Shown here: positions 1-64,000 of the stretch, one piece after another
How the letters are laid out: each line of letters opens with the position of its first letter
Numbering within the stretch: the first letter of the stretch is position 1
IMG/VR virus record: IMGVR_UViG_3300015177_000008
Coordinates: 1-64,000 of that record
DNA length: 64,000 bases
Reading direction: 5' to 3' (one strand)
Source of the DNA: a virus
Lineage: Duplodnaviria > Heunggongvirae > Uroviricota > Caudoviricetes
Position numbers and translations under genes: made by a program
The notes under the pieces: generated by a model
Told to the model about the DNA's origin: nothing
Databases searched by the model: none
What the model saw: the letters and a program-made list of their open reading frames with translations, nothing else

Positions 1-1651
1 CGCCTGTCATATTAATTTCAAGCGTTTGTGTATCAATATACGCATCACCAAGAAAAGTTGTTGCGCTACCGTCATATTTATCAAACCGGATACGCAACCT
101 TACCTGCAGTTCTGTTTTAAAACGACATGAGGTTGTCACGTATTTATTATCGCCTGAGACATCAACTGACTTTGTTGCAGCAATTGATGCCATATTAATG
201 GCTGAGGTTTGCCCAATCAGAGAATCGTTACAGACAAACTTTCCATAGGTAAAACCAAAACTATCCGTCCCGGTTTCGGGAACATCCATATTTGACGATC
301 GCCCCCAACTGGCAGGGTTTTCCGAATTGAGCATGTAGTTCGTTCTTTGCCCCTCAATAAGCAGGCCATCACGTTCAAACCGTGGCTCGTCAATGGCAGC
401 CTCTGTCAGCACACCAGATTTATTAATATAGGTTGCTTTCGATGCGCGTTTAAACTTAACAACCTTGTCACCAGGCATCGTTATTTCGTCGTCACCAATA
501 ACAATCTTTTTATATGATGGCGAAAAGCCCGTAATCATATCCAGTGAATCGTTAAACGGTATCCACACATCAGGCAGTGGCTGTAAGACATATTTATACG
601 GCTCTGCTGCCTGACTTGCATACTCTCTGGCTGCGTCTTCACTTGCTTTAGCTGCTGTCTGGCTTGCTGCCGATGCTTGCGCCGAGTTCGCCGCCGCAGT
701 CTCGCTCGCCTTTGCGTTGGTTTCACTGGTTTTTGCTGCTTTTTGACTGTTAGCTGATGCAGTGGCAGAAGCAGCCGCCGCGCTTGCAGAACTGGCTGCG
801 GCACTCTCGCTTTGGGCCGCTGCATCCTGACTGCTTTTCGCCGCAGTTTCGCTGGCTTTAGCATTCGTTTCGCTGGTCTTCGCTGCCGTCTGGCTGGACT
901 TTGCGTTAGTTTCGCTCGTCTTCGCGGCTTTCTGGCTGTTAGCCGCAGCAGTTGCTGATCCAGCTGCTGAAGTCGCAGAACCAGCTGCAGCACTCTCGCT
1001 TTCGGCTGCTGCATCCTGGCTGTTTTTTGCTGCGGTAGCGGAGTTGGCGGCAGCACTCTGACTCGATTTTGCAGCTACCTCGCTATTTTTCGCATTAGTT
1101 TCGCTGGTCTTTGAAGCTGTCTCACTCGCTTTTGAGTTAGTTTCTGATTTTTTGGCCGCTGTTGCGCTCGCTGCCGCCTCTTTAGCTTTTTGTGCAGCGG
1201 TGTTAATTATGGGAGTATTTTCTTTATACCATTCTAGGTTCTCATTGTGCTCATTAACGATCTGCGTAAGGGATTTTACGGTTAATTCCGTGCCATCTTC
1301 ACGCTCAATTGTTATTTCATCCACAGCAGTCAGCCAACTACGCATCATTTTTGAATCGGCTGACATGCGAGACATAAGCGCAGTAAAACGAGCACTAAAT
1401 TGGGTCAAATCACCTTCATAGGTCGTAATTATTCTGCACGGAACATTTGTTTGGGTGCTGCCACCGTAGGCTTCAACAAGAGTTAACGAAGTGTCACTCT
1501 CGATTGATTTTATTTCATATAACTTATTATCGGGGCCAATCAATATCATACCTGGAAGGACGCCGTTCGCCGTCACTCCCCAGGCTGTGCCTGTTCCCAC
1601 TACAGTTTTATTTCCTTTAGTGAGATTTATTGTACCTTCCCTGTACCACAT
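1..1651 (-). CDS. side tail fibre protein (Stf-like), N-terminal ~550 aa; gene continues beyond window start
   Basis: Open frame read by eye from ATG at 1649-1651 (MWYREGTINLTKGNKTVVGTG...) through position 2 with no stop; Ala/Ser-rich AAKTSETNAK-type repeats typical of lambda-family Stf; lies downstream of J. Absent from ORF track because it is truncated by the window edge. Confidence 0.6.
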   Translation of the reverse strand, partial: MWYREGTINLTKGNKTVVGTGTAWGVTANGVLPGMILIGPDNKLYEIKSIESDTSLTLVEAYGGSTQTNVPCRIITTYEGDLTQFSARFTALMSRMSADSKMMRSWLTAVDEITIEREDGTELTVKSLTQIVNEHNENLEWYKENTPIINTAAQKAKEAAASATAAKKSETNSKASETASKTSETNAKNSEVAAKSSQSAAANSATAAKNSQDAAAESESAAAGSATSAAGSATAAANSQKAAKTSETNAKSSQTAAKTSETNAKASETAAKSSQDAAAQSESAAASSASAAAASATASANSQKAAKTSETNAKASETAAANSAQASAASQTAAKASEDAAREYASQAAEPYKYVLQPLPDVWIPFNDSLDMITGFSPSYKKIVIGDDEITMPGDKVVKFKRASKATYINKSGVLTEAAIDEPRFERDGLLIEGQRTNYMLNSENPASWGRSSNMDVPETGTDSFGFTYGKFVCNDSLIGQTSAINMASIAATKSVDVSGDNKYVTTSCRFKTELQVRLRIRFDKYDGSATTFLGDAYIDTQTLEINMTG

Positions 1652-1744
1652 TTATCCTTTGCTCCTAGATATGGTGGGCGTTCCATGCCCACCATTAAGT
1701 TAGTACCTACCTATTTTTACAGAAATGATTATTTTTTTCCACAA

Positions 1745-4700
1745 TCAAAGCTGACCAATCCTAACTCGAAGGACATTATTGTCATCATAAACGTCAATCC
1801 TCTGACCATTTATAACCAATCTCCCATTGCCGCCACTATTGCTGTTGATCTCAAGCGTTCCATTTTTACCAAATCGCCATCCGGCTCGTCCGCTTACGAA
1901 GTTTGTTGATTGCAAGTCACCTACCTTTGCATTTGTGATAGTACCATCCTTAATATACGCACCATTCATGTATGCAACGCTGTTTTCGATAACAAATGGT
2001 GTGGTGATCTTTCCGTTAACTGAGTTGACTAGACCAAATCGATCTGCTTGCACCAAAAACTGGGAAAGCCCCGTGGTGTCAATTCCAAGCGCAATACCTG
2101 CGACATATTTTTGCCCACCACTTGTTGACGTTTCCATCTTCAACGTCCACGCGGTTGAAACCTTTTTGTTAGTATCAGCAATAGCAGTTGCCTGCTCTTG
2201 AATTGTCGCTGTATTTCCATCAACTGATGCTTTTAAGGTGTCAATTCGTCCACTTAGAGCATTGTCGGCGTTTGTGCGCACAGTCGCCTCAGACGTAATC
2301 GCGGCATTAATATCTTTGCTCGTTTGCGCCTGTAGATTAGTGATACTAGAAGCCAAAGCCGAATCAGCGTCAGTTCTGGCTTTCGTCTCTTCTGCTACAG
2401 CCGCCTTAATATCTTTACCCGTCTGGCTCTTCAATGTGGTTATCTGTTGTGCTAAAGATTCATCAGCAGTTGCTCGGGCAATTTTTTCTTCAGATATAGC
2501 TGCACTAATATCGCCTTCAATTTTGGCTTGTAACGATAGTATTTCTTTTGAAAGTGCTTCATCGGCACTAGCTCGTGCCTCTTGTTCACTCACAATTGCG
2601 GCAGAAATATCATCGTTAATCTTTGATTCAAGTTTGGTGATTCTGCTTGCAATAGCATTATCAGCATCTACACGAGCCGTTGTTTCTTCAGTGATTGAAG
2701 CTCTGATATCCTCATTTATTTCAGCGCGAATTTCTTCCATTTTCGTAGCCATTGCAGATATATCGTCTGCAAAAGCCTTCTGAGTTGTGGTGATCTTCGC
2801 ATTACTCACCATCTGCTTGTGCTGATCTTCATCCTGACGCAAAGCAAGATCGATGTTTGTTTTAGCCAATGCCTCAATGTTTGTCGTAACTTCGGCACTA
2901 GAACGTTCAACTTCAGCCACGGTTTTTTTCATTTCTTCAATGGTGGCTAAACTGCTATCTACAGTTGACTTCATCGCCTCGATTTCTTTCGCGTTTGCCA
3001 AGTCACCCTCAACTCGTGCTTCACGCTCCTCCGCAATTAAAGCCGATGAATTGTCAAGTGCTGCATTTGCCGCCTCAACAGCTCCAGCTACAGCTTTACC
3101 CTGCTCTGATACAGTTTCCTGCAACTGAATTAAGGCAGCGTTAGAGTTTGCAACCTCCTTAAGTGCGTCTTCCACCTTGCTTACAGTACTGGAAACATCC
3201 GTTTTAAGATCGTTTTGAGCTTCTTCAAGCCGCCGATCTGTCTCTGTAAACTTGTCATCAAGGCTTTTCAGACTTTCATCCATCTGTTCATAGATGGAAT
3301 CCACCGCCTCCTGAGATACTTTTGAGTCGATTTCCTCAAGTAAAGCCTGGCCAAGTTCAGAAGACGTAATTTTGCCTGTCAGGAACGACAGTACATCGCG
3401 AGTTGTCGCCTCTGTCCCCAAGTTTGAGTTCGGAGGACTTAACATACCTCGCTTGTTCGATGCTCGAACCCAGTAATACCACGTTTCGCTATCCCCAAGA
3501 CCAGCATGTGTAAAGGTGGTGCTTGCAGACTCTGCGATCAGTTTCGCTGTATCCAGATTGTTGGTCTGGGATGCGTAAACATTAATGTGATCAAGGTCTA
3601 CCGAATCTGGATTAACCCAATTCAGTATCACATTACGATAGTCCCCAACGGCCGTTAATGACGTTGGGGCATCCGGCGGTGTCATTGTGCCCAGCACCTG
3701 ATAAACGGTACTGATAATCTCTGTTTTTTTACCGTTGAATGAAACCGCATACAGCTGGAAGTCGTAGCGTCCATTCTCCGCAACATTAACGATTTCGTAT
3801 TGCTCTTCGGTTACACGCGCCGATTGCCAGTTCGATACATTGTTTTCATCAGAACGTCGCCAACTGATCCAATACTCTGGAGATTTCCCTTCCCATGTTG
3901 CAGTCAGTTTTACTGACAGGTTGCCAGGGCTTGAGAGATAAGTCCCTTCGGTGATTTGCAAATTAGACGGCTTGGAGTAAGTCGGGTCCAATACCGTCGT
4001 ATTTTGCGGGATAAGCGTTGCACCATTGTCGATCGCCTCATATTTAGACGGATTGTTCTCAACAGCGGTGATGTCAAAGCTACCCGGCGTTTCCCCCTGC
4101 GCGATGTTAACGATGCGAACGCGCATAGGTTCGAGGTCTGGTTCTGTAATAGTCCAGACGCCGTTCAAAACAGGCGTTTCAGCCGAAGACAGGGCTTTTG
4201 AAAACGTAACTTTTGTTATATTTTCGCCAGTTTCAAGAACATCGCGTTCAACGATTTTGCCTTCCTGATTCAGTATTCGAATAAAGCAGCCGCCTTTGGC
4301 TAACGACACAGGCGCATCGAGTGTGACGCTGTTTTTGGTAAACGCCACAATTCGACCTGAGTTACGTTTGCCTGCGCGATATTTGTTCTGAATCAGAACG
4401 GTTTCACCAGGCATCAGAAATGACGCGTCTAAGCCGGCAGTAAATGTAATTACATCCGACTCCATTCTGGCGGTATATAAAAGCCACAAACCAACTCGGT
4501 GAGCCTGCCCTCGGCTTGTACAGCCAAATGCTACGACTTCTGTTTTACGCTCACCATAACGGCGCATTGCGTCCTGATCTTCGACGTACTCGATGTTTTG
4601 CTTATAACCGTCCTCCTTGTTGTTGTAGGTTACGAGCGCAACGGATGGGCGATCTTTACGCGCAGAACCTTTATAGGTAAACAATCCATCTTTGACGTTG

Positions 4701-5911
4701 GAGTTGGTAAACATCATTACCGGATCTGATGGGCTATCCTGCATGATGTTAACCATCCCACCAGCCCAAAACACCATGCCGCGGAATGCTCCAGCAATAT
4801 CCTGAATTAGCCGGTATGCGTCCTGTCGACTGGTGATCTGCGTATTGATTACAAAGCGTTTCTCTTTGCCACCAAAGCCATCATCGACCTCTTCGTCACA
4901 ATATCGACCAATCTGGTACAACTGGCCAAGGTCAATCATAGATTCCGACACATACTGACCAAGGCCATATCGAGCATTGGTCAGCAAATCAAAGAGAATC
5001 CACGCGGGGTTCGAAGAAGACAACAGCTTAAAAGTACCATCCCATACCCCAGCGTAAGTGTTACTTGACTCGTTATAGTTTGAAGGTACTCGAATTTTTA
5101 GGCCACGCACCAGATAAGAGCGAGATGGCATGGTGCTGCCGAATTGCTCAGAGTTTACCTTCAATCCAACCAAAACAGAGTTTGGATAGTTCATCGGTGT
5201 ATCGACAATTTCCCCGATTGAATCCACCCATGTATCGTTATAGAGATACTGGCTACTGTTATCATCGGTAATACGGACTACACGAACCTTGTATGCGCGT
5301 CCAGGCTTAGGCAGCTTCAGCTCGTAGCTACGGTAATAAACGCCGGTCTTCTTTGCTGTTAGCTTAATGCCAACGCTTTTTTCACCTTCCGCGACCACAT
5401 CTACAAATGTTGAGTCGCCATTTGCTATCTGGAACTTGTACTCAACAGTCGTACCGTTCGTGTCACCAGTTTTTTTATCTATGCTTCGCAAAGAAGGAAA
5501 CTTCATGATGACACGAACCCGATCAGCTTCATCGTTATCGATTGAAACCGTTACATAATGTGTTTTTTTTAACTGGATATTGACGGATTTAGGCGTTTCA
5601 ACGAAATCAAAGCCAGACATTGGAGTCTGGTCTTGTGAACCGTCGCGAAAATCCCATGTGATTCCGCTGAAGTTGGAGGAACCGTCTTCATTTACAATCG
5701 GCAGATCGTCGATAAAAATAGATCTTGCGCCATTTACTAAGCCGCCAATTACCCCTTCCCCAAGAAGATCGAGGATAGCGGCCATTGCACGAGAATTTAC
5801 GGTATCGTCGGCTTCAACCGGTGTACGACTGGAGCTTTTGCTGCTTTTTTTACCACCCGCACCGGCAATAAACAGCGGTAGCTTTTTCTTCTTGAACTGT
5901 TCCATGTTCAA
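1745..5911 (-). CDS. tail tip / host specificity protein (lambda J-like central tail fibre)
   Basis: 1388 aa, matches my recollection of lambda J family; C-terminal coiled-coil repeats; position after the I/K/L/M genes. Confidence 0.85.
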   Translation of the reverse strand: MNMEQFKKKKLPLFIAGAGGKKSSKSSSRTPVEADDTVNSRAMAAILDLLGEGVIGGLVNGARSIFIDDLPIVNEDGSSNFSGITWDFRDGSQDQTPMSGFDFVETPKSVNIQLKKTHYVTVSIDNDEADRVRVIMKFPSLRSIDKKTGDTNGTTVEYKFQIANGDSTFVDVVAEGEKSVGIKLTAKKTGVYYRSYELKLPKPGRAYKVRVVRITDDNSSQYLYNDTWVDSIGEIVDTPMNYPNSVLVGLKVNSEQFGSTMPSRSYLVRGLKIRVPSNYNESSNTYAGVWDGTFKLLSSSNPAWILFDLLTNARYGLGQYVSESMIDLGQLYQIGRYCDEEVDDGFGGKEKRFVINTQITSRQDAYRLIQDIAGAFRGMVFWAGGMVNIMQDSPSDPVMMFTNSNVKDGLFTYKGSARKDRPSVALVTYNNKEDGYKQNIEYVEDQDAMRRYGERKTEVVAFGCTSRGQAHRVGLWLLYTARMESDVITFTAGLDASFLMPGETVLIQNKYRAGKRNSGRIVAFTKNSVTLDAPVSLAKGGCFIRILNQEGKIVERDVLETGENITKVTFSKALSSAETPVLNGVWTITEPDLEPMRVRIVNIAQGETPGSFDITAVENNPSKYEAIDNGATLIPQNTTVLDPTYSKPSNLQITEGTYLSSPGNLSVKLTATWEGKSPEYWISWRRSDENNVSNWQSARVTEEQYEIVNVAENGRYDFQLYAVSFNGKKTEIISTVYQVLGTMTPPDAPTSLTAVGDYRNVILNWVNPDSVDLDHINVYASQTNNLDTAKLIAESASTTFTHAGLGDSETWYYWVRASNKRGMLSPPNSNLGTEATTRDVLSFLTGKITSSELGQALLEEIDSKVSQEAVDSIYEQMDESLKSLDDKFTETDRRLEEAQNDLKTDVSSTVSKVEDALKEVANSNAALIQLQETVSEQGKAVAGAVEAANAALDNSSALIAEEREARVEGDLANAKEIEAMKSTVDSSLATIEEMKKTVAEVERSSAEVTTNIEALAKTNIDLALRQDEDQHKQMVSNAKITTTQKAFADDISAMATKMEEIRAEINEDIRASITEETTARVDADNAIASRITKLESKINDDISAAIVSEQEARASADEALSKEILSLQAKIEGDISAAISEEKIARATADESLAQQITTLKSQTGKDIKAAVAEETKARTDADSALASSITNLQAQTSKDINAAITSEATVRTNADNALSGRIDTLKASVDGNTATIQEQATAIADTNKKVSTAWTLKMETSTSGGQKYVAGIALGIDTTGLSQFLVQADRFGLVNSVNGKITTPFVIENSVAYMNGAYIKDGTITNAKVGDLQSTNFVSGRAGWRFGKNGTLEINSNSGGNGRLVINGQRIDVYDDNNVLRVRIGQL

Positions 5912-5922
5912 AAAATCCTTGT

Positions 5923-6516
5923 TTACATTAGCTGGTCAATCGTGATTGAAGAACTCACAACCTGTGAGCCAACCAGAATTTCCTCGCCATAGATAAGTTG
6001 TACTGGGTTGCCCTGGTTTTCTGTATTTTGAGGGCCGTCGAAATAATAAGAGTTCGAGTTATCTGCCTGTCTCACACTTTCGTTAGTGGCTTGCGGCGAT
6101 ATGATTTGTGATATGCCGCCCATCATCAGTGACAAACCGAGAGGTGCTAAAGCAGGCATCACTACCGCCGATACAACCAACAAAGCGGCCCCTACTACCG
6201 TCTGAAACCACCCAAAAGCAGATCCACCGCTTCCTCGCGGAACAGGTGTAATGCGGATTTTGGCAATGTTGTCAGACTGCCCCATCATCTGATATTCACT
6301 TTCGTCAACAGACCACTTGTGGCCCTGTTTATTGGTGATCTGGATGTGGTAACTGTCATAGGTTTTGATATTGCGCTTCATCCATGCTTTAAACCCAGGC
6401 TTGTTGGCTTCAATTAAATCCAGAGCCTGTTTTGTATTGCGCACCTTTAGATGCCAGTGGCGACCAAAATGTTTAGCCATAGGTCCGCCAAGCTGCACAT
6501 GAACTAACTCAGACAC
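5923..6516 (-). CDS. tail assembly protein I-like
   Basis: 197 aa, hydrophobic C-terminal segment; synteny between K and J. Confidence 0.65.
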   Translation of the reverse strand: MSELVHVQLGGPMAKHFGRHWHLKVRNTKQALDLIEANKPGFKAWMKRNIKTYDSYHIQITNKQGHKWSVDESEYQMMGQSDNIAKIRITPVPRGSGGSAFGWFQTVVGAALLVVSAVVMPALAPLGLSLMMGGISQIISPQATNESVRQADNSNSYYFDGPQNTENQGNPVQLIYGEEILVGSQVVSSSITIDQLM

Positions 6517-7328
6517 GTCTCATCTCCCTTGAGCAAGTCTCTGTGACGCAAGTGATGCGTCGTATGTTTCTGATACATTCCGCCGTAATAAGCACGACAA
6601 CTAAGACGGTCGATCTGGTGATGAAGAATCATTCCATCGCCGATATAAACCGCGCAGTGATCTGGCATTTTCCCGTATTGAATAAAGAAGACGTCCCCAC
6701 GTTGAGGCTCTGTTCCAGGCGCAAGCCGTACCAACCCTTCGTTTCGGTAGTTCTGGTCGAGAATGTCGTTATCGCCGGTGTACCACGATGGAATATGCAG
6801 GTGTGCGTTCGGGTTAAGCTCGACGTTAAACTCACGCTTCAAATAGTCCCGACACAACATCCAGCAATCGAATACGCCAAATACATACGGTCTACCCAGG
6901 TATGGCATTTCGAAACCATCAGGTGTGATCACATTCATCTCGCTAAAATGGAAAGGGGCATCTCCCTCAACATTCTTGCGAATAGCCAGAATCATCCACG
7001 GAACTTCCGTCGCTTCACAGCCTGCACGATCGGCATCAGATGCTTCTGCTGATTCATCAGTATGTGAATGCCAGATTGCGATAACATCACCCGCATCCTC
7101 TGCCGCCATAATGTCGTCAACGTGCATTACAAAAGTGTTCTGCGGGTTCTCCGATACATTCCGCGCTTCCATAAAGCGATATTTGTCGCCATTAGTTCTA
7201 ACCAGAAAGCCACACGCTTCATTAGGGTAGCGATTTATGGCGCAGAGATAGATTTGCTGCATAACGTCAGAGCCAAGCTCAGGGATTGCTTTATTACCCA
7301 TATCGCGTAGCTCCAATAAACCCGCCAA
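6504..7328 (-). CDS. tail assembly protein K-like (JAB/MPN plus NlpC/P60-type domains)
   Basis: HSH..D metal-site and C/H peptidase-like motifs (AIWHSHT, NEACGF); synteny; true start may be the internal Met at about 7262. Confidence 0.65.
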   Translation of the reverse strand: MAGLLELRDMGNKAIPELGSDVMQQIYLCAINRYPNEACGFLVRTNGDKYRFMEARNVSENPQNTFVMHVDDIMAAEDAGDVIAIWHSHTDESAEASDADRAGCEATEVPWMILAIRKNVEGDAPFHFSEMNVITPDGFEMPYLGRPYVFGVFDCWMLCRDYLKREFNVELNPNAHLHIPSWYTGDNDILDQNYRNEGLVRLAPGTEPQRGDVFFIQYGKMPDHCAVYIGDGMILHHQIDRLSCRAYYGGMYQKHTTHHLRHRDLLKGDETCLS

Positions 7329-8025
7329 AATGGATCACTCCGTTGGCAAAATAATTCCGACGCGCATTACAGGCGTCATAACGTTTTGTGCAGTAATCAG
7401 CACCAGACATAGACGTCTGCTGGTTATTTTTGTCGAAATATGGACCGGTATAGCCGCATTCTGGCCCTCGGTATTTCCACGGGCAGGTGTTTTTAATGAT
7501 CTGACGATACGGCAGTTGCACCCCCATCAAATCGAACACACTGGACAATTCAAACTCGACAACCTGATGAGTTTCGAGAGTTTTCTGTTCGATAAACCAC
7601 ATTTCATCCGGGAAATGTTGGTTTGGATCTGCTGTTGGGTTGCCGTCTTTAAAATTAACGGCATCGAGGAAGCGAGCCAGCGTCATCTTGCGAATAATGC
7701 GGCAGCCAACAAGATCGTCGTTTGCCTGAACTTCCGCAGAGACGGTTCCGGCAAAGTTCGACACCTGAATTTTTGGACGTGGCAACGTTCCCTGGCCCGT
7801 TTTGTCAAAACCTGATGCTTTGATTGGCCACGGCTCATATGTCACTCCTTGCCAGACGACCGGTTGCATCAGTTCGTTTGTTCCGGCGTGGAAGAATAGC
7901 TTCCCCCCTGAAGTTGTGTTCGACATATCCAGTACGAACAACTCAATGAGTGCAGAGGGAGATAAGCTCTGAATATCAGCTTTAATTCCCATTGTTTCAT
8001 CCTTGAAATAAGTAGGCGCTAACAT
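7294..8025 (-). CDS. minor tail protein L
   Basis: Matches lambda L from memory (VTWQG..Y.P.PI..SGF, NTC.W.YRG.ECGY); synteny. Confidence 0.8.
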   Translation of the reverse strand: MLAPTYFKDETMGIKADIQSLSPSALIELFVLDMSNTTSGGKLFFHAGTNELMQPVVWQGVTYEPWPIKASGFDKTGQGTLPRPKIQVSNFAGTVSAEVQANDDLVGCRIIRKMTLARFLDAVNFKDGNPTADPNQHFPDEMWFIEQKTLETHQVVEFELSSVFDLMGVQLPYRQIIKNTCPWKYRGPECGYTGPYFDKNNQQTSMSGADYCTKRYDACNARRNYFANGVIHFGGFIGATRYG

Positions 8026-8074
8026 CCTGTCAGCGCCACAATAATAGTAAATTAGTACTTACTTATCAAGGTGC

Positions 8075-8410
8075 TTAAGCCTCAAATACTTGTCTGAATG
8101 GAGCGGTTAATACTGCGTACCCTTGATATCGCTTGACCGTATGACTGTCGCATACAACTACAATCCGTTTTCCTCTTGGATTAACCCAATAGAACGACTC
8201 AACACCTGCTCGCTCAGTCAGGAAGTCATCGATTGCATTAATTTCGTTGTATGATCTGGTAAAGGTTAACGACCATTCTTCTTTAATACGATTAAGACCT
8301 TGAGCCTGTCGCTGCTCGTAGTCATCACCAAAATTAAGTACCGTTACATTCGGTTTTACGCTTTTTTCAGATTCGTAATCTGGATACCAATTAAACGTTT
8401 GTCTTTCCAT
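8075..8410 (-). CDS. minor tail protein M
   Basis: 111 aa, lambda M-like size and position between tape measure and L. Confidence 0.7.
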   Translation of the reverse strand: MERQTFNWYPDYESEKSVKPNVTVLNFGDDYEQRQAQGLNRIKEEWSLTFTRSYNEINAIDDFLTERAGVESFYWVNPRGKRIVVVCDSHTVKRYQGYAVLTAPFRQVFEA

Positions 8411-8452
8411 CTCACATCCTTGTGAGACAGCCCCGACCGGGGCAGTCGATAG

Positions 8453-11400
8453 TTAGTTACGTTGAGTGTTTGGGTTGAGTGATCCGCCAGGGCGTTTTTC
8501 TTGAGCGATAGTCTCAAGTACGACGGCTTTCACCCGTTTAGCAGCATTGTTCCATATGCTTTCTGTATCGCCGGATTCTGTCGTGCTACCGTCACTATGG
8601 ACGTTGATCTCAATTGATACAGGAGAAAGAACATTTCCGCCTCCACTCATACCATCGGTACTGAGCGTTACAGGGATTGTTCGGCCATCAGGCAATGGAA
8701 CATACGCCTCATTCATAGAACCTTCCCCAAACAACGCTAATTGAGGCGAGTTAGCAATACCGCCTTTCTGGTATGCCCGGAGCGGGATCACGCCGTCTTT
8801 TCCGAATATTCCTCCATTTGCAAACTTCGGGATTGCAGGAATGCCTTTAGTTCCGTCAGCCACACTGCTAGTTGCGGTTTTAGCAGAGCTTGATGTCACG
8901 CTGTCGAAACCACCGCCAGCCCAAGCTGAAACAAGACCAGATGCAACCGTTGCTCCAAAACTCAACCACTTATTACCAGAGCCGGAAGCATTAGCTCCAA
9001 GCATTGCAAACGCGGCAGACAGCGCGCCGGTAACAGAGCTGAGGTTCTGCATCGAAAAGATGGAGTCCTTCACGGCTTTTGTCTCGGCATCTTTGGCTTC
9101 AGTGCTATCAAATAGCCCTGATACCCAGCTACCAATCGCATTTGTTGCAGTGCCAATTGCGCTGGTGGTCTGCTGTGTTGTTTGCCCCAATCCAGTTACC
9201 GAACTGGACGTCTCCTTCGTGGCTTCTCCTACCGACTTGTCGCCGTTAACAGTGTTGCCCATTCGTACCCCTTGATTGGCAACGGCGGAAGCAACCCCGG
9301 TCAGCAAATTACCACTCTGTGAACTACCAGCTGCGGTGGTTCCCATCCCCAACATGTTCATTAGAGGCAGCGTGATCTGCGACTTCACGACCATATTGGT
9401 GATATCTTTCAAAATGGACTGAGATAGGCTGGAGAAGCTCATCTTCCCGTTAATAACGAAATCAGTCAGGACATCAGTTAAGCCACTAAACAAATCAGTC
9501 CAGGTGCTTTCGATCTGCTCTGCCAAGTTTTCGTATTCCAGTGCCAACTTCTGCGTCGCAGTCCCCGTCTCTTTAATAAGCGCGGTATTGCCAGCAGCAA
9601 TCAGTTGATTGATTTTCTTTGTATAAAGCGCCACAACTTTAGGATCAGACGCCTCATCACGAAGTTCTATCAACGCTTTGAGATTGCGGTTGTAAGTGTC
9701 TTCGAAATCAGCAACTTTCTCTTCACGAGACGGCGTATAGCCAGCACTAATAATGGAATCCGCCTCCGGTGCCCAAGTGGAGATCATCTGCTCAACATTG
9801 CGGCGATTAAACATCTCGCGATATTCAGGTGTCGCATTTTTGAGGTCTTCAAGACGTTTTTTCGCCTTGTCGATCATCTCTTGAGTGATGAACTCGTTAG
9901 GAACCGCATTAGCCAAATCTGTCAGCGATTTCGTTGTATCGCGAAGAGACTGATCAAACGATACCGTAGCCTTAGAGCTTTCACCCATTTGCCCCATAAG
10001 CTGATCGGCTTTATCCAGAGACTTCTGATATCCGGCCGCCAGTTTCTGTTGCGCTGCCTGTTCTTTCTTGGCCGCACGCTGCGAGGCGTTAGCTGATCGT
10101 TGGGCTGCTTTCTCGGCAGCTGCTGCATCCTGTTCACGAGCTTTAGTCAGTGCAGCAATGGCTGCGGCACGCTCTTCATCGCTCATTTTCTCCAGAGAGC
10201 TGGCGCTGGATGCTTTCTGCAAATTAAGCTGCGTCTTGAGTTGTTTAGGCCCAATAATCGGCTTACCTTCGAAGTCCATCATCGGAGTGCCGTCAGGCAG
10301 AGTACGCTGATAAGTCGCAGAATCCATCTGGTTTCGCATATATTGCGCCAGCGCCTTCTGAGCTGCTTTATCAGTTGTACCTAACCCCAGAACATCTCCA
10401 TTGATTGACACTAAGCCATTACCACTTTTGGCCGCGTTATCCCTCTTAAACTCTGCCTGAGTCAGTTCCTGAGCAACGACTTCCAAATGCTCCTGATAGC
10501 CACGAATACTTCCTTGCAGTTTCTGAATCTGCTCGGTATTTCCTTCCTTTTTCGCTTTTTCAAGCTGATCATTAAGAGTCGCGATTTGCTTCTCGGTCGC
10601 ATTCTTACGAGAAGAAAGTGAATCAACCAGTTTTTGCGCAGGCTCCAGATAGCTTTTGTTTACCGTTTCACGTAACGGTGCCAATAGCTTGTTCTTTTCG
10701 TCATCCGAAAGTGAACCGTCATCCTTGATTTTCTGGATTTTCTCCAGAGCCTCCTGACGAGCTTTCACGAACGTTGCCGCAAAGTCTCTATTCTCTTCGA
10801 GTATTTTCTCTATCTGGGATTCTGCCGTCTCTTTTGCCAGACGTTTGGCTACAGCCAAATCCCCTCTGGCAATAGTTTCATTGGTTTCATCGCGTTTCTT
10901 ACGAAGTTCATTTAGCTCATTTTCTATTCGCTTACGTTCATCATGATTAATCTTTACTGTAGTTCCGGTCATACCCGGCCCATAAACCACCTTTTCGCCA
11001 GATTTTAACTCTTGTTCCTTTTGCGTGATTTGTTGCTCAAGACGCGCTTTATACTCGGCCATCTGTGCACGTTTAGCCGCCGTCATCGCTTCTGGTATTT
11101 TCCTAATCTCGTCAACGACCTTTGAAGTTTCGCTACGAAGCATGGTCATATACGTGATTAAGCCAGCAACAGCGGTCATTGCAGCAGTGAAAACAAAACC
11201 TATCGGATTCGCCGCAATAAACGCAGTCAGGCCAGCAAAAGCGCCTTTAAGCCCCGTAATCGCCCCACGGATGGCGAAAATAAGAGAGGGGATCGGAGCC
11301 AGCCCCATACGTGCCGCACGATTGAATCGAGTTACTGCTGTAGCGCCGAGGTTAAATGGAGTCTGTATGGCGGTCGCCATCGTGGCAAAGGTGCTAACCA

Positions 11401-13039
11401 TCTGGCTGCCAGCACCAACTACCCCCATGATCCCTGCTCGCATCAGTTTGAACGCAACCATCGCGGCCACGACCTTACCGAGATTAATTACCAGCTCTTG
11501 GTTCTTTGCTAACCATTGAGCAAGCTGACGCAACCCATCGATTGCCGTCGTTAACCCCGAACCTAAAGAATTGGCAAACGAGATCCCTTCGGCGCTATTC
11601 ATGATTGAAGCCAGTTCTTTCATCCCCTTTGATAGAGAATCCAGATATCCGGCCTGACCAACTCGATCAGCAAATAACGTGAATGACGTCTGAAGTTGCG
11701 CCAGCGCACCTGTGTAGGTTTGCATCATGTCTTTCGCTGCGTTCTCGTTCTCCGCACGCAGACCAACAAACATCAGAGACAACGCCTGCTTTGCCTCAAC
11801 CGTACCGCTGGCAACGGCTTTAGTCAGTTCCCCCATAGTGATGCCTGCGGCGTCTGCCATTGCCTGCATCGCGTTAGGAACGGCTTCACCTAATTGCTGA
11901 CGTAGCTCTTCCATTGACACAACGCCCTTACCGGACATCTGCTGAACGGCCACAGCCGCACGTTTCAACAGCTCACTATCACCACCAAAACGAGCAACGG
12001 AGTCCACCAGCGCCTTCAGAGAACCATCGGTTGGATCTAAGCCAGCAGAACGAAACTTCACGAAGGAGTCTGTTAACGCCTGCATCGCGAACGGCGCATT
12101 TTGAGCCATGTCTACGATGTACTTCATATCATCAGCGGCAGCCTGGCCAGGGTTGGACTTCTCCTTATTCAACCCTCGAAGCATCACCCGCATACGTTCC
12201 ATTTCGGCCGCAGCTTCAACAATAGGCTTCTGCCACCCAAACATGATGTCAGTAACCGTTCTGGCTGCATCTCCGATCTCGCCAAGCAGGAAAATGTTGC
12301 CACGAAGGCCAGAGAATATACCTCCTTCGTTATTTTTACCGCTGTGGCCAGAAGCGCCGCTACGCTGCCTGCTACCGCTACCACCATCACCACTTCCAGA
12401 TGTACGAACACGTACCGGCTTGCTAATCAGTTGCTGACGCCCGATAACTTCGTCCATCTGCTCACGAACCTTTTTCAGTCCCTCGGCAGCCTGAGTCGTT
12501 GTGACACCCCAATTACTGAGTCGCTTCGTCGTGGTATTAAGGCGCGTATTCATGCCACTCACGGACGCAGAGGCTTCTTTGACCTCCGTATCAAAGCGGC
12601 TTGCGCTTTTGCTTGCATAGGTCGCCCAATCAGAGAAATCATTTAGCTCTGATTGCACTTTACGTAATGACGCGGTGAGTTTATCTACTGAAGAAGTTGT
12701 CGTATCGACGCGCTCAATTAGGGCTTTAAGACCAGAATTGAGGCTGGTGATGTTGCCACGCATTTTACGCGTAGCATCTGAAGCAAGCTCAAAACCGGCA
12801 GCTACATCCTGTAGTTTATCTGCCGTAGAATCGAGCTTGCTTTCCAGAACGCCAATGATACGGGCGACCGAACCCAAAGAGCGTTCAAAGGTTTGGATTT
12901 TTTGAGCAGGCTTTGTTACCTGCTCACCAAATCGAGTAAGCAGTTTCCCCGCACGATCGATTGACGCTGTAAACTGTTTGTCTTCCAGCGACAGGATAAA
13001 CTCTACGTTTTGTGACATTCCCTTGTCATCCTCTGCCAA
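8453..13039 (-). CDS. tail tape measure protein
   Basis: 1528 aa, long coiled-coil central region, hydrophobic segments, Gly/Ser-rich C-terminus; position between G/T and M. Confidence 0.85.
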   Translation of the reverse strand: MAEDDKGMSQNVEFILSLEDKQFTASIDRAGKLLTRFGEQVTKPAQKIQTFERSLGSVARIIGVLESKLDSTADKLQDVAAGFELASDATRKMRGNITSLNSGLKALIERVDTTTSSVDKLTASLRKVQSELNDFSDWATYASKSASRFDTEVKEASASVSGMNTRLNTTTKRLSNWGVTTTQAAEGLKKVREQMDEVIGRQQLISKPVRVRTSGSGDGGSGSRQRSGASGHSGKNNEGGIFSGLRGNIFLLGEIGDAARTVTDIMFGWQKPIVEAAAEMERMRVMLRGLNKEKSNPGQAAADDMKYIVDMAQNAPFAMQALTDSFVKFRSAGLDPTDGSLKALVDSVARFGGDSELLKRAAVAVQQMSGKGVVSMEELRQQLGEAVPNAMQAMADAAGITMGELTKAVASGTVEAKQALSLMFVGLRAENENAAKDMMQTYTGALAQLQTSFTLFADRVGQAGYLDSLSKGMKELASIMNSAEGISFANSLGSGLTTAIDGLRQLAQWLAKNQELVINLGKVVAAMVAFKLMRAGIMGVVGAGSQMVSTFATMATAIQTPFNLGATAVTRFNRAARMGLAPIPSLIFAIRGAITGLKGAFAGLTAFIAANPIGFVFTAAMTAVAGLITYMTMLRSETSKVVDEIRKIPEAMTAAKRAQMAEYKARLEQQITQKEQELKSGEKVVYGPGMTGTTVKINHDERKRIENELNELRKKRDETNETIARGDLAVAKRLAKETAESQIEKILEENRDFAATFVKARQEALEKIQKIKDDGSLSDDEKNKLLAPLRETVNKSYLEPAQKLVDSLSSRKNATEKQIATLNDQLEKAKKEGNTEQIQKLQGSIRGYQEHLEVVAQELTQAEFKRDNAAKSGNGLVSINGDVLGLGTTDKAAQKALAQYMRNQMDSATYQRTLPDGTPMMDFEGKPIIGPKQLKTQLNLQKASSASSLEKMSDEERAAAIAALTKAREQDAAAAEKAAQRSANASQRAAKKEQAAQQKLAAGYQKSLDKADQLMGQMGESSKATVSFDQSLRDTTKSLTDLANAVPNEFITQEMIDKAKKRLEDLKNATPEYREMFNRRNVEQMISTWAPEADSIISAGYTPSREEKVADFEDTYNRNLKALIELRDEASDPKVVALYTKKINQLIAAGNTALIKETGTATQKLALEYENLAEQIESTWTDLFSGLTDVLTDFVINGKMSFSSLSQSILKDITNMVVKSQITLPLMNMLGMGTTAAGSSQSGNLLTGVASAVANQGVRMGNTVNGDKSVGEATKETSSSVTGLGQTTQQTTSAIGTATNAIGSWVSGLFDSTEAKDAETKAVKDSIFSMQNLSSVTGALSAAFAMLGANASGSGNKWLSFGATVASGLVSAWAGGGFDSVTSSSAKTATSSVADGTKGIPAIPKFANGGIFGKDGVIPLRAYQKGGIANSPQLALFGEGSMNEAYVPLPDGRTIPVTLSTDGMSGGGNVLSPVSIEINVHSDGSTTESGDTESIWNNAAKRVKAVVLETIAQEKRPGGSLNPNTQRN

Positions 13040-13412
13040 ATATTTGCATCAGTTGCTCTTTGGCGTCAGGGTCTGCCTTATCCTGGCTTGGATCGTAGAC
13101 TTTATCTGTTACGACTGGTCTTCCAATCCTGAGTTGCAAACCCTCCATGAACGCCTTCACAGCCTCGCCATCCGCCTGGGACGCACGAGCGACTTGTAAG
13201 TTGCGGACATCCTCTTCCGCACGCAGACGGTCTATATTGCGACTGAGCATCCAGAACATCGTGAGAGGGATGTTCAATAGCTCTAATGGCGACACAGCGT
13301 AGTGAGCAACTACACGACTGAAATAGAATCCGAGATCTATTGAAACGGTCCTTGTCCCGGATTCATCGCGGGAAATTACTTTGCCCCTTCGCCAGCCGCT
13401 TTTTCGTTTTCT
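13026..13412 (-). CDS. T-like -1 frame extension of the tail assembly chaperone (G-T fusion product)
   Basis: Frame is open from about 13412 (by my translation) and is -1 relative to the G-like ORF that stops at 13376; conserved G/GT arrangement immediately upstream of the tape measure gene. Confidence 0.45.
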   Translation of the reverse strand, partial: RKRKSGWRRGKVISRDESGTRTVSIDLGFYFSRVVAHYAVSPLELLNIPLTMFWMLSRNIDRLRAEEDVRNLQVARASQADGEAVKAFMEGLQLRIGRPVVTDKVYDPSQDKADPDAKEQLMQIFGRG

Positions 13413-13693
13413 TCATCAATCACTTCCATAGCGAAGGTGAAGATCTGCTGGAGTTGCGGAACAGTCAGTTTTTCAAGAACTTCGTCAGGTACTGAAGGGA
13501 TAACCTTACGAACCAGATCTGCATAAGCTGTCACTTGCTCAACAGGAGACATGTTCATGAGATCTTTTCCTTCCATCTGCTTGATGGAAACGAACAGACC
13601 TACCGTCATTTCAACGATGGGATATTCCTGACCGCCAAATTTGATGCTTTTCTTCGGAGGCAGAATGGAATCTAGATCGAGTAATTTGGTCAT
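13376..13693 (-). CDS. tail assembly chaperone (lambda G-like)
   Basis: 105 aa acidic protein between major tail protein and tape measure, with overlapping -1 frame ORF downstream. Confidence 0.55.
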   Translation of the reverse strand: MTKLLDLDSILPPKKSIKFGGQEYPIVEMTVGLFVSIKQMEGKDLMNMSPVEQVTAYADLVRKVIPSVPDEVLEKLTVPQLQQIFTFAMEVIDEENEKAAGEGAK

Positions 13694-13748
13694 TGGTTAA
13701 AATCCTTTTAAAAGAGAGGCTCATCCTGAGCCTCTGCTTAATTACTGA

Positions 13749-14495
13749 TTAATCTGCGGGGTTAATCGTTACTGACTTAGTTGCCTTCTTACCACCGCTA
13801 TTGCTGGTGAAGGAGATATTTGTAGAACCCTGCGCCACACCACGTACCAGACCCGTTTGATCTACCGTGGCCTTTTCCTGGTCTTCGGATTCCCAAACAC
13901 CGGTTTTGTCTGCGGCATCAGCTGGAGTGATTTCGGCTGTCAGTTGCACAGTTTCTCCAGCTTTTACGGTTGGAGATTCCGGTGAGATCGACACAGTTTT
14001 TACCGGTTTAGGACCGCTCATTTTGCCCAGAACGCCTTCATCATCCGGGTATGCGCTGAACTGAACAGAGAACACACGAACATCATCAGACTGGTAGGTC
14101 ATAGTGAAGTTGCCCGCGGTTGCCGCTTTCGGGATGGTCAACACATAGTCGGTGGTGTCCTGCGGAGTCAGAACCAGCTCCTTCGCCACATCAATCAGGT
14201 TAACGCCCTGTGCAGATGTGATCGTGACAGAGTTGTCATCTTCGCTCAGAGTAGAACCAGGCATCAGGTCAACCATGTTTTGGAGTACAGACTCAGCCAG
14301 AGGCGCGGTGATGGTAATGTTGCGCCCCTGAACTAATTCGGAAATTACGGTCTGCCCCAACTGATCGACGGTGACTTTCAGCGTTTCAGTGGCTACTTCA
14401 ACCTGAACACCACCTTTGGTGTAACCCAAATCCACACCACCAAACGACACCTTACAGGCACCAAGTTTGATGTTTTTTACATGGGTATTAGACAT
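13749..14495 (-). CDS. major tail protein with C-terminal Ig-like (Big_2) domain
   Basis: Start moved to internal ATG at 14493-14495 (AGGAG RBS 10 nt upstream; ORF track start 14531); C-terminal Big_2-like segment as in lambda V. Confidence 0.7.
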   Translation of the reverse strand: MSNTHVKNIKLGACKVSFGGVDLGYTKGGVQVEVATETLKVTVDQLGQTVISELVQGRNITITAPLAESVLQNMVDLMPGSTLSEDDNSVTITSAQGVNLIDVAKELVLTPQDTTDYVLTIPKAATAGNFTMTYQSDDVRVFSVQFSAYPDDEGVLGKMSGPKPVKTVSISPESPTVKAGETVQLTAEITPADAADKTGVWESEDQEKATVDQTGLVRGVAQGSTNISFTSNSGGKKATKSVTINPAD

Positions 14496-14569
14496 TGATG
14501 GAAAACTCCTTTTTCCGTTAATTCTACGCATTCATTGCGCTAATAGTAAGTATATACTTACTAATTGAG

Positions 14570-14926
14570 TTAATTCAATAAATAGCCAGCAAATTCAACA
14601 GGAATGCCTGCTTCTATTAATGCCCCATCATTTTTGGGATAAATGATTGGCATCGCCATCGGTCGTACAAGTCGAAAATAAACACCACCAGATTCCGTTT
14701 CCTCTACTGGAAACATCTCAATGATTTTATTGGCTTTCTCAACCGTCGTAGTAATTGACGAACCACGCACAATGATTGTGAATGATTCGTGATAAAAGCC
14801 CTGTAGCTCATGATCGATGCTGATACCGGTATTTGGGTTAATAAGCAGGACGCCAGATTTCACATTGGCAGGCAAGTAGTGACAGAAAATGTCAGTCCCG
14901 ACCGTGCCAATCTTTGCCTTCTGCAT
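14570..14926 (-). CDS. tail completion / terminator-position protein (hypothetical)
   Basis: Synteny only; start set at internal Met (MQKAKIGT..) to avoid 120-nt overlap with the upstream gene. Confidence 0.4.
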   Translation of the reverse strand: MQKAKIGTVGTDIFCHYLPANVKSGVLLINPNTGISIDHELQGFYHESFTIIVRGSSITTTVEKANKIIEMFPVEETESGGVYFRLVRPMAMPIIYPKNDGALIEAGIPVEFAGYLLN

Positions 14927-14954
14927 CAAACTTGCAAACGCTTCGATAAACACA

Positions 14955-15428
14955 TTAACCTCTCGTAAAACCGGCTTTTCTGGCAGCCTCAAGAATCGCT
15001 TCTGAGAACTGCTTCTCGCTAATTTCCACCGCTCTTTCCAGAAAGTGTGGCCCAACACGAGGTTTAACACCGACAATTGGTGGGTTTGTCACGTTCTTCA
15101 TTCGAGAAAGATAACCGAGTCGATATTTACCCAGCTCCATGTACTTAGCATAGTCACCTACTTCTACGCCCGGATGCCCCTGACGTGGTTTTGCTCCAGA
15201 CACAGAAAGCTCAATGCGCAGCCCTGAATAACCTTCTTTAATCACCCTGGCAAAGATAGCTGTCTCCAGAGATCCGGTTTCCAGCGGAGCCATTGCACGG
15301 CTGAGACGCTCAACCAAACGCGCCAGCTTTTCCATGTCCCGAATTAGATATCGCTTAAATGCTTTCTGGCTGTTGTTGAGTCTATTCCCCGCACGTTTGA
15401 ACTGATGCACATCGTATTTCAGACCCAT
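14955..15428 (-). CDS. HK97 gp10-like tail component protein
   Basis: 157 aa, family resemblance by eye; position in the head-tail joining block. Confidence 0.45.
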   Translation of the reverse strand: MGLKYDVHQFKRAGNRLNNSQKAFKRYLIRDMEKLARLVERLSRAMAPLETGSLETAIFARVIKEGYSGLRIELSVSGAKPRQGHPGVEVGDYAKYMELGKYRLGYLSRMKNVTNPPIVGVKPRVGPHFLERAVEISEKQFSEAILEAARKAGFTRG

Positions 15429-15763
15429 ATATTCGCCCCCACTTCAAGATGCCCAGGTCTTCCTCGTAGCCCCCAGCGGCGATGAACACTGGACACCTTT
15501 AATTTTTGACCTTCAAGGATCAGTACATCATCAAGTTGTACAGCCGCTTCCAAAGGGACAACTAACACAGCATCAAACAGCTCCAGACTCGCCTTACCAC
15601 GACTACCAGAGCTATCAGCACGAACTGACGATTTCTCATTACTCTGTTCGAACTTAACCACGCCGACATTCGTCTTCCTGACGAATTGTAATTGCGCCTC
15701 ACCGTAAACGTTCTTTGCGCCAAAGCGGTAGATCGCAATTTCTGTTTGCCATGAAATATTCAT
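15419..15763 (-). CDS. head-tail adaptor / head closure protein (hypothetical)
   Basis: Synteny; likely start at internal Met (MNISWQTE..). Confidence 0.35.
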   Translation of the reverse strand: MNISWQTEIAIYRFGAKNVYGEAQLQFVRKTNVGVVKFEQSNEKSSVRADSSGSRGKASLELFDAVLVVPLEAAVQLDDVLILEGQKLKVSSVHRRWGLRGRPGHLEVGANIWV

Positions 15764-15842
15764 GCTCTCTCCCTGTTGTTGTCGGTCGCTCTCATTACTG
15801 GCCAAAAACCCTTTAGACCAAAAGTAAATAATGCGACTGGCG

Positions 15843-16676
15843 TTACGCACGGCGAACAATCATACGGTTGTTGATGTAACTGACCAGCAAGCGCCAGGTA
15901 CTGCGAGCCACATGCACGTTTGCAGCTTTGCCGGTACGGTACATGTTGGTTGTTTCACCGATGGACTCTGACAAAATGCCATCTTCTCGTGCTGCGGCAA
16001 CATCATTGCCATTTGCGATCTCACACGCTTCGTTGACAACGGCAAGCATCAACGCTTCTTTGAAGTAGTCAGGGAACTCTTCAAACTTCTCCTGCGTCAT
16101 CTTTTCCCAATCGACTAAATCATGCCGATACGCTCCATCTGCTCCCCACGGAATGTCATACACATTCAGCATATTTTGAGGGCGATCGTATCGGTCAAAG
16201 TCGATACGTAGAATTTTGCGGATTGAGAACGGTAAAGTTTTAATTCGTCTGGTAGCCTCAATGAGACGCTTGCGCATTAAGCCTTCACCATCCGATAGCA
16301 AAGTGTCCCCATTCAGCATATCGATCGCCTGCATTTGAGCATCAGCGACAGTTGCAAACGACTGTTCTGGTATCGACAGTTCAAAACTATTCAGCAGAAC
16401 ATACATTTGCCGCTCTTCATGCGTCAGACCCGATGCAACAGCCTTCACAATGACGTACCGCAGATCGCGTTCTTTCTCAGAGAGCTGGTTATATTCAGCC
16501 GACACGACAACCGGAATCGACATTTGCCCGCTGGTAATTTCTAGCGGCTCGCCATCAACGAGAATAGCCCCGGTGCTGTCCTTTACTGTGTAGGTGGCAG
16601 ATTCGATATCCAGCACGTTGAAGGCAAATGAAAGAGAAACAGCTTCACCGCTACGATACGAGTCGATCTGCGCCAT
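15843..16676 (-). CDS. hypothetical phage head-tail joining protein
   Basis: 277-aa ORF in structural block, start/stop coupled to neighbours. Confidence 0.4.
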   Translation of the reverse strand: MAQIDSYRSGEAVSLSFAFNVLDIESATYTVKDSTGAILVDGEPLEITSGQMSIPVVVSAEYNQLSEKERDLRYVIVKAVASGLTHEERQMYVLLNSFELSIPEQSFATVADAQMQAIDMLNGDTLLSDGEGLMRKRLIEATRRIKTLPFSIRKILRIDFDRYDRPQNMLNVYDIPWGADGAYRHDLVDWEKMTQEKFEEFPDYFKEALMLAVVNEACEIANGNDVAAAREDGILSESIGETTNMYRTGKAANVHVARSTWRLLVSYINNRMIVRRA

Positions 16677-17110
16677 TACTCACCGCCTTGTGCTTTCAGG
16701 ATGCCTTCAATCATCTCGACAATTCCTTTCGCTTTAACACCAACCTGATTACCAATAACTCGTAGACCGGCAATACCTTCGTTGTCTGCAATGGACTCCA
16801 GCTCTTCTCGTGTGAAAGCCTGGATCTGTTTGGCCGGTTCATCTGGTGTTCCACGTTTCATTGGCACAATGTCAGGCGCTGCTGGCTCGGTAATCAGGTC
16901 TGCTGTCAATTCACCACGAGCACTGTATGCGGCAGACGGAGAGACATTTTTGCCCTCTACTGTTGACGCTCGCATTGAAGCACAAATCCTCTGCTGATCG
17001 ATAAAAGGCAACTCCGCTACAGATACCCCGTTCTCGAACTGAACGCCGCACAGCATTCCCGAATAACCGGAAAATTGCGGTTCTAATAAAACAATTTTTG
17101 CTGGTTTCAT
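16676..17110 (-). CDS. hypothetical phage structural protein
   Basis: 144-aa ORF, ATGA-type overlap with downstream gene. Confidence 0.4.
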   Translation of the reverse strand: MKPAKIVLLEPQFSGYSGMLCGVQFENGVSVAELPFIDQQRICASMRASTVEGKNVSPSAAYSARGELTADLITEPAAPDIVPMKRGTPDEPAKQIQAFTREELESIADNEGIAGLRVIGNQVGVKAKGIVEMIEGILKAQGGE

Positions 17111-17154
17111 AACGCTTTCTCTCCACTTGGGCGGCTTTCACCGCCCAATATCGG

Positions 17155-18075
17155 TTATTCCTGTACGGCAGTGACCTCTACGGTCGCTGTCGATTTGTGG
17201 CTACCATCTTGGGTAGTAACCTCGATTGTGGCAGTACCAGCCGCAACACCAGTTACAACACCGGTTTCGCTGTCCACCGTTGCAAACTCGGTATTTTTGG
17301 ATTCCCAAGTAACGGTTTTATTTGTGGCTCCTGCAGGCTCGACATTTGCGGTCAGCTGAACAGTTTTGTTTGCCTCAACGGTTGTGCTATTTGGGTCGAT
17401 TTCGACACCAGTAACAGCCACAACAGGCGCAGTTACTTCCACCGTTGCAGTTGCCTTTTTGCTGCCATCTTGGGAAACGATCTCAATCGTCGCAGTGCCA
17501 ACTTCTACACCAGTAACGTTCCCGCTCTGGTCTACCGTTGCCTTGTCTTCATTTTTAGAAGACCAGGTAACAGCCTTATTCGTCGCATTTGACGGCTGAA
17601 CATTCGCTTTCAGACTGACTGATTTCCCTTTCTCAACAGAGGTTGAGTCTGGCGTTACCGTTACGGATTGAACGGCTACCGGATTTACGGTGACTTCCAC
17701 TGAAGCGGAAAGCTGGGTTTCCTGATCAGTTGCAGTAATTTTTACTTTGCCTGGTGCTACGCCAGTTACTAATCCAGTGCCGTTAACGGTTGCAATTTGA
17801 TCATTGGCTGACTTCCAGGTGAATGAACTGGCACTCTTACCCATACTAATACCTGCACTAAGTTGAACAGTTTTCCCAACCAAAACTGACGGTGAAGCCG
17901 GGGTTATGTTTACGGATTGGGAGAGGGAAACCGCCTGCAAACAAGCAGATAGCTGACTTTGTTGCCGCTCGGTTAAAGGTTCATCGGAGATAGAATTGGT
18001 AAATCCGGCGCGGCACATATGCCCCGTAAAATCCGAAAATGCCTCTTCCGTAATCTTCATCTTTTGTTCTGGCAT
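17155..18075 (-). CDS. Ig-like domain (three Big_2 repeats) capsid decoration / head fibre protein
   Basis: Three tandem ~85-aa repeats (VTVTPDSTSV..ATVEVTA); directly downstream of the major capsid gene. Confidence 0.55.
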   Translation of the reverse strand: MPEQKMKITEEAFSDFTGHMCRAGFTNSISDEPLTERQQSQLSACLQAVSLSQSVNITPASPSVLVGKTVQLSAGISMGKSASSFTWKSANDQIATVNGTGLVTGVAPGKVKITATDQETQLSASVEVTVNPVAVQSVTVTPDSTSVEKGKSVSLKANVQPSNATNKAVTWSSKNEDKATVDQSGNVTGVEVGTATIEIVSQDGSKKATATVEVTAPVVAVTGVEIDPNSTTVEANKTVQLTANVEPAGATNKTVTWESKNTEFATVDSETGVVTGVAAGTATIEVTTQDGSHKSTATVEVTAVQE

Positions 18076-18085
18076 TTCTTGCTCC

Positions 18086-18116
18086 TACAAAAAGGGTGGG
18101 CGTATAGCCCACCCTT
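18086..18116 (-). terminator. intrinsic terminator after the major capsid gene
   Basis: GGGTGGGC-tatac-GCCCACCC hairpin followed by a U-tract on the minus strand. Confidence 0.5.
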
Positions 18117-18148
18117 AAACATAGATAATTACTTATCTACCGCACTGA

Positions 18149-19024
18149 TTAAATTTTTACATTGGTCAGTGCAGCGATAGCCTTATCGTGCTTATTCGCC
18201 AGAGAGCAGTACCACTTCACACGGGTACGTACTGCGTCTTTGTTCTGTACAGTACCAATGTTTTCAACAACGATACCTGCGTTATCGCCGCCATACAGAC
18301 CAGTAACGCCGTTCTCTTCTGACAGATGCAAGCAGTAGATGCTTGCTTTGCCAGCATCGGTCGGGATGAAGTCGTTGATGATGAACGGAACGCCGTTATG
18401 ACACAGCATCGGACGACCGAAGTTCTCCATCATGATTTCAGACGGACCTACATTTACTGTACGCAGCAGCGCACGGTAAGCACGAAGGTGCTCTGAACGC
18501 ATCATGATGCAGTCAGCACCAAGATCTTTCACCGCATCGACCAGTTCGTCGAACATAGAGAAAGTCATAGATGCACCGGCGATATCGATCTTCTGATCTG
18601 CGTGCATCAGGCGTGGAATACCGTCGAACGCTTTGTTGTTGGAGCTGGAGTCACCCAAAATCAGGTTGCGGCGGAACGCACGAGCCAGACCTTTAACTTT
18701 CTGACGAACCTGAATAGCCAACTGGTTATTGGTGTCGGCCATAGTGGTTGCCAGGAATTTATCAACGTCTACGTCACCAGCCAGAATACGCAGTTTCGCA
18801 ACGCATTCTTCGAAGGTTGCTGCACCTTCAGGGATGGTGTCGTTAACGTCGATGAAGGTAGCTTCACTCAGCGTTTTTTCACGGTTGTACAGATATGCCT
18901 TTGAATTAATTTTCATAAAAGGCAGGATGGCAAACAGGTCATCGCGATCGATGATAGTTTCGATCACACCCTGTTCAAGTTCGTTGTTAGACAGCTTTTC
19001 AGCTTCTTCACGCAGTAATGGCAT
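18149..19024 (-). CDS. major capsid protein
   Basis: 291 aa, between scaffold and decoration genes; followed by a terminator, as often seen after coat genes. Confidence 0.6.
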   Translation of the reverse strand: MPLLREEAEKLSNNELEQGVIETIIDRDDLFAILPFMKINSKAYLYNREKTLSEATFIDVNDTIPEGAATFEECVAKLRILAGDVDVDKFLATTMADTNNQLAIQVRQKVKGLARAFRRNLILGDSSSNNKAFDGIPRLMHADQKIDIAGASMTFSMFDELVDAVKDLGADCIMMRSEHLRAYRALLRTVNVGPSEIMMENFGRPMLCHNGVPFIINDFIPTDAGKASIYCLHLSEENGVTGLYGGDNAGIVVENIGTVQNKDAVRTRVKWYCSLANKHDKAIAALTNVKI

Positions 19025-19049
19025 CTATCAATTCCCTTTGATTTAGATG

Positions 19050-19937
19050 TTACTTAAGTCCAATTTTCCCCAGACCGGAGGCCAACTTATCCATAGTCGA
19101 CTTGTTCTTCGGTTGGGATATTGTGTAGGTTGATTTGGAATGTGAGCCTACACCCTGCTTGGCTTCGCTACGCATCAATGCGTCAGCTTCCGGATCTGCC
19201 CGCACAATGCGTTCAATCGCGGATTCAAACGGCAACGGCTTACCTTCACCGTCAACCAGAACAGCTCGTTCTTTATGACCTGCCGGTTTGTCATAACCCA
19301 CTACGCTACCGTCTTCACCCACTTCAAAATGAGAACCGTAGATCACGCGGGCTTTTGCCGGAGTCATCAGAACTTTGTCACGTAGGAAGAGAGAGTTACT
19401 GAAGGAAGCGCCCACGGTCATCTCGACTAATTGAGATTTCAGTGATGCGTTTTCACTTTCCAGTGCTGCATAACGTTCGTCACGCTGTGCCAGCTCTGCC
19501 TGGTGTGCTTCGATCATCTGTTTTTTAACAGCATCGAACTCACCACGACGCTCCAGTTCAGCTTGCTCCGCCTCACGACGTGCGTTTTCTGCGGCCTGTT
19601 CAGCTTCTAAAAGCTGGCGAGCACGCGCCGGGTCGATATCACCGTACTGAGCAAGCTGATCGGCCAATGTGCGCTCTTTCTCTTTGCGCTTCATGTTCTC
19701 TTTCAGCAGTTCAGCACCAGCTTTCTTGGTTTTGCGAAGTTCGGCCAGTAACTCTTCATGAGTCATGCCAGCGTATTCGTCATCACCCTTCGGCTGCTCT
19801 TTTTGTTCACCCTGTTTGTCAGGATCTTGTGTACTCTGCTCATTATCAGCAGCTACACCGCCAGCGCCTCCACGCTCATGCGCTTCAGCAACATCCATCA
19901 GACCACGACGGGCCAAAAGCATTTGCCACAGTTTCAT
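19050..19937 (-). CDS. capsid scaffolding protein
   Basis: 295 aa, highly charged, coiled-coil (ELERRGEFDAVKKQMIEAHQAELAQRDERYAALESENASLK); between portal and capsid. Confidence 0.5.
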   Translation of the reverse strand: MKLWQMLLARRGLMDVAEAHERGGAGGVAADNEQSTQDPDKQGEQKEQPKGDDEYAGMTHEELLAELRKTKKAGAELLKENMKRKEKERTLADQLAQYGDIDPARARQLLEAEQAAENARREAEQAELERRGEFDAVKKQMIEAHQAELAQRDERYAALESENASLKSQLVEMTVGASFSNSLFLRDKVLMTPAKARVIYGSHFEVGEDGSVVGYDKPAGHKERAVLVDGEGKPLPFESAIERIVRADPEADALMRSEAKQGVGSHSKSTYTISQPKNKSTMDKLASGLGKIGLK

Positions 19938-19958
19938 AAAAATTCCCTTTGTTACTTA

Positions 19959-21533
19959 TCACTCGTTCTCTTGAGTAGATGAGTCCCCATTCCCTCGGGG
20001 TTGATCTTGCCCGCTTTCTTGGGCTGCACCACGATCATAAGTAAGTACTGACTTATTTTCAAGGGTATTTAGATCATTTTTTGGCGGAAAATTCAAGAGA
20101 TCTTTATCAAATTCCTTTTTCATCGCCTCAGTAATGTTCGGGAAAATCTTCTCAATAAGCATTTCCATCTGGTGACGACGTACAGAGCCCGGTGCCTGAA
20201 GTAATGACAGTTTCTCGGCAACAGAAAATTCATCTGTAAGGCCACGAATATCGAAACTTTCTGGATACGCAATTAAAGAGTGGTCTTCGTCCAGATCTAC
20301 CCCCATCCATTTCGCAACCAGTAGCATGATTTGGCGTTCAGCCCTTTCCAGACGCTCTGCTTTTGTGACAAGCAAGCTATTTACACGCTGGAAGTCATAC
20401 ATTTTTGCGGCACCAGATGAGTTATCGATTCCCTGTGCGTTGTCCTGCTTCGTTCGCTCACCAGCTACACCAACTGAATGGTAGATTTCGTTAATCACCG
20501 TCTTAATCGTAGTGATGATCATCTGAGCTTGTTTCGGGTCTGGTGACAGATAAAACGGCTGGTTTCCACCTTCAGAATCGTAGGTGAAGACTCGCTTTGT
20601 GCCCATTTCAAGCACTTTAGTGTGGTTTTCATCACCAGGTAAAAGCGACTGTACCGGTATAGCCAACTGGCTAAATGTCTGATCCTGAATAATGGCATCA
20701 AGGTTTGACAGATAGTTTGCAACCGCACGATCAAGATAAGCGATATCATCGATCAACGATGGGCTGAAATACGGTGATTCACTTTCTCCAATACAATCAA
20801 CAGGAAACACAGGAACTACGCCGAGATTATGCTCACCGCTATCCTCTAAAATAACTTTTGCCTGACGGCGACCTGCTCCACCAGCGCCCTTCTTCACTTC
20901 CTCACGGAACAGATACCACTCGTTTTGTGTCCACAGACGATAACGTTGGTATTCCTGACCTGTAGAAGTAAAAGGATCTGCGTCATCACGAGCGACCTCC
21001 ACAATTAACGCCCACAACATATTCCCGTCGTCGTCCCATGCCACATCCAGCATTTGCTGAGGTGAAATCCAGTAGGCGTAGGCGCGAGCATCTTTCTTTT
21101 TCTCGTCAGCTACTGACTCAACATCACCACTCATCGTGCTATCGACAACAACCCATATGCGACCGTAAATAGACGACTGCAAATCAATAGCGGCCATAAA
21201 TGAGTCAATAGAGGCATTCTGGCGAGTCGCACGTTTCCAGAAATTGCGGATCTGCTCTGGTGCCTCTTCGATATTTCTATGAATGTCTTCTTTAAAGAGA
21301 TATTTGTTGATGAGGTTTACCACCTCACGAGTGTGGTTGAAGCGATAAGCACGCTCAACTCGCTCCTTAAACTCCTGATCTCCCTCTTTAAAGTAACGAA
21401 AGATATTGTCTGTAAACCAACCACGCCCGCCAGCGTAAGTGCTGGCGAGGAAGTCCCAATGTTCTTTTTTCTTTTCGTATTCCGGGTGGCGTCGCGCCAC
21501 CAGATCCTTAATTTGTTTATCGTTCAATTCCAT
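19959..21533 (-). CDS. portal protein
   Basis: 524 aa, position immediately after TerL, acidic C-terminus. Confidence 0.8.
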   Translation of the reverse strand: MELNDKQIKDLVARRHPEYEKKKEHWDFLASTYAGGRGWFTDNIFRYFKEGDQEFKERVERAYRFNHTREVVNLINKYLFKEDIHRNIEEAPEQIRNFWKRATRQNASIDSFMAAIDLQSSIYGRIWVVVDSTMSGDVESVADEKKKDARAYAYWISPQQMLDVAWDDDGNMLWALIVEVARDDADPFTSTGQEYQRYRLWTQNEWYLFREEVKKGAGGAGRRQAKVILEDSGEHNLGVVPVFPVDCIGESESPYFSPSLIDDIAYLDRAVANYLSNLDAIIQDQTFSQLAIPVQSLLPGDENHTKVLEMGTKRVFTYDSEGGNQPFYLSPDPKQAQMIITTIKTVINEIYHSVGVAGERTKQDNAQGIDNSSGAAKMYDFQRVNSLLVTKAERLERAERQIMLLVAKWMGVDLDEDHSLIAYPESFDIRGLTDEFSVAEKLSLLQAPGSVRRHQMEMLIEKIFPNITEAMKKEFDKDLLNFPPKNDLNTLENKSVLTYDRGAAQESGQDQPRGNGDSSTQENE

Positions 21534-21559
21534 TTGAATAACCTTAGATAATTACCTAC

Positions 21560-22816
21560 CTATCGAGAACCACCAAGAATAACACGGTTTTTGACTGGAT
21601 ACCTACGATGTACTGGATAGCCCAATGCGTCTGCACTATGCTCAATGCCACCTGTCTTATCCATATCTCGTGTTCCAGGCTTGTAGATGACTTTTTCCAG
21701 TGAATCAATCAAATGCTTGCACTTCGGATCGATATACAACCGGATATCTCCAGATGCGGTCATCAGCATTCGGTTAACAGCATTAACACGATCCGCAATT
21801 GGCGGGTGCTTTTTCGAATAATCGACACGTAAGAATCCCTTCTCTTTGAAAATGTCGACGTCAGACTCCCCGCGAGCATGTTGGCGATAAGCACCTGCCG
21901 GATCTGGAAATACCGTTATCTGTGATTTCCAGCGCCAGAAGCGTCTCTCAAGCTCATCACAAACCTCTGCCGTGTTAGAGGAAAAGAGCACCAATTCATC
22001 AATTGCCCATAGCTCACCATTTGGCTGAGGTTGCAAAATTACTGAAGACATCGGGTCAATGTTGAAGTCCTGCCCTACCCATATAGGCAACCGAGGGTTG
22101 AACTGAAGCGGTTTTACATGCACGTTACGATCGAACGGGTAGTAAACGCGCCCGGACATGTTCTCAAAGCTCGCCAGGTACTCCTGAGCGAACGATTTCG
22201 GGTCCATATCGTTCTTAGCAGCTTCAATTTCCGCCGTAGGCACAAACGGAGAATCGGCAGTTACAAACTGCCAGCTCTTCCACTGTCCCTTTCTTTGCAG
22301 CTCTACGTTCTGGCCTATAGTCCACAGTTTGTGAAATTCCGAGAAGCCTTTTGGCGTACCAATGATCAGTGCACCGCCGCGTGTCGATGAAAGAGTAGGT
22401 CGTAACACCTTGTACCAGGTGTCAGCCTTCATATCCTGAAATTCATCAAGCACTACAAAATGCAACGCTACGCCGCGCAGAGTGTCAGGCTTATCAGCAC
22501 CTTTGAGGGCGATCTCCGAACCGTTCTTCAACACGATTGTCATCGTGGTGTCGTTCTTTTTCCTAACCCACTTACGAGGCAGAACTTCCTGTAGATCGTC
22601 CCACAAAATCTGGCGAGCCATCTGGTAAGTAGGAGCGACATACCAGACCCTTTGCTTTTTTTCCTTTGCCGCCGCACGAATAATAGTGGAGATCGACAAC
22701 CGGGATTTTCCCCAGCGTCGACCAGCACAAACAACTTTAAATCGATGCGGAGACTGGAAGACTTTCATCTGTCCAGAATGCAGTTGCACAAGACTGAGCG
22801 AGGACGGGATTGCCAT
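21560..22816 (-). CDS. terminase large subunit
   Basis: Walker A GRRWGKS near N-terminus, Walker B VVLDEF, C-terminal nuclease-like acidic motifs. Confidence 0.85.
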   Translation of the reverse strand: MAIPSSLSLVQLHSGQMKVFQSPHRFKVVCAGRRWGKSRLSISTIIRAAAKEKKQRVWYVAPTYQMARQILWDDLQEVLPRKWVRKKNDTTMTIVLKNGSEIALKGADKPDTLRGVALHFVVLDEFQDMKADTWYKVLRPTLSSTRGGALIIGTPKGFSEFHKLWTIGQNVELQRKGQWKSWQFVTADSPFVPTAEIEAAKNDMDPKSFAQEYLASFENMSGRVYYPFDRNVHVKPLQFNPRLPIWVGQDFNIDPMSSVILQPQPNGELWAIDELVLFSSNTAEVCDELERRFWRWKSQITVFPDPAGAYRQHARGESDVDIFKEKGFLRVDYSKKHPPIADRVNAVNRMLMTASGDIRLYIDPKCKHLIDSLEKVIYKPGTRDMDKTGGIEHSADALGYPVHRRYPVKNRVILGGSR

Positions 22817-23448
22817 TATTCGTCCTCCCCTTCACTTCCATCATCTGTCGCATCAAATTCGCTTAGAGCTTCTTCTTCCAACGTCTCAAGCAATTCGTCA
22901 TCGATGATTTCAGGCTCGTCGTCTTCCTGACGTAATTTCGCCACCTGGGAAGGCGTAAGCTCACCAAATACCAGGTTCGGAATTTCTTCCTCGTCATTTT
23001 CCGCATGATCCATGCCCAATGCTTTGGACGAAACTTCAAAGCATTTTGCAAGGGTATTACTGGCTCTCTGTAAGCTCTTGAGAGAATCCTCAATCGCCCC
23101 TAAAGGCTTACCCTCACGTTTGGCCGTAGTGACTTCGACCATCACCATCTGCCCCAACGCATACGCCCAGCCGTCATAACGTGTACGACGTTCTTCTATC
23201 TTTTCCGCACGAGCTTTAGCGCGAAGCTCTGCGTCAGATTTAAGAGACTCACGAACCATCTTCCCAACAGAGTCCGCGCCTTTCTCTAATCCTCGCTTTT
23301 TGAAATGTCTGGAGAGTGTTTCACGACGAATGCCGTACTCTTCCTCCAGCTTTGAGAGTGTATATTCGCCTGACGTCCATTTGGCTTCAGCTTCGGCCCA
23401 CTCCGCTGGTGTCAGGCGAGTTTTTACCTCGTCTTTTTCGACCGTCAT
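22816..23448 (-). CDS. terminase small subunit
   Basis: 210 aa, N-terminal HTH-like segment, acidic C-terminus, stop overlaps TerL start. Confidence 0.6.
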   Translation of the reverse strand: MTVEKDEVKTRLTPAEWAEAEAKWTSGEYTLSKLEEEYGIRRETLSRHFKKRGLEKGADSVGKMVRESLKSDAELRAKARAEKIEERRTRYDGWAYALGQMVMVEVTTAKREGKPLGAIEDSLKSLQRASNTLAKCFEVSSKALGMDHAENDEEEIPNLVFGELTPSQVAKLRQEDDEPEIIDDELLETLEEEALSEFDATDDGSEGEDE

Positions 23449-23544
23449 AGATCCCTCTAAAACACACAGAGCGCGTCCATGCGCTCTAAAACAACTTGTT
23501 TACTGCGTATGCTAACCAACTTGTTTTCTGGGGTGTTTAATTAG

Positions 23545-23641
23545 GTCTGGGCATGTCTTACTAAGCCTGCTTCCGTATATATTTAATAAGTTACTTATTA
23601 TTTATATATACAGAAGCAGGTCTTTAAATAAGCTCCCAGAC
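23545..23641. repeat. ~97-bp composite imperfect palindrome upstream of terS (cos/pac or late-operon regulatory site candidate)
   Basis: Outer arms GGTCTGGG..CCCAGACC, inner arms CCTGCTTCCGTATATAT..ATATATACAGAAGCAGG, central AATAAGT/ACTTATT; shares an exact 22-mer with 57455-57476. Confidence 0.5.
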
Positions 23642-23644
23642 CGA

Positions 23645-23911
23645 TTACATCACCAGTAACTTCGCTTTGGCTCGACCTAAAGTGGTTAACCCAAGAGTCC
23701 GGCGGTGATAGCGATTGTCACTGCGTTGGCGCGTATGCCCTTTCTCCACCAGCCCCTTTTTTATCAGAGCGCGAATTGAGAACTGGATACTTTGCTTTGT
23801 TGTCTTGTACGGCAAAACTTCAAGCAATTCGTCCAGATCAAGTAGATGACCTCGCTCATAACCGAGATTGAGCGTTTTGATGATGTCCTTTTGTTTGTCG
23901 GTTAACGTCAT
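23645..23911 (-). CDS. small winged-helix-like DNA-binding protein (hypothetical)
   Basis: 88 aa, basic, helix-rich; last gene of the ParB operon before the palindrome. Confidence 0.35.
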   Translation of the reverse strand: MTLTDKQKDIIKTLNLGYERGHLLDLDELLEVLPYKTTKQSIQFSIRALIKKGLVEKGHTRQRSDNRYHRRTLGLTTLGRAKAKLLVM

Positions 23912-23920
23912 GGCAAATCC

Positions 23921-24811
23921 TTATGCCGGTAAAGCAATTTCTAACGGTTTATCCAAAGGTTGTTTGTCGAATGCCAGCAGTGGCAGCGTGTCAGGCAGTC
24001 GACGGCCAAAGTCAGGGTTTCGGTACACACCATACAACGGAGACGTAAAGCTCAGGTTGTGAATGTCCTTGAGCAGCTTCACAATGCTGGCCTCGTCCAC
24101 CAGACTGTCGGCAATGTCCTGAATCGTCGTGCCACGATTCCGCCCAGCTTTTGCCAGGGAACTGTTCTTGTGGTAGTCCGCCACCAGATCACGCAGTGCA
24201 CGGCGACGACGAGACTCGCTCATTGCGAACAACTCTTTGACGATCGCCTCGTTATCACCCGGGTCAGAACGGAAATGGCGCTGGAATACACGCAGTGCAC
24301 TTTCATAGCTCTTCGGTCGCTCAGGGCGGATGAACTTAAACCCTGCTTTCATGGCGAAGGGATTGTATTTGCTCATCGAGGACTGGATCTCAATGATTGG
24401 CCGGTCATGCATCCTGCTAACCAGGTTAATCATTCGATAAGAGACGCCTACGCCACGATACTGAGTATCCACAACTGAGCGACTGATCACCGCAAAGTTG
24501 TTATTCACGTACCGACCCCAGTACTGGTTAGCCACGGTGGTATTAGTGGTTGGTTTCAACTTAGGAAACATGCGGTGGCGAGGTGCCAACAGTAGTTTCG
24601 GGTAAGCCATAACCACGACGCCCACCAGACGGTCATCAAGTTCGCAGCGATAGTAAGTTGGCGCGAAAGGTTTGCCGTCTGTTTTGTAGTGAAGCGACTT
24701 AAGAGCGTGCCAGTCCTCTACAGTTCCCTTTGTAACAGTCATTCGCTCCAGAAAGTCCAGATGACGCGGAAACTCTTCAGGGCGGTAGCGTTTAATGATG
24801 ATGTCCGTCAT
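23921..24811 (-). CDS. GNAT-fold acetyl/acyltransferase domain protein with ~120-aa C-terminal extension
   Basis: GNAT motif A (VVDTQYRGVGVSYRMINL) followed by beta5-like NPFAMKAGFKFI; 4-nt overlap with upstream ATPase gene. Confidence 0.5.
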   Translation of the reverse strand: MTDIIIKRYRPEEFPRHLDFLERMTVTKGTVEDWHALKSLHYKTDGKPFAPTYYRCELDDRLVGVVVMAYPKLLLAPRHRMFPKLKPTTNTTVANQYWGRYVNNNFAVISRSVVDTQYRGVGVSYRMINLVSRMHDRPIIEIQSSMSKYNPFAMKAGFKFIRPERPKSYESALRVFQRHFRSDPGDNEAIVKELFAMSESRRRRALRDLVADYHKNSSLAKAGRNRGTTIQDIADSLVDEASIVKLLKDIHNLSFTSPLYGVYRNPDFGRRLPDTLPLLAFDKQPLDKPLEIALPA

Positions 24812-25473
24812 AAATGAACCTCATCATGACTACCATTGTGATATTCCACCTTCACGCGTTCTTTGTAGTGCTTGGTGATCTGCATATCCGGGCGCAGCGC
24901 GTTCTTCAGGTCTTCGTGAGTCGTCGCCACCATTACCGTCGCACCAACCTTTCGAGCGGCACGCTGGAGGTTAGATGCCACAACCTGAGCGGTTACACGG
25001 TCTAGAACAGCACCGAACTCGTCAGCAGCCCACACTTTAGCGCCTGACTCAATCAGTTTGGCAATCTTGAGACGATATTTCTGGCCGTCTGACATTTCAG
25101 AAGGCTTGCGAACAAACAGATATGCATCGTTCAGACCAGCCATAGATAACAACCCAAGCGCATCACTGGTCGTTTTGCCCAACTGATCGATGACGTTAAC
25201 CTCATTATCGAAGGTAAAATCATCGATGGAGGCTACAGAAAGCCCTTCATCCTTCATCTGGCGTTGCAACTCGCGCAGCACAACGGATTTGCCAGAACCG
25301 GATTGGCCGGTGATGTACACCACATCGCCCTGCTTCACTTCCAGCTCCAGATTGTCGTAAAGCGTCCACTCTTTTTCGTCCAGGCCAAGCCCGAACGACT
25401 CAGCGATTTCCAACGTGCGCGTGGTTTTATTTACGCGTGTCTGAAACGATACGTTGATGATGTATTTGCTCAT
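24808..25473 (-). CDS. stand-alone ABC-type ATPase
   Basis: Walker A GQSGSGKS, signature-like MSDGQKYRL, Walker B VWAADEF, H-loop ATTHEDL; no transmembrane domain. Confidence 0.6.
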   Translation of the reverse strand: MSKYIINVSFQTRVNKTTRTLEIAESFGLGLDEKEWTLYDNLELEVKQGDVVYITGQSGSGKSVVLRELQRQMKDEGLSVASIDDFTFDNEVNVIDQLGKTTSDALGLLSMAGLNDAYLFVRKPSEMSDGQKYRLKIAKLIESGAKVWAADEFGAVLDRVTAQVVASNLQRAARKVGATVMVATTHEDLKNALRPDMQITKHYKERVKVEYHNGSHDEVHL

Positions 25474-26138
25474 GCAGCCATCTCCCCGGAAGAGATCTTC
25501 TCCGCATATGCCACAAATGCGTCTACCCCGCTTTCTCCCGTCATTTCTTCCATGTGGGCAAGCAAATCACCAACAACAATGGCAGAGCCAGCAGGGAGCG
25601 TTTTAAAGCCCAATACGTCGACAACACGTACTTCTTCCGCTGCAACTTCACGACTGATCTCGGTGTGTTCATCCTTCTGTCGTTTAGTTTCTTCGCCAAG
25701 ATCGATAACTAGCGAATCGGTGTCCATTTCTTCTGTCATACTGCCAACGAGAACATTCAACTCACGCTCTTCAAAGCCGAAAACCTCGATATCGTCCAGA
25801 ACAAGCGACTCAAGCTCTTTCTGTAGCTTAATTGCATCGTAATCAATGCTGGCAAGTCGGTTATCTTCAAGGCGCTTCGCACGAACCTCGTCATCACTGA
25901 GATCATCGCGAACAATAACCGGTACGCGCTCAAGTCCAGCAAAAATTGCAGCCTCACGGCGGCCGTGGCCAGTAATAATTACGTCGTTCTTATCGACCGT
26001 AATTGGCTGGTCAAATCCGCGCTTTTTAATGGCTGCGGCCAGATCTCGGATCTGCTGTTCATCATGCTTTTTGGCATTCATCTCATAGGGAATAAGATCT
26101 GCCGGGTCGCGATATACGATTTCAAACTTTTTGGTCAT
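25470..26138 (-). CDS. ParB-like nuclease domain (ParB/Srx N-terminal domain) protein
   Basis: ITGHGRREAA motif; start moved to ATG at 26136-26138, which overlaps the stop of the upstream gene (TAATG). Confidence 0.6.
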   Translation of the reverse strand: MTKKFEIVYRDPADLIPYEMNAKKHDEQQIRDLAAAIKKRGFDQPITVDKNDVIITGHGRREAAIFAGLERVPVIVRDDLSDDEVRAKRLEDNRLASIDYDAIKLQKELESLVLDDIEVFGFEERELNVLVGSMTEEMDTDSLVIDLGEETKRQKDEHTEISREVAAEEVRVVDVLGFKTLPAGSAIVVGDLLAHMEEMTGESGVDAFVAYAEKISSGEMAA

Positions 26139-26836
26139 TACATACGCTCCTTGTAGTAGTCGACCAGCCACACCAGAGCCTCACCAGCGTTCTCCATTTC
26201 ATTACCGGTGTTAATAGCCTGCTCTTTGATGATGTTTTTTATGGTTTCTGCAACACGATCTGACGCATCGAAAGTTACTTTGAAGCGCATGGTCTGATGT
26301 TCCGCACCCACACGTTCGGTTTTCTCTCGTTTGTCGGTATCGACAGGCTCATCACTACCACGAGACAACGCCTCCAGTGCTTCAAGGTCGATTGCCGCCT
26401 CTTTTGCTAAAACCATCGAGATTTCGTCGTCATACGGGGCGATTTCAGACAGTTGATAGTCAAGTTCTGACTGAATTTCTTCAATGAAGCGTTGCAATGC
26501 GATTTGGTCGTCTTCACCGTATCGCTCGTTGTCCACCAGTGACATCTGTTTAGCTACGACATCGCTAATTTTGCCCACAGAAAGCACCGGAACCGTTGAA
26601 ATTCCTTGCTCAATAGCAGCACGCCAGCGATGTTCGCCGCCGAGGATTTCAAAAAATCCATCTTCAAGTTCACGAGCCAAAATTGGCTTAAAAAAGCCCA
26701 ATTTTTCGATAGAACCTTTCAGTTTTTCAAAATTCTGCGCACCAACCGAATTGGTGTTCCAGGTATTCGGGCGAAGGTTGGCAACATCAACCTGCAAAAT
26801 CGTGATTTTTACATCCATTTTATTGCTACAATCCAC
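26138..26836 (-). CDS. ParB-like nuclease domain protein (second paralogue)
   Basis: ILGGEHRWRAA motif; true start probably the internal Met at about 26818. Confidence 0.6.
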   Translation of the reverse strand: MDCSNKMDVKITILQVDVANLRPNTWNTNSVGAQNFEKLKGSIEKLGFFKPILARELEDGFFEILGGEHRWRAAIEQGISTVPVLSVGKISDVVAKQMSLVDNERYGEDDQIALQRFIEEIQSELDYQLSEIAPYDDEISMVLAKEAAIDLEALEALSRGSDEPVDTDKREKTERVGAEHQTMRFKVTFDASDRVAETIKNIIKEQAINTGNEMENAGEALVWLVDYYKERM

Positions 26837-26900
26837 TAAGTAATCACTTACTTATTATAATAGCCAAATAACATACAAAAGGCACTAAGGAAAGAGGTTT

Positions 26901-28460
26901 ATGACTGTTCGGATTGTATCTAACGCAGTAAATGCGCTTATTTCTGGCGCAGATGACAAGGTAAAGCAACTGGTGCAGCAAATGTTGAGCTACGAAGTCG
27001 AGACTGGCGACTGGAAGGGCACAAGCACGATGTTCAACTGGAGTAAAAACTCGTTCCCTGCTGGCTTTGCCAAGCCTGTAGCGGCGAACTTGAACAAGGC
27101 GGGCATCAAATGTGTTCATATCCGCAAAGACAAAGCCCCGGCGCTTGGAAAGCCAAATCCGGCGGTTAACCCATTCCCATACAATCCTGATTATGCATAT
27201 CAGGATCAGGCTGTGGAAACACTAGTTCGCGAGGGAATGATGATTGCCCAGATCGCTACTGGTGGTGGGAAATCTAACGTTGCCTGCAAAGCAGCTGCAC
27301 GTATCGGTCGAATGACATTATTTTTAACAACCCGCTCTGTTCTGATGTTTCAAATGGCCGAAAACTTCCAGAGATCCATCGACTACCGCGCCGAAAATGG
27401 CGAACCGTGGTTAAAGGACCAAAAGGTTGGAGTCATTGGCTCGGGTGAGTTCCAGGTATCACGACATATCAACGTCGCTACAGTTCAAACTCTTGCAAGT
27501 TTCCTCGAAGAACCACCACGCGATGCAACACCAGATAAGAAAAGCTACCACCTCAAACGTCGGGAGTTGGTGAAACGCTTCCTTTCAAGTGTCTCTCTTC
27601 TTATTCTGGAAGAGGCGCATGAGTCTTCAGGCTCAAATTTCTATGACATCGCCAGATTATGTGTGAACGCAGACTATCGTCTGGCGCTTACAGCCACGCC
27701 GTTCATGAAGGATTCGACGGAAGCCAACATGCGCCTGATGGCGGTGGCCGGGCGAATTGAAATTAAAGTCACAGAAAAGTACCTGATTGATAGAGGCATT
27801 CTGGCAAAACCATACTTCCTTTATCATAAAGTTGCCTACAAGCCGGACGAGGCCAGAATCAAGGCAGAACTTGCCAACAAATACCTCAATTTTAGAGTAG
27901 GTATGAGCACTGCCTACCAAAAGGCTTATCAGTTGGGGATCGTGTATAATTTGGGACGTAATGAGGCCATTGTTCGCGAAGCATTGCTCTATAAGCAACA
28001 TTCTCTCAATTGTATGACTCTGGTTCGTCTTAAACGCCACGGGCAAATCCTGATGGAAATGATGAAAGAGTCCGGCCTTAGAGTTGACTTCATTTATGGG
28101 GAATCGAACCAGTCGACAAGGCAAGCAAAGCTGAACAGTTTAGCGTCTGGCGACATAGATGTTTTAATAGGCTCGACTATTCTGGATGTCGGTGTTGATG
28201 TGCCAAGCGTTGGTGCGGTCATTCTGGCTGGTGGTGGGAAAGCAGAAGTTGAAATGAGGCAGCGTGTCGGTCGTGGCTTACGAGCCAAGAAGAATCAGGC
28301 AAACGTGTGTTTTATCACTGATTTCATTGACACTAGCAACAAATACCTGTTGTCTCACTCTTATGAGCGAAAACACATCATCGACACCACACCTGGCTTT
28401 GCGGAAGGTGTATTGCCTGTTGATGGCGCATTCGATTTTGGAATTCTGAAACGAGATTAG
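26901..28460 (+). CDS. SF2 DEAD/DEAH-box helicase (ResIII-like plus helicase C-terminal domain)
   Basis: Walker A ATGGGKS, DExH ILEEAH, motif III LTATP, motif VI QRVGRGLR; TATAAT -10 at about 26856 overlapped by a TAAGTAA-tcac-TTACTTA palindrome. Confidence 0.8.
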   Translation: MTVRIVSNAVNALISGADDKVKQLVQQMLSYEVETGDWKGTSTMFNWSKNSFPAGFAKPVAANLNKAGIKCVHIRKDKAPALGKPNPAVNPFPYNPDYAYQDQAVETLVREGMMIAQIATGGGKSNVACKAAARIGRMTLFLTTRSVLMFQMAENFQRSIDYRAENGEPWLKDQKVGVIGSGEFQVSRHINVATVQTLASFLEEPPRDATPDKKSYHLKRRELVKRFLSSVSLLILEEAHESSGSNFYDIARLCVNADYRLALTATPFMKDSTEANMRLMAVAGRIEIKVTEKYLIDRGILAKPYFLYHKVAYKPDEARIKAELANKYLNFRVGMSTAYQKAYQLGIVYNLGRNEAIVREALLYKQHSLNCMTLVRLKRHGQILMEMMKESGLRVDFIYGESNQSTRQAKLNSLASGDIDVLIGSTILDVGVDVPSVGAVILAGGGKAEVEMRQRVGRGLRAKKNQANVCFITDFIDTSNKYLLSHSYERKHIIDTTPGFAEGVLPVDGAFDFGILKRD

Positions 28461-28462
28461 TT

Positions 28463-28741
28463 ATGAGCGAAAAAAAAACAACTTATTGCCAAGTGGCATT
28501 GTCTGATAAGGCCAATGAAAAACTTGGAAAATTTCAAATAAAACTCAAAGAGAAAAAAATCAAGATGTCTAAGGCTGAAGTTATCAATGCCATTCTGGAG
28601 ACGATGACTATGGCTGAATTTGACAAAGTCACATCTGCCGTTGGGGTTTCCGCTAAGACGCGTGAGAAAATCATGCGCATCTATGAAAACTCCAATATGA
28701 CAAAAAAAGATTTAGAGGAAATACTGAGCAGGTTGCCGTAA
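28463..28741 (+). CDS. small basic protein, possible ribbon-helix-helix regulator
   Basis: 92 aa, starts 3 nt after the helicase stop. Confidence 0.35.
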   Translation: MSEKKTTYCQVALSDKANEKLGKFQIKLKEKKIKMSKAEVINAILETMTMAEFDKVTSAVGVSAKTREKIMRIYENSNMTKKDLEEILSRLP

Positions 28742-28806
28742 CATTTCATATTTACCCCCTATCTACTAATTCTATGATGTGCTCACTTGTTAGAAAGGAG
28801 CACATC

Positions 28807-29373
28807 ATGAGTTGGTTAAAAGAATTATCATTTGTTGACACCACTGGCGCTAAGAAAAATCATTCTTTCTGGAAAGTCAGCGATCCTTCTGATTTTCTTG
28901 TTGGCGCTAATGCTGCTTTTGAATTGCTTAACTTTTATCAACGTTATCCTGAAATGAAACACAGTCCACTCCTGTACAGAATAACAAACGATATGAATAG
29001 GTCTGGTTTATTATCAAGTGAGTCAGCGAAAGGCTTTTTTAGCAAAATTACGCCACACATATCATTCGATGCAGCAAACGAAATTGATTATCTATCCACG
29101 AAACCTCAAGAACAATTATCTGTACCACCTGAGAAAAAAGAAAGACGAATTGCCAGCATTGAAAATATATCGAAAGAGCTTCGCACAACAACGTTGAGGC
29201 TGCTGAACTTTCTTACGCTACTTAATTGGATAGATGATCAAACATTGATTCCATCAACCGATGCGTTGGATAACAGAGTCCTTCGTCTAAACAAAAAATC
29301 GCAATTTGGTTTTGTGTTCACCAAAAAAGGTGAAGATTTAATCAAAAGAAAATATAGATTATTGAATGATTAA
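28807..29373 (+). CDS. hypothetical protein (AT-rich moron)
   Basis: Start set at ATG 28807 preceded by AGGAG; low GC. Confidence 0.4.
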   Translation: MSWLKELSFVDTTGAKKNHSFWKVSDPSDFLVGANAAFELLNFYQRYPEMKHSPLLYRITNDMNRSGLLSSESAKGFFSKITPHISFDAANEIDYLSTKPQEQLSVPPEKKERRIASIENISKELRTTTLRLLNFLTLLNWIDDQTLIPSTDALDNRVLRLNKKSQFGFVFTKKGEDLIKRKYRLLND

Positions 29374-29380
29374 TAGTCTA

Positions 29381-29428
29381 CATGCAGGTGTATGAGAGCA
29401 CCTGCATGTGACATTCGTCACATTTTTT
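29381..29428 (+). terminator. hairpin terminator
   Basis: CATGCAGGTG..CACCTGCATG stem, second short hairpin and T-run. Confidence 0.4.
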
Positions 29429-29513
29429 GAAATGTACACCTCCGGCTGAAAAAATTTCTTGATTGGCTGAACGATATTTGTAGGCTCCGCCTCCGAAGAA
29501 ATTCGGAGGATAT

Positions 29514-30647
29514 ATGCGTCAATTTATAAAAACGTGTGACCTAAGAAATATAATAGATGATATTGCATGTGATGAAAAATTATCCTTGATAAAACCGGCA
29601 GGTATATCAACGAATAATAATATAAACCTTTATTATTTACAATTAAAGAAAACTTCTCAACAGCACCCCATCATTATAAAAAAGAATGGGCCTAGAACGA
29701 AATCCTCTAACGGTCTGGTGACGAATCCGTATCCAATATTGACAGTCTTTAAAATGCTGGATGAAATAAACAATCAGCTTGGCGACCAAGAGGTTATTCC
29801 TGAAATTGTAGAAGCTTCAACCTGGGCAGGTGCAACCATTAACCTGACTGACGACGAAAATCTGAAAGAGTTCTTTAGCGAAAACGAGTTGAGAAAGAAA
29901 GTCGGCTATTCCTTTTCATTCAAAAGTAAAAAATCTATAGAACATTTTCTTCGTGTGTTAATTCAATATATAGAATCAGGGATTATCTCACAAGTAGAGA
30001 GCAGAAAGTTCTTTAGAACAAACAAAAAAAATGTCAAATTAAAAGAGATTTACAATCTTGCTCTAAAATCACAACATTCAAGAGGGCAAAACAGTGCTGA
30101 TGCTCTCAAATCACCTTTCTCGTTGAATAAGAAAGAGATTCATGCAGTCTCAGCCAAAGCAGAAGACAACGTAACTCAAGAAGAAATCAGCTACGACCTC
30201 CAGAAAGAAGAAGTTGAGGAATATATAGAGGGCGAAACAAGATTAATCCAGTCGCAACATCGTAGCCGCGTATCCGGGTTAAGGAATGACGTTCTGGCAA
30301 ACGCAGACTACAGGTGTCAACTATGTTGCAGAACGATGTCGGAAATATACGGCAAGGAAATTGACGGTAAAGAAACGAAAACGCTGCTACACGCTCACCA
30401 CATCATCCCACTTTCACAAGGCGAAGGTGCACGAAGCGTGAACCCAAAAACAGATCTGATTGCCGTCTGCCCTAGCTGTCACGCAATACTTCACATCAGC
30501 GGCAACAAGGAAGCTATACCACGCGAGCGATTTTATGAATTGCGCCAAAAAATTGTCGGCAACCTTCAAAAACAAGAAAACATAGACATAATGAACCTTG
30601 CATGTGATGAAATTAGCAAAAAAGAGAAGAACGAAAACGCCAATTAA
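29514..30647 (+). CDS. HNH endonuclease domain protein with unknown N-terminal domain
   Basis: C-terminal CxxC...HAHHIIP...N...CPSCH HNH/zinc-finger motif; GGAGG RBS; AT-rich. Confidence 0.7.
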   Translation: MRQFIKTCDLRNIIDDIACDEKLSLIKPAGISTNNNINLYYLQLKKTSQQHPIIIKKNGPRTKSSNGLVTNPYPILTVFKMLDEINNQLGDQEVIPEIVEASTWAGATINLTDDENLKEFFSENELRKKVGYSFSFKSKKSIEHFLRVLIQYIESGIISQVESRKFFRTNKKNVKLKEIYNLALKSQHSRGQNSADALKSPFSLNKKEIHAVSAKAEDNVTQEEISYDLQKEEVEEYIEGETRLIQSQHRSRVSGLRNDVLANADYRCQLCCRTMSEIYGKEIDGKETKTLLHAHHIIPLSQGEGARSVNPKTDLIAVCPSCHAILHISGNKEAIPRERFYELRQKIVGNLQKQENIDIMNLACDEISKKEKNENAN

Positions 30648-30769
30648 CGCTATCTACCTATAAATGTGAAACATGCCCTCGACAATACCAGAAAGATTTG
30701 TCGAGGGCATAGGACTTTCCCTATGTCTGAACGATTAAATGTTAACAGCAATTAAATATTTTGTATATG

Positions 30770-31570
30770 TTATTCTTCTGGTGGCACGACAAAATCATCG
30801 AGCTTATTCTTTTCGTCTCGAAGCAACTTGATTTCTTCTTCTGTTATGCATTTGTCATAATCTGTTTGTTCAGAATGGCACAGTGTAACCGCGAATGGAT
30901 AGCCGGTGTAAGACAGTCCTCTAACAGGTTCTAGTTCACCGTTATCTTTTTTCCTAAATTTGTAAAAGTCAGGAGTGTCATAATTGGTGACGCTAACAAG
31001 AGCATATTTATCATTTTCTCTTGCATACACTTCACTAACACCTCTCGATTCGCCCAACTCTCTACTCACATATGTCGAATCACTTGCAGCATCAAACACA
31101 GCCTGACCTAATGGAGTTTTTTTTAAATCATCTATTTTCTCTTTTTCCTTCCTGATATTAGATTCGTTTTCCAGATAAAGTTTCACACCATTTTCTTTAC
31201 ATGCTAGATTTTGGCGTTCAAAACGTAATCGTTCTCTTGCCGAGTTGGTATTTTTATCCATTGCAACGAATACAATCGGGTTACGTTCACGAACATCAAA
31301 GATGTGTGCATTGAATGCGGTCGCACCTGTATAGGCGTTCAAGACGTTTTTGCCATTCACCTCTCCACATACCATATATGAATAGCTATTTTCACCTAAC
31401 TGAATAGCTCGCATATTCGTGAACCGACCAGCATCAGGATCTAGCAGTGTAGAGCGAATATCCTTCTCGACCAGATTTATGGCTCGCTCTTCATCAGAAT
31501 CACAACCTGTTAATAGTAAAGCCGCTATTAACAATGCTAATGAGTATTTTTTATTCACCCCATTCTTCAT
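30770..31570 (-). CDS. lipoprotein (unknown function)
   Basis: Signal peptide with lipobox LLLTGC; AT-rich. Confidence 0.65.
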   Translation of the reverse strand: MKNGVNKKYSLALLIAALLLTGCDSDEERAINLVEKDIRSTLLDPDAGRFTNMRAIQLGENSYSYMVCGEVNGKNVLNAYTGATAFNAHIFDVRERNPIVFVAMDKNTNSARERLRFERQNLACKENGVKLYLENESNIRKEKEKIDDLKKTPLGQAVFDAASDSTYVSRELGESRGVSEVYARENDKYALVSVTNYDTPDFYKFRKKDNGELEPVRGLSYTGYPFAVTLCHSEQTDYDKCITEEEIKLLRDEKNKLDDFVVPPEE

Positions 31571-31672
31571 GAAACTTGTTCCATAATCAATTTTTGTTGG
31601 AATGTACGGTTAGTCTGTCTACGCATCATAGAGATGTATATAATGACCAAAAAAGACTTAAAAAGGTAGACT

Positions 31673-32194
31673 ATGGTTAAAGACATCACCTACGGCATTC
31701 CAGCAGAAGTCTGGCCACGAGACTACGAACATGCTGAAAACATACTTATGTTCTGGCGGAAAAACAACATTCCTGTAAGAGTCACGCTTGAAGACGGTCA
31801 GGTGTTTTGCATGTACGTTCAGGGGACAATGCCTTCCCGCAATAAGCTAGATTTATGCCCGCTTCCATATGATAAAGAAAATCGTATAAGACTCCCACTT
31901 GAGCGCATTAGCACAATTGAATCAGGTGTAATCGATGGCATTGCTCGCGAGTTCAAAGGTAGGCTAACAATACATCCAGACTATGTTGACAATCAGCCAT
32001 CACGTCGTGACTTTTTTAAGATATGTCGTCAGGCTTACCAAAACGGCAAATCTATAAGGGTCTACATGGCAGACGGTCGTGAAATAGAAGGGATATCAAG
32101 AGGCGTTGATGCTTGCCAGGTCACTCTTAAGTTAGAAGACGGCAGAAAAACACTTGTATTCTTCGATTGGGTTGAACGAATTTTACCGTTTTGA
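31673..32194 (+). CDS. hypothetical protein with two internally similar halves
   Basis: 173-aa ORF; repeated V-T-L-EDG-type segments. Confidence 0.4.
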   Translation: MVKDITYGIPAEVWPRDYEHAENILMFWRKNNIPVRVTLEDGQVFCMYVQGTMPSRNKLDLCPLPYDKENRIRLPLERISTIESGVIDGIAREFKGRLTIHPDYVDNQPSRRDFFKICRQAYQNGKSIRVYMADGREIEGISRGVDACQVTLKLEDGRKTLVFFDWVERILPF

Positions 32195-32197
32195 GTT

Positions 32198-32494
32198 ATG
32201 AAATCGATACTATTGACATCTTTATTTTTAGTTTACTCAATTTCGGCCAATGCAAAGGATGATATCGCAATTATTCAGTCGCTGATGAATGACGTATGCT
32301 CAACGTCTCAGAATGTACCAGTTTGCATGTTTAAACTTTCAGCAGCTGTAAAATTAGGGATAAACATTGGTAAGACCGCTCAACTATGTGAACAAGTGGA
32401 AAATTATGAACCATGTGAATCGAACAACTCTTCTGTGCAGTTCGTTGATGCGTTATTTGACACCAATCGTAAGGCTGTAGAGTCAGTCCGATAA
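32198..32494 (+). CDS. small secreted Cys-containing protein
   Basis: N-terminal signal peptide MKSILLTSLFLVYSISANA; 4 Cys. Confidence 0.5.
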   Translation: MKSILLTSLFLVYSISANAKDDIAIIQSLMNDVCSTSQNVPVCMFKLSAAVKLGINIGKTAQLCEQVENYEPCESNNSSVQFVDALFDTNRKAVESVR

Positions 32495-32685
32495 ATGTAT
32501 AAGGGTAATAACCGGCTAAGTCCGGTTATTTTTTTAAATGCCATTTATTAAATACACCTCCAATTCTACTCCGTATAAACATATAAGGTTATAAGCCGGA
32601 ATTAATTATTTATTTAGGGAACACCTTCGACGATCTCGCTTTTATTTCTAGGACTTTCGTCCCTGCAAAAAACTAAAAAAAACAC

Positions 32686-32713
32686 TTGCAATCTTTTTTT
32701 GCGTATCGATAAT
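32686..32713 (+). promoter_or_regulatory. sigma70-type promoter (TTGCAA-16 nt-GATAAT)
   Basis: Near-consensus hexamers about 70 nt upstream of ATG 32788. Confidence 0.4.
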
Positions 32714-32787
32714 TGAACTCGTCGAAAGCGAACTGGCTAACGACAGTAAAAAATAAATTCATTTTAATTTTTGTAAGGAATAAAACC

Positions 32788-33438
32788 ATGACCAATATTA
32801 TCTTATCTAAAAAATCCATCGTTGAAGCTGCGCGTGTTGTAACAAATGAATTAAAAGAAAAAGCAGATCTGGCAACTCAAACATATAACGAATATTATAA
32901 AAATGGTACGCACACCAAAGCAGATAAAGCAAATATGCAAGCTGCTACCACTAAACTTGCTTACTTCATCAACAACGTTGTAAACGCTGTTGAAGACGAA
33001 AAATTATGCTCTGTTTTCTACTATGCGATTAAAGCAAGCAAACAAGCGCCAGAAGTATTTTTCCGTGATGCAATGACTAATAGTTATTCACTGGAAAAAC
33101 TGGTTTATCTGGTTAAATCCATTAAAGCTGGTAAATGCGTTTATTCCGTCGCTGATATGTCAGGATCTCGTGTATTCGCTTTAATCGATATGATTAACGA
33201 CGAGATCGACACGTTCACTAATGGCGCTGTTTTCGATTTAATGAATGAAGCTAAAAAAGCGTGCGAAATTAAATTGGACGCTGGCTATACTCAAGCCAAC
33301 CAGTTGATCAATCTTTGCGAACGTCTTGGACTTGTTGAGAAAGTCAAAGGAATGGGAAGCGCAAAAGCTGGTACGCAGCAATATCGCTTTATTAAAAATG
33401 ATTTCTATAACTATCTGGCTGATGCTTTCAAAGCGTAA
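32788..33438 (+). CDS. hypothetical protein (moron with own promoter and terminator)
   Basis: Start set at ATG 32788 with AAGGA RBS; strong promoter upstream, terminator downstream. Confidence 0.5.
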   Translation: MTNIILSKKSIVEAARVVTNELKEKADLATQTYNEYYKNGTHTKADKANMQAATTKLAYFINNVVNAVEDEKLCSVFYYAIKASKQAPEVFFRDAMTNSYSLEKLVYLVKSIKAGKCVYSVADMSGSRVFALIDMINDEIDTFTNGAVFDLMNEAKKACEIKLDAGYTQANQLINLCERLGLVEKVKGMGSAKAGTQQYRFIKNDFYNYLADAFKA

Positions 33439-33450
33439 TTAATGGAATCT

Positions 33451-33473
33451 GGCGCCCACTATGGGCGCTTTTA
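33451..33473 (+). terminator. intrinsic terminator
   Basis: GCGCCCA-cta-TGGGCGC hairpin plus TTTT. Confidence 0.55.
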
Positions 33474-33485
33474 AGGAGCTTAATC

Positions 33486-33716
33486 ATGTTTATGATTATC
33501 GCTGGCGTTAACGTGCGCAATGAATATTTTGTTAATCGCATCGCTGGGATCGCTGGTTACGCTGGGCGCGCAGTCGAGCTTATAGATGAAACGACGCGCA
33601 AAATTGACTTATTGAGCGACCAGGAGCGAAAAAAAGCAGACGTGAATGACGCTGATATATTTTTAATGTTAAAAGCGTTTGTAGAAATGGGATTTGAAAT
33701 CAGTTTACATAAATAA
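33486..33716 (+). CDS. hypothetical 76-aa protein
   Basis: ORF between two near-identical terminators. Confidence 0.35.
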   Translation: MFMIIAGVNVRNEYFVNRIAGIAGYAGRAVELIDETTRKIDLLSDQERKKADVNDADIFLMLKAFVEMGFEISLHK

Positions 33717-33720
33717 AATC

Positions 33721-33746
33721 GAGCGCCCACTATGGGCGCTTTTTTC
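33721..33746 (+). terminator. intrinsic terminator (duplicate of the 33451 hairpin)
   Basis: GCGCCCACTATGGGCGC plus TTTTTT. Confidence 0.55.
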
Positions 33747-33767
33747 GTTTCCAATACTTCCACCATA

Positions 33768-33793
33768 ACGCGCCAATGATGGCGCTTTTTTTT
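33768..33793 (+). terminator. intrinsic terminator
   Basis: GCGCCA-atga-TGGCGC plus T8. Confidence 0.5.
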
Positions 33794-34199
33794 ATTGTCT
33801 TTGACTCACTCCAACAACATAAAAATAAGCGCAAAAATAACGCCATAGACGAGCTTTTATATCCTTACCAGCATATACCCATTACTTAGCGCATTAACGC
33901 GCTTAAAACGCGTTATATTGCGTTATGGTGTATGGTTAATCATTGGCTTTTAGTCTTGCTTTATGATCCGCGTTTATTTGTCGGCGCGGATCGGCATTTT
34001 GTTTTGTTCCGTATCCGCTCGCGTATTATGTGCGCGTGATTTTTCACATAATCACACCACTTAATCACGTATGTGATTACGCTACGAAAGAAATCTGGAT
34101 GTCTCAGGCGACGAAAGTCATCATGATTTCCCCGCTCACCTGTCCGACAACCGCTGGTTGGATTCCACCAGCTTCCCGATGTTTTTTCTACATAAAGGC

Positions 34200-34325
34200 G
34201 AATGCAGCCGTTTCCCGAAAAAATCCTGGCCGTTTCCCGTCGGCTCATGAATACGTTCCTCGCCGTTTCTGAAAATTTCCCTGCGGCAGCTGGTGGCTAT
34301 AGAGAAAGGGCCGTTTCTGGCCCTC
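34200..34325. repeat. iteron-like direct repeats (GCCGTTTCCCGAAAA-type, 4 copies)
   Basis: Copies at about 34206, 34228, 34261 and 34309, spaced ~20-45 bp apart. Confidence 0.4.
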
Positions 34326-34332
34326 TTCTCAG

Positions 34333-34815
34333 TTACACGCCATCAAGGATGTGGATGCGGTTGCTTGCGTATACATTCAACATAAAGTTAGCGCAAAACA
34401 GTTTCCATGTATCAACGCCAGCGGCATACGTAATGTTTTTGCATTTTATTGCATTGTTGGCGATCCGCATCCCCTGCGATACTGCTTTATCGTCGGAAAA
34501 TTTGAACGACGATTGAGTTTTAATCCAGACAGAAATCTGCGTAGCGAACTCAATCAGCTTGGACTGGCAGAATCGCCCGGAGCGCACCGGAAAGACGAAC
34601 GTTCCGAATCCAGAATTTACCACATACGCTTTCTCAAATACCCGCGAGTAACGACGATTGCCAATGATGTCGCGTGCAATAATGCATTTTTCTTGTGCTG
34701 ACAGTTCTACCGTCTCATTGTCGCGCCATGCACCAAGTACTCGTTTTTCAATGTCAGAGAACGTTACAGCGATATTGCCATGTGCGGGTGCGTTTACAGT
34801 AGCGATAAAATTCAT
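34333..34815 (-). CDS. hypothetical protein
   Basis: 160-aa ORF preceded by conserved promoter/leader. Confidence 0.45.
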   Translation of the reverse strand: MNFIATVNAPAHGNIAVTFSDIEKRVLGAWRDNETVELSAQEKCIIARDIIGNRRYSRVFEKAYVVNSGFGTFVFPVRSGRFCQSKLIEFATQISVWIKTQSSFKFSDDKAVSQGMRIANNAIKCKNITYAAGVDTWKLFCANFMLNVYASNRIHILDGV

Positions 34816-35018
34816 GATTAATTCCTTATCGTAAATAACAAATTGTTTTCTTGTTGGTGTTAATTATCGTTGTACGAATAAGGCGTCAAAGTGGAAAGTT
34901 GCGGTAGCCGGACGGGAACAGGTGGGTTTGTCGGTTGCCTGGAGGTAAGAGGTTGGTGTTTTTAGCCTGCGGGGAACAGGATGGTCATTTAAGGCCACCA
35001 CTGCTGGTGGCCTTGTTT

Positions 35019-35951
35019 TCAACTGGAATAAGAATAATCTGTATTGATGAGTAAAGGCGCATCATCCACTAATCCTGACAGAAACCAGCGAGCAGTCCCG
35101 TAAAGTTCAAGGGCGTCAAGATAGCCTTCATGCAGTGCACCAACCCCAAACACATCATTATCAGCCATAGCTACCGCATCTACGGCCAGATACTCTATGA
35201 GTTCTTCCATGCTTTTTATATTTATATCGTCTAAATTCTCCAGTTTGTTCTCAATCTCATTGAAAGGGATATCCGGCATCGAATGCACTATGATTTTTGG
35301 CACATCATTCTCATTATTTACCTCCACAATAACAATTCCATACTCTGTAAAAAGAGAACTAAAGAATCTATTAAACTCTAAATTAACAAAAGATGCCGAA
35401 CCATTTAAACGCTCAACATATGGGGAACGAAAAGCTGAATGTAAATTATTTTTTCTACTTTCCTTGCCATATTCTATAATCAACTCTTTATTTTTGATCT
35501 TCTCGAGTATTCCACCTAGCTCCTCTACAATTAAAGCGCCAGTGTTTTCTCTTTCTTTTGATACTATAGTTGAAAGACTGATCAAGGCTTCTGTTATACT
35601 GTTATTAGAAACGATCAGATGAAATAGCTCCAGCATAGCCAATCGACCACTATCAGTGAACGTAACAAAGTTTATTGCATCTATTTCATTTTTAATCGCA
35701 AGAAACTCACATTTATTTTTGATGTTTTCCCGAATTGACATCTCCACACGCTGTCTTATTCTCAACACCTGCTTAAAGTAAGTATTTTCAAAACATTCGA
35801 CAGAAAATGTCTTCTTACCATCATTCACAATAGCCAATCTGTATTCATATTCAAGACCATTAAGTTCAAGGCAATCACTGTCATATTGGGACCCATCTTT
35901 AACTGAAAACAATTCACTAATGTCAATTTGTCCCAAAAATACTGGTTTCAT
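35019..35951 (-). CDS. hypothetical protein (AT-rich)
   Basis: 310-aa ORF, low GC; followed by conserved GGCCACC..GGTGGCC hairpin. Confidence 0.5.
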   Translation of the reverse strand: MKPVFLGQIDISELFSVKDGSQYDSDCLELNGLEYEYRLAIVNDGKKTFSVECFENTYFKQVLRIRQRVEMSIRENIKNKCEFLAIKNEIDAINFVTFTDSGRLAMLELFHLIVSNNSITEALISLSTIVSKERENTGALIVEELGGILEKIKNKELIIEYGKESRKNNLHSAFRSPYVERLNGSASFVNLEFNRFFSSLFTEYGIVIVEVNNENDVPKIIVHSMPDIPFNEIENKLENLDDINIKSMEELIEYLAVDAVAMADNDVFGVGALHEGYLDALELYGTARWFLSGLVDDAPLLINTDYSYSS

Positions 35952-36088
35952 TTTTAATTCCTCGTTTGTTTTCGATGTGATAATTATCGCTGAATGAAAT
36001 AGGCTAAAAAGAAGATTTGTAAGGCAACTATCTGGAAGTAAGGCAAAGGGTGGTCATTTAAGGCCACCAGCATTGGTGACCTTATTCT

Positions 36089-36370
36089 TCAGTGGAGCAG
36101 ACCGATGTCGATGGTATCCCCTGAATCATCCACACGGATCATCAGCATGGCAAAGGCGTTTAGTGGATAGCTTGCGTGCCATTCAGGGAAGCGGTCATCT
36201 CGCATGAAGTCGGCAATGTCATAAACGCATCCCTCAAAGTGGAAGAATCGCGTGCTTACCTGCTCGTCATAATCCACATGATCCATTTCTTGCTGTTCTT
36301 TTTCCGGCAAATCCAGCCATGATTCAAGGAATACATTTTGTGCTTTAGTGGTAATGGTGAAGTCAGTCAT
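36089..36370 (-). CDS. small acidic protein (hypothetical)
   Basis: 93 aa, D/E-rich; conserved hairpin after stop. Confidence 0.45.
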   Translation of the reverse strand: MTDFTITTKAQNVFLESWLDLPEKEQQEMDHVDYDEQVSTRFFHFEGCVYDIADFMRDDRFPEWHASYPLNAFAMLMIRVDDSGDTIDIGLLH

Positions 36371-36373
36371 TCT

Positions 36374-36514
36374 TCACCTCCATTTTGATAGAAAATCATC
36401 CATCTCAAGATAGCCATTAAGCTCCTGCTCTGACATGATGATGTTTTCCATGCTTCTGATAGCCTCAAGTAACGACTCCCGATCTGACGAAGCGACAGTA
36501 ACAATGTATTCCAT
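36374..36514 (-). CDS. 46-aa small ORF translationally coupled to the downstream acidic gene
   Basis: MEYIVTVASSDRESLLEAIRSMENIIMSEQELNGYLEMDDFLSKWR by my translation; its stop lies 3 nt before the next ATG, within GGAGGTGA. Confidence 0.25.
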   Translation of the reverse strand: MEYIVTVASSDRESLLEAIRSMENIIMSEQELNGYLEMDDFLSKWR

Positions 36515-36641
36515 ATTATTTCACCACCTAATAAACACGTTGTTTTCTTGTTGTTGTAATTATCGCGGTGTAGATAAGGCAGAAAACAAATTGTTATCGG
36601 GTATAAGAAAATGGCGCGGTTTACGCGCCATTCAAAGAGGA

Positions 36642-37037
36642 TTAAGCGAATACGCTTTCAGGGATTAAGGTGTCAGCAGGAATGCCGGATGTAATGCGCA
36701 GACCATACTGACCAATCCAGGTGGTGCTGGTGTTCAGGCTGGAGGTGAATACGGAATTAACCATATTCATCATGGTTTCAAACACCTCTTCATCAACCTG
36801 GCGGAAGTAGTTCTCGATTTTCAGCAGCAGCGGGTCAGTTGCATCGAGAATGGACTGGTATTGAGTCGCGTACTCGCCGCCGGAGGCATCACCTTTACGC
36901 ACGATCGTACTGGCCTGTACTTCGGCACCAGTTTCGGTGTTGTACGTAACAACGGTGATTTTTGCCACATTCTTACCTTCGGCGGTTTCAGAGGCATAGT
37001 AAACATCAACTGTCAGTTTTTCGCGTTTAACGGTCAT
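36642..37037 (-). CDS. hypothetical protein
   Basis: 131-aa ORF; TATAAAAT -10-like box preceded by GTAAGTA-tg-TACTTAC palindrome. Confidence 0.45.
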   Translation of the reverse strand: MTVKREKLTVDVYYASETAEGKNVAKITVVTYNTETGAEVQASTIVRKGDASGGEYATQYQSILDATDPLLLKIENYFRQVDEEVFETMMNMVNSVFTSSLNTSTTWIGQYGLRITSGIPADTLIPESVFA

Positions 37038-37163
37038 TTCACTCTCCGTAGTGTCTTGATTATTTTTCTATTTTATAGCCGTAAGTATGTACTTACAATA
37101 CAAAAAAGCCCCGTAAGGATGGCGGGGCTGTCGTACTGTCGACTAATTACCACTTGCACATTA

Positions 37164-37475
37164 TCAGGCTATTGCCATCACTGATGCTCTCTGAATTTCT
37201 TGCTGGGCCACGCGGTTAACTTCCATCAAAGCCAGTTCGAGCTGATGTTCCGGCCACATTCTTTGAAATGCCACCCAGCCTTTTCCACGCTGGCGACGAA
37301 CATTCATTACATAACGAGTAAAGGTGTTTTTATCGAAAGACACCGCTGTTTCACGGAACAGACGAATAGAGGTCCCATTGGCAACGATGTCCAGCAAAGT
37401 TAATTGAGCAACCAGTGCAGGCTTCTCTTTTCTCTTCTGGTCTTTGTCCAGACCAAGAACCAATGATTTTTTCAT
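37164..37475 (-). CDS. hypothetical basic protein
   Basis: Start at internal Met (MKKSLVLGL); conserved leader upstream. Confidence 0.4.
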   Translation of the reverse strand: MKKSLVLGLDKDQKRKEKPALVAQLTLLDIVANGTSIRLFRETAVSFDKNTFTRYVMNVRRQRGKGWVAFQRMWPEHQLELALMEVNRVAQQEIQRASVMAIA

Positions 37476-37628
37476 CACAACTCCGTAAACAACTTGTTTT
37501 CTCAATGGCGTAAATAATACCAGTAAGAAAACGGCTACAAAGCATATTGATCAGGCGCATGAGCGATATGCAGGTTCTTCCCTGCGGCTATAGAGAAATT
37601 AAGCCAGCAATGCTGGCTTTGGTTGGGG

Positions 37629-37958
37629 TTACTCGAATACTTCAAGAAACTCCTGAACGTCCCAATGCTGGACGAGGTGAAGATAGACCTTAGAAATCAC
37701 GTCATTTTCGCTATCGCATGTGAAGTAGTACTTCTGGCTGCGGTTGTATGTGTCCACACAAAATTCGCTCATATCCATAAAGTCAGCATCTTCACCCATG
37801 TCGCAAATCATCAAAGCAGGTGCGTCATCACGAGTCATCAGCTCCAGCACCCATCTTGAATTGATCAGAGTGGAAGACCAACCTTCTAACTCATAAAACT
37901 GATCAAACTCTTTTTGAGTTAATTTCTTGATTTGGTTGATGTCGATATTTGTAAACAT
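37629..37958 (-). CDS. small acidic protein (hypothetical)
   Basis: Start at ATG 37956-37958 with AAGGA RBS; conserved leader upstream. Confidence 0.4.
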   Translation of the reverse strand: MFTNIDINQIKKLTQKEFDQFYELEGWSSTLINSRWVLELMTRDDAPALMICDMGEDADFMDMSEFCVDTYNRSQKYYFTCDSENDVISKVYLHLVQHWDVQEFLEVFE

Positions 37959-38096
37959 AAAGCAATCCTTAAACATGTTGTTTTCTGAATTGCGTAAACA
38001 ATACCAGTAAGAAAACGGCCACAAAGTATATCGTTACGGTGTTGCGCTGCCCGGAGGTTAATAGCGACAAAAGCCACCGTGCTGGTGGCCTCACTC

Positions 38097-38315
38097 TTAA
38101 TCTTCGTCGCCCGGGAACTCGCTGTGTACCGCGTCCACCAGCTCCCGCTTTTCATCTTCACTCAGCAGGTGCCAGATATCCTTCCCCTTGGGCGGTTCCC
38201 CTTCTGCCGGGACGAACGACCACAACTTGCGGTACAACTCCGGCCCCACTGCATCCAGACACTCAGCCAGGGAATCCACGCCCCACACCTCAACCGTCAC
38301 AGGCATCTTAATCAT
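38097..38315 (-). CDS. small acidic protein (hypothetical)
   Basis: 72 aa, acidic C-terminus; conserved leader and hairpin. Confidence 0.4.
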   Translation of the reverse strand: MIKMPVTVEVWGVDSLAECLDAVGPELYRKLWSFVPAEGEPPKGKDIWHLLSEDEKRELVDAVHSEFPGDED

Positions 38316-38689
38316 CTCTTCATCCTCACTTCGTTTATATAACGTCTAAACATGTTGTTTACTTGTTGGTGTTATTATCGCAATAAGACAAAGGCGGAAA
38401 AGGATTTTATGTCGGGAAAGCCAGGCGGGTAGTGAGTATCCGGGAACGACACGGGAACCAGTATTTACGATATTCTGCTCTACGCGCGCCGCAGGGCTGG
38501 TGGGCAGAATTTTCTTCTCCCCGAAAACCTACTGAAATCGATTGTGACCCGCTGACTGTCTGGCACAATTACGCTGTAGCTGGGCATTCAGAGGGAATCC
38601 AGCGGTAAGCAAGTCCGCCTACGTGAGCGCCTCTCTTCTTCCCGCACATTACAGGTGGGTAGCCGCAACTCTCCCTCTCGCTATACCGG

Positions 38690-38830
38690 TACGCCGCCGT
38701 TCCTGAACCGGCATCGAGCCTTTTCCCGAAATCCACACAGGCAACTCAACCGTTTCCCTGAAAATCCCCAGCCGTTCCCCGAAGGCAACCCAGCCGTTTT
38801 TGTAGCGGGATGCAGCCTTTTCCCTGTATG
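38690..38830. repeat. iteron-like direct repeats (GCCGTTTCCCGAAAA-type, about 6 copies)
   Basis: CGCCGTTCCTGAA, AGCCTTTTCCCGAAA, AACCGTTTCCCTGAAAA, AGCCGTTCCCCGAAGG, AGCCGTTTTTG, AGCCTTTTCCCTG. Confidence 0.4.
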
Positions 38831-38939
38831 GACCGAAGGCTGACCGTAGGGGTGTTACGGGGGATAAAATCAGGAGTTGAATAAATACGAAAAAGGAGGC
38901 GACACCCCTCCTTCCCTCCCCACTTATACATACCTGGCT

Positions 38940-39800
38940 TCTTCGCTATACATGTTGTGTTTTATCTGTCTCAACCTCTCTATAGGCGTTAATGCTCACT
39001 CCTTCCAGAATGTTCTATACGGCGACTATTTCTGTTGGTGAATTGGGTGTGTTGTTTTCTCTGTCGGTGTATGTGGTTTCGTTCGTTTTGCGGTGGTTCT
39101 TCTATGGGGTGTTCTCGTCGTTTTGGTGATTGTTCTTCTCCGTGTATGGAGTAATGGCAGGTGGGCGATTCCTTTCGTTGTTGTGTTTGAGTTGTTTGTC
39201 TGGAGTGTGTGAAAGGCTTTTGTAGTTATTCGTGTATTGGGTAATGGCGTTTCCCGTGATTGTTCTGTTTCGTGTCTTTTGGGATTGAGAGAAACCTTGC
39301 GGTTACAGGCTTCGTTGGGGTTTCAGTGATTCTGGTGTTTCTTCGCTGTTTGGGGAATGGCGTGTCGTGGGTATCGCGCGTATGAATGTTTTCGGATTGC
39401 CTGTGAAAGTTAGGTTGGTTGTCCGGTAGCCTGGGAAGAAGAGGTGGGTCTTTTCGGTAGCCTGCCATAAAGAGGTTGGTTGTTTTTGGTAATGGCATAT
39501 GTGTTATTTAGTTGTTTTGTTATACCTGAAAATAAGTTGTTTATATGGTTGTGTAACGCAACGGGAGCGATTTTGAGCGTGTGTTTTTGTTGGTAGTGTG
39601 TTTGGTCGTCTGCGGTGAAAATTGGACGCTGTGGCGCTGTCTGCTGCGTAGAATTACGGGTATAAGCAGTGATGTGTGAAAACGTCAATTTTTTAGACCA
39701 AATCGGGTGAAAGCGTTGATGTTTCGTTGATCTGTTATTCAGTTGTTTTCTTGATTGTATAAACAACCATAACTTATTGATATTTAAGGATATGATTGCG
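38940..39800. repeat. GT-rich (minus strand CA-rich) ORF-free region with ~100-bp degenerate repeats
   Basis: Repeated GG(G/A)GTAATGGC(G/A) cores at about 39150, 39245, 39355 and 39490; strong strand compositional bias; contains copies of the conserved leader motif. Confidence 0.35.
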
Positions 39801-39897
39801 GGTATGGAAGGGGAGTAGTGGCGATCAACGGATTCTTATAGAAAAGAATCAAATTGTGACCGCCATTATCAACTGATTGATTTGTTTACTTGTGTAG

Positions 39898-40296
39898 TCA
39901 GTTCTCGAAATGAATAGGGTCAACGTAATGCCGCTCACCGCTTTTACCATTACACAGCACTGTAACTTTCGCCTTTTCACTCCAGGCTGAGTATAGAAAG
40001 TTCCCATCAGGTTGAACATGGTAACGAGAGAAGTAAACATCGCCGACTGAGGCGTCGAACATGTTCCTATCTTTTTCACTTTGGGCAAGCGAGATGGATA
40101 TCACCGAATTCCCATTTGGGGAAACGATTTTAAATTTATTCCCTATATCCATAACAATATTGTAACCAGGTAATTGCTTGTGTGTTTCCGGATCTATTTT
40201 CATGCATCGTGGGTACACGATAGTGTTAGGCTCTTCAACTGGCGTGGCATTAGCAGAAAGCACAAAAAATATTAGTGCCAATGGTGCATATTTCAT
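39898..40296 (-). CDS. secreted protein (unknown function)
   Basis: Signal peptide MKYAPLALIFFVLSANA. Confidence 0.5.
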   Translation of the reverse strand: MKYAPLALIFFVLSANATPVEEPNTIVYPRCMKIDPETHKQLPGYNIVMDIGNKFKIVSPNGNSVISISLAQSEKDRNMFDASVGDVYFSRYHVQPDGNFLYSAWSEKAKVTVLCNGKSGERHYVDPIHFEN

Positions 40297-40590
40297 TTAT
40301 CCCTCACAATTTCCAATTTTCCAGACCATCTTCTATTTCAGCGTCAGGGTGGAATTGTACCGCATCAAATCCTACATCGAGCACCTTTCGAATGTTCTTG
40401 ATGGTTTGCTATGTGACACCGTAATCACGCAGCTTTTCTTCCCTCCCCTGACTCCCCCATACTCCGTTTCTGTACCCAATTGAGTCCGAGATCGTATGGT
40501 GCTCGAAACAGATATTTGGTAGACACTCAGAGTCATGCTGTGTAACGAGGGTAGGGCTACTAACTGTCGTCTTATACAATTTGGTGAGTT

Positions 40591-40839
40591 TCAGCATTTT
40601 ACCACCCCGTTCGGAAACAACTCATTCGCCGTAGTTGATATAACCTCCCAATTAACGCCGACATCAGCGTTATGGCATTGTCTGATTTTTTGCATCACCT
40701 GTACGCATTGTTCATCAGTGAGATCTGTCCTTACTTCAGCAATATCTTCTTTGTGCCACATAACCATGAGTAAGGGTTCGTCTTCTGGATAGTTTTTCAG
40801 TTTCTCGATGATTTCTTTTGCTGTTCCAAACATCTTCAT
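40591..40839 (-). CDS. small acidic protein (hypothetical)
   Basis: 82-aa ORF with inverted pair of leader motifs upstream. Confidence 0.4.
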   Translation of the reverse strand: MKMFGTAKEIIEKLKNYPEDEPLLMVMWHKEDIAEVRTDLTDEQCVQVMQKIRQCHNADVGVNWEVISTTANELFPNGVVKC

Positions 40840-40940
40840 CTCCTAAATAATTTGTTTTCTTATGTGGCTTATTATCTCAATCAACAAAAGGTAGAAAACA
40901 AATTGTTTTAGGGCTTGTGTAAATTAGGAGGGATTGTGTC

Positions 40941-40970
40941 TATATGAAAATGCCCAGCGTGTTGCCGGGC
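40941..40970 (-). terminator. metG intrinsic terminator
   Basis: AATGCCC..GGGCATT hairpin plus U-tract just after the metG stop. Confidence 0.5.
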
Positions 40971-40992
40971 ATTGTGAAGAATGGTTGTTTAG

Positions 40993-43026
40993 TTACTTAA
41001 CTTGGTGGCCTGGTTTAGCACCGGCATCCGGGCTTAGCAGGAAAATATCTTTCCCGCCAGGACCGGCAGCCATCACCATGCCTTCGGAGATGCCAAAGCG
41101 CATTTTACGCGGAGCCAGGTTAGCCACCATAATGGTGTGACGACCAATCAGTGCCTGTGGGTCTGGATAAGCAGAACGGATGCCTGAGAAGACATTACGC
41201 TTTTCACCACCGAGATCCAGTGTCAGACGCAGCAGTTTGTCAGAACCTTCTACAAACTCTGCATTTTCAATCAGCGCCACGCGCAGGTCAACTTTGGCGA
41301 AGTCGTCAAAGGTGATAGTTTCCTGAATCGGGTCGTCAGCCAGTGGGCCAGTTACCGGTACGGCTGTGGCTTTCACTTCTTCTTTGGATGCTTCCACCAG
41401 TGCTTCAACCTGCTTCATATCGATGCGGTTATACAGTGCCTTGAACGGATTCACTTTATGGCCCAGCAGCGGTTGCTGGATACCATCCCAGGTCAGTTCC
41501 GTATTGAGGAATGCTTCCGCACGTTCAGTCAGTTTCGGCAGTACCGGTTTCAGGTACGTCATCAGCACGCGGAACAGGTTAATGCCCATAGAGCAAATCG
41601 CTTGCAGATCGGCATCGCGGCCTTCCTGCTTCGCCACCACCCACGGAGCCTGTTCATCGACATAGCGGTTAGCCAGGTCAGCCAATGCCATGATTTCACG
41701 AATCGCTTTACCAAATTCGCGGCTTTCCCATGCTTCACCAATCACTTCAGCGGCATCAGTAAAGGTTTTGTACAGTTGCGGGTCAGCCAGTTCGCCTGCC
41801 AGCACACCGTCAAAACGCTTATTGATAAAGCCCGCGTTACGGGACGCCAGATTCACCACTTTGTTCACGATATCGGCATTCACGCGCTGAACGAAATCCT
41901 CCAGGTTGAGATCGATATCATCAATGCGCGAAGAGAGTTTCGCAGTGTAGTAGTAACGCAGGCTGTCAGCGTCAAAATGATTCAGCCAGGTGCTGGCTTT
42001 AATAAAGGTGCCGCGAGACTTGGACATCTTCGCACCGTTCACCGTCACATAGCCATGAACAAACAGGTTGGTCGGCTTGCGGAAGTTGCTGCCTTCCAGC
42101 ATGGCAGGCCAGAACAGGCTGTGGAAGTAAACGATATCTTTACCGATGAAGTGGTACAGCTCGGCGGTGGAGTCTTTCTTCCAGTATTCGTCGAAGCTGG
42201 TAGTGTCGCCGCGTTTGTCGCACAGATTCTTGAAGGAACCCATGTAGCCAATCGGCGCGTCCAGCCAGACGTAGAAATATTTGCCCGGCGCGTTCGGAAT
42301 TTCAAAACCGAAGTAAGGCGCATCGCGGGAGATATCCCACTGTTGCAGGCCGGATTCAAACCATTCCTGCATTTTGTTCGCCACCTGCTCCTGCAACGCG
42401 CCGCTGCGGGTCCATGCCTGCAACATTTCGCTGAAAGAGGGCAGATCAAAGAAGAAGTGTTCGGAATCACGCATTACCGGGGTAGCGCCAGAAACCACCG
42501 ATTTCGGCTCGATCAATTCAGTCGGGCTATATGTTGCGCCGCAGACTTCACAGTTATCGCCGTATTGATCTGGCGCTTTACATTTCGGGCAGGTGCCTTT
42601 CACAAAACGATCCGGCAGGAACATGCCTTTTTCCGGGTCGTACAACTGAGAGATAGTGCGGTTTTTAATAAAACCGTTCTCTTTCAGGCGAGTATAGATA
42701 AGTTCTGACAACTGGCGGTTCTCTTCGCTGTGCGTCGAGTGATAGTTGTCATAGCTGATGTTAAAGCCTGCGAAATCAGTCTGGTGTTCCTGACTCATTT
42801 CGCCAATCATCTGCTCCGGTGTGATACCAAGCTGCTGTGCTTTCAGCATGATTGGCGTACCGTGGGCATCGTCGGCACAGATGAAATTAACCTCGTGGCC
42901 GCGCATTCGCTGGTAACGAACCCAGACATCAGCCTGGATGTGCTCCAGCATATGGCCGAGGTGGATTGAGCCGTTAGCGTACGGCAGCGCGCACGTCACC
43001 AGAATTTTCTTCGCGACTTGGGTCAT
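40993..43026 (-). CDS. metG: methionine--tRNA ligase
   Basis: Near-identical to my recollection of E. coli MetG ([30 protein letters not shown]); start set at ATG 43024-43026 (677 aa) rather than the upstream TTG of the ORF track. Confidence 0.95.
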
Positions 43027-43183
43027 AGTAGGCATTACTTCTTTGTAGTGAAAAGGGGCTTGATAGTAACAAAATGGCCTTATGTCTGCCATGTGATAAC
43101 AGCATTTCTCATAAATGATTAAATGTCGTAGCTGGAGTACACTACAAGGCGACAATTGCGCAAATTAAAATAAAGGAGACGGG

Positions 43184-44284
43184 ATGAGCGAGTCCAAATC
43201 GCCGGATGCCCTAAGAGCAATGGTAGCCGGTACGTTGGCTAATTTTCAGCACCCAACCCTGAAACACAACCTGACTACGCTTAAAGCGTTACACCATGTT
43301 GCGTTGATGGATGACACACTGCATGTCGAACTAATCATGCCTTTCGTGTGGAATAAGCCTTTTGAAGACCTGAAAGAGCAATGTAGTGGTGATCTGCTCC
43401 GTATCACTGGCGCAAAGGCTATCGACTGGAAGCTGTCGTACAATATTGCCACGCTTAAGCGCGTCAAAAACCAACCAGGCATTAATGGCGTTAAGAACAT
43501 TATCGCCGTCAGCTCAGGCAAGGGCGGCGTGGGTAAATCCTCCACAGCGGTAAACCTGGCACTGGCTTTGGCTGCTGAAGGTGCGAAAGTTGGTATTTTG
43601 GATGCCGATATCTATGGTCCATCAATTCCAACCATGCTGGGCGCGGAAAACCAACGTCCAACCTCACCGGACGGTACTCACATGTCACCTATCATGTCTC
43701 ATGGCCTGGCAACCAACTCTATTGGTTATCTGGTCACCGACGACAATGCAATGGTGTGGCGTGGACCGATGGCCAGCAAGGCGCTGATGCAGATGTTGCA
43801 GGAAACACTGTGGCCTGATCTGGACTATCTCGTTCTCGATATGCCACCGGGCACTGGTGATATTCAATTGACGCTGGCGCAGAACATTCCTGTAACTGGT
43901 GCGGTTGTGGTAACTACGCCGCAAGACATCGCGCTGATCGATGCGAAGAAAGGCATTGTGATGTTCGAAAAAGTCGAAGTGCCGGTACTGGGTATCGTCG
44001 AAAACATGAGTGTGCATATTTGCAGTAACTGCGGTCATCACGAACCAATTTTTGGCACCGGTGGCGCACAGAAACTGGCCGAGAAATACAACACGCAGTT
44101 GTTAGGCCAAATGCCACTTCATATCTCTCTTCGTGAAGATCTGGATAACGGAACACCAACCGTTATTAGTCGTCCAGATAGCGAATTTACGGCTATTTAT
44201 CGTGACCTCGCAGATCGCGTTGCTGCCCAAATGTATTGGCAAGGTGAAGTAATACCTGGCGAAATCGCATTCCGCGCAGTGTGA
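43184..44284 (+). CDS. apbC: Fe-S cluster carrier P-loop ATPase Mrp/ApbC
   Basis: Deviant Walker A SGKGGVGKSS, CxxC; divergent from metG as in E. coli. Confidence 0.95.
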   Translation: MSESKSPDALRAMVAGTLANFQHPTLKHNLTTLKALHHVALMDDTLHVELIMPFVWNKPFEDLKEQCSGDLLRITGAKAIDWKLSYNIATLKRVKNQPGINGVKNIIAVSSGKGGVGKSSTAVNLALALAAEGAKVGILDADIYGPSIPTMLGAENQRPTSPDGTHMSPIMSHGLATNSIGYLVTDDNAMVWRGPMASKALMQMLQETLWPDLDYLVLDMPPGTGDIQLTLAQNIPVTGAVVVTTPQDIALIDAKKGIVMFEKVEVPVLGIVENMSVHICSNCGHHEPIFGTGGAQKLAEKYNTQLLGQMPLHISLREDLDNGTPTVISRPDSEFTAIYRDLADRVAAQMYWQGEVIPGEIAFRAV

Positions 44285-44321
44285 TAAAAAGGCGGTGCAA
44301 TGCACCGCCTAATCAGTTCTC

Positions 44322-44633
44322 CTACATCACGGGACAATCATCAAACTCGCCACTTCTTACGTCGTTGATAATGTGAGTGATCACACCAAACACGGCATTG
44401 CTGCCCGTGCATCCATCGTCATCCTTTGGCAATGCTTCCTTCTTACCGGTTCTTAAATCCTCCAGATGCTGACGTGGATACTTCCGGTATCTTTTTACGC
44501 GATATTCCTCATCCCGAGCACATACAAGAAGAGATCCATCAACAGGAGTGAGTGAGGAATCGACCACCAGCAATGCACCCAGCAATATTCCCTCACGATG
44601 ATGGCTATCCGCCACAGAAGAAGGGAAGCCCAT
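44322..44633 (-). pseudogene. UmuD-like (S24 peptidase family) remnant lacking the catalytic Ser segment
   Basis: GFPSSVAD N-terminus and LLVVDSSLTPVDGSLLVCARDEEYRVKRY core resemble UmuD, but the SGDSM region is missing. Confidence 0.35.
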
Positions 44634-44810
44634 AGCATTTTACCTTATGCATACAGAACAAGCTCAATGTATGCAACAGCGCAATGTCTGGCGGGTAAAA
44701 AAAGACCTTCTTTCCGAAATCCAAGATAGGGAGATCGAATTCGTTAATGAGAAATGTAGTACACATGATTGACCACCTCCAGAGGAGGTGGCCGTTACTA
44801 ATTTATTTAA

Positions 44811-47800
44811 CTACTTTGTTCCTTTCTCTACATCAGCCTTTTTGGCATGAATAGTCACTGTTTTTGACTCAGTTTCGTACCCTCCATATGTAAGGGCAGT
44901 GAATTTCAGTTTATAAACCCCCTCAACAGTGGTACTGAATGTACGAGAACTTTTGCCACTAATGAAATGGGTTATTTTAGCAGGAAGAATTTTGTACATA
45001 TCATCACTCACCCCTTCCGGCGCCTCAACGTCAACCCAAACAGTCCCACCAACGGTATTGTCTCCTTCCATTAAAGTAAGGTTGATCGTTGCAGTTGTGT
45101 TCCCATCAGCCACCAGTTCAGTTACATCAGGAGATACTGTAAGAACCGCATTTTTTTCATCTGCAACGAATTTAGCTTCGGCAGTTTTCGTCGATACCTG
45201 ACTGTTGGTCCGATTAACTGTTGCTGTTAATACATATGTATTGGCTTTCGTTGTGGTAGCAGTGAAAACAGCAATCCCCTGCTCATCGGTTGTTACCTCC
45301 CCATTCGGAGACAGGTTTAACCCCTCTGGACTTGCACTCAAGGTTACCTCACTCCCTCTCAGGAGGTTGTTATTGGCGTCAACAACCTTGATTCTGTAGG
45401 TTTGTTTAGCCTTCCCGTCTGCTAAAGCATAGTTATTTGCTACCGCAATGTCGGCAATGGTTGCTGTAGCTTTATCAGCCACAAACTCGATACTCTGCGT
45501 CGTCGAAGGCTGATTATCTCTTGCTGTAGCTGTGATTTCGTACGTTCCGGCAATCACGGAAACCACCTGCAGTTCAGCTTCCCCACGATCATTGGTTTTA
45601 ATCCAGACATTATCACCAGTAATCGGTTTAACCCCTCTGGGTAAATTAAAGGTAACCAATGTTCCAGGAACCAAGTTGCCGTTTTGATCCTTAACAATCG
45701 CCGTCAACGTAAAGGCATCTGCTCCATTTGCCGCTTTAGGATTGTTGGTATCAACCTGTAGACTTGCATGTCCGGTCCCTGCATCCGCATTGAATTTCAC
45801 TGTCACTGACTTCTGATTGCCATTTACAGAAAACGTAATATTGCGCTCTCCGGCAACAGTTGACATCAGCTCTATATCAGCTTTACCCGCCGCATTGGTT
45901 GTTACAGTATTGCCCGTCTTGCTGGTTACACCTTCAGGCAAAGTCAGCGTAACATTTTGCCCCTGTAACGGGTTGCCATAGGAGTCCACAACGGTCAGTG
46001 TTACCTTGTTAGCTGACTGTCCATTCGCCAGTTGGTTATCCACCTCGACTGAAATGTCGTTGATATTTGCTTCGGTGGTATTACCCACAACCTCCAGCAG
46101 TAAAGGTTTTGAAGCAGCATCTCTGCCGTCTACCCTTGGCCAGATGACTAACTGCCCCGCAGCAGAACCTAAAGTTAATGTAGTAACATAGGTGCCATCG
46201 CTCTGCTCTTTCCATTCGCCTACCGAAGGTTTTTCTGTTCCAGCATTGGCTACACCACTAAATTCTGGTGTCTCAGGTTTCAGGCCACTAATAGGATTAC
46301 CCTTCGCATCCTTCGCCGTATATGTCAGTTTGGTCGTTGTTTTGACTATTGGCGTTCCATTATCCGCAACAAGCGTGGAATTAGTTAATGATATATCCCG
46401 GGCGATAACGGTCAAAATCGCTGCTTCTGAGGCGGCGGGCTGACCATTTATAAGCGGCATAATGCTAATCTCACCCGTTTTTACACCAGCGGTAAGCGTA
46501 GCAATATAGGTGCCGCCGTTTTCCTCAGCCCAATTTGAAATGTTCGCCCCTTCAGCTGCGGCCCCCGTCAGAGTTGCCGATAGAGAAAGACCGCTGATTG
46601 CATTACCATGTGCATCTTTTGCTACCAGCGTCACTATCGTGCTGTCTCCTGCTTTCACTTTATCTGAAGCAACAGAAACCTTCGACTGACCTGAAGATAA
46701 AGCGTCAGCCACAACGATAACTTTAGCTGCATTAGCCGCCGCATCCTGTCCATTGAGTTTCGGCATAACAACTAATTCGCCCACCGTAGTACCCAGAGAA
46801 ATCTGCGCGGTCCATGTTCCATCACCATTATCCGTCCAGCCTGAGACTGAAGAACCCGCAGCGGCTGCACCTGATAATGACGGCGCTTCTGGGGTGATGC
46901 CTGTTACTGGGTTGTTATAAGCATCTTTTGCTGACCAGATTGCCGTAAGCGTACCACCAACCACCGGTTTATCAGGATTCAGAGTGATGGACGAATGTGC
47001 TGCATCAAGCGGCCCGGCAACAAACTTCAGCGTTTGTTGCAATGTGCCCAACTGATACTGATCACTAAAGGCACGCACAACAATGTTTCCGGCACGGGTC
47101 GAAGAAACCGTGGCGCTATAGACCCCCGGCTTTATCTCCGAAATGCTGCCAATGGTAACACCGCTGTTGTCCTGTGGAACAAAGCGCAAACGGCTGGCTT
47201 CTCCCTCCACCGGGTTGCCATCGGTATCCACCGCAGTAAGCGTCAACGTGTAAGATTTCTGACCATCGGCAATCACATCACCTGACGTCTCATTCACACT
47301 CAGAGTCGATTTTGTCACATCCATCATAGTGGTACGCAGTTCAGCCGTGACGGTTTTGCTCATGCCATCAACGCTCACAGTAATGGTTGCTTCACCTGAT
47401 TGCGTACCGGTGGTGAAGACAGACTTGTACACTCCGGCTTCTGTTTCGGTGATCTCACCCAGTGTTGGCTGTGCCTGTGATTTAGCGGACTTAAAGGCCC
47501 GCGTTACGATGTTTCCGGCAGGTTTAAACGTCAGTTCAGTTTTGATCTGATCTTTCATTCCCGTGATTGGCTGTCCCTCGGCGTCTCGCAGAGACAGAAC
47601 CAGCGGCTTTTGCGCACTCCCGTTAGCAAGCATTTGGATACGGCTCTGGCCATCAAGCGTTAACGTAGTACGATCGGCGCTCATACCTGCTCCGGTAATG
47701 ACCACCGCAGTCTGCACACGTTTCGAGGCATTGCCTTTGTTATCGTATGCAACCGCAGAGATCGCGTAATAATTGTCTTTGCCTGCACGATAAGCCGGGA

Positions 47801-49061
47801 GCGTTACTTGCCACTGGTTACCCTGACCGGTAATTTTACCGCCTGCGGCCAGCAAAGACGGTGCTTCCCATTGCACATTTTTCAGGCCGTGAGTTGCTTT
47901 GCTGACCACGAGGCCAAGAGACACCGTCTGCCCGCCCTTACCTTCAATACGGTCTGGCAAGGCAATACGGATCACCTCAGCTTTGCGATACTCAAGAACT
48001 ATATTGTTATTACGTTCAACCAGATCATATCGGCTGCCTGCCAGTACCCGACGCTCGCGAATGCTGTCTGTATCGAGTTGTTTCTCCAGAGGCTCGCCAA
48101 TCCGGTAGTTAACTTCCAGGCCAAAGCGAGTGTCATTCTGACCGCTCTTGCCCTGTTTGTGCTCTGCACTCAGTGTCAGAAGAGGCACTGGCGTGTAATT
48201 CACTTCAGCGGTAATCGCATGTGGATCTTTCTGGCGTTTATCTTTACCAAACAGCCCAACTTCATCGCCATAATACTGTTCATACATCAGGCTTGCGCCA
48301 AGCTGCGGCCAGGCAGGTAAATAACCCTCAGCACGAATATCCCAGCCATTCGCCGGGCGTTCCTGATAATCCTCAACATCCGGTGATTTTTTCCAGCCAG
48401 AAGCCCGGATATAACCATTGGCGCTCAGCTTAAGATAATCACGCCAGTATTCCGTACCAATACCAATGCGGGTATGACTACGAGATAAATCATGGTCAAT
48501 AAAGGTATTCACCCCCGCCATCCAGTCATTACCTGAAAAATGACGCCAGCCAAAACCAATATTTGACTGAGTGCGATCGTCAGTGCGATGTATTGCCCCC
48601 TGAGTGAACAGCATATTTGTCGGCGTGTCATATATCGGATAAAGCATTTCCAGCGAAGAATCCTTCAGCGAGAAATCTTTATCGGCATTCAGTTTGACGC
48701 GCGCGGTGCCATATTTCCCGAGCCACTCCTGGATTTCCTGGGTGGCCTTAGCCGTAGCCATTCCGGTAACAAAGTTGCGAGTCGTATCGCTATCCGGCTG
48801 ACTGCTTAAAAATTTACCGGCATTCGCGGCAACCGACGCGATATTTTTTTCTGTATTATTGTCAGTAGCAACCGCAGTATTTTCCGTACTTAGACGTGGC
48901 AAAGCCGCATTATGCGCTTGAGCTGTCATTGACGGTGTAAAAGTGACAGCTAATGGGAAAAGAACCTGAACAGAGATGTTTGCCCATGCCACACATCTAG
49001 CCAAGGCGGAATAGCGGAAACGTTGTTGTTTATAGGTTTTATTTAAACGTAACATTGACAT
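44811..49061 (-). CDS. invasin/intimin-family inverse autotransporter adhesin with multiple Big_1 Ig-like repeats
   Basis: N-terminal beta-barrel region (GYLPAWPQLGASLMYEQYYGDEVGLF) followed by >10 Ig-like repeats; 1416 aa. Confidence 0.85.
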   Translation of the reverse strand: MSMLRLNKTYKQQRFRYSALARCVAWANISVQVLFPLAVTFTPSMTAQAHNAALPRLSTENTAVATDNNTEKNIASVAANAGKFLSSQPDSDTTRNFVTGMATAKATQEIQEWLGKYGTARVKLNADKDFSLKDSSLEMLYPIYDTPTNMLFTQGAIHRTDDRTQSNIGFGWRHFSGNDWMAGVNTFIDHDLSRSHTRIGIGTEYWRDYLKLSANGYIRASGWKKSPDVEDYQERPANGWDIRAEGYLPAWPQLGASLMYEQYYGDEVGLFGKDKRQKDPHAITAEVNYTPVPLLTLSAEHKQGKSGQNDTRFGLEVNYRIGEPLEKQLDTDSIRERRVLAGSRYDLVERNNNIVLEYRKAEVIRIALPDRIEGKGGQTVSLGLVVSKATHGLKNVQWEAPSLLAAGGKITGQGNQWQVTLPAYRAGKDNYYAISAVAYDNKGNASKRVQTAVVITGAGMSADRTTLTLDGQSRIQMLANGSAQKPLVLSLRDAEGQPITGMKDQIKTELTFKPAGNIVTRAFKSAKSQAQPTLGEITETEAGVYKSVFTTGTQSGEATITVSVDGMSKTVTAELRTTMMDVTKSTLSVNETSGDVIADGQKSYTLTLTAVDTDGNPVEGEASRLRFVPQDNSGVTIGSISEIKPGVYSATVSSTRAGNIVVRAFSDQYQLGTLQQTLKFVAGPLDAAHSSITLNPDKPVVGGTLTAIWSAKDAYNNPVTGITPEAPSLSGAAAAGSSVSGWTDNGDGTWTAQISLGTTVGELVVMPKLNGQDAAANAAKVIVVADALSSGQSKVSVASDKVKAGDSTIVTLVAKDAHGNAISGLSLSATLTGAAAEGANISNWAEENGGTYIATLTAGVKTGEISIMPLINGQPAASEAAILTVIARDISLTNSTLVADNGTPIVKTTTKLTYTAKDAKGNPISGLKPETPEFSGVANAGTEKPSVGEWKEQSDGTYVTTLTLGSAAGQLVIWPRVDGRDAASKPLLLEVVGNTTEANINDISVEVDNQLANGQSANKVTLTVVDSYGNPLQGQNVTLTLPEGVTSKTGNTVTTNAAGKADIELMSTVAGERNITFSVNGNQKSVTVKFNADAGTGHASLQVDTNNPKAANGADAFTLTAIVKDQNGNLVPGTLVTFNLPRGVKPITGDNVWIKTNDRGEAELQVVSVIAGTYEITATARDNQPSTTQSIEFVADKATATIADIAVANNYALADGKAKQTYRIKVVDANNNLLRGSEVTLSASPEGLNLSPNGEVTTDEQGIAVFTATTTKANTYVLTATVNRTNSQVSTKTAEAKFVADEKNAVLTVSPDVTELVADGNTTATINLTLMEGDNTVGGTVWVDVEAPEGVSDDMYKILPAKITHFISGKSSRTFSTTVEGVYKLKFTALTYGGYETESKTVTIHAKKADVEKGTK

Positions 49062-49596
49062 AATTTCTTAATGAACGAGTTAACGAACATTTGCAACTGC
49101 GAGTAAAAGCATTTGCTTCCAGAAATATTTAGATTGGAGTGTCTATGCCCCCAACAGGGCCGCGAATGCTATCACAAACGAAAAAGTGCAACAACACATG
49201 AATTAACTGAGATTTAATGATTGTTAGGCATCTATAACCAAAATGTTGCAACAACTTAAAATCAATGTTACTTGATAATGTATCCCAAATAACAGGAGGA
49301 GCTATTTCAGTACATGAGAGGATGATTATTCTAACAACATGGGAAGTAAAACATTTTTATTATTACATGATCCATAAATTAGAAATAAATGACCTAAGTC
49401 GTGAATAAAGCCTTTTAAGAAATAAAGTCAGCTCTATATCCAAAAAATAACTTTGAGATAATGAACACTATATCACATACCACATCAATTAATAACAACC
49501 TTCTACTTATATAACTTAGAAGTTGGTAGTTATTTATATAAATGCATTATAGTTTGCAAGTGTTTTTAAATGTTCATTTAACGATACTCATGATTT

Positions 49597-64000: not shown

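What the first reader, a model, noticed from the sequence alone, without database searches (positions are those of the whole stretch)
34333..40839. Cluster of small, mostly acidic single-gene units, each with its own conserved promoter and hairpin terminator: candidate anti-defence or accessory island
Nine or more minus-strand ORFs (46 to 310 aa; several strongly acidic, for example 36089..36370, 37629..37958, 38097..38315, 40591..40839) are each bounded by the conserved promoter/leader and by related GGCCACC..GGTGGCC hairpins placed right after the stop codon (34991-35014, 36060-36085, 38070-38095). Independently transcribed small acidic proteins are typical of phage and plasmid anti-restriction, anti-CRISPR and DNA-mimic genes, but none of these proteins matched a family I could recognise by eye.
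Basis: partly seen in the sequence, partly recalled or inferred. Interest (0 to 1): 0.65.

Follow-up and report, generated by a model that had tools for sequence, protein, structure and literature searches.

The report
Repressor-controlled small-gene cassettes in a phage-plasmid
This is the early-gene region of an SSU5/pHCM2-type phage-plasmid: small orphan genes, each with its own operator-bearing promoter and hairpin terminator, swapped in and out at those repeated signals. The architecture is real, but nothing yet shows the proteins counter host defences.

Summary
The window is an E. coli SSU5/pHCM2-like phage-plasmid. On the minus strand of 34333-40839 lie ten ORFs plus one amber-interrupted gene.

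- Seven of the ten proteins are acidic (pI 4.2-4.9); two are basic.
- Six transcription units carry one conserved module: an extended -10 box (TGCGATAAT), then the 17-bp operator AGAAAACAAnnTGTTTA, a ribosome-binding site and ATG. A seventh has half an operator.
- Seven gene ends are followed by stable hairpins.
- The same operator sits upstream of the element's helicase, nrdB, a ParA-like gene and others, so this is a plasmid-wide, probably early, regulon.
- In a published lysogen transcriptome of the relative Cyrano, the homologous genes are near background.
- Six genes are syntenic across Salmonella, Klebsiella, Enterobacter and Citrobacter relatives. Four are variable cargo.
- Cassette breakpoints fall exactly on duplicated operators or duplicated terminators.

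- The "GGCCACC..GGTGGCC" hairpins each carry a Chi octamer, and 7 of the window's 16 Chi sites lie in 4.3 kb here.
- A quarter of the interval is a 1.58-kb non-coding element conserved in 836 plasmids.

No protein matches any known family, defence, anti-defence or solved fold. The anti-defence reading is untested.

The parts
40844..40911 (-). Promoter/operator module of the first operon. Upstream operator (inverted orientation) at 40893-40911, -10 GATAAT at 40871-40876, operator AGAAAACAAATTATTTA at 40844-40860.
   Evidence: conserved in SSU5, Citrobacter and Enterobacter relatives
40591..40839 (-). P82, 82 aa, pI 4.9. RefSeq calls it a 'DUF1380 family protein', but it does not reach Pfam DUF1380.
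   Evidence: (phrog_10258)
40307..40597 (-). DUF5983-like gene with an in-frame TAG at 40409-40411. Its ATG overlaps the P82 stop.
   Evidence: tblastn to SSU5_105: 55% identity, E 2e-28; translation; SSU5_105 is DUF5983, E 1.5e-22
39898..40296 (-). P132, 132 aa with an N-terminal signal peptide. Variable cargo, with no promoter or terminator of its own.
38316..39897 (-). Conserved 1.58-kb non-coding element. About 38950-39800 is A/C-rich and G-poor, and would make almost unstructured RNA. It also holds GCCATTAC... and CAGGCTACCG repeats and an internal operator-like site at 39527-39543.
   Evidence: (836 plasmids)
38890..38916 (-). Intrinsic terminator that closes the A/C-rich part of the non-coding element.
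   Evidence: -18.9 kcal/mol, z -3.5; conserved in alignment A1
38697..38836 (-). Array of GGGAAA(A/C)GGCTG iterons, mostly at 22-bp spacing.
   Evidence: 3-5 copies in all 24 non-redundant relatives
38347..38382 (-). Promoter (TGCGATAAT at 38374-38382) and operator (38347-38363) of P72.
38097..38315 (-). P72, 72 aa, pI 4.4, net charge -10. Contains a conserved internal Chi site.
   Evidence: (phrog_6757)
38070..38095 (-). Chi-bearing hairpin terminator after P72 (Chi at 38081-38088 on the + strand).
37970..38031 (-). Promoter (TGGTATTGT) and operator (37970-37986) of P109. It is 88% identical to the P103 promoter.
   Evidence: (D3)
37629..37958 (-). P109, 109 aa, pI 4.2, net charge -14. Found only in Escherichia/Shigella SSU5-like plasmids.
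   Evidence: (phrog_7645)
37601..37619 (-). Hairpin terminator after P109.
37486..37547 (-). Promoter (TGGTATTAT) and perfect operator (37486-37502) of P103.
37164..37475 (-). P103, 103 aa, basic (pI 10.5). Core gene.
   Evidence: (phrog_5125)
37102..37128 (-). Hairpin plus T-run terminator after P103.
36642..37037 (-). P131, 131 aa, pI 4.5. It has its own operator-less promoter (37070-37098) and is the most divergent core gene.
   Evidence: (phrog_2473)
36605..36632 (-). Hairpin terminator after P131.
   Evidence: -15.6 kcal/mol, z -5.4
36532..36599 (-). Promoter (GATAAT at 36559-36564) with a downstream operator (36532-36548) and an inverted upstream operator (36581-36599).
   Evidence: (I23)
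36089..36514 (-). Two-gene operon: P46 (36374..36514, variable) and P93 (36089..36370, pI 4.2, net charge -14, core gene).
   Evidence: (phrog_1845)
36060..36085 (-). Chi-bearing hairpin after P93 (Chi at 36064-36071 on the - strand).
   Evidence: (D11, I1)
35019..35990 (-). P310 cassette: promoter (GATAAT at 35983-35988), half operator, and a 310-aa acidic orphan gene of 36% G+C.
34991..35014 (-). Chi-bearing hairpin after P310 (Chi at 35003-35010 on the + strand). It is a duplicate of the hairpin after P93.
   Evidence: (D11)
34905..34991 (-). Three repeats of about 29 nt (ACCNACCTNTT...CAGGCTACCG type). The same repeats occur at 39420-39486.
   Evidence: D4, D7
34835..34896 (-). Promoter (GATAAT at 34863-34868) and operator (34835-34851) of P160.
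34333..34815 (-). P160, 160 aa, basic (pI 9.4). Core gene.
   Evidence: (phrog_1641)
34165..34330 (-). Terminator hairpin of P160 (34302-34330), two opposed Chi sites (34165 on -, 34289 on +) and two GGGAAACGGC iterons (34205-34239).

Best explanation
The interval is the early-gene array of an SSU5/pHCM2-type phage-plasmid.

How each unit is built. Each unit is a moron-like cassette. It has an extended -10 promoter (TGCGATAAT or TGGTATTAT) with a weak -35. It has a 17-bp near-palindromic operator (AGAAAACAAnnTGTTTA) about 10 bp downstream of the -10, where a bound protein would block RNA polymerase. Two promoters have a second, inverted operator about 50 bp upstream. After the operator come a short leader with a ribosome-binding site, one small ORF, and a stem-loop terminator.

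How it is controlled. The same operator precedes the element's DnaB-like helicase, nrdB, a ParA/MipZ-like ATPase, TerB and other genes. One element-encoded DNA-binding regulator, not yet identified, therefore probably holds the set low in the plasmid-prophage state. The genes would fire together on infection or induction.

How it changes. The repeated regulatory signals are also the joints at which cassettes are gained and lost. The P72 unit is flanked by duplicated operators, and the P310 unit by duplicated terminators. Those terminators are Chi palindromes, which should stimulate RecBCD/RecA recombination at these joints.

What the proteins do. They are lineage-restricted orphans. The most likely role for the small acidic ones is to bind and neutralise host proteins early in infection (host takeover, possibly including counter-defence).

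What is shown and what is inferred.
- Shown: the anatomy, its conservation, the operator distribution, the breakpoints, the Chi enrichment and the lack of homologues.
- Inferred: promoter activity and start sites, repression, timing, the role of Chi, and any protein function.
For: Identity of the element:
- 100% match to a 113.7-kb E. coli plasmid; 245 plasmid hits and no chromosomal hit.
- Capsid, portal and terminase genes lie upstream.
- Homology to phages SSU5 and Cyrano.

Module and operator:
- 28 operator matches against 4 expected.
- The module is aligned across the window and four genera, with the -10 box and operator nearly invariant.
- Paired operators about 50 bp apart (I13, I23).

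Regulon: operators lie upstream of TerB and a 190-aa gene, with a tandem pair before the gene next to the terminase. Others lie upstream of the DnaB-like helicase, nrdB, a MipZ-like ATPase and DUF7238.

Terminators.

Low expression in a lysogen. In the Cyrano S1 table the homologues give 6.7-25.5 normalised counts. The local background is about 9.6, my estimate from CYRAN_109 (57.9 counts), which the paper scores at 6 times background. The paper's cut-off for a moron is 5 times background (PMC9928086).

Core versus cargo.

Breakpoints:
- Homology stops at 35014 and resumes at 36047-36051, with a 33-nt overlap on the hairpin.
- Homology stops at 37986 and resumes at 38347, with a 17-nt overlap on the operator.

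Chi:
- 16 sites against 1.24 expected.
- 7 of them lie in 4.3 kb (scan-statistic P about 0.004).
- Orthologous Chi sites are kept in four other genera.
- The rest of the plasmid has only about 1 per 5.5 kb.

Orphan status.
Against: - There is no transcription start-site or time-course data for any SSU5-type element, so 'early' is inferred.
- The generic sigma-70 scan does not call these promoters (9 found against 14.6 expected), because their -35 boxes are weak.
- The operator also precedes a ParA-like partition gene, which must work in the plasmid state, so the regulator may tune expression rather than silence it.
- In Cyrano the homologues rise in macrophages without virion production, so expression is not strictly tied to lysis.
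- The U-tracts after two of the Chi hairpins are poor, so those hairpins may not terminate efficiently.
- Six genes are stably syntenic across genera, which fits conserved core functions better than arms-race cargo.
- Two of the proteins are basic.
Confidence: 0.6

Rival explanations
1. A dedicated anti-defence island. The small acidic proteins would be DNA mimics or inhibitors of restriction-modification, CRISPR-Cas or other defence systems, expressed at once on entry.
For: - Net charges of -10 to -14 in 72-109 residues.
- Operator-controlled promoters shared with early-type genes.
- Lineage-restricted orphans, with presence/absence of P109, P72, P46 and P310.
- P131 diverges fast (35-54% identity).
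- A published DefenseFinder screen found almost no known anti-defence genes in SSU5-group elements: only Rad, in 16-22%, and none in Salmonella. Their counter-defences are therefore still unidentified (bioRxiv 10.1101/2025.09.12.675607).
Against: - No hit to any anti-restriction, anti-CRISPR or other family in Pfam, NCBIfam or PHROGs.
- The P93 and P131 models match no solved fold, including known mimics.
- Six genes are a conserved syntenic core.
- Two proteins are basic and one is secreted.
- Acidity alone is weak evidence in small phage proteins.
Confidence: 0.25
2. Lysogenic-conversion or exclusion cargo. The cassettes would be morons expressed from the resident plasmid-prophage, benefiting the host or excluding other phages, rather than acting during infection.
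For: - The promoter-gene-terminator anatomy is the classical moron layout.
- P132 has a signal peptide, like periplasmic exclusion or inhibitor proteins.
- P310 is foreign (36% G+C) and rare.
- P131 has an operator-less promoter.
- In Cyrano, two variable genes of this region (CYRAN_102 and CYRAN_109) are 6 times background in the lysogen.
Against: - The homologues of P109, P103, P131, P93 and P160 are at 0.7-2.7 times background in the lysogen.
- No PADLOC defence model matches.
- Most promoters carry the operator.
Confidence: 0.15
3. A replication or recombination module. The gene array lies between two arrays of GGGAAA(A/C)GGCTG iterons (38697-38836 and 34205-34239) and is packed with Chi sites. 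The region would be a lytic origin or recombination hot region, and the small proteins its accessory factors.
For: - The iterons occur only at these two places, mostly at 22-bp spacing, and are conserved in 24 non-redundant relatives.
- Chi is clustered here.
- The plasmid Rep gene, with different iterons (ACCGCTGACAGCATAC, 15 copies), is 72 kb away, so these iterons serve another protein.
- The element encodes its own helicase, primase, Pol III alpha subunit, ligase and RNase H.
Against: - There is no initiator-like gene, no cluster of DnaA boxes and no AT-rich unwinding element next to the iterons.
- None of the proteins resembles a replication or recombination protein.
- There is no switch in GC skew here.
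Confidence: 0.12

Closest known systems
Phage 'morons' (independent promoter-gene-terminator units inserted between phage genes, as described in lambdoid phages; from my own knowledge)
   Same: Each unit has its own promoter and terminator around one small gene. Units are present or absent between otherwise collinear relatives.
   Different: Classical morons are expressed from the repressed prophage. Here most units carry a repressor-type operator, and their homologues are near background in a lysogen. They form a contiguous array sharing one promoter type.
Dispersed-operator regulons of plasmid-like elements: C1 operators of phage-plasmid P1, and the KorA/KorB regulon of IncP plasmid RK2 with its kil (kla/klc/kle) loci (from my own knowledge)
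   Same: One short operator is repeated at many promoters around the replicon. It overlaps strong promoters of small genes of mostly unknown function as well as replication and partition genes. Some promoters have paired operators.
   Different: The operator sequence is unrelated to those of C1 or Kor. The binding protein is unidentified. No homology to kla/klc/kle or C1-controlled genes was found.
Anti-defence islands in plasmid leading regions (PMC11541004)
   Same: Clusters of small, often acidic, early-expressed genes of mobile elements. P82 is labelled DUF1380 by RefSeq, and DUF5983-type genes are its neighbours in relatives.
   Different: The element is typed non-mobilizable and no relaxase gene is annotated in the stretches examined. 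The promoters are ordinary double-stranded extended -10 promoters, and no Rfam family was matched. No ArdA, KlcA, PsiB or Ssb homologue is present.
DNA-mimic anti-restriction proteins (Ocr, ArdA)
   Same: Small size and strong net negative charge in P93, P109 and P72.
   Different: There is no sequence or predicted-fold similarity. The P93 model is a mixed alpha/beta fold of moderate confidence, not a known mimic fold.

Membership tests
SSU5/pHCM2-type phage-plasmid (the host element) | Nucleotide and gene-order homology to SSU5-group elements that carry both phage structural genes and a plasmid replicon | tested here: met
   (capsid, portal, terminase; RepB-family initiator with iterons; 100-114 kb; typed IncFIB)
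Moron | Own promoter and own terminator around a gene that is present or absent between collinear relatives | tested here: met
   Promoter activity is inferred from conservation, not measured.
Moron | Expressed from the repressed prophage | tested here: not met
   Cyrano homologues give 6.7-25.5 counts against a background of about 9.6, below the 5-fold cut-off. Data exist for one relative only.
Known anti-defence protein families (ArdA, ArdB/KlcA, Ocr, anti-CRISPRs, sponges and others) | Significant HMM, sequence or fold match to a described family | tested here: not met
   Pfam, NCBIfam and PHROGs gave no functional hit. PDB sequence searches gave nothing significant. Fold searches of the P93 and P131 models found no match. 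No dedicated anti-defence HMM library was available.
DNA-mimic proteins | Surface carboxylates arranged like the phosphate backbone of DNA | not testable with these tools
   Only net charge could be computed.
Plasmid leading-region anti-defence island | Lies next to oriT on the first-transferred strand, with Frpo-type single-strand promoters | tested here: not met
   The relatives are typed non-mobilizable and no relaxase gene is annotated in the stretches examined; I did not search for oriT itself. No Rfam hit. The promoters are of the extended -10 double-stranded type.
DUF1380 (Pfam PF07128), for P82 | Match to the Pfam model at or above its gathering score | tested here: not met
   No DUF1380 hit at E <= 0.1 for P82, nor at E <= 0.01 for its SSU5 homologue. 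The label comes from RefSeq only.
Anti-phage defence systems (PADLOC) | Match to a defence-system protein model | tested here: not met
   no hits for all ten proteins
Toxin-antitoxin modules | Match to toxin or antitoxin families, or a small basic/acidic gene pair | tested here: not met
   No Pfam or NCBIfam hits. The only two-gene operon (P46 and P93) encodes two acidic proteins.
Dispersed-operator repressor regulon (P1 C1 or RK2 Kor type) | One operator repeated at many promoters of the replicon, overlapping the promoter or start site | tested here: met
Dispersed-operator repressor regulon (P1 C1 or RK2 Kor type) | An identified element-encoded repressor that binds the operator | not testable with these tools
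   Candidates are the FljA homologue at 31673..32194, two HTH regulators elsewhere on the plasmid and the ParB-like proteins. None was tested.
Iteron-type replication origin (for the non-coding element) | Direct repeats at helical-turn spacing | tested here: met
   (22-bp spacing, conserved)
Iteron-type replication origin (for the non-coding element) | Adjacent initiator gene, DnaA boxes and an AT-rich unwinding element | tested here: not met
   No initiator homologue. No DnaA-box cluster. The plasmid Rep and its different iterons lie elsewhere.

The most novel reading that the evidence does not exclude
The array is a self-renewing store of early counter-defence or host-takeover genes that works without an integrase. 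The repeated promoter-operator modules and Chi-palindrome terminators act as built-in homologous-recombination joints, driven by the host's RecBCD and RecA. Related phage-plasmids would swap single-gene cassettes through these joints. The adjacent 1.5-kb conserved, G-poor, unstructured transcript region would be a functional partner, for example a giant Rho-loading decoy or attenuator, or an R-loop origin.
Probability: 0.15. Interest if true: 0.8.

Novelty: new variant of a known kind. Interest (0 to 1): 0.5.

Why it matters
SSU5/pHCM2-type phage-plasmids are common in clinical E. coli, Shigella, Klebsiella and Salmonella Typhi, and pMT1 of Yersinia pestis shares at least the P93 gene. Their regulation and counter-defence repertoire are essentially unknown, and a published screen found almost no recognisable anti-defence genes in them.

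This analysis gives four concrete, testable handles:
- a 17-bp operator that defines an element-wide regulon;
- a defined set of six conserved and four variable orphan genes to screen;
- Chi-bearing terminators and operators as the physical joints of cassette exchange;
- a 1.5-kb non-coding element conserved in more than 800 plasmids, with an extreme composition and iterons.

If some of the acidic proteins prove to be defence inhibitors, they would be new families.

Tried and rejected
- Pfam, NCBIfam and PADLOC scans of all ten proteins gave nothing. PHROGs gave only families of unknown function.
- The P93 model (pLDDT 75) had no PDB match.
- The P109 hit to potato multicystatin (E 1e-4) is the sum of three weak repeat matches, each with an individual E of 19 or more. 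I rejected it.
- P310 has only 3 clusters among 1.84 billion representatives and occurs in only 7 E. albertii plasmids. It has no PDB hit.
- Homologue searches for P93, P160 and P131 reached only SSU5-like elements, so the alignments were shallow.
- Rfam found nothing real, at gathering thresholds or at relaxed E-values. There are no tRNAs.
- An RNA 5' hairpin reading of the leader is rejected. The stem is only 5 A-U-rich pairs with a 3-nt loop. Second copies also lie upstream of promoters in inverted orientation, beyond the previous terminator.
- The plasmid origin is rejected for the iterons, because Rep and its own iterons are 72 kb away. There is no DnaA-box cluster.
- A protein-coding reading of 38316-39897 is rejected. 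Indels between relatives are not multiples of three, and no annotated ORF is shared between relatives.
- FljA as the operator binder: the fliC 5' leader of Salmonella and Citrobacter shares only the 8-mer CAAGTTGT with the operator core. This is too weak to claim. The key FljA paper was not in the library.
- The fragment of the element in a larger Klebsiella plasmid and the reduced 64-kb E. albertii derivative gave no functional clue.

Full report
WHAT THE ELEMENT IS

The 7-kb interval is 100% identical to a 113.7-kb E. coli plasmid. It matches 245 E. coli plasmids and no chromosome. That plasmid's annotation shows major capsid, portal and large terminase genes just upstream, and metG-apbC directly adjacent. 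Elsewhere it carries a RepB-family plasmid initiator, a DnaB-like helicase, a primase, Pol III alpha, a ligase and nrdAB. The region is homologous to Salmonella phage SSU5 and E. coli phage Cyrano. The window is therefore an SSU5/pHCM2-type phage-plasmid.

CHECKING THE OBSERVATION

All coordinates below are on the minus strand, in order of transcription.

| Name | Coordinates | Size | Notes |
|---|---|---|---|
| P82 | 40839..40591 | 82 aa | pI 4.9 |
| DUF5983-like gene | 40597..40307 | 97 codons | In-frame TAG; 55% identical to SSU5_105, E 2e-28 |
| P132 | 40296..39898 | 132 aa | Signal peptide, near neutral |
| Non-coding element | 39897..38316 | 1.58 kb | See below |
| P72 | 38315..38097 | 72 aa | pI 4.4 |
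| P109 | 37958..37629 | 109 aa | pI 4.2 |
| P103 | 37475..37164 | 103 aa | Basic, pI 10.5 |
| P131 | 37037..36642 | 131 aa | pI 4.5 |
| P46 + P93 | 36514..36374 and 36370..36089 | 46 and 93 aa | Two-gene operon; P93 pI 4.2 |
| P310 | 35951..35019 | 310 aa | Acidic, 36% G+C |
| P160 | 34815..34333 | 160 aa | Basic, pI 9.4 |

Seven of the ten proteins have pI 4.2-4.9.

The upstream regions share a module, found as repeat families D1-D6. Its 17-mer, AGAAAACAANNTGTTTA, occurs 28 times in the window against 4.0 expected, and no shuffle of 100 reached that number. Six units have the full module. P310 has a half operator. P131 has a different promoter. P132 has none of its own.

Seven gene ends are followed by stable hairpins (-12.4 to -21.2 kcal/mol, z -2.0 to -5.4). 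P82 and P132 have none, which fits a P82-DUF5983-P132 operon.

THE PROMOTER-OPERATOR MODULE

I aligned the module across the window and relatives from Salmonella (SSU5), Citrobacter, Klebsiella and Enterobacter. It reads ...GCCTTATC...TGCGATAAT(T/A)A(A/C)ACCAACA-AGAAAACAAnnTGTTTA-(ribosome-binding site)-ATG and is almost invariant.

- It is an extended -10 promoter with a weak -35. That explains why the generic sigma-70 scan does not find it.
- The operator core AAACA-N3-TGTTT is palindromic and begins about 10 bp after the -10 box.
- Two promoters, those of P82 and of P46/P93, have a second copy about 50 bp upstream in inverted orientation. At 36581-36599 this copy lies beyond the preceding terminator.
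- That arrangement, together with a potential RNA stem of only five A-U-rich pairs, argues for a DNA operator rather than an RNA leader element.

The same operator precedes TerB and a 190-aa gene, and lies as a tandem pair before the gene next to the terminase. On the rest of the plasmid it precedes the DnaB-like helicase, nrdB, a MipZ/ParA-like ATPase and a DUF7238 gene. The cluster therefore belongs to an element-wide regulon that includes replication and nucleotide-metabolism genes. That is typical of an early programme held down in the prophage state.

The binder is unknown. A full-length FljA homologue lies 2 kb away and is 77-96% conserved in all relatives (PF03614, E 3e-82, with weak Hfq/LSM hits). 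The fliC leader, which FljA is known to target, shares only CAAGTTGT with the operator. I treat this as a lead, not a result.

EXPRESSION DATA FROM THE LITERATURE

These come from the RNA-seq table of the LF82 lysogen of Cyrano (PMC9928086, S1 Table). In overnight LB culture, the homologues of P109, P103, P131, P93 and P160 give 12.8, 12.2, 17.0, 6.7 and 25.5 normalised counts. I estimate the local background at about 9.6, because the paper scores CYRAN_109 (57.9 counts) at 6 times background. The paper's cut-off for a moron is 5 times background. Only two variable genes of this region pass that cut-off, CYRAN_102 and CYRAN_109. This agrees with repression in the plasmid state. The values rise in macrophages without virion production, so control is not simply lytic versus lysogenic.

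CORE AND CARGO

P82, P72, P103, P131, P93 and P160, together with the non-coding element, are syntenic across genera. Identities are 62-90%. P131 is the exception, at 35-54% to the relatives in other genera.

| Variable gene | Distribution |
|---|---|
| P109 | Almost only Escherichia/Shigella plasmids; one 33% match in Enterobacter |
| P310 | Only here and in seven E. albertii plasmids; 3 clusters among 1.84 billion representative proteins |
| P46, P132 | No homologue in the relatives from other genera; P132 is present and P46 is not annotated in the three close E. coli plasmids examined |
| P72 | Not annotated in the three E. coli plasmids examined, and its segment is missing from them and from Cyrano |

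The homology breakpoints are informative:
- Alignment to four E. coli relatives stops at 35014 and resumes at 36047-36051, with a 33-nt overlap. The P310 cassette is therefore flanked by a duplicated terminator hairpin (repeat D11).
- Alignment stops at 37986 and resumes at 38347, with a 17-nt overlap. The P72 unit is therefore flanked by two operator copies.
- The P109 promoter is an 88% duplicate of the P103 promoter (D3).

Cassettes are thus gained and lost by recombination at the repeated regulatory signals.

CHI SITES

The 'related GGCCACC..GGTGGCC hairpins' are Chi palindromes. Each carries GCTGGTGG on one strand, built from one stem arm plus the loop.
- The window has 16 Chi octamers against 1.24 expected.
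- Seven of them lie between 34165 and 38503, in both orientations (scan-statistic P about 0.004).
- The remaining 50 kb of the plasmid has 9.
- Orthologous Chi sites are retained in SSU5 and in the Citrobacter, Klebsiella and Enterobacter relatives, despite about 30% nucleotide divergence. They include sites in the hairpins after P93 and P72, one inside P72, and one after the P160 terminator.

I infer selection for Chi here. The purpose may be to stimulate RecBCD/RecA recombination at the cassette joints, to protect linear DNA, or both. This is inference only.

THE NON-CODING ELEMENT (38316-39897)

It is conserved in 836 plasmids of Klebsiella, Escherichia, Enterobacter, Salmonella and Citrobacter, usually with no annotated gene. 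In 24 non-redundant copies its length is 1553-1617 nt, or about 1820 nt with an inserted gene. Column conservation is 0.5-0.95 throughout. Indels are not multiples of three.

The 5' portion, about 850 nt:
- Its composition is A 35-40%, C 30-33%, G 13-17% in every relative.
- It is the most G-poor stretch on this strand in the window.
- As RNA it would be nearly unstructured: -0.146 kcal/mol per nt, against -0.294 +/- 0.036 for random windows.
- It contains repeats (GCCATTACYCMATACACGGAGAAGAACA; CAGGCTACCG...ACCCACCTCTT) and an internal operator-like site.
- It ends at a conserved intrinsic terminator (38916-38890).

The 3' portion holds 3-5 GGGAAA(A/C)GGCTG iterons, mostly 22 bp apart. This motif occurs elsewhere in the window only at 34205-34239, just past P160.

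The plasmid Rep has different iterons 72 kb away, and there is no DnaA-box cluster. An ORF annotated inside the A/C-rich part of Cyrano is at the detection floor in the lysogen.

No terminator follows P132, so transcripts of the first operon should run into this C-rich, G-poor, untranslated tract, which is an ideal Rho-loading substrate. Three readings remain open: a Rho-dependent attenuator or decoy, a protein-binding platform, or part of a lytic origin.

WHAT THE PROTEINS ARE

Nothing known.
- Pfam, NCBIfam and PADLOC give no hits. PHROGs places eight of them in families of unknown function.
- P93, P160 and P131 have homologues only in SSU5-like elements. For P93 these include one from Yersinia pestis.
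- The AlphaFold models of P93 (pLDDT 75) and P131 (pLDDT 81) match no solved structure.
- PDB sequence searches are empty or spurious.
- A published DefenseFinder screen found almost no known anti-defence genes in the SSU5 group. The element's counter-defences are therefore still unknown, and this array is a reasonable place to look. That is circumstantial.

VERDICT

The anatomy is real and richer than first described. It is an operator-controlled array of single-gene cassettes in the early region of a widespread phage-plasmid family. The joints are recombinogenic and include Chi palindromes, and a large conserved non-coding element is embedded in the array. The functional label 'anti-defence' is plausible but has no direct support. 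I put it at about 0.25, against 0.6 for the broader reading: a repressor-controlled early/host-takeover cassette array whose protein functions are unknown.

Noticed in passing
window 34165-38503 (also 4758, 9161, 12004, 20878, 23746, 28227, 44564, 60676, 62390): Chi (GCTGGTGG) is 13-fold over-represented in the window, and 7 of the 16 sites lie in 4.3 kb. Three sit in terminator hairpins built as Chi palindromes. Orthologous sites are conserved across genera.
   Followed up: yes
window 38316-39897: A 1.58-kb non-coding element conserved in 836 enterobacterial plasmids. About 850 nt is A/C-rich and G-poor and would make almost unstructured RNA. A terminator and 22-bp-spaced GGGAAA(A/C)GGCTG iterons follow. 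Its function is unknown.
   Followed up: partly
window 31673-32194 (+): A full-length homologue of FljA, the Salmonella repressor of phase-1 flagellin (PF03614, E 3e-82, with weak Hfq/LSM similarity). It is conserved in all SSU5-like relatives examined. It could repress host flagellin, act as the element's own regulator, or both.
   Followed up: partly
window 40993-44284: The phage-plasmid carries a complete metG (methionyl-tRNA synthetase) and apbC pair about 90% identical to the E. coli chromosomal locus. The pair is present on about 220 E. coli plasmids, so it is a captured housekeeping segment.
   Followed up: partly
window 40307-40597 (-): A DUF5983-like gene with an in-frame amber codon at 40409-40411. 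Its start overlaps the stop of the preceding gene. It is not annotated in RefSeq.
   Followed up: yes
window 23486-23529: Two tandem copies of the 17-bp operator, then a GC-rich hairpin with a T-run, just upstream of the gene next to the large terminase. This suggests the same regulator, and perhaps antitermination, gates the late/packaging operon.
   Followed up: no
window 34905-34991 and 39420-39486: Short repeats about 29-31 nt apart (ACCNACCTNTT...CAGGCTACCG) lie after the P310 terminator and inside the non-coding element. They may be protein-binding sites.
   Followed up: no
window 33721-34332: A convergence zone between plus- and minus-strand gene blocks, about 600 nt without genes. It holds a bidirectional terminator (33721-33741), two iterons, two opposed Chi sites and one DnaA-box-like 9-mer (34040).
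   Followed up: no
L020 36814-38568 (same plasmid, record 95.8-97.6 kb): The plasmid replicon is a RepB-family initiator flanked by 15 copies of the iteron ACCGCTGACAGCATAC. These are unrelated to the iterons near the cluster.
   Followed up: yes
window 44811-49055 (-): A 4.2-kb gene for an inverse autotransporter (intimin/invasin-like), followed by MarR- and PerC-family regulators. This is virulence-type cargo on the phage-plasmid.
   Followed up: no

What the first reader, a model, noticed from the sequence alone, without database searches (positions are those of the whole stretch)
38940..39800. About 0.9 kb GT-rich, ORF-free region with ~100-bp degenerate tandem repeats
Strong strand bias (plus strand G+T rich, so a minus-strand transcript would be C/A-rich and G-poor), recurring GG(G/A)GTAATGGC cores at ~100-bp spacing, and leader motifs at its upstream edge (39740-39769). 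It could be a long non-coding RNA, a Rho-utilisation-type C-rich terminator region insulating the small-gene cluster, or a decayed repeat protein gene. The ORF-track frames here are low-complexity and unconvincing.
Basis: seen in the sequence. Interest (0 to 1): 0.45.

Follow-up and report, generated by a model that had tools for sequence, protein, structure and literature searches.

The report
Conserved untranslatable non-coding spacer, phage-plasmid
An 860-base protein-free stretch of an SSU5-type phage-plasmid, kept by selection in hundreds of enterobacterial plasmids, would give an unfolded, untranslatable, C-rich RNA; it is most likely a transcription stop zone between cargo genes and phage genes, though a role in phage DNA replication is not excluded.

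Summary
The window is an SSU5-like phage-plasmid of E. coli. The finding lies in a 1.58-kb gene-free gap (38316-39897) that is conserved and unannotated across this family.

Confirmed:
- The strand bias is real. G+T reaches 0.73, 7 SD above the window mean, and it holds in 40 lineages.
- No reading frame is conserved.
- The G(T/G)AATGGC cores are real.

Not confirmed: there is no regular 100-bp tandem array.

The block is under purifying selection. It is 67% identical to SSU5, against 41-50% at four-fold sites of neighbouring genes, so it is not a decayed gene.

The constraint is strand-specific. The minus-sense RNA is C-rich and G-poor. It is the least foldable stretch of the 64 kb, nearly free of start codons, and ends in a conserved hairpin that folds well only on the minus strand. 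Every lineage has a different cargo gene reading into the block. Published LF82 RNA-seq shows a more than 100-fold drop across its upstream edge.

Best reading (confidence about 0.4): a Rho-loading termination zone with a hairpin backstop that insulates phage genes from cargo transcription.

Not explained by that reading: the invariant boxes, the operator-type promoter copies pointing into the block, and the adjacent iterons. These keep a cis-acting replication role, or a lytic-phase RNA, alive.

The parts
38940..39800 (-). C/A-rich, G-poor, non-coding block (core 39000-39640). As minus-sense RNA it is unfolded and nearly untranslatable.
   Evidence: Composition. Only long C/G>=2 run on the minus strand (39011-39869). 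The six least-folded 200-nt windows of the 64 kb. No conserved local structure in the core. 12.5 start codons per kb against 55.6. No conserved ORF. Purifying selection.
39819..39865 (-). Near-invariant inverted repeat (GGCGGTCA...TGATCGCC, with an inner GATTCTT/AAGAATC stem) at the boundary with the variable cargo gene. It has no U tract and is flanked by CGTTGA(C/T) boxes.
   Evidence: Folding gives -20.6 kcal/mol, z -4.4. Almost invariant in 35 distinct sequences, so there is no covariation to judge. Consensus-structure z -3.2.
39743..39759 (-). Only half of the palindrome is present and no ORF follows.
39659..39688 (-). Sigma-70-like promoter candidate TTGACG-18-TATACC pointing into the block. 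The hexamers are conserved and the spacer is variable, but the -10 lacks the final T.
   Evidence: Present in 37 of 40 lineages; alignment.
39530..39556 (-). Second copy of the phage-wide promoter/operator. Most lineages have TTGCGTTATAT-N9-AAACAAGTTGTTT. The copy is degenerate in the E. coli clade, and no ORF follows.
39424..39485 (.). Tandem 31-bp repeat x2 (CGGTAGCCTG...AAGAGGTGGGT). The plus strand carries CGGTAGCCTG, which equals positions 3-12 of the RfaH ops element at 9 of 10 bases.
   Evidence: ops definition from PMC5995543
39136..39163 (.). Box 1, TTCTCCGTGTATGGAGTAATGGCAGGTG. This is the best conserved of the repeated boxes.
39226..39253 (.). Box 2, with core GTAATGGC at 39241-39248.
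39339..39366 (.). Box 3, with core GGAATGGC at 39354-39361.
39481..39496 (.). Box 4, with core GTAATGGC at 39489-39496.
38880..38916 (-). Terminator hairpin that closes the block. In the E. coli clade the stem is followed by UUUUUCGUAUUUAUU.
   Evidence: Terminator scan. Hairpin present in all 29 distinct sequences, mean -12.8 kcal/mol on the minus strand against -7.6 on the plus strand. GU<->GC changes and one compensatory pair. Folding energy and z-scores.
38690..38830 (.). Neighbour outside the finding: six iteron-like repeats (G/A)CC(G/T)TT(T/C)(T/C)CC about 22 bp apart, just downstream of the terminator.
   Evidence: Alignment. GCCKTTYYCY occurs 12 times against 2.4 expected. A second cluster lies at 34200-34330.
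38542..38569 (+). Rightward promoter candidate TTGTGA-16-(TGG)CACAAT, of extended -10 type.
   Evidence: Found in 30 of 36 lineages.
38344..38385 (-). Promoter (TGCGATAAT) and palindromic operator AAACATGTTGTTT of the conserved 72-aa gene. This marks the left end of the gene-free gap.

Best explanation
The block is a cis-acting transcription barrier in an SSU5-type phage-plasmid. It sits between the variable cargo ('moron') genes, which are expressed in the plasmid state and always read leftwards into it, and the conserved phage module to its left (iterons and a cluster of small genes).

The proposed sequence of events is as follows. A polymerase leaves the cargo gene and the ribosome stops. 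The polymerase then makes about 860 nt of RNA that cannot fold, has almost no start codons or Shine-Dalgarno sites, and has 2.4 times more C than G. That is the textbook substrate for loading of termination factor Rho, which releases the transcript. The conserved hairpin at 38890-38916 stops whatever escapes.

Shown here: the composition, its conservation under selection, the lack of structure and of translation signals, the strand-specific terminal hairpin, the orientation of the flanking genes, and a transcription valley in published data.

Inferred: that Rho is the acting factor and that insulation is the selected function.
For: - The element is conserved and unannotated in 836 plasmid records (Klebsiella, Escherichia, Enterobacter, Salmonella, Citrobacter, Cronobacter), in 243 of 5426 complete E. 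coli genomes (always on plasmids), and in phages SSU5 and Cyrano.
- Purifying selection: the block is 60-77% identical between lineages. Four-fold degenerate sites of the neighbouring genes are 50% identical to SSU5, or 41% without one recently exchanged gene.
- In 40 lineages the minus-sense RNA has C 29-33% and G 13-19%.
- It is the only long run with C/G >= 2 on the minus strand of the window.
- It holds the six least-foldable 200-nt windows of the 64 kb, at -14 to -25 kcal/mol against a median of -52.
- The consensus structure energy in the core is about 0.
- Start codons: 12.5 per kb against 55.6. Shine-Dalgarno plus start: 0.8 per kb against 5.1, and none in the window copy.
- The G-poor stretch starts right after the cargo gene's stop and the hairpin at 39819-39865, not at an internal promoter.
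- The terminal hairpin is kept in all lineages and depends on G-U pairs that exist only on the minus strand.
- The right-hand neighbour differs between lineages but lies on the minus strand in all 10 annotated records.
- LF82/Cyrano RNA-seq (PMC9928086, S1 table): the upstream cargo gene CYRAN_102 gives 45-590 FPKM. CYRAN_103, which covers about 39410-39766, gives 0 FPKM in LB and at most 14 elsewhere. The downstream gene CYRAN_105 reaches about 220 FPKM.
- Against the plasmid-wide skew, the block is the strongest local anomaly: G-C = +156 in 800 nt, with sd 28.
Against: - A rut site needs about 80 nt and no specific sequence. This block is 860 nt and contains invariant boxes (G(T/G)AATGGC, 4 copies in the window and 2-7 in other lineages; a 31-bp tandem repeat) that the model does not explain.
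- Two copies of the phage's own promoter/operator element, plus a conserved TTGACG-18-TATACC, point into the block with no ORF behind them. That suggests the block is transcribed on purpose.
- In Cyrano the drop in RNA is already complete within about 130 nt of the cargo gene's stop, so most of the block is not needed for that drop.
- The full 861-nt RNA folds better than its own shuffles (z -4.9 with 20 shuffles), although its absolute energy is very low.
- I do not know whether the RNA-seq was strand-specific, and no lytic-cycle data were available.
- Rho dependence is untested.
Confidence: 0.4

Rival explanations
1. A cis-acting lytic replication element (oriLyt, or a P4 crr-like enhancer). 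Operator-controlled promoters fire on induction. The unfolded, untranslated transcript stays annealed to the G/T-rich template as an R-loop, or transcription simply opens the region. The transcript's 3' end lies next to the iterons, where it primes or activates replication by the phage's own replisome. The repeated 8-mers and 31-mers would be initiator sites.
For: - Same-orientation 8-mer boxes (4 in the window, 2-7 in other lineages), a 31-bp tandem repeat, and six 22-bp-spaced iterons directly downstream. A second iteron cluster lies 4.5 kb away at 34200-34330.
- The phage-plasmid encodes DnaE, a DnaB-like helicase, primase, ligase, a 5'-3' exonuclease and RNase HI. Its only annotated origin function is the RepB plasmid replicon about 35 kb away.
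- The iteron motif is absent from the two fetched stretches of that plasmid that hold the RepB gene and its flanks.
- Strand asymmetry over 860 bp implies a single-stranded state, RNA or unwound DNA (inference).
- Promoter/operator copies point into the block without an ORF behind them.
- The features that make an RNA a Rho substrate also favour R-loops when Rho does not act (established knowledge on Rho and R-loops).
Against: - No DnaA box in the gap, and no A+T-rich unwinding element next to the iterons.
- The cumulative GC skew of the whole plasmid is monotonic, with its extremes at the RepB origin.
- C/A-rich RNA is not the purine-rich kind that gives the most stable RNA:DNA hybrids. GC skew predicts R-loops for the opposite direction of transcription.
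- No initiator protein has been identified. The neighbouring small proteins match no Pfam family, and their PHROG matches (one has none) are to families of unknown function.
Confidence: 0.22
2. A trans-acting lytic-phase non-coding RNA of 0.65-0.85 kb. It would be made from the promoters at 39540-39760, end at the 38890-38916 hairpin, and use its repeated boxes as binding sites to soak up a host or phage single-strand RNA-binding factor. Rho itself is one candidate.
For: - The unit is defined: promoter-like elements, no ORF, a conserved terminator.
- Most of the few G residues sit inside conserved boxes.
- A 3' hairpin together with low U content would favour stability (inference).
- Prophage-encoded anti-sRNAs are a known kind (my own knowledge; no paper read here).
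Against: - 0-14 FPKM in all ten LF82 samples, including those where neighbouring phage genes rise 10-40 fold.
- The -10 of the conserved sigma-70-like promoter lacks the key final T.
- No Rfam family matches.
- No enrichment of Hfq A-R-N repeats.
- Complementarity to GcvB is confined to part of the E. coli clade.
- The number and spacing of boxes vary between lineages.
Confidence: 0.13
3. The functional transcript is the plus strand. A rightward promoter at 38542-38569 would give a G/U-rich RNA, and the tandem CGGTAGCCTG motifs on the non-template strand would recruit the host antiterminator RfaH.
For: - CGGTAGCCTG keeps ops bases 3-8 and T11-G12, the positions reported as critical. Substitution G2C was reported as harmless (PMC5995543).
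- At least one copy is present in 39 of 40 lineages.
- An extended -10 promoter candidate is found in 30 of 36 lineages.
- Positive GC skew favours R-loops in this direction of transcription (established knowledge).
Against: - No plus-strand gene lies downstream in any lineage. All right-hand neighbours are on the minus strand.
- Two matches to CGGTAGNNTG in 64 kb are no more than chance (1.1 expected; 27 of 100 shuffles reach 2).
- G1 is not kept, and position 10 is C instead of G.
- The hairpin that closes the block is stable only on the minus strand.
- The plus-sense RNA would carry 95 start codons per kb.
- No RfaH paralogue is annotated in the plasmid.
Confidence: 0.05
4. A decayed gene or other neutral filler whose composition is a mutational by-product.
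For: Long stop-free frames on the minus strand. Some depositors annotated ORFs here (CYRAN_103, SSU5_108).
Against: - The frames are broken at different places, even among 92-98% identical relatives.
- No protein family matches.
- Identity is well above that of four-fold sites in neighbouring genes.
- The same composition is held in 40 lineages.
- The strand bias is opposite to the plasmid-wide trend.
Confidence: 0.02

Closest known systems
Rho-dependent terminators / rut sites (for example lambda tR1; Rho-terminated long leaders such as mgtA or rpoS)
   Same: C-rich, G-poor, unstructured, untranslated RNA downstream of a stop codon, with polarity onto downstream genes and a pause or hairpin at the end.
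   Different: About ten times longer than a rut site. Under sequence-level purifying selection, with invariant boxes. Contains promoter/operator copies. Rho dependence not shown.
R-loop or transcript-primed origins (ColE1 RNA II; phage T4 oriF/oriG)
   Same: A regulated promoter, a non-coding transcript of several hundred nt ending at a replication-type repeat region, and an RNase H encoded by the element.
   Different: The RNA is unfolded, whereas ColE1 RNA II is precisely folded. The RNA is not G-rich. No unwinding element or origin activity is known here.
Phage P4 ori/crr and plasmid iteron origins
   Same: Short repeated motifs in one orientation, arranged in two clusters a few kb apart, in non-coding DNA.
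   Different: Extreme strand asymmetry over 860 bp. Irregular, lineage-specific spacing of the 8-mers. No cognate initiator identified.
RfaH ops / JUMPStart leaders
   Same: Two GGTAGC-containing motifs in a long non-coding region. CGGTAGCCTG matches ops at 9 of positions 3-12.
   Different: The motif is on the strand opposite to all other directional signals. No downstream operon. G1 and G2 are missing. The spacing is 31 nt.
Prophage anti-sRNAs and RNA sponges (AgvB-type); ToxI-type repeat RNAs
   Same: Phage-borne non-coding RNA with repeated motifs between a promoter and a terminator. The window has a 13-nt complement to GcvB region R1 at 39177-39189.
   Different: The complementarity is not conserved outside part of the E. 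coli clade. The repeats are not regular tandem units. Not expressed in lysogens.

Membership tests
Rho-dependent terminator (rut region) | At least 70-80 nt of RNA with C well above G | tested here: met
   C 0.32 and G 0.135 over 651 nt. C/G >= 2 in every 78-nt window from 39011 to 39869; it is the only long such run on this strand.
Rho-dependent terminator (rut region) | Little secondary structure | tested here: met
   -14 to -25 kcal/mol per 200 nt against a median of -52. Consensus structure energy about 0 in the core. Caveat: z -4.9 against its own shuffles.
Rho-dependent terminator (rut region) | RNA not covered by ribosomes | tested here: met
   No conserved ORF. 12.5 start codons per kb and 0.8 SD+start per kb.
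Rho-dependent terminator (rut region) | Termination abolished by Rho inhibition or mutation | not testable with these tools
   Needs bicyclomycin or rho mutants. Only indirect support: a drop of more than 100-fold from CYRAN_102 to CYRAN_103.
Intrinsic terminator (38880-38916, minus strand) | G+C-rich hairpin followed by a U tract | tested here: met
   Met in the E. coli clade (-16.7 kcal/mol). In other lineages the hairpin is kept but the tail is only partly U-rich.
Intrinsic terminator (38880-38916, minus strand) | Pairing kept through sequence change | tested here: met
   10 pairs. Many GU<->GC changes and one pair with both sides changed in 6 of 24 sequences. The minus strand is 5 kcal/mol more stable than the plus strand on average.
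Protein-coding gene or pseudogene | A frame kept open, or recognisable homology to a protein family | tested here: not met
   Stops and frameshifts in relatives. No Pfam or PHROG hit.
Tandem repeat array of about 100 bp | Head-to-tail units alike over their whole length | tested here: not met
   No array found by TRF. Only about 28 nt is alike, with spacings of 90/113/135 bp here and 18-232 bp elsewhere.
Known RNA family (Rfam) | Match to a covariance model | tested here: not met
   No hit at gathering score in the window. Only one chance-level hit (E = 1.9), outside the block.
RfaH ops element | GGCGGTAGnnTG on the non-template strand | tested here: inconclusive
   CGGTAGCCTG x2 keeps bases 3-8, 11 and 12 but lacks G1 and G2. 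The count is not above chance.
RfaH ops element | Located in the leader of a long operon transcribed in that direction | tested here: not met
   No plus-strand gene downstream in any of 10 annotated records.
Iteron-type or DnaA-dependent origin | DnaA boxes and an A+T-rich unwinding element beside the iterons | tested here: not met
   No TTWTNCACA in 38316-39897. G+C is 0.44-0.59 around the iterons.
Iteron-type or DnaA-dependent origin | Autonomous or induced replication of the fragment; a copy-number peak | not testable with these tools
   Needs cloning or marker-frequency sequencing. The plasmid-wide skew shows no inflection here.
Anti-GcvB sponge (AgvB-like) | Conserved complementarity to GcvB region R1 | tested here: not met
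   The 13-mer is present in only 4 of 40 lineages. The other lineages are at or below the shuffle expectation.

The most novel reading that the evidence does not exclude
The block is a two-state cis device and the missing lytic origin of SSU5-type phage-plasmids. In the plasmid state, Rho strips the naked C-rich transcript, so the block insulates. After induction, the same unfolded, untranslated transcript is made from the operator-controlled promoters at 39530-39760. It then persists as an R-loop on the G/T-rich template and primes or activates replication at the adjacent iterons, with the phage RNase HI processing it.
Probability: 0.15. Interest if true: 0.8.

Novelty: new variant of a known kind. 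Interest (0 to 1): 0.55.

Why it matters
SSU5-like phage-plasmids are common in clinical Klebsiella, E. coli, Enterobacter and Salmonella (836 PLSDB records here). They carry resistance and virulence cargo. All of them keep a 1.6-kb stretch that no annotation pipeline labels, and I found no paper that mentions it.

If the block is a Rho-based insulator, it shows how a mobile element can accept arbitrary cargo genes at a hotspot without letting their transcription leak into its lytic genes. It would also give a natural, portable, direction-specific terminator module.

If it is the lytic origin or a lytic RNA, it fills a gap in the biology of a whole phage-plasmid family.

Either way the prediction is directly testable with one deletion and one bicyclomycin experiment.

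Tried and rejected
- Rfam, at gathering and permissive thresholds: nothing.
- Pfam and PHROGs on every ORF of the block, and Pfam and PHROGs on ten neighbouring proteins: no function.
- Codon-phase test of substitutions: uninformative, because the control gene showed no periodicity either.
- Substitution-type spectrum: explained by composition.
- GcvB sponge: a 13-nt perfect complement at 39177-39189, but only in part of the E. coli clade; other lineages are at or below composition-matched shuffles.
- Hfq A-R-N repeats: not enriched.
- DnaA boxes: none in the gap.
- Whole-plasmid cumulative GC skew: monotonic, with extremes at the RepB origin and no inflection at the element.
- Matches to large Klebsiella IncFIB/IncHI1B plasmids: an IS-flanked fragment of a Klebsiella-type copy, not an independent context.
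- Scan of one genome per species: only Kluyvera, Buttiauxella and one probably misbinned MAG, with no new context.
- Literature (SSU5, pHCM2, phage-plasmid): no description of this region. One 2026 preprint on phage-plasmid copy number could not be opened.
- Considered by eye and dropped, since nothing fitted: a sigma-54 promoter, an attC or dif site, and a rolling-circle nick site in the 39819-39875 element.
Full report
WHERE WE ARE. The window is an SSU5-like phage-plasmid of E. coli. The 1.1 kb around the finding is 100% identical to a 113.7-kb plasmid contig of E. coli UID2309220033. It occurs in 243 of 5426 complete E. coli genomes, always on plasmids. It also matches phages Cyrano (97%) and SSU5 (67%), and 836 PLSDB plasmids of Klebsiella, Escherichia, Enterobacter, Salmonella (pHCM2), Citrobacter and Cronobacter. 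RefSeq annotation leaves a gene-free gap of 1.58 kb, window 38316-39897. The same gap of 1.4-1.8 kb is present in every relative examined. Its left neighbour is a conserved small gene on the minus strand. Its right neighbour is a different gene in almost every lineage, but always on the minus strand, so it reads into the gap. Further right lie cargo genes, here a lipoprotein-like ORF, DUF1380, metG and apbC.

THE OBSERVATION.
- Strand bias: real and extreme. G+T reaches 0.73 in 600-nt windows, against 0.497 +/- 0.033 for the window. On the whole plasmid this is the strongest local G-C excess (+156 in 800 nt, sd 28), and it runs against the plasmid-wide trend.
- Repeats: Tandem Repeats Finder sees no 100-bp array. 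What exists is four copies of G(T/G)AATGGC on one strand (39151, 39241, 39354, 39489), which is 4 of the 9 copies in 64 kb. Each sits in about 28 nt of similar context at spacings of 90, 113 and 135 bp. There is also a true 31-bp tandem repeat at 39424-39485. In other lineages the 8-mer occurs 2-7 times at spacings of 18-232 bp.
- Leader motif: the motif at 39740-39769 is genuine. AAGAAAACAA occurs five times in the window, always on the minus strand, against 0.35 expected.

NOT CODING, NOT DECAYING. The two minus-strand ORFs (118 and 90 aa) exist because an RNA without G has only UAA as a stop. Their counterparts carry in-frame stops or frameshifts in SSU5, pHCM2, Klebsiella and Enterobacter, and even in E. 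coli relatives that are 92-98% identical. Stop-free stretches differ in place and length between lineages. None of the frames matches Pfam or PHROGs, and no Rfam family matches. Yet the block is 60-77% identical between lineages (67% to SSU5). Four-fold degenerate sites of the neighbouring genes are only 50% identical to SSU5, or 41% if one recently exchanged gene is left out. The block is therefore under purifying selection about as strong as that on the surrounding genes. The composition is held too: in 40 representative lineages the minus strand has C 29-33%, G 13-19%, A 34-41% and U 14-18%.

WHICH STRAND, AND WHAT PROPERTY. A bias of one strand over 860 bp cannot matter to double-stranded DNA recognition, so it points to a single-stranded state (inference). 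Several observations single out the minus sense.
- As RNA it is the least foldable part of the window. The six weakest 200-nt windows of the 64 kb all lie at 39000-39600, at -14 to -25 kcal/mol against a median of -52. The plus-sense RNA is ordinary.
- A consensus-structure scan on 15 diverse sequences gives about 0 kcal/mol through the core. Only the two ends give signals: z -4.0 at the terminator and z -3.2 at the right-hand hairpin.
- The minus-sense RNA has 12.5 start codons per kb against 55.6 for the window. It has 0.8 Shine-Dalgarno-plus-start combinations per kb against 5.1, and none in the window copy. The plus sense would have 95 and 8.8.
- It is the only long run with C/G >= 2 on the minus strand (39011-39869). 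That run begins directly after the cargo gene, not at an internal promoter.
- The block ends in a hairpin (38890-38916). The terminator scan finds it on the minus strand, and it folds in all 29 distinct sequences. It averages -12.8 kcal/mol on the minus strand against -7.6 on the plus strand, because it relies on G-U pairs. It shows GU<->GC changes and one compensatory pair.
- One caveat: the whole 861-nt RNA folds better than its own shuffles (z -4.9, 20 shuffles). Its absolute energy is only -15 kcal/mol per 100 nt.

THE UPSTREAM EDGE. Between 39650 and 39880 the alignment is almost invariant.
- It holds an inverted repeat at 39819-39865 (-20.6 kcal/mol, z -4.4). It does not vary, so there is no covariation to judge.
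- It holds five GTTGAC/GTCAAC boxes.
- It holds a sigma-70-like TTGACG-18-TATACC in 37 of 40 lineages. The hexamers are fixed and the spacer varies, but the -10 is weak.
- Two further elements belong to a phage-wide family that I noticed while following the 'leader motif'. The family consists of a -10-like hexamer, about 10 nt, then AGAAAACAA(N)TTGTTT, found 15-35 nt upstream of the start codons of at least 11 minus-strand genes of this plasmid. One copy is at 39743-39759 and has only half the palindrome. The other is at 39530-39556. It is perfect in most lineages and degenerate in the E. coli clade. Neither is followed by an ORF.

EXPRESSION DATA. The LF82 study re-analysed ten RNA-seq samples on phage-plasmid Cyrano, which is 97% identical here (PMC9928086, S1 and S4 tables; values are log2(FPKM+5)).
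- The cargo gene just upstream (CYRAN_102) gives 45-590 FPKM.
- The annotated ORF CYRAN_103, equal to about 39410-39766, gives 0 FPKM in both LB samples and at most 14 elsewhere.
- CYRAN_104, about 38527-38931, gives 1-20 FPKM.
- The downstream phage gene CYRAN_105 rises to about 220 FPKM in macrophages.
The block is therefore a transcription valley. Transcripts from the cargo gene end within about 130 nt of its stop, and the internal promoters are silent in these conditions. No sample represents a full lytic cycle, and I could not establish whether counting was strand-specific.

BEST EXPLANATION (0.4). A cis-acting barrier. The RNA made after the cargo gene's stop codon is naked, unfolded and C-rich, which are the defining properties of a Rho loading site (established knowledge). 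G depletion removes start codons and Shine-Dalgarno sequences, so no ribosome can protect it. The terminal hairpin catches what escapes. This explains the position at the edge of the cargo hotspot, the constant orientation of the variable neighbour, the composition, and the RNA-seq valley. It does not explain three things: why 860 nt are kept when 80-100 nt would do, why boxes are invariant, and why promoter/operator copies point into the block.

RIVALS.
- A cis replication element (0.22). This accounts for the boxes, the 31-mers, the six 22-bp-spaced iterons just downstream (38690-38830; motif count 12 against 2.4 expected), and a second iteron cluster at 34200-34330. It also fits a phage that encodes a replisome and RNase HI but has no known lytic origin. 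Against it: no DnaA boxes, no A+T-rich element, no skew inflection and no initiator.
- A trans-acting lytic RNA (0.13). It has a defined unit but no reads in the available data. The Hfq and GcvB ideas failed.
- A plus-strand reading (0.05). It rests on CGGTAGCCTG, which keeps ops positions 3-8 and 11-12 (PMC5995543) in 39 of 40 lineages, and on a rightward promoter candidate. There is no gene to serve, and the count is at chance level.
- Neutral decay (0.02). Excluded by conservation.

NOVELTY. I found no description of this region in the literature held here. As a Rho-type barrier it would be a known mechanism in an unusual form: very long, selected at the sequence level, and modular. The most novel reading still open is that the same transcript turns into an origin R-loop on induction.

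Noticed in passing
window 23489, 34836, 36533, 37487, 37971, 38348, 40896, 54269, 54998; L014 3211, 30358, 33291: A phage-wide element: a -10-like hexamer, about 10 nt, then the palindrome AGAAAACAA(N)TTGTTT, 15-35 nt upstream of the start codons of minus-strand genes (including the terminase operon, the DnaB-like helicase and the MipZ-like ATPase). It looks like a regulon of operator-controlled promoters, as with C1 operators in P1. The binding protein is unknown.
   Followed up: partly
window 38690-38830 and 34200-34330: Two clusters of iteron-like repeats (GCCGTTTCCC / GCCTTTTCCC, mostly 22 bp apart, same orientation) lie 4.5 kb apart and bracket the small-gene cluster. Each lies just downstream of a minus-strand terminator hairpin. 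The motif is absent from the two fetched stretches of plasmid NZ_CP117002.1 (L014, L015) that hold the RepB replicon.
   Followed up: partly
window 39424-39433 and 39455-39464 (+): CGGTAGCCTG x2 inside the 31-bp tandem repeat matches the RfaH ops element GGCGGTAGnnTG at all positions reported as critical, but on the strand opposite to the other signals. It is conserved in 39 of 40 lineages.
   Followed up: partly
window 38542-38569 (+): A rightward extended -10 promoter candidate (TTGTGA-16-TGGCACAAT) is conserved in 30 of 36 lineages. It would transcribe across the iterons into the G/T-rich block, converging with the leftward promoter elements.
   Followed up: no
window, whole; cluster at 34165-38503: There are 16 Chi sites (GCTGGTGG) in 64 kb where about 2 are expected from length, and 7 of them fall within 4.4 kb around the small-gene cluster. 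The one at 38496 lies in non-coding DNA and is conserved in most lineages.
   Followed up: no
window 39177-39189: The minus-sense RNA is perfectly complementary over 13 nt to the G/U-rich R1 region of the host sRNA GcvB. This holds only in part of the E. coli clade.
   Followed up: yes
window 40993-43155 (-) and 43184-44284 (+): The phage-plasmid carries full-length metG (methionyl-tRNA synthetase) and apbC as cargo, in the divergent arrangement I recall for the E. coli chromosome (from memory, not checked here).
   Followed up: no
L005 5717-6470 (K. pneumoniae pCRKP-1, IncFIB/IncHI1B, 262 kb): An IS-flanked fragment of a Klebsiella-type copy of this non-coding element sits in large non-phage plasmids. 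It suggests recombination between phage-plasmids and resistance or virulence plasmids.
   Followed up: partly
window 37487-37540 and 37971-38024: Two neighbouring genes have almost identical duplicated promoter and leader regions (tgtagccgttttcttactggtatt...AAACAAGTTGTTT).
   Followed up: no
Cyrano record OV696614.1 40268-40822 (CYRAN_43), outside the window region studied: In the LF82 RNA-seq table this 'hypothetical protein' next to the integrase and repressor is by far the most highly expressed Cyrano feature, listed at 723 times the local background. It could be a non-coding RNA.
   Followed up: no
L002 7452-7694 (SSU5_110) and L010 1633-1875: SSU5 and pHCM2 carry an extra plus-strand ORF of about 240 bp inserted in the left part of the gap. 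Other lineages lack it.
   Followed up: no
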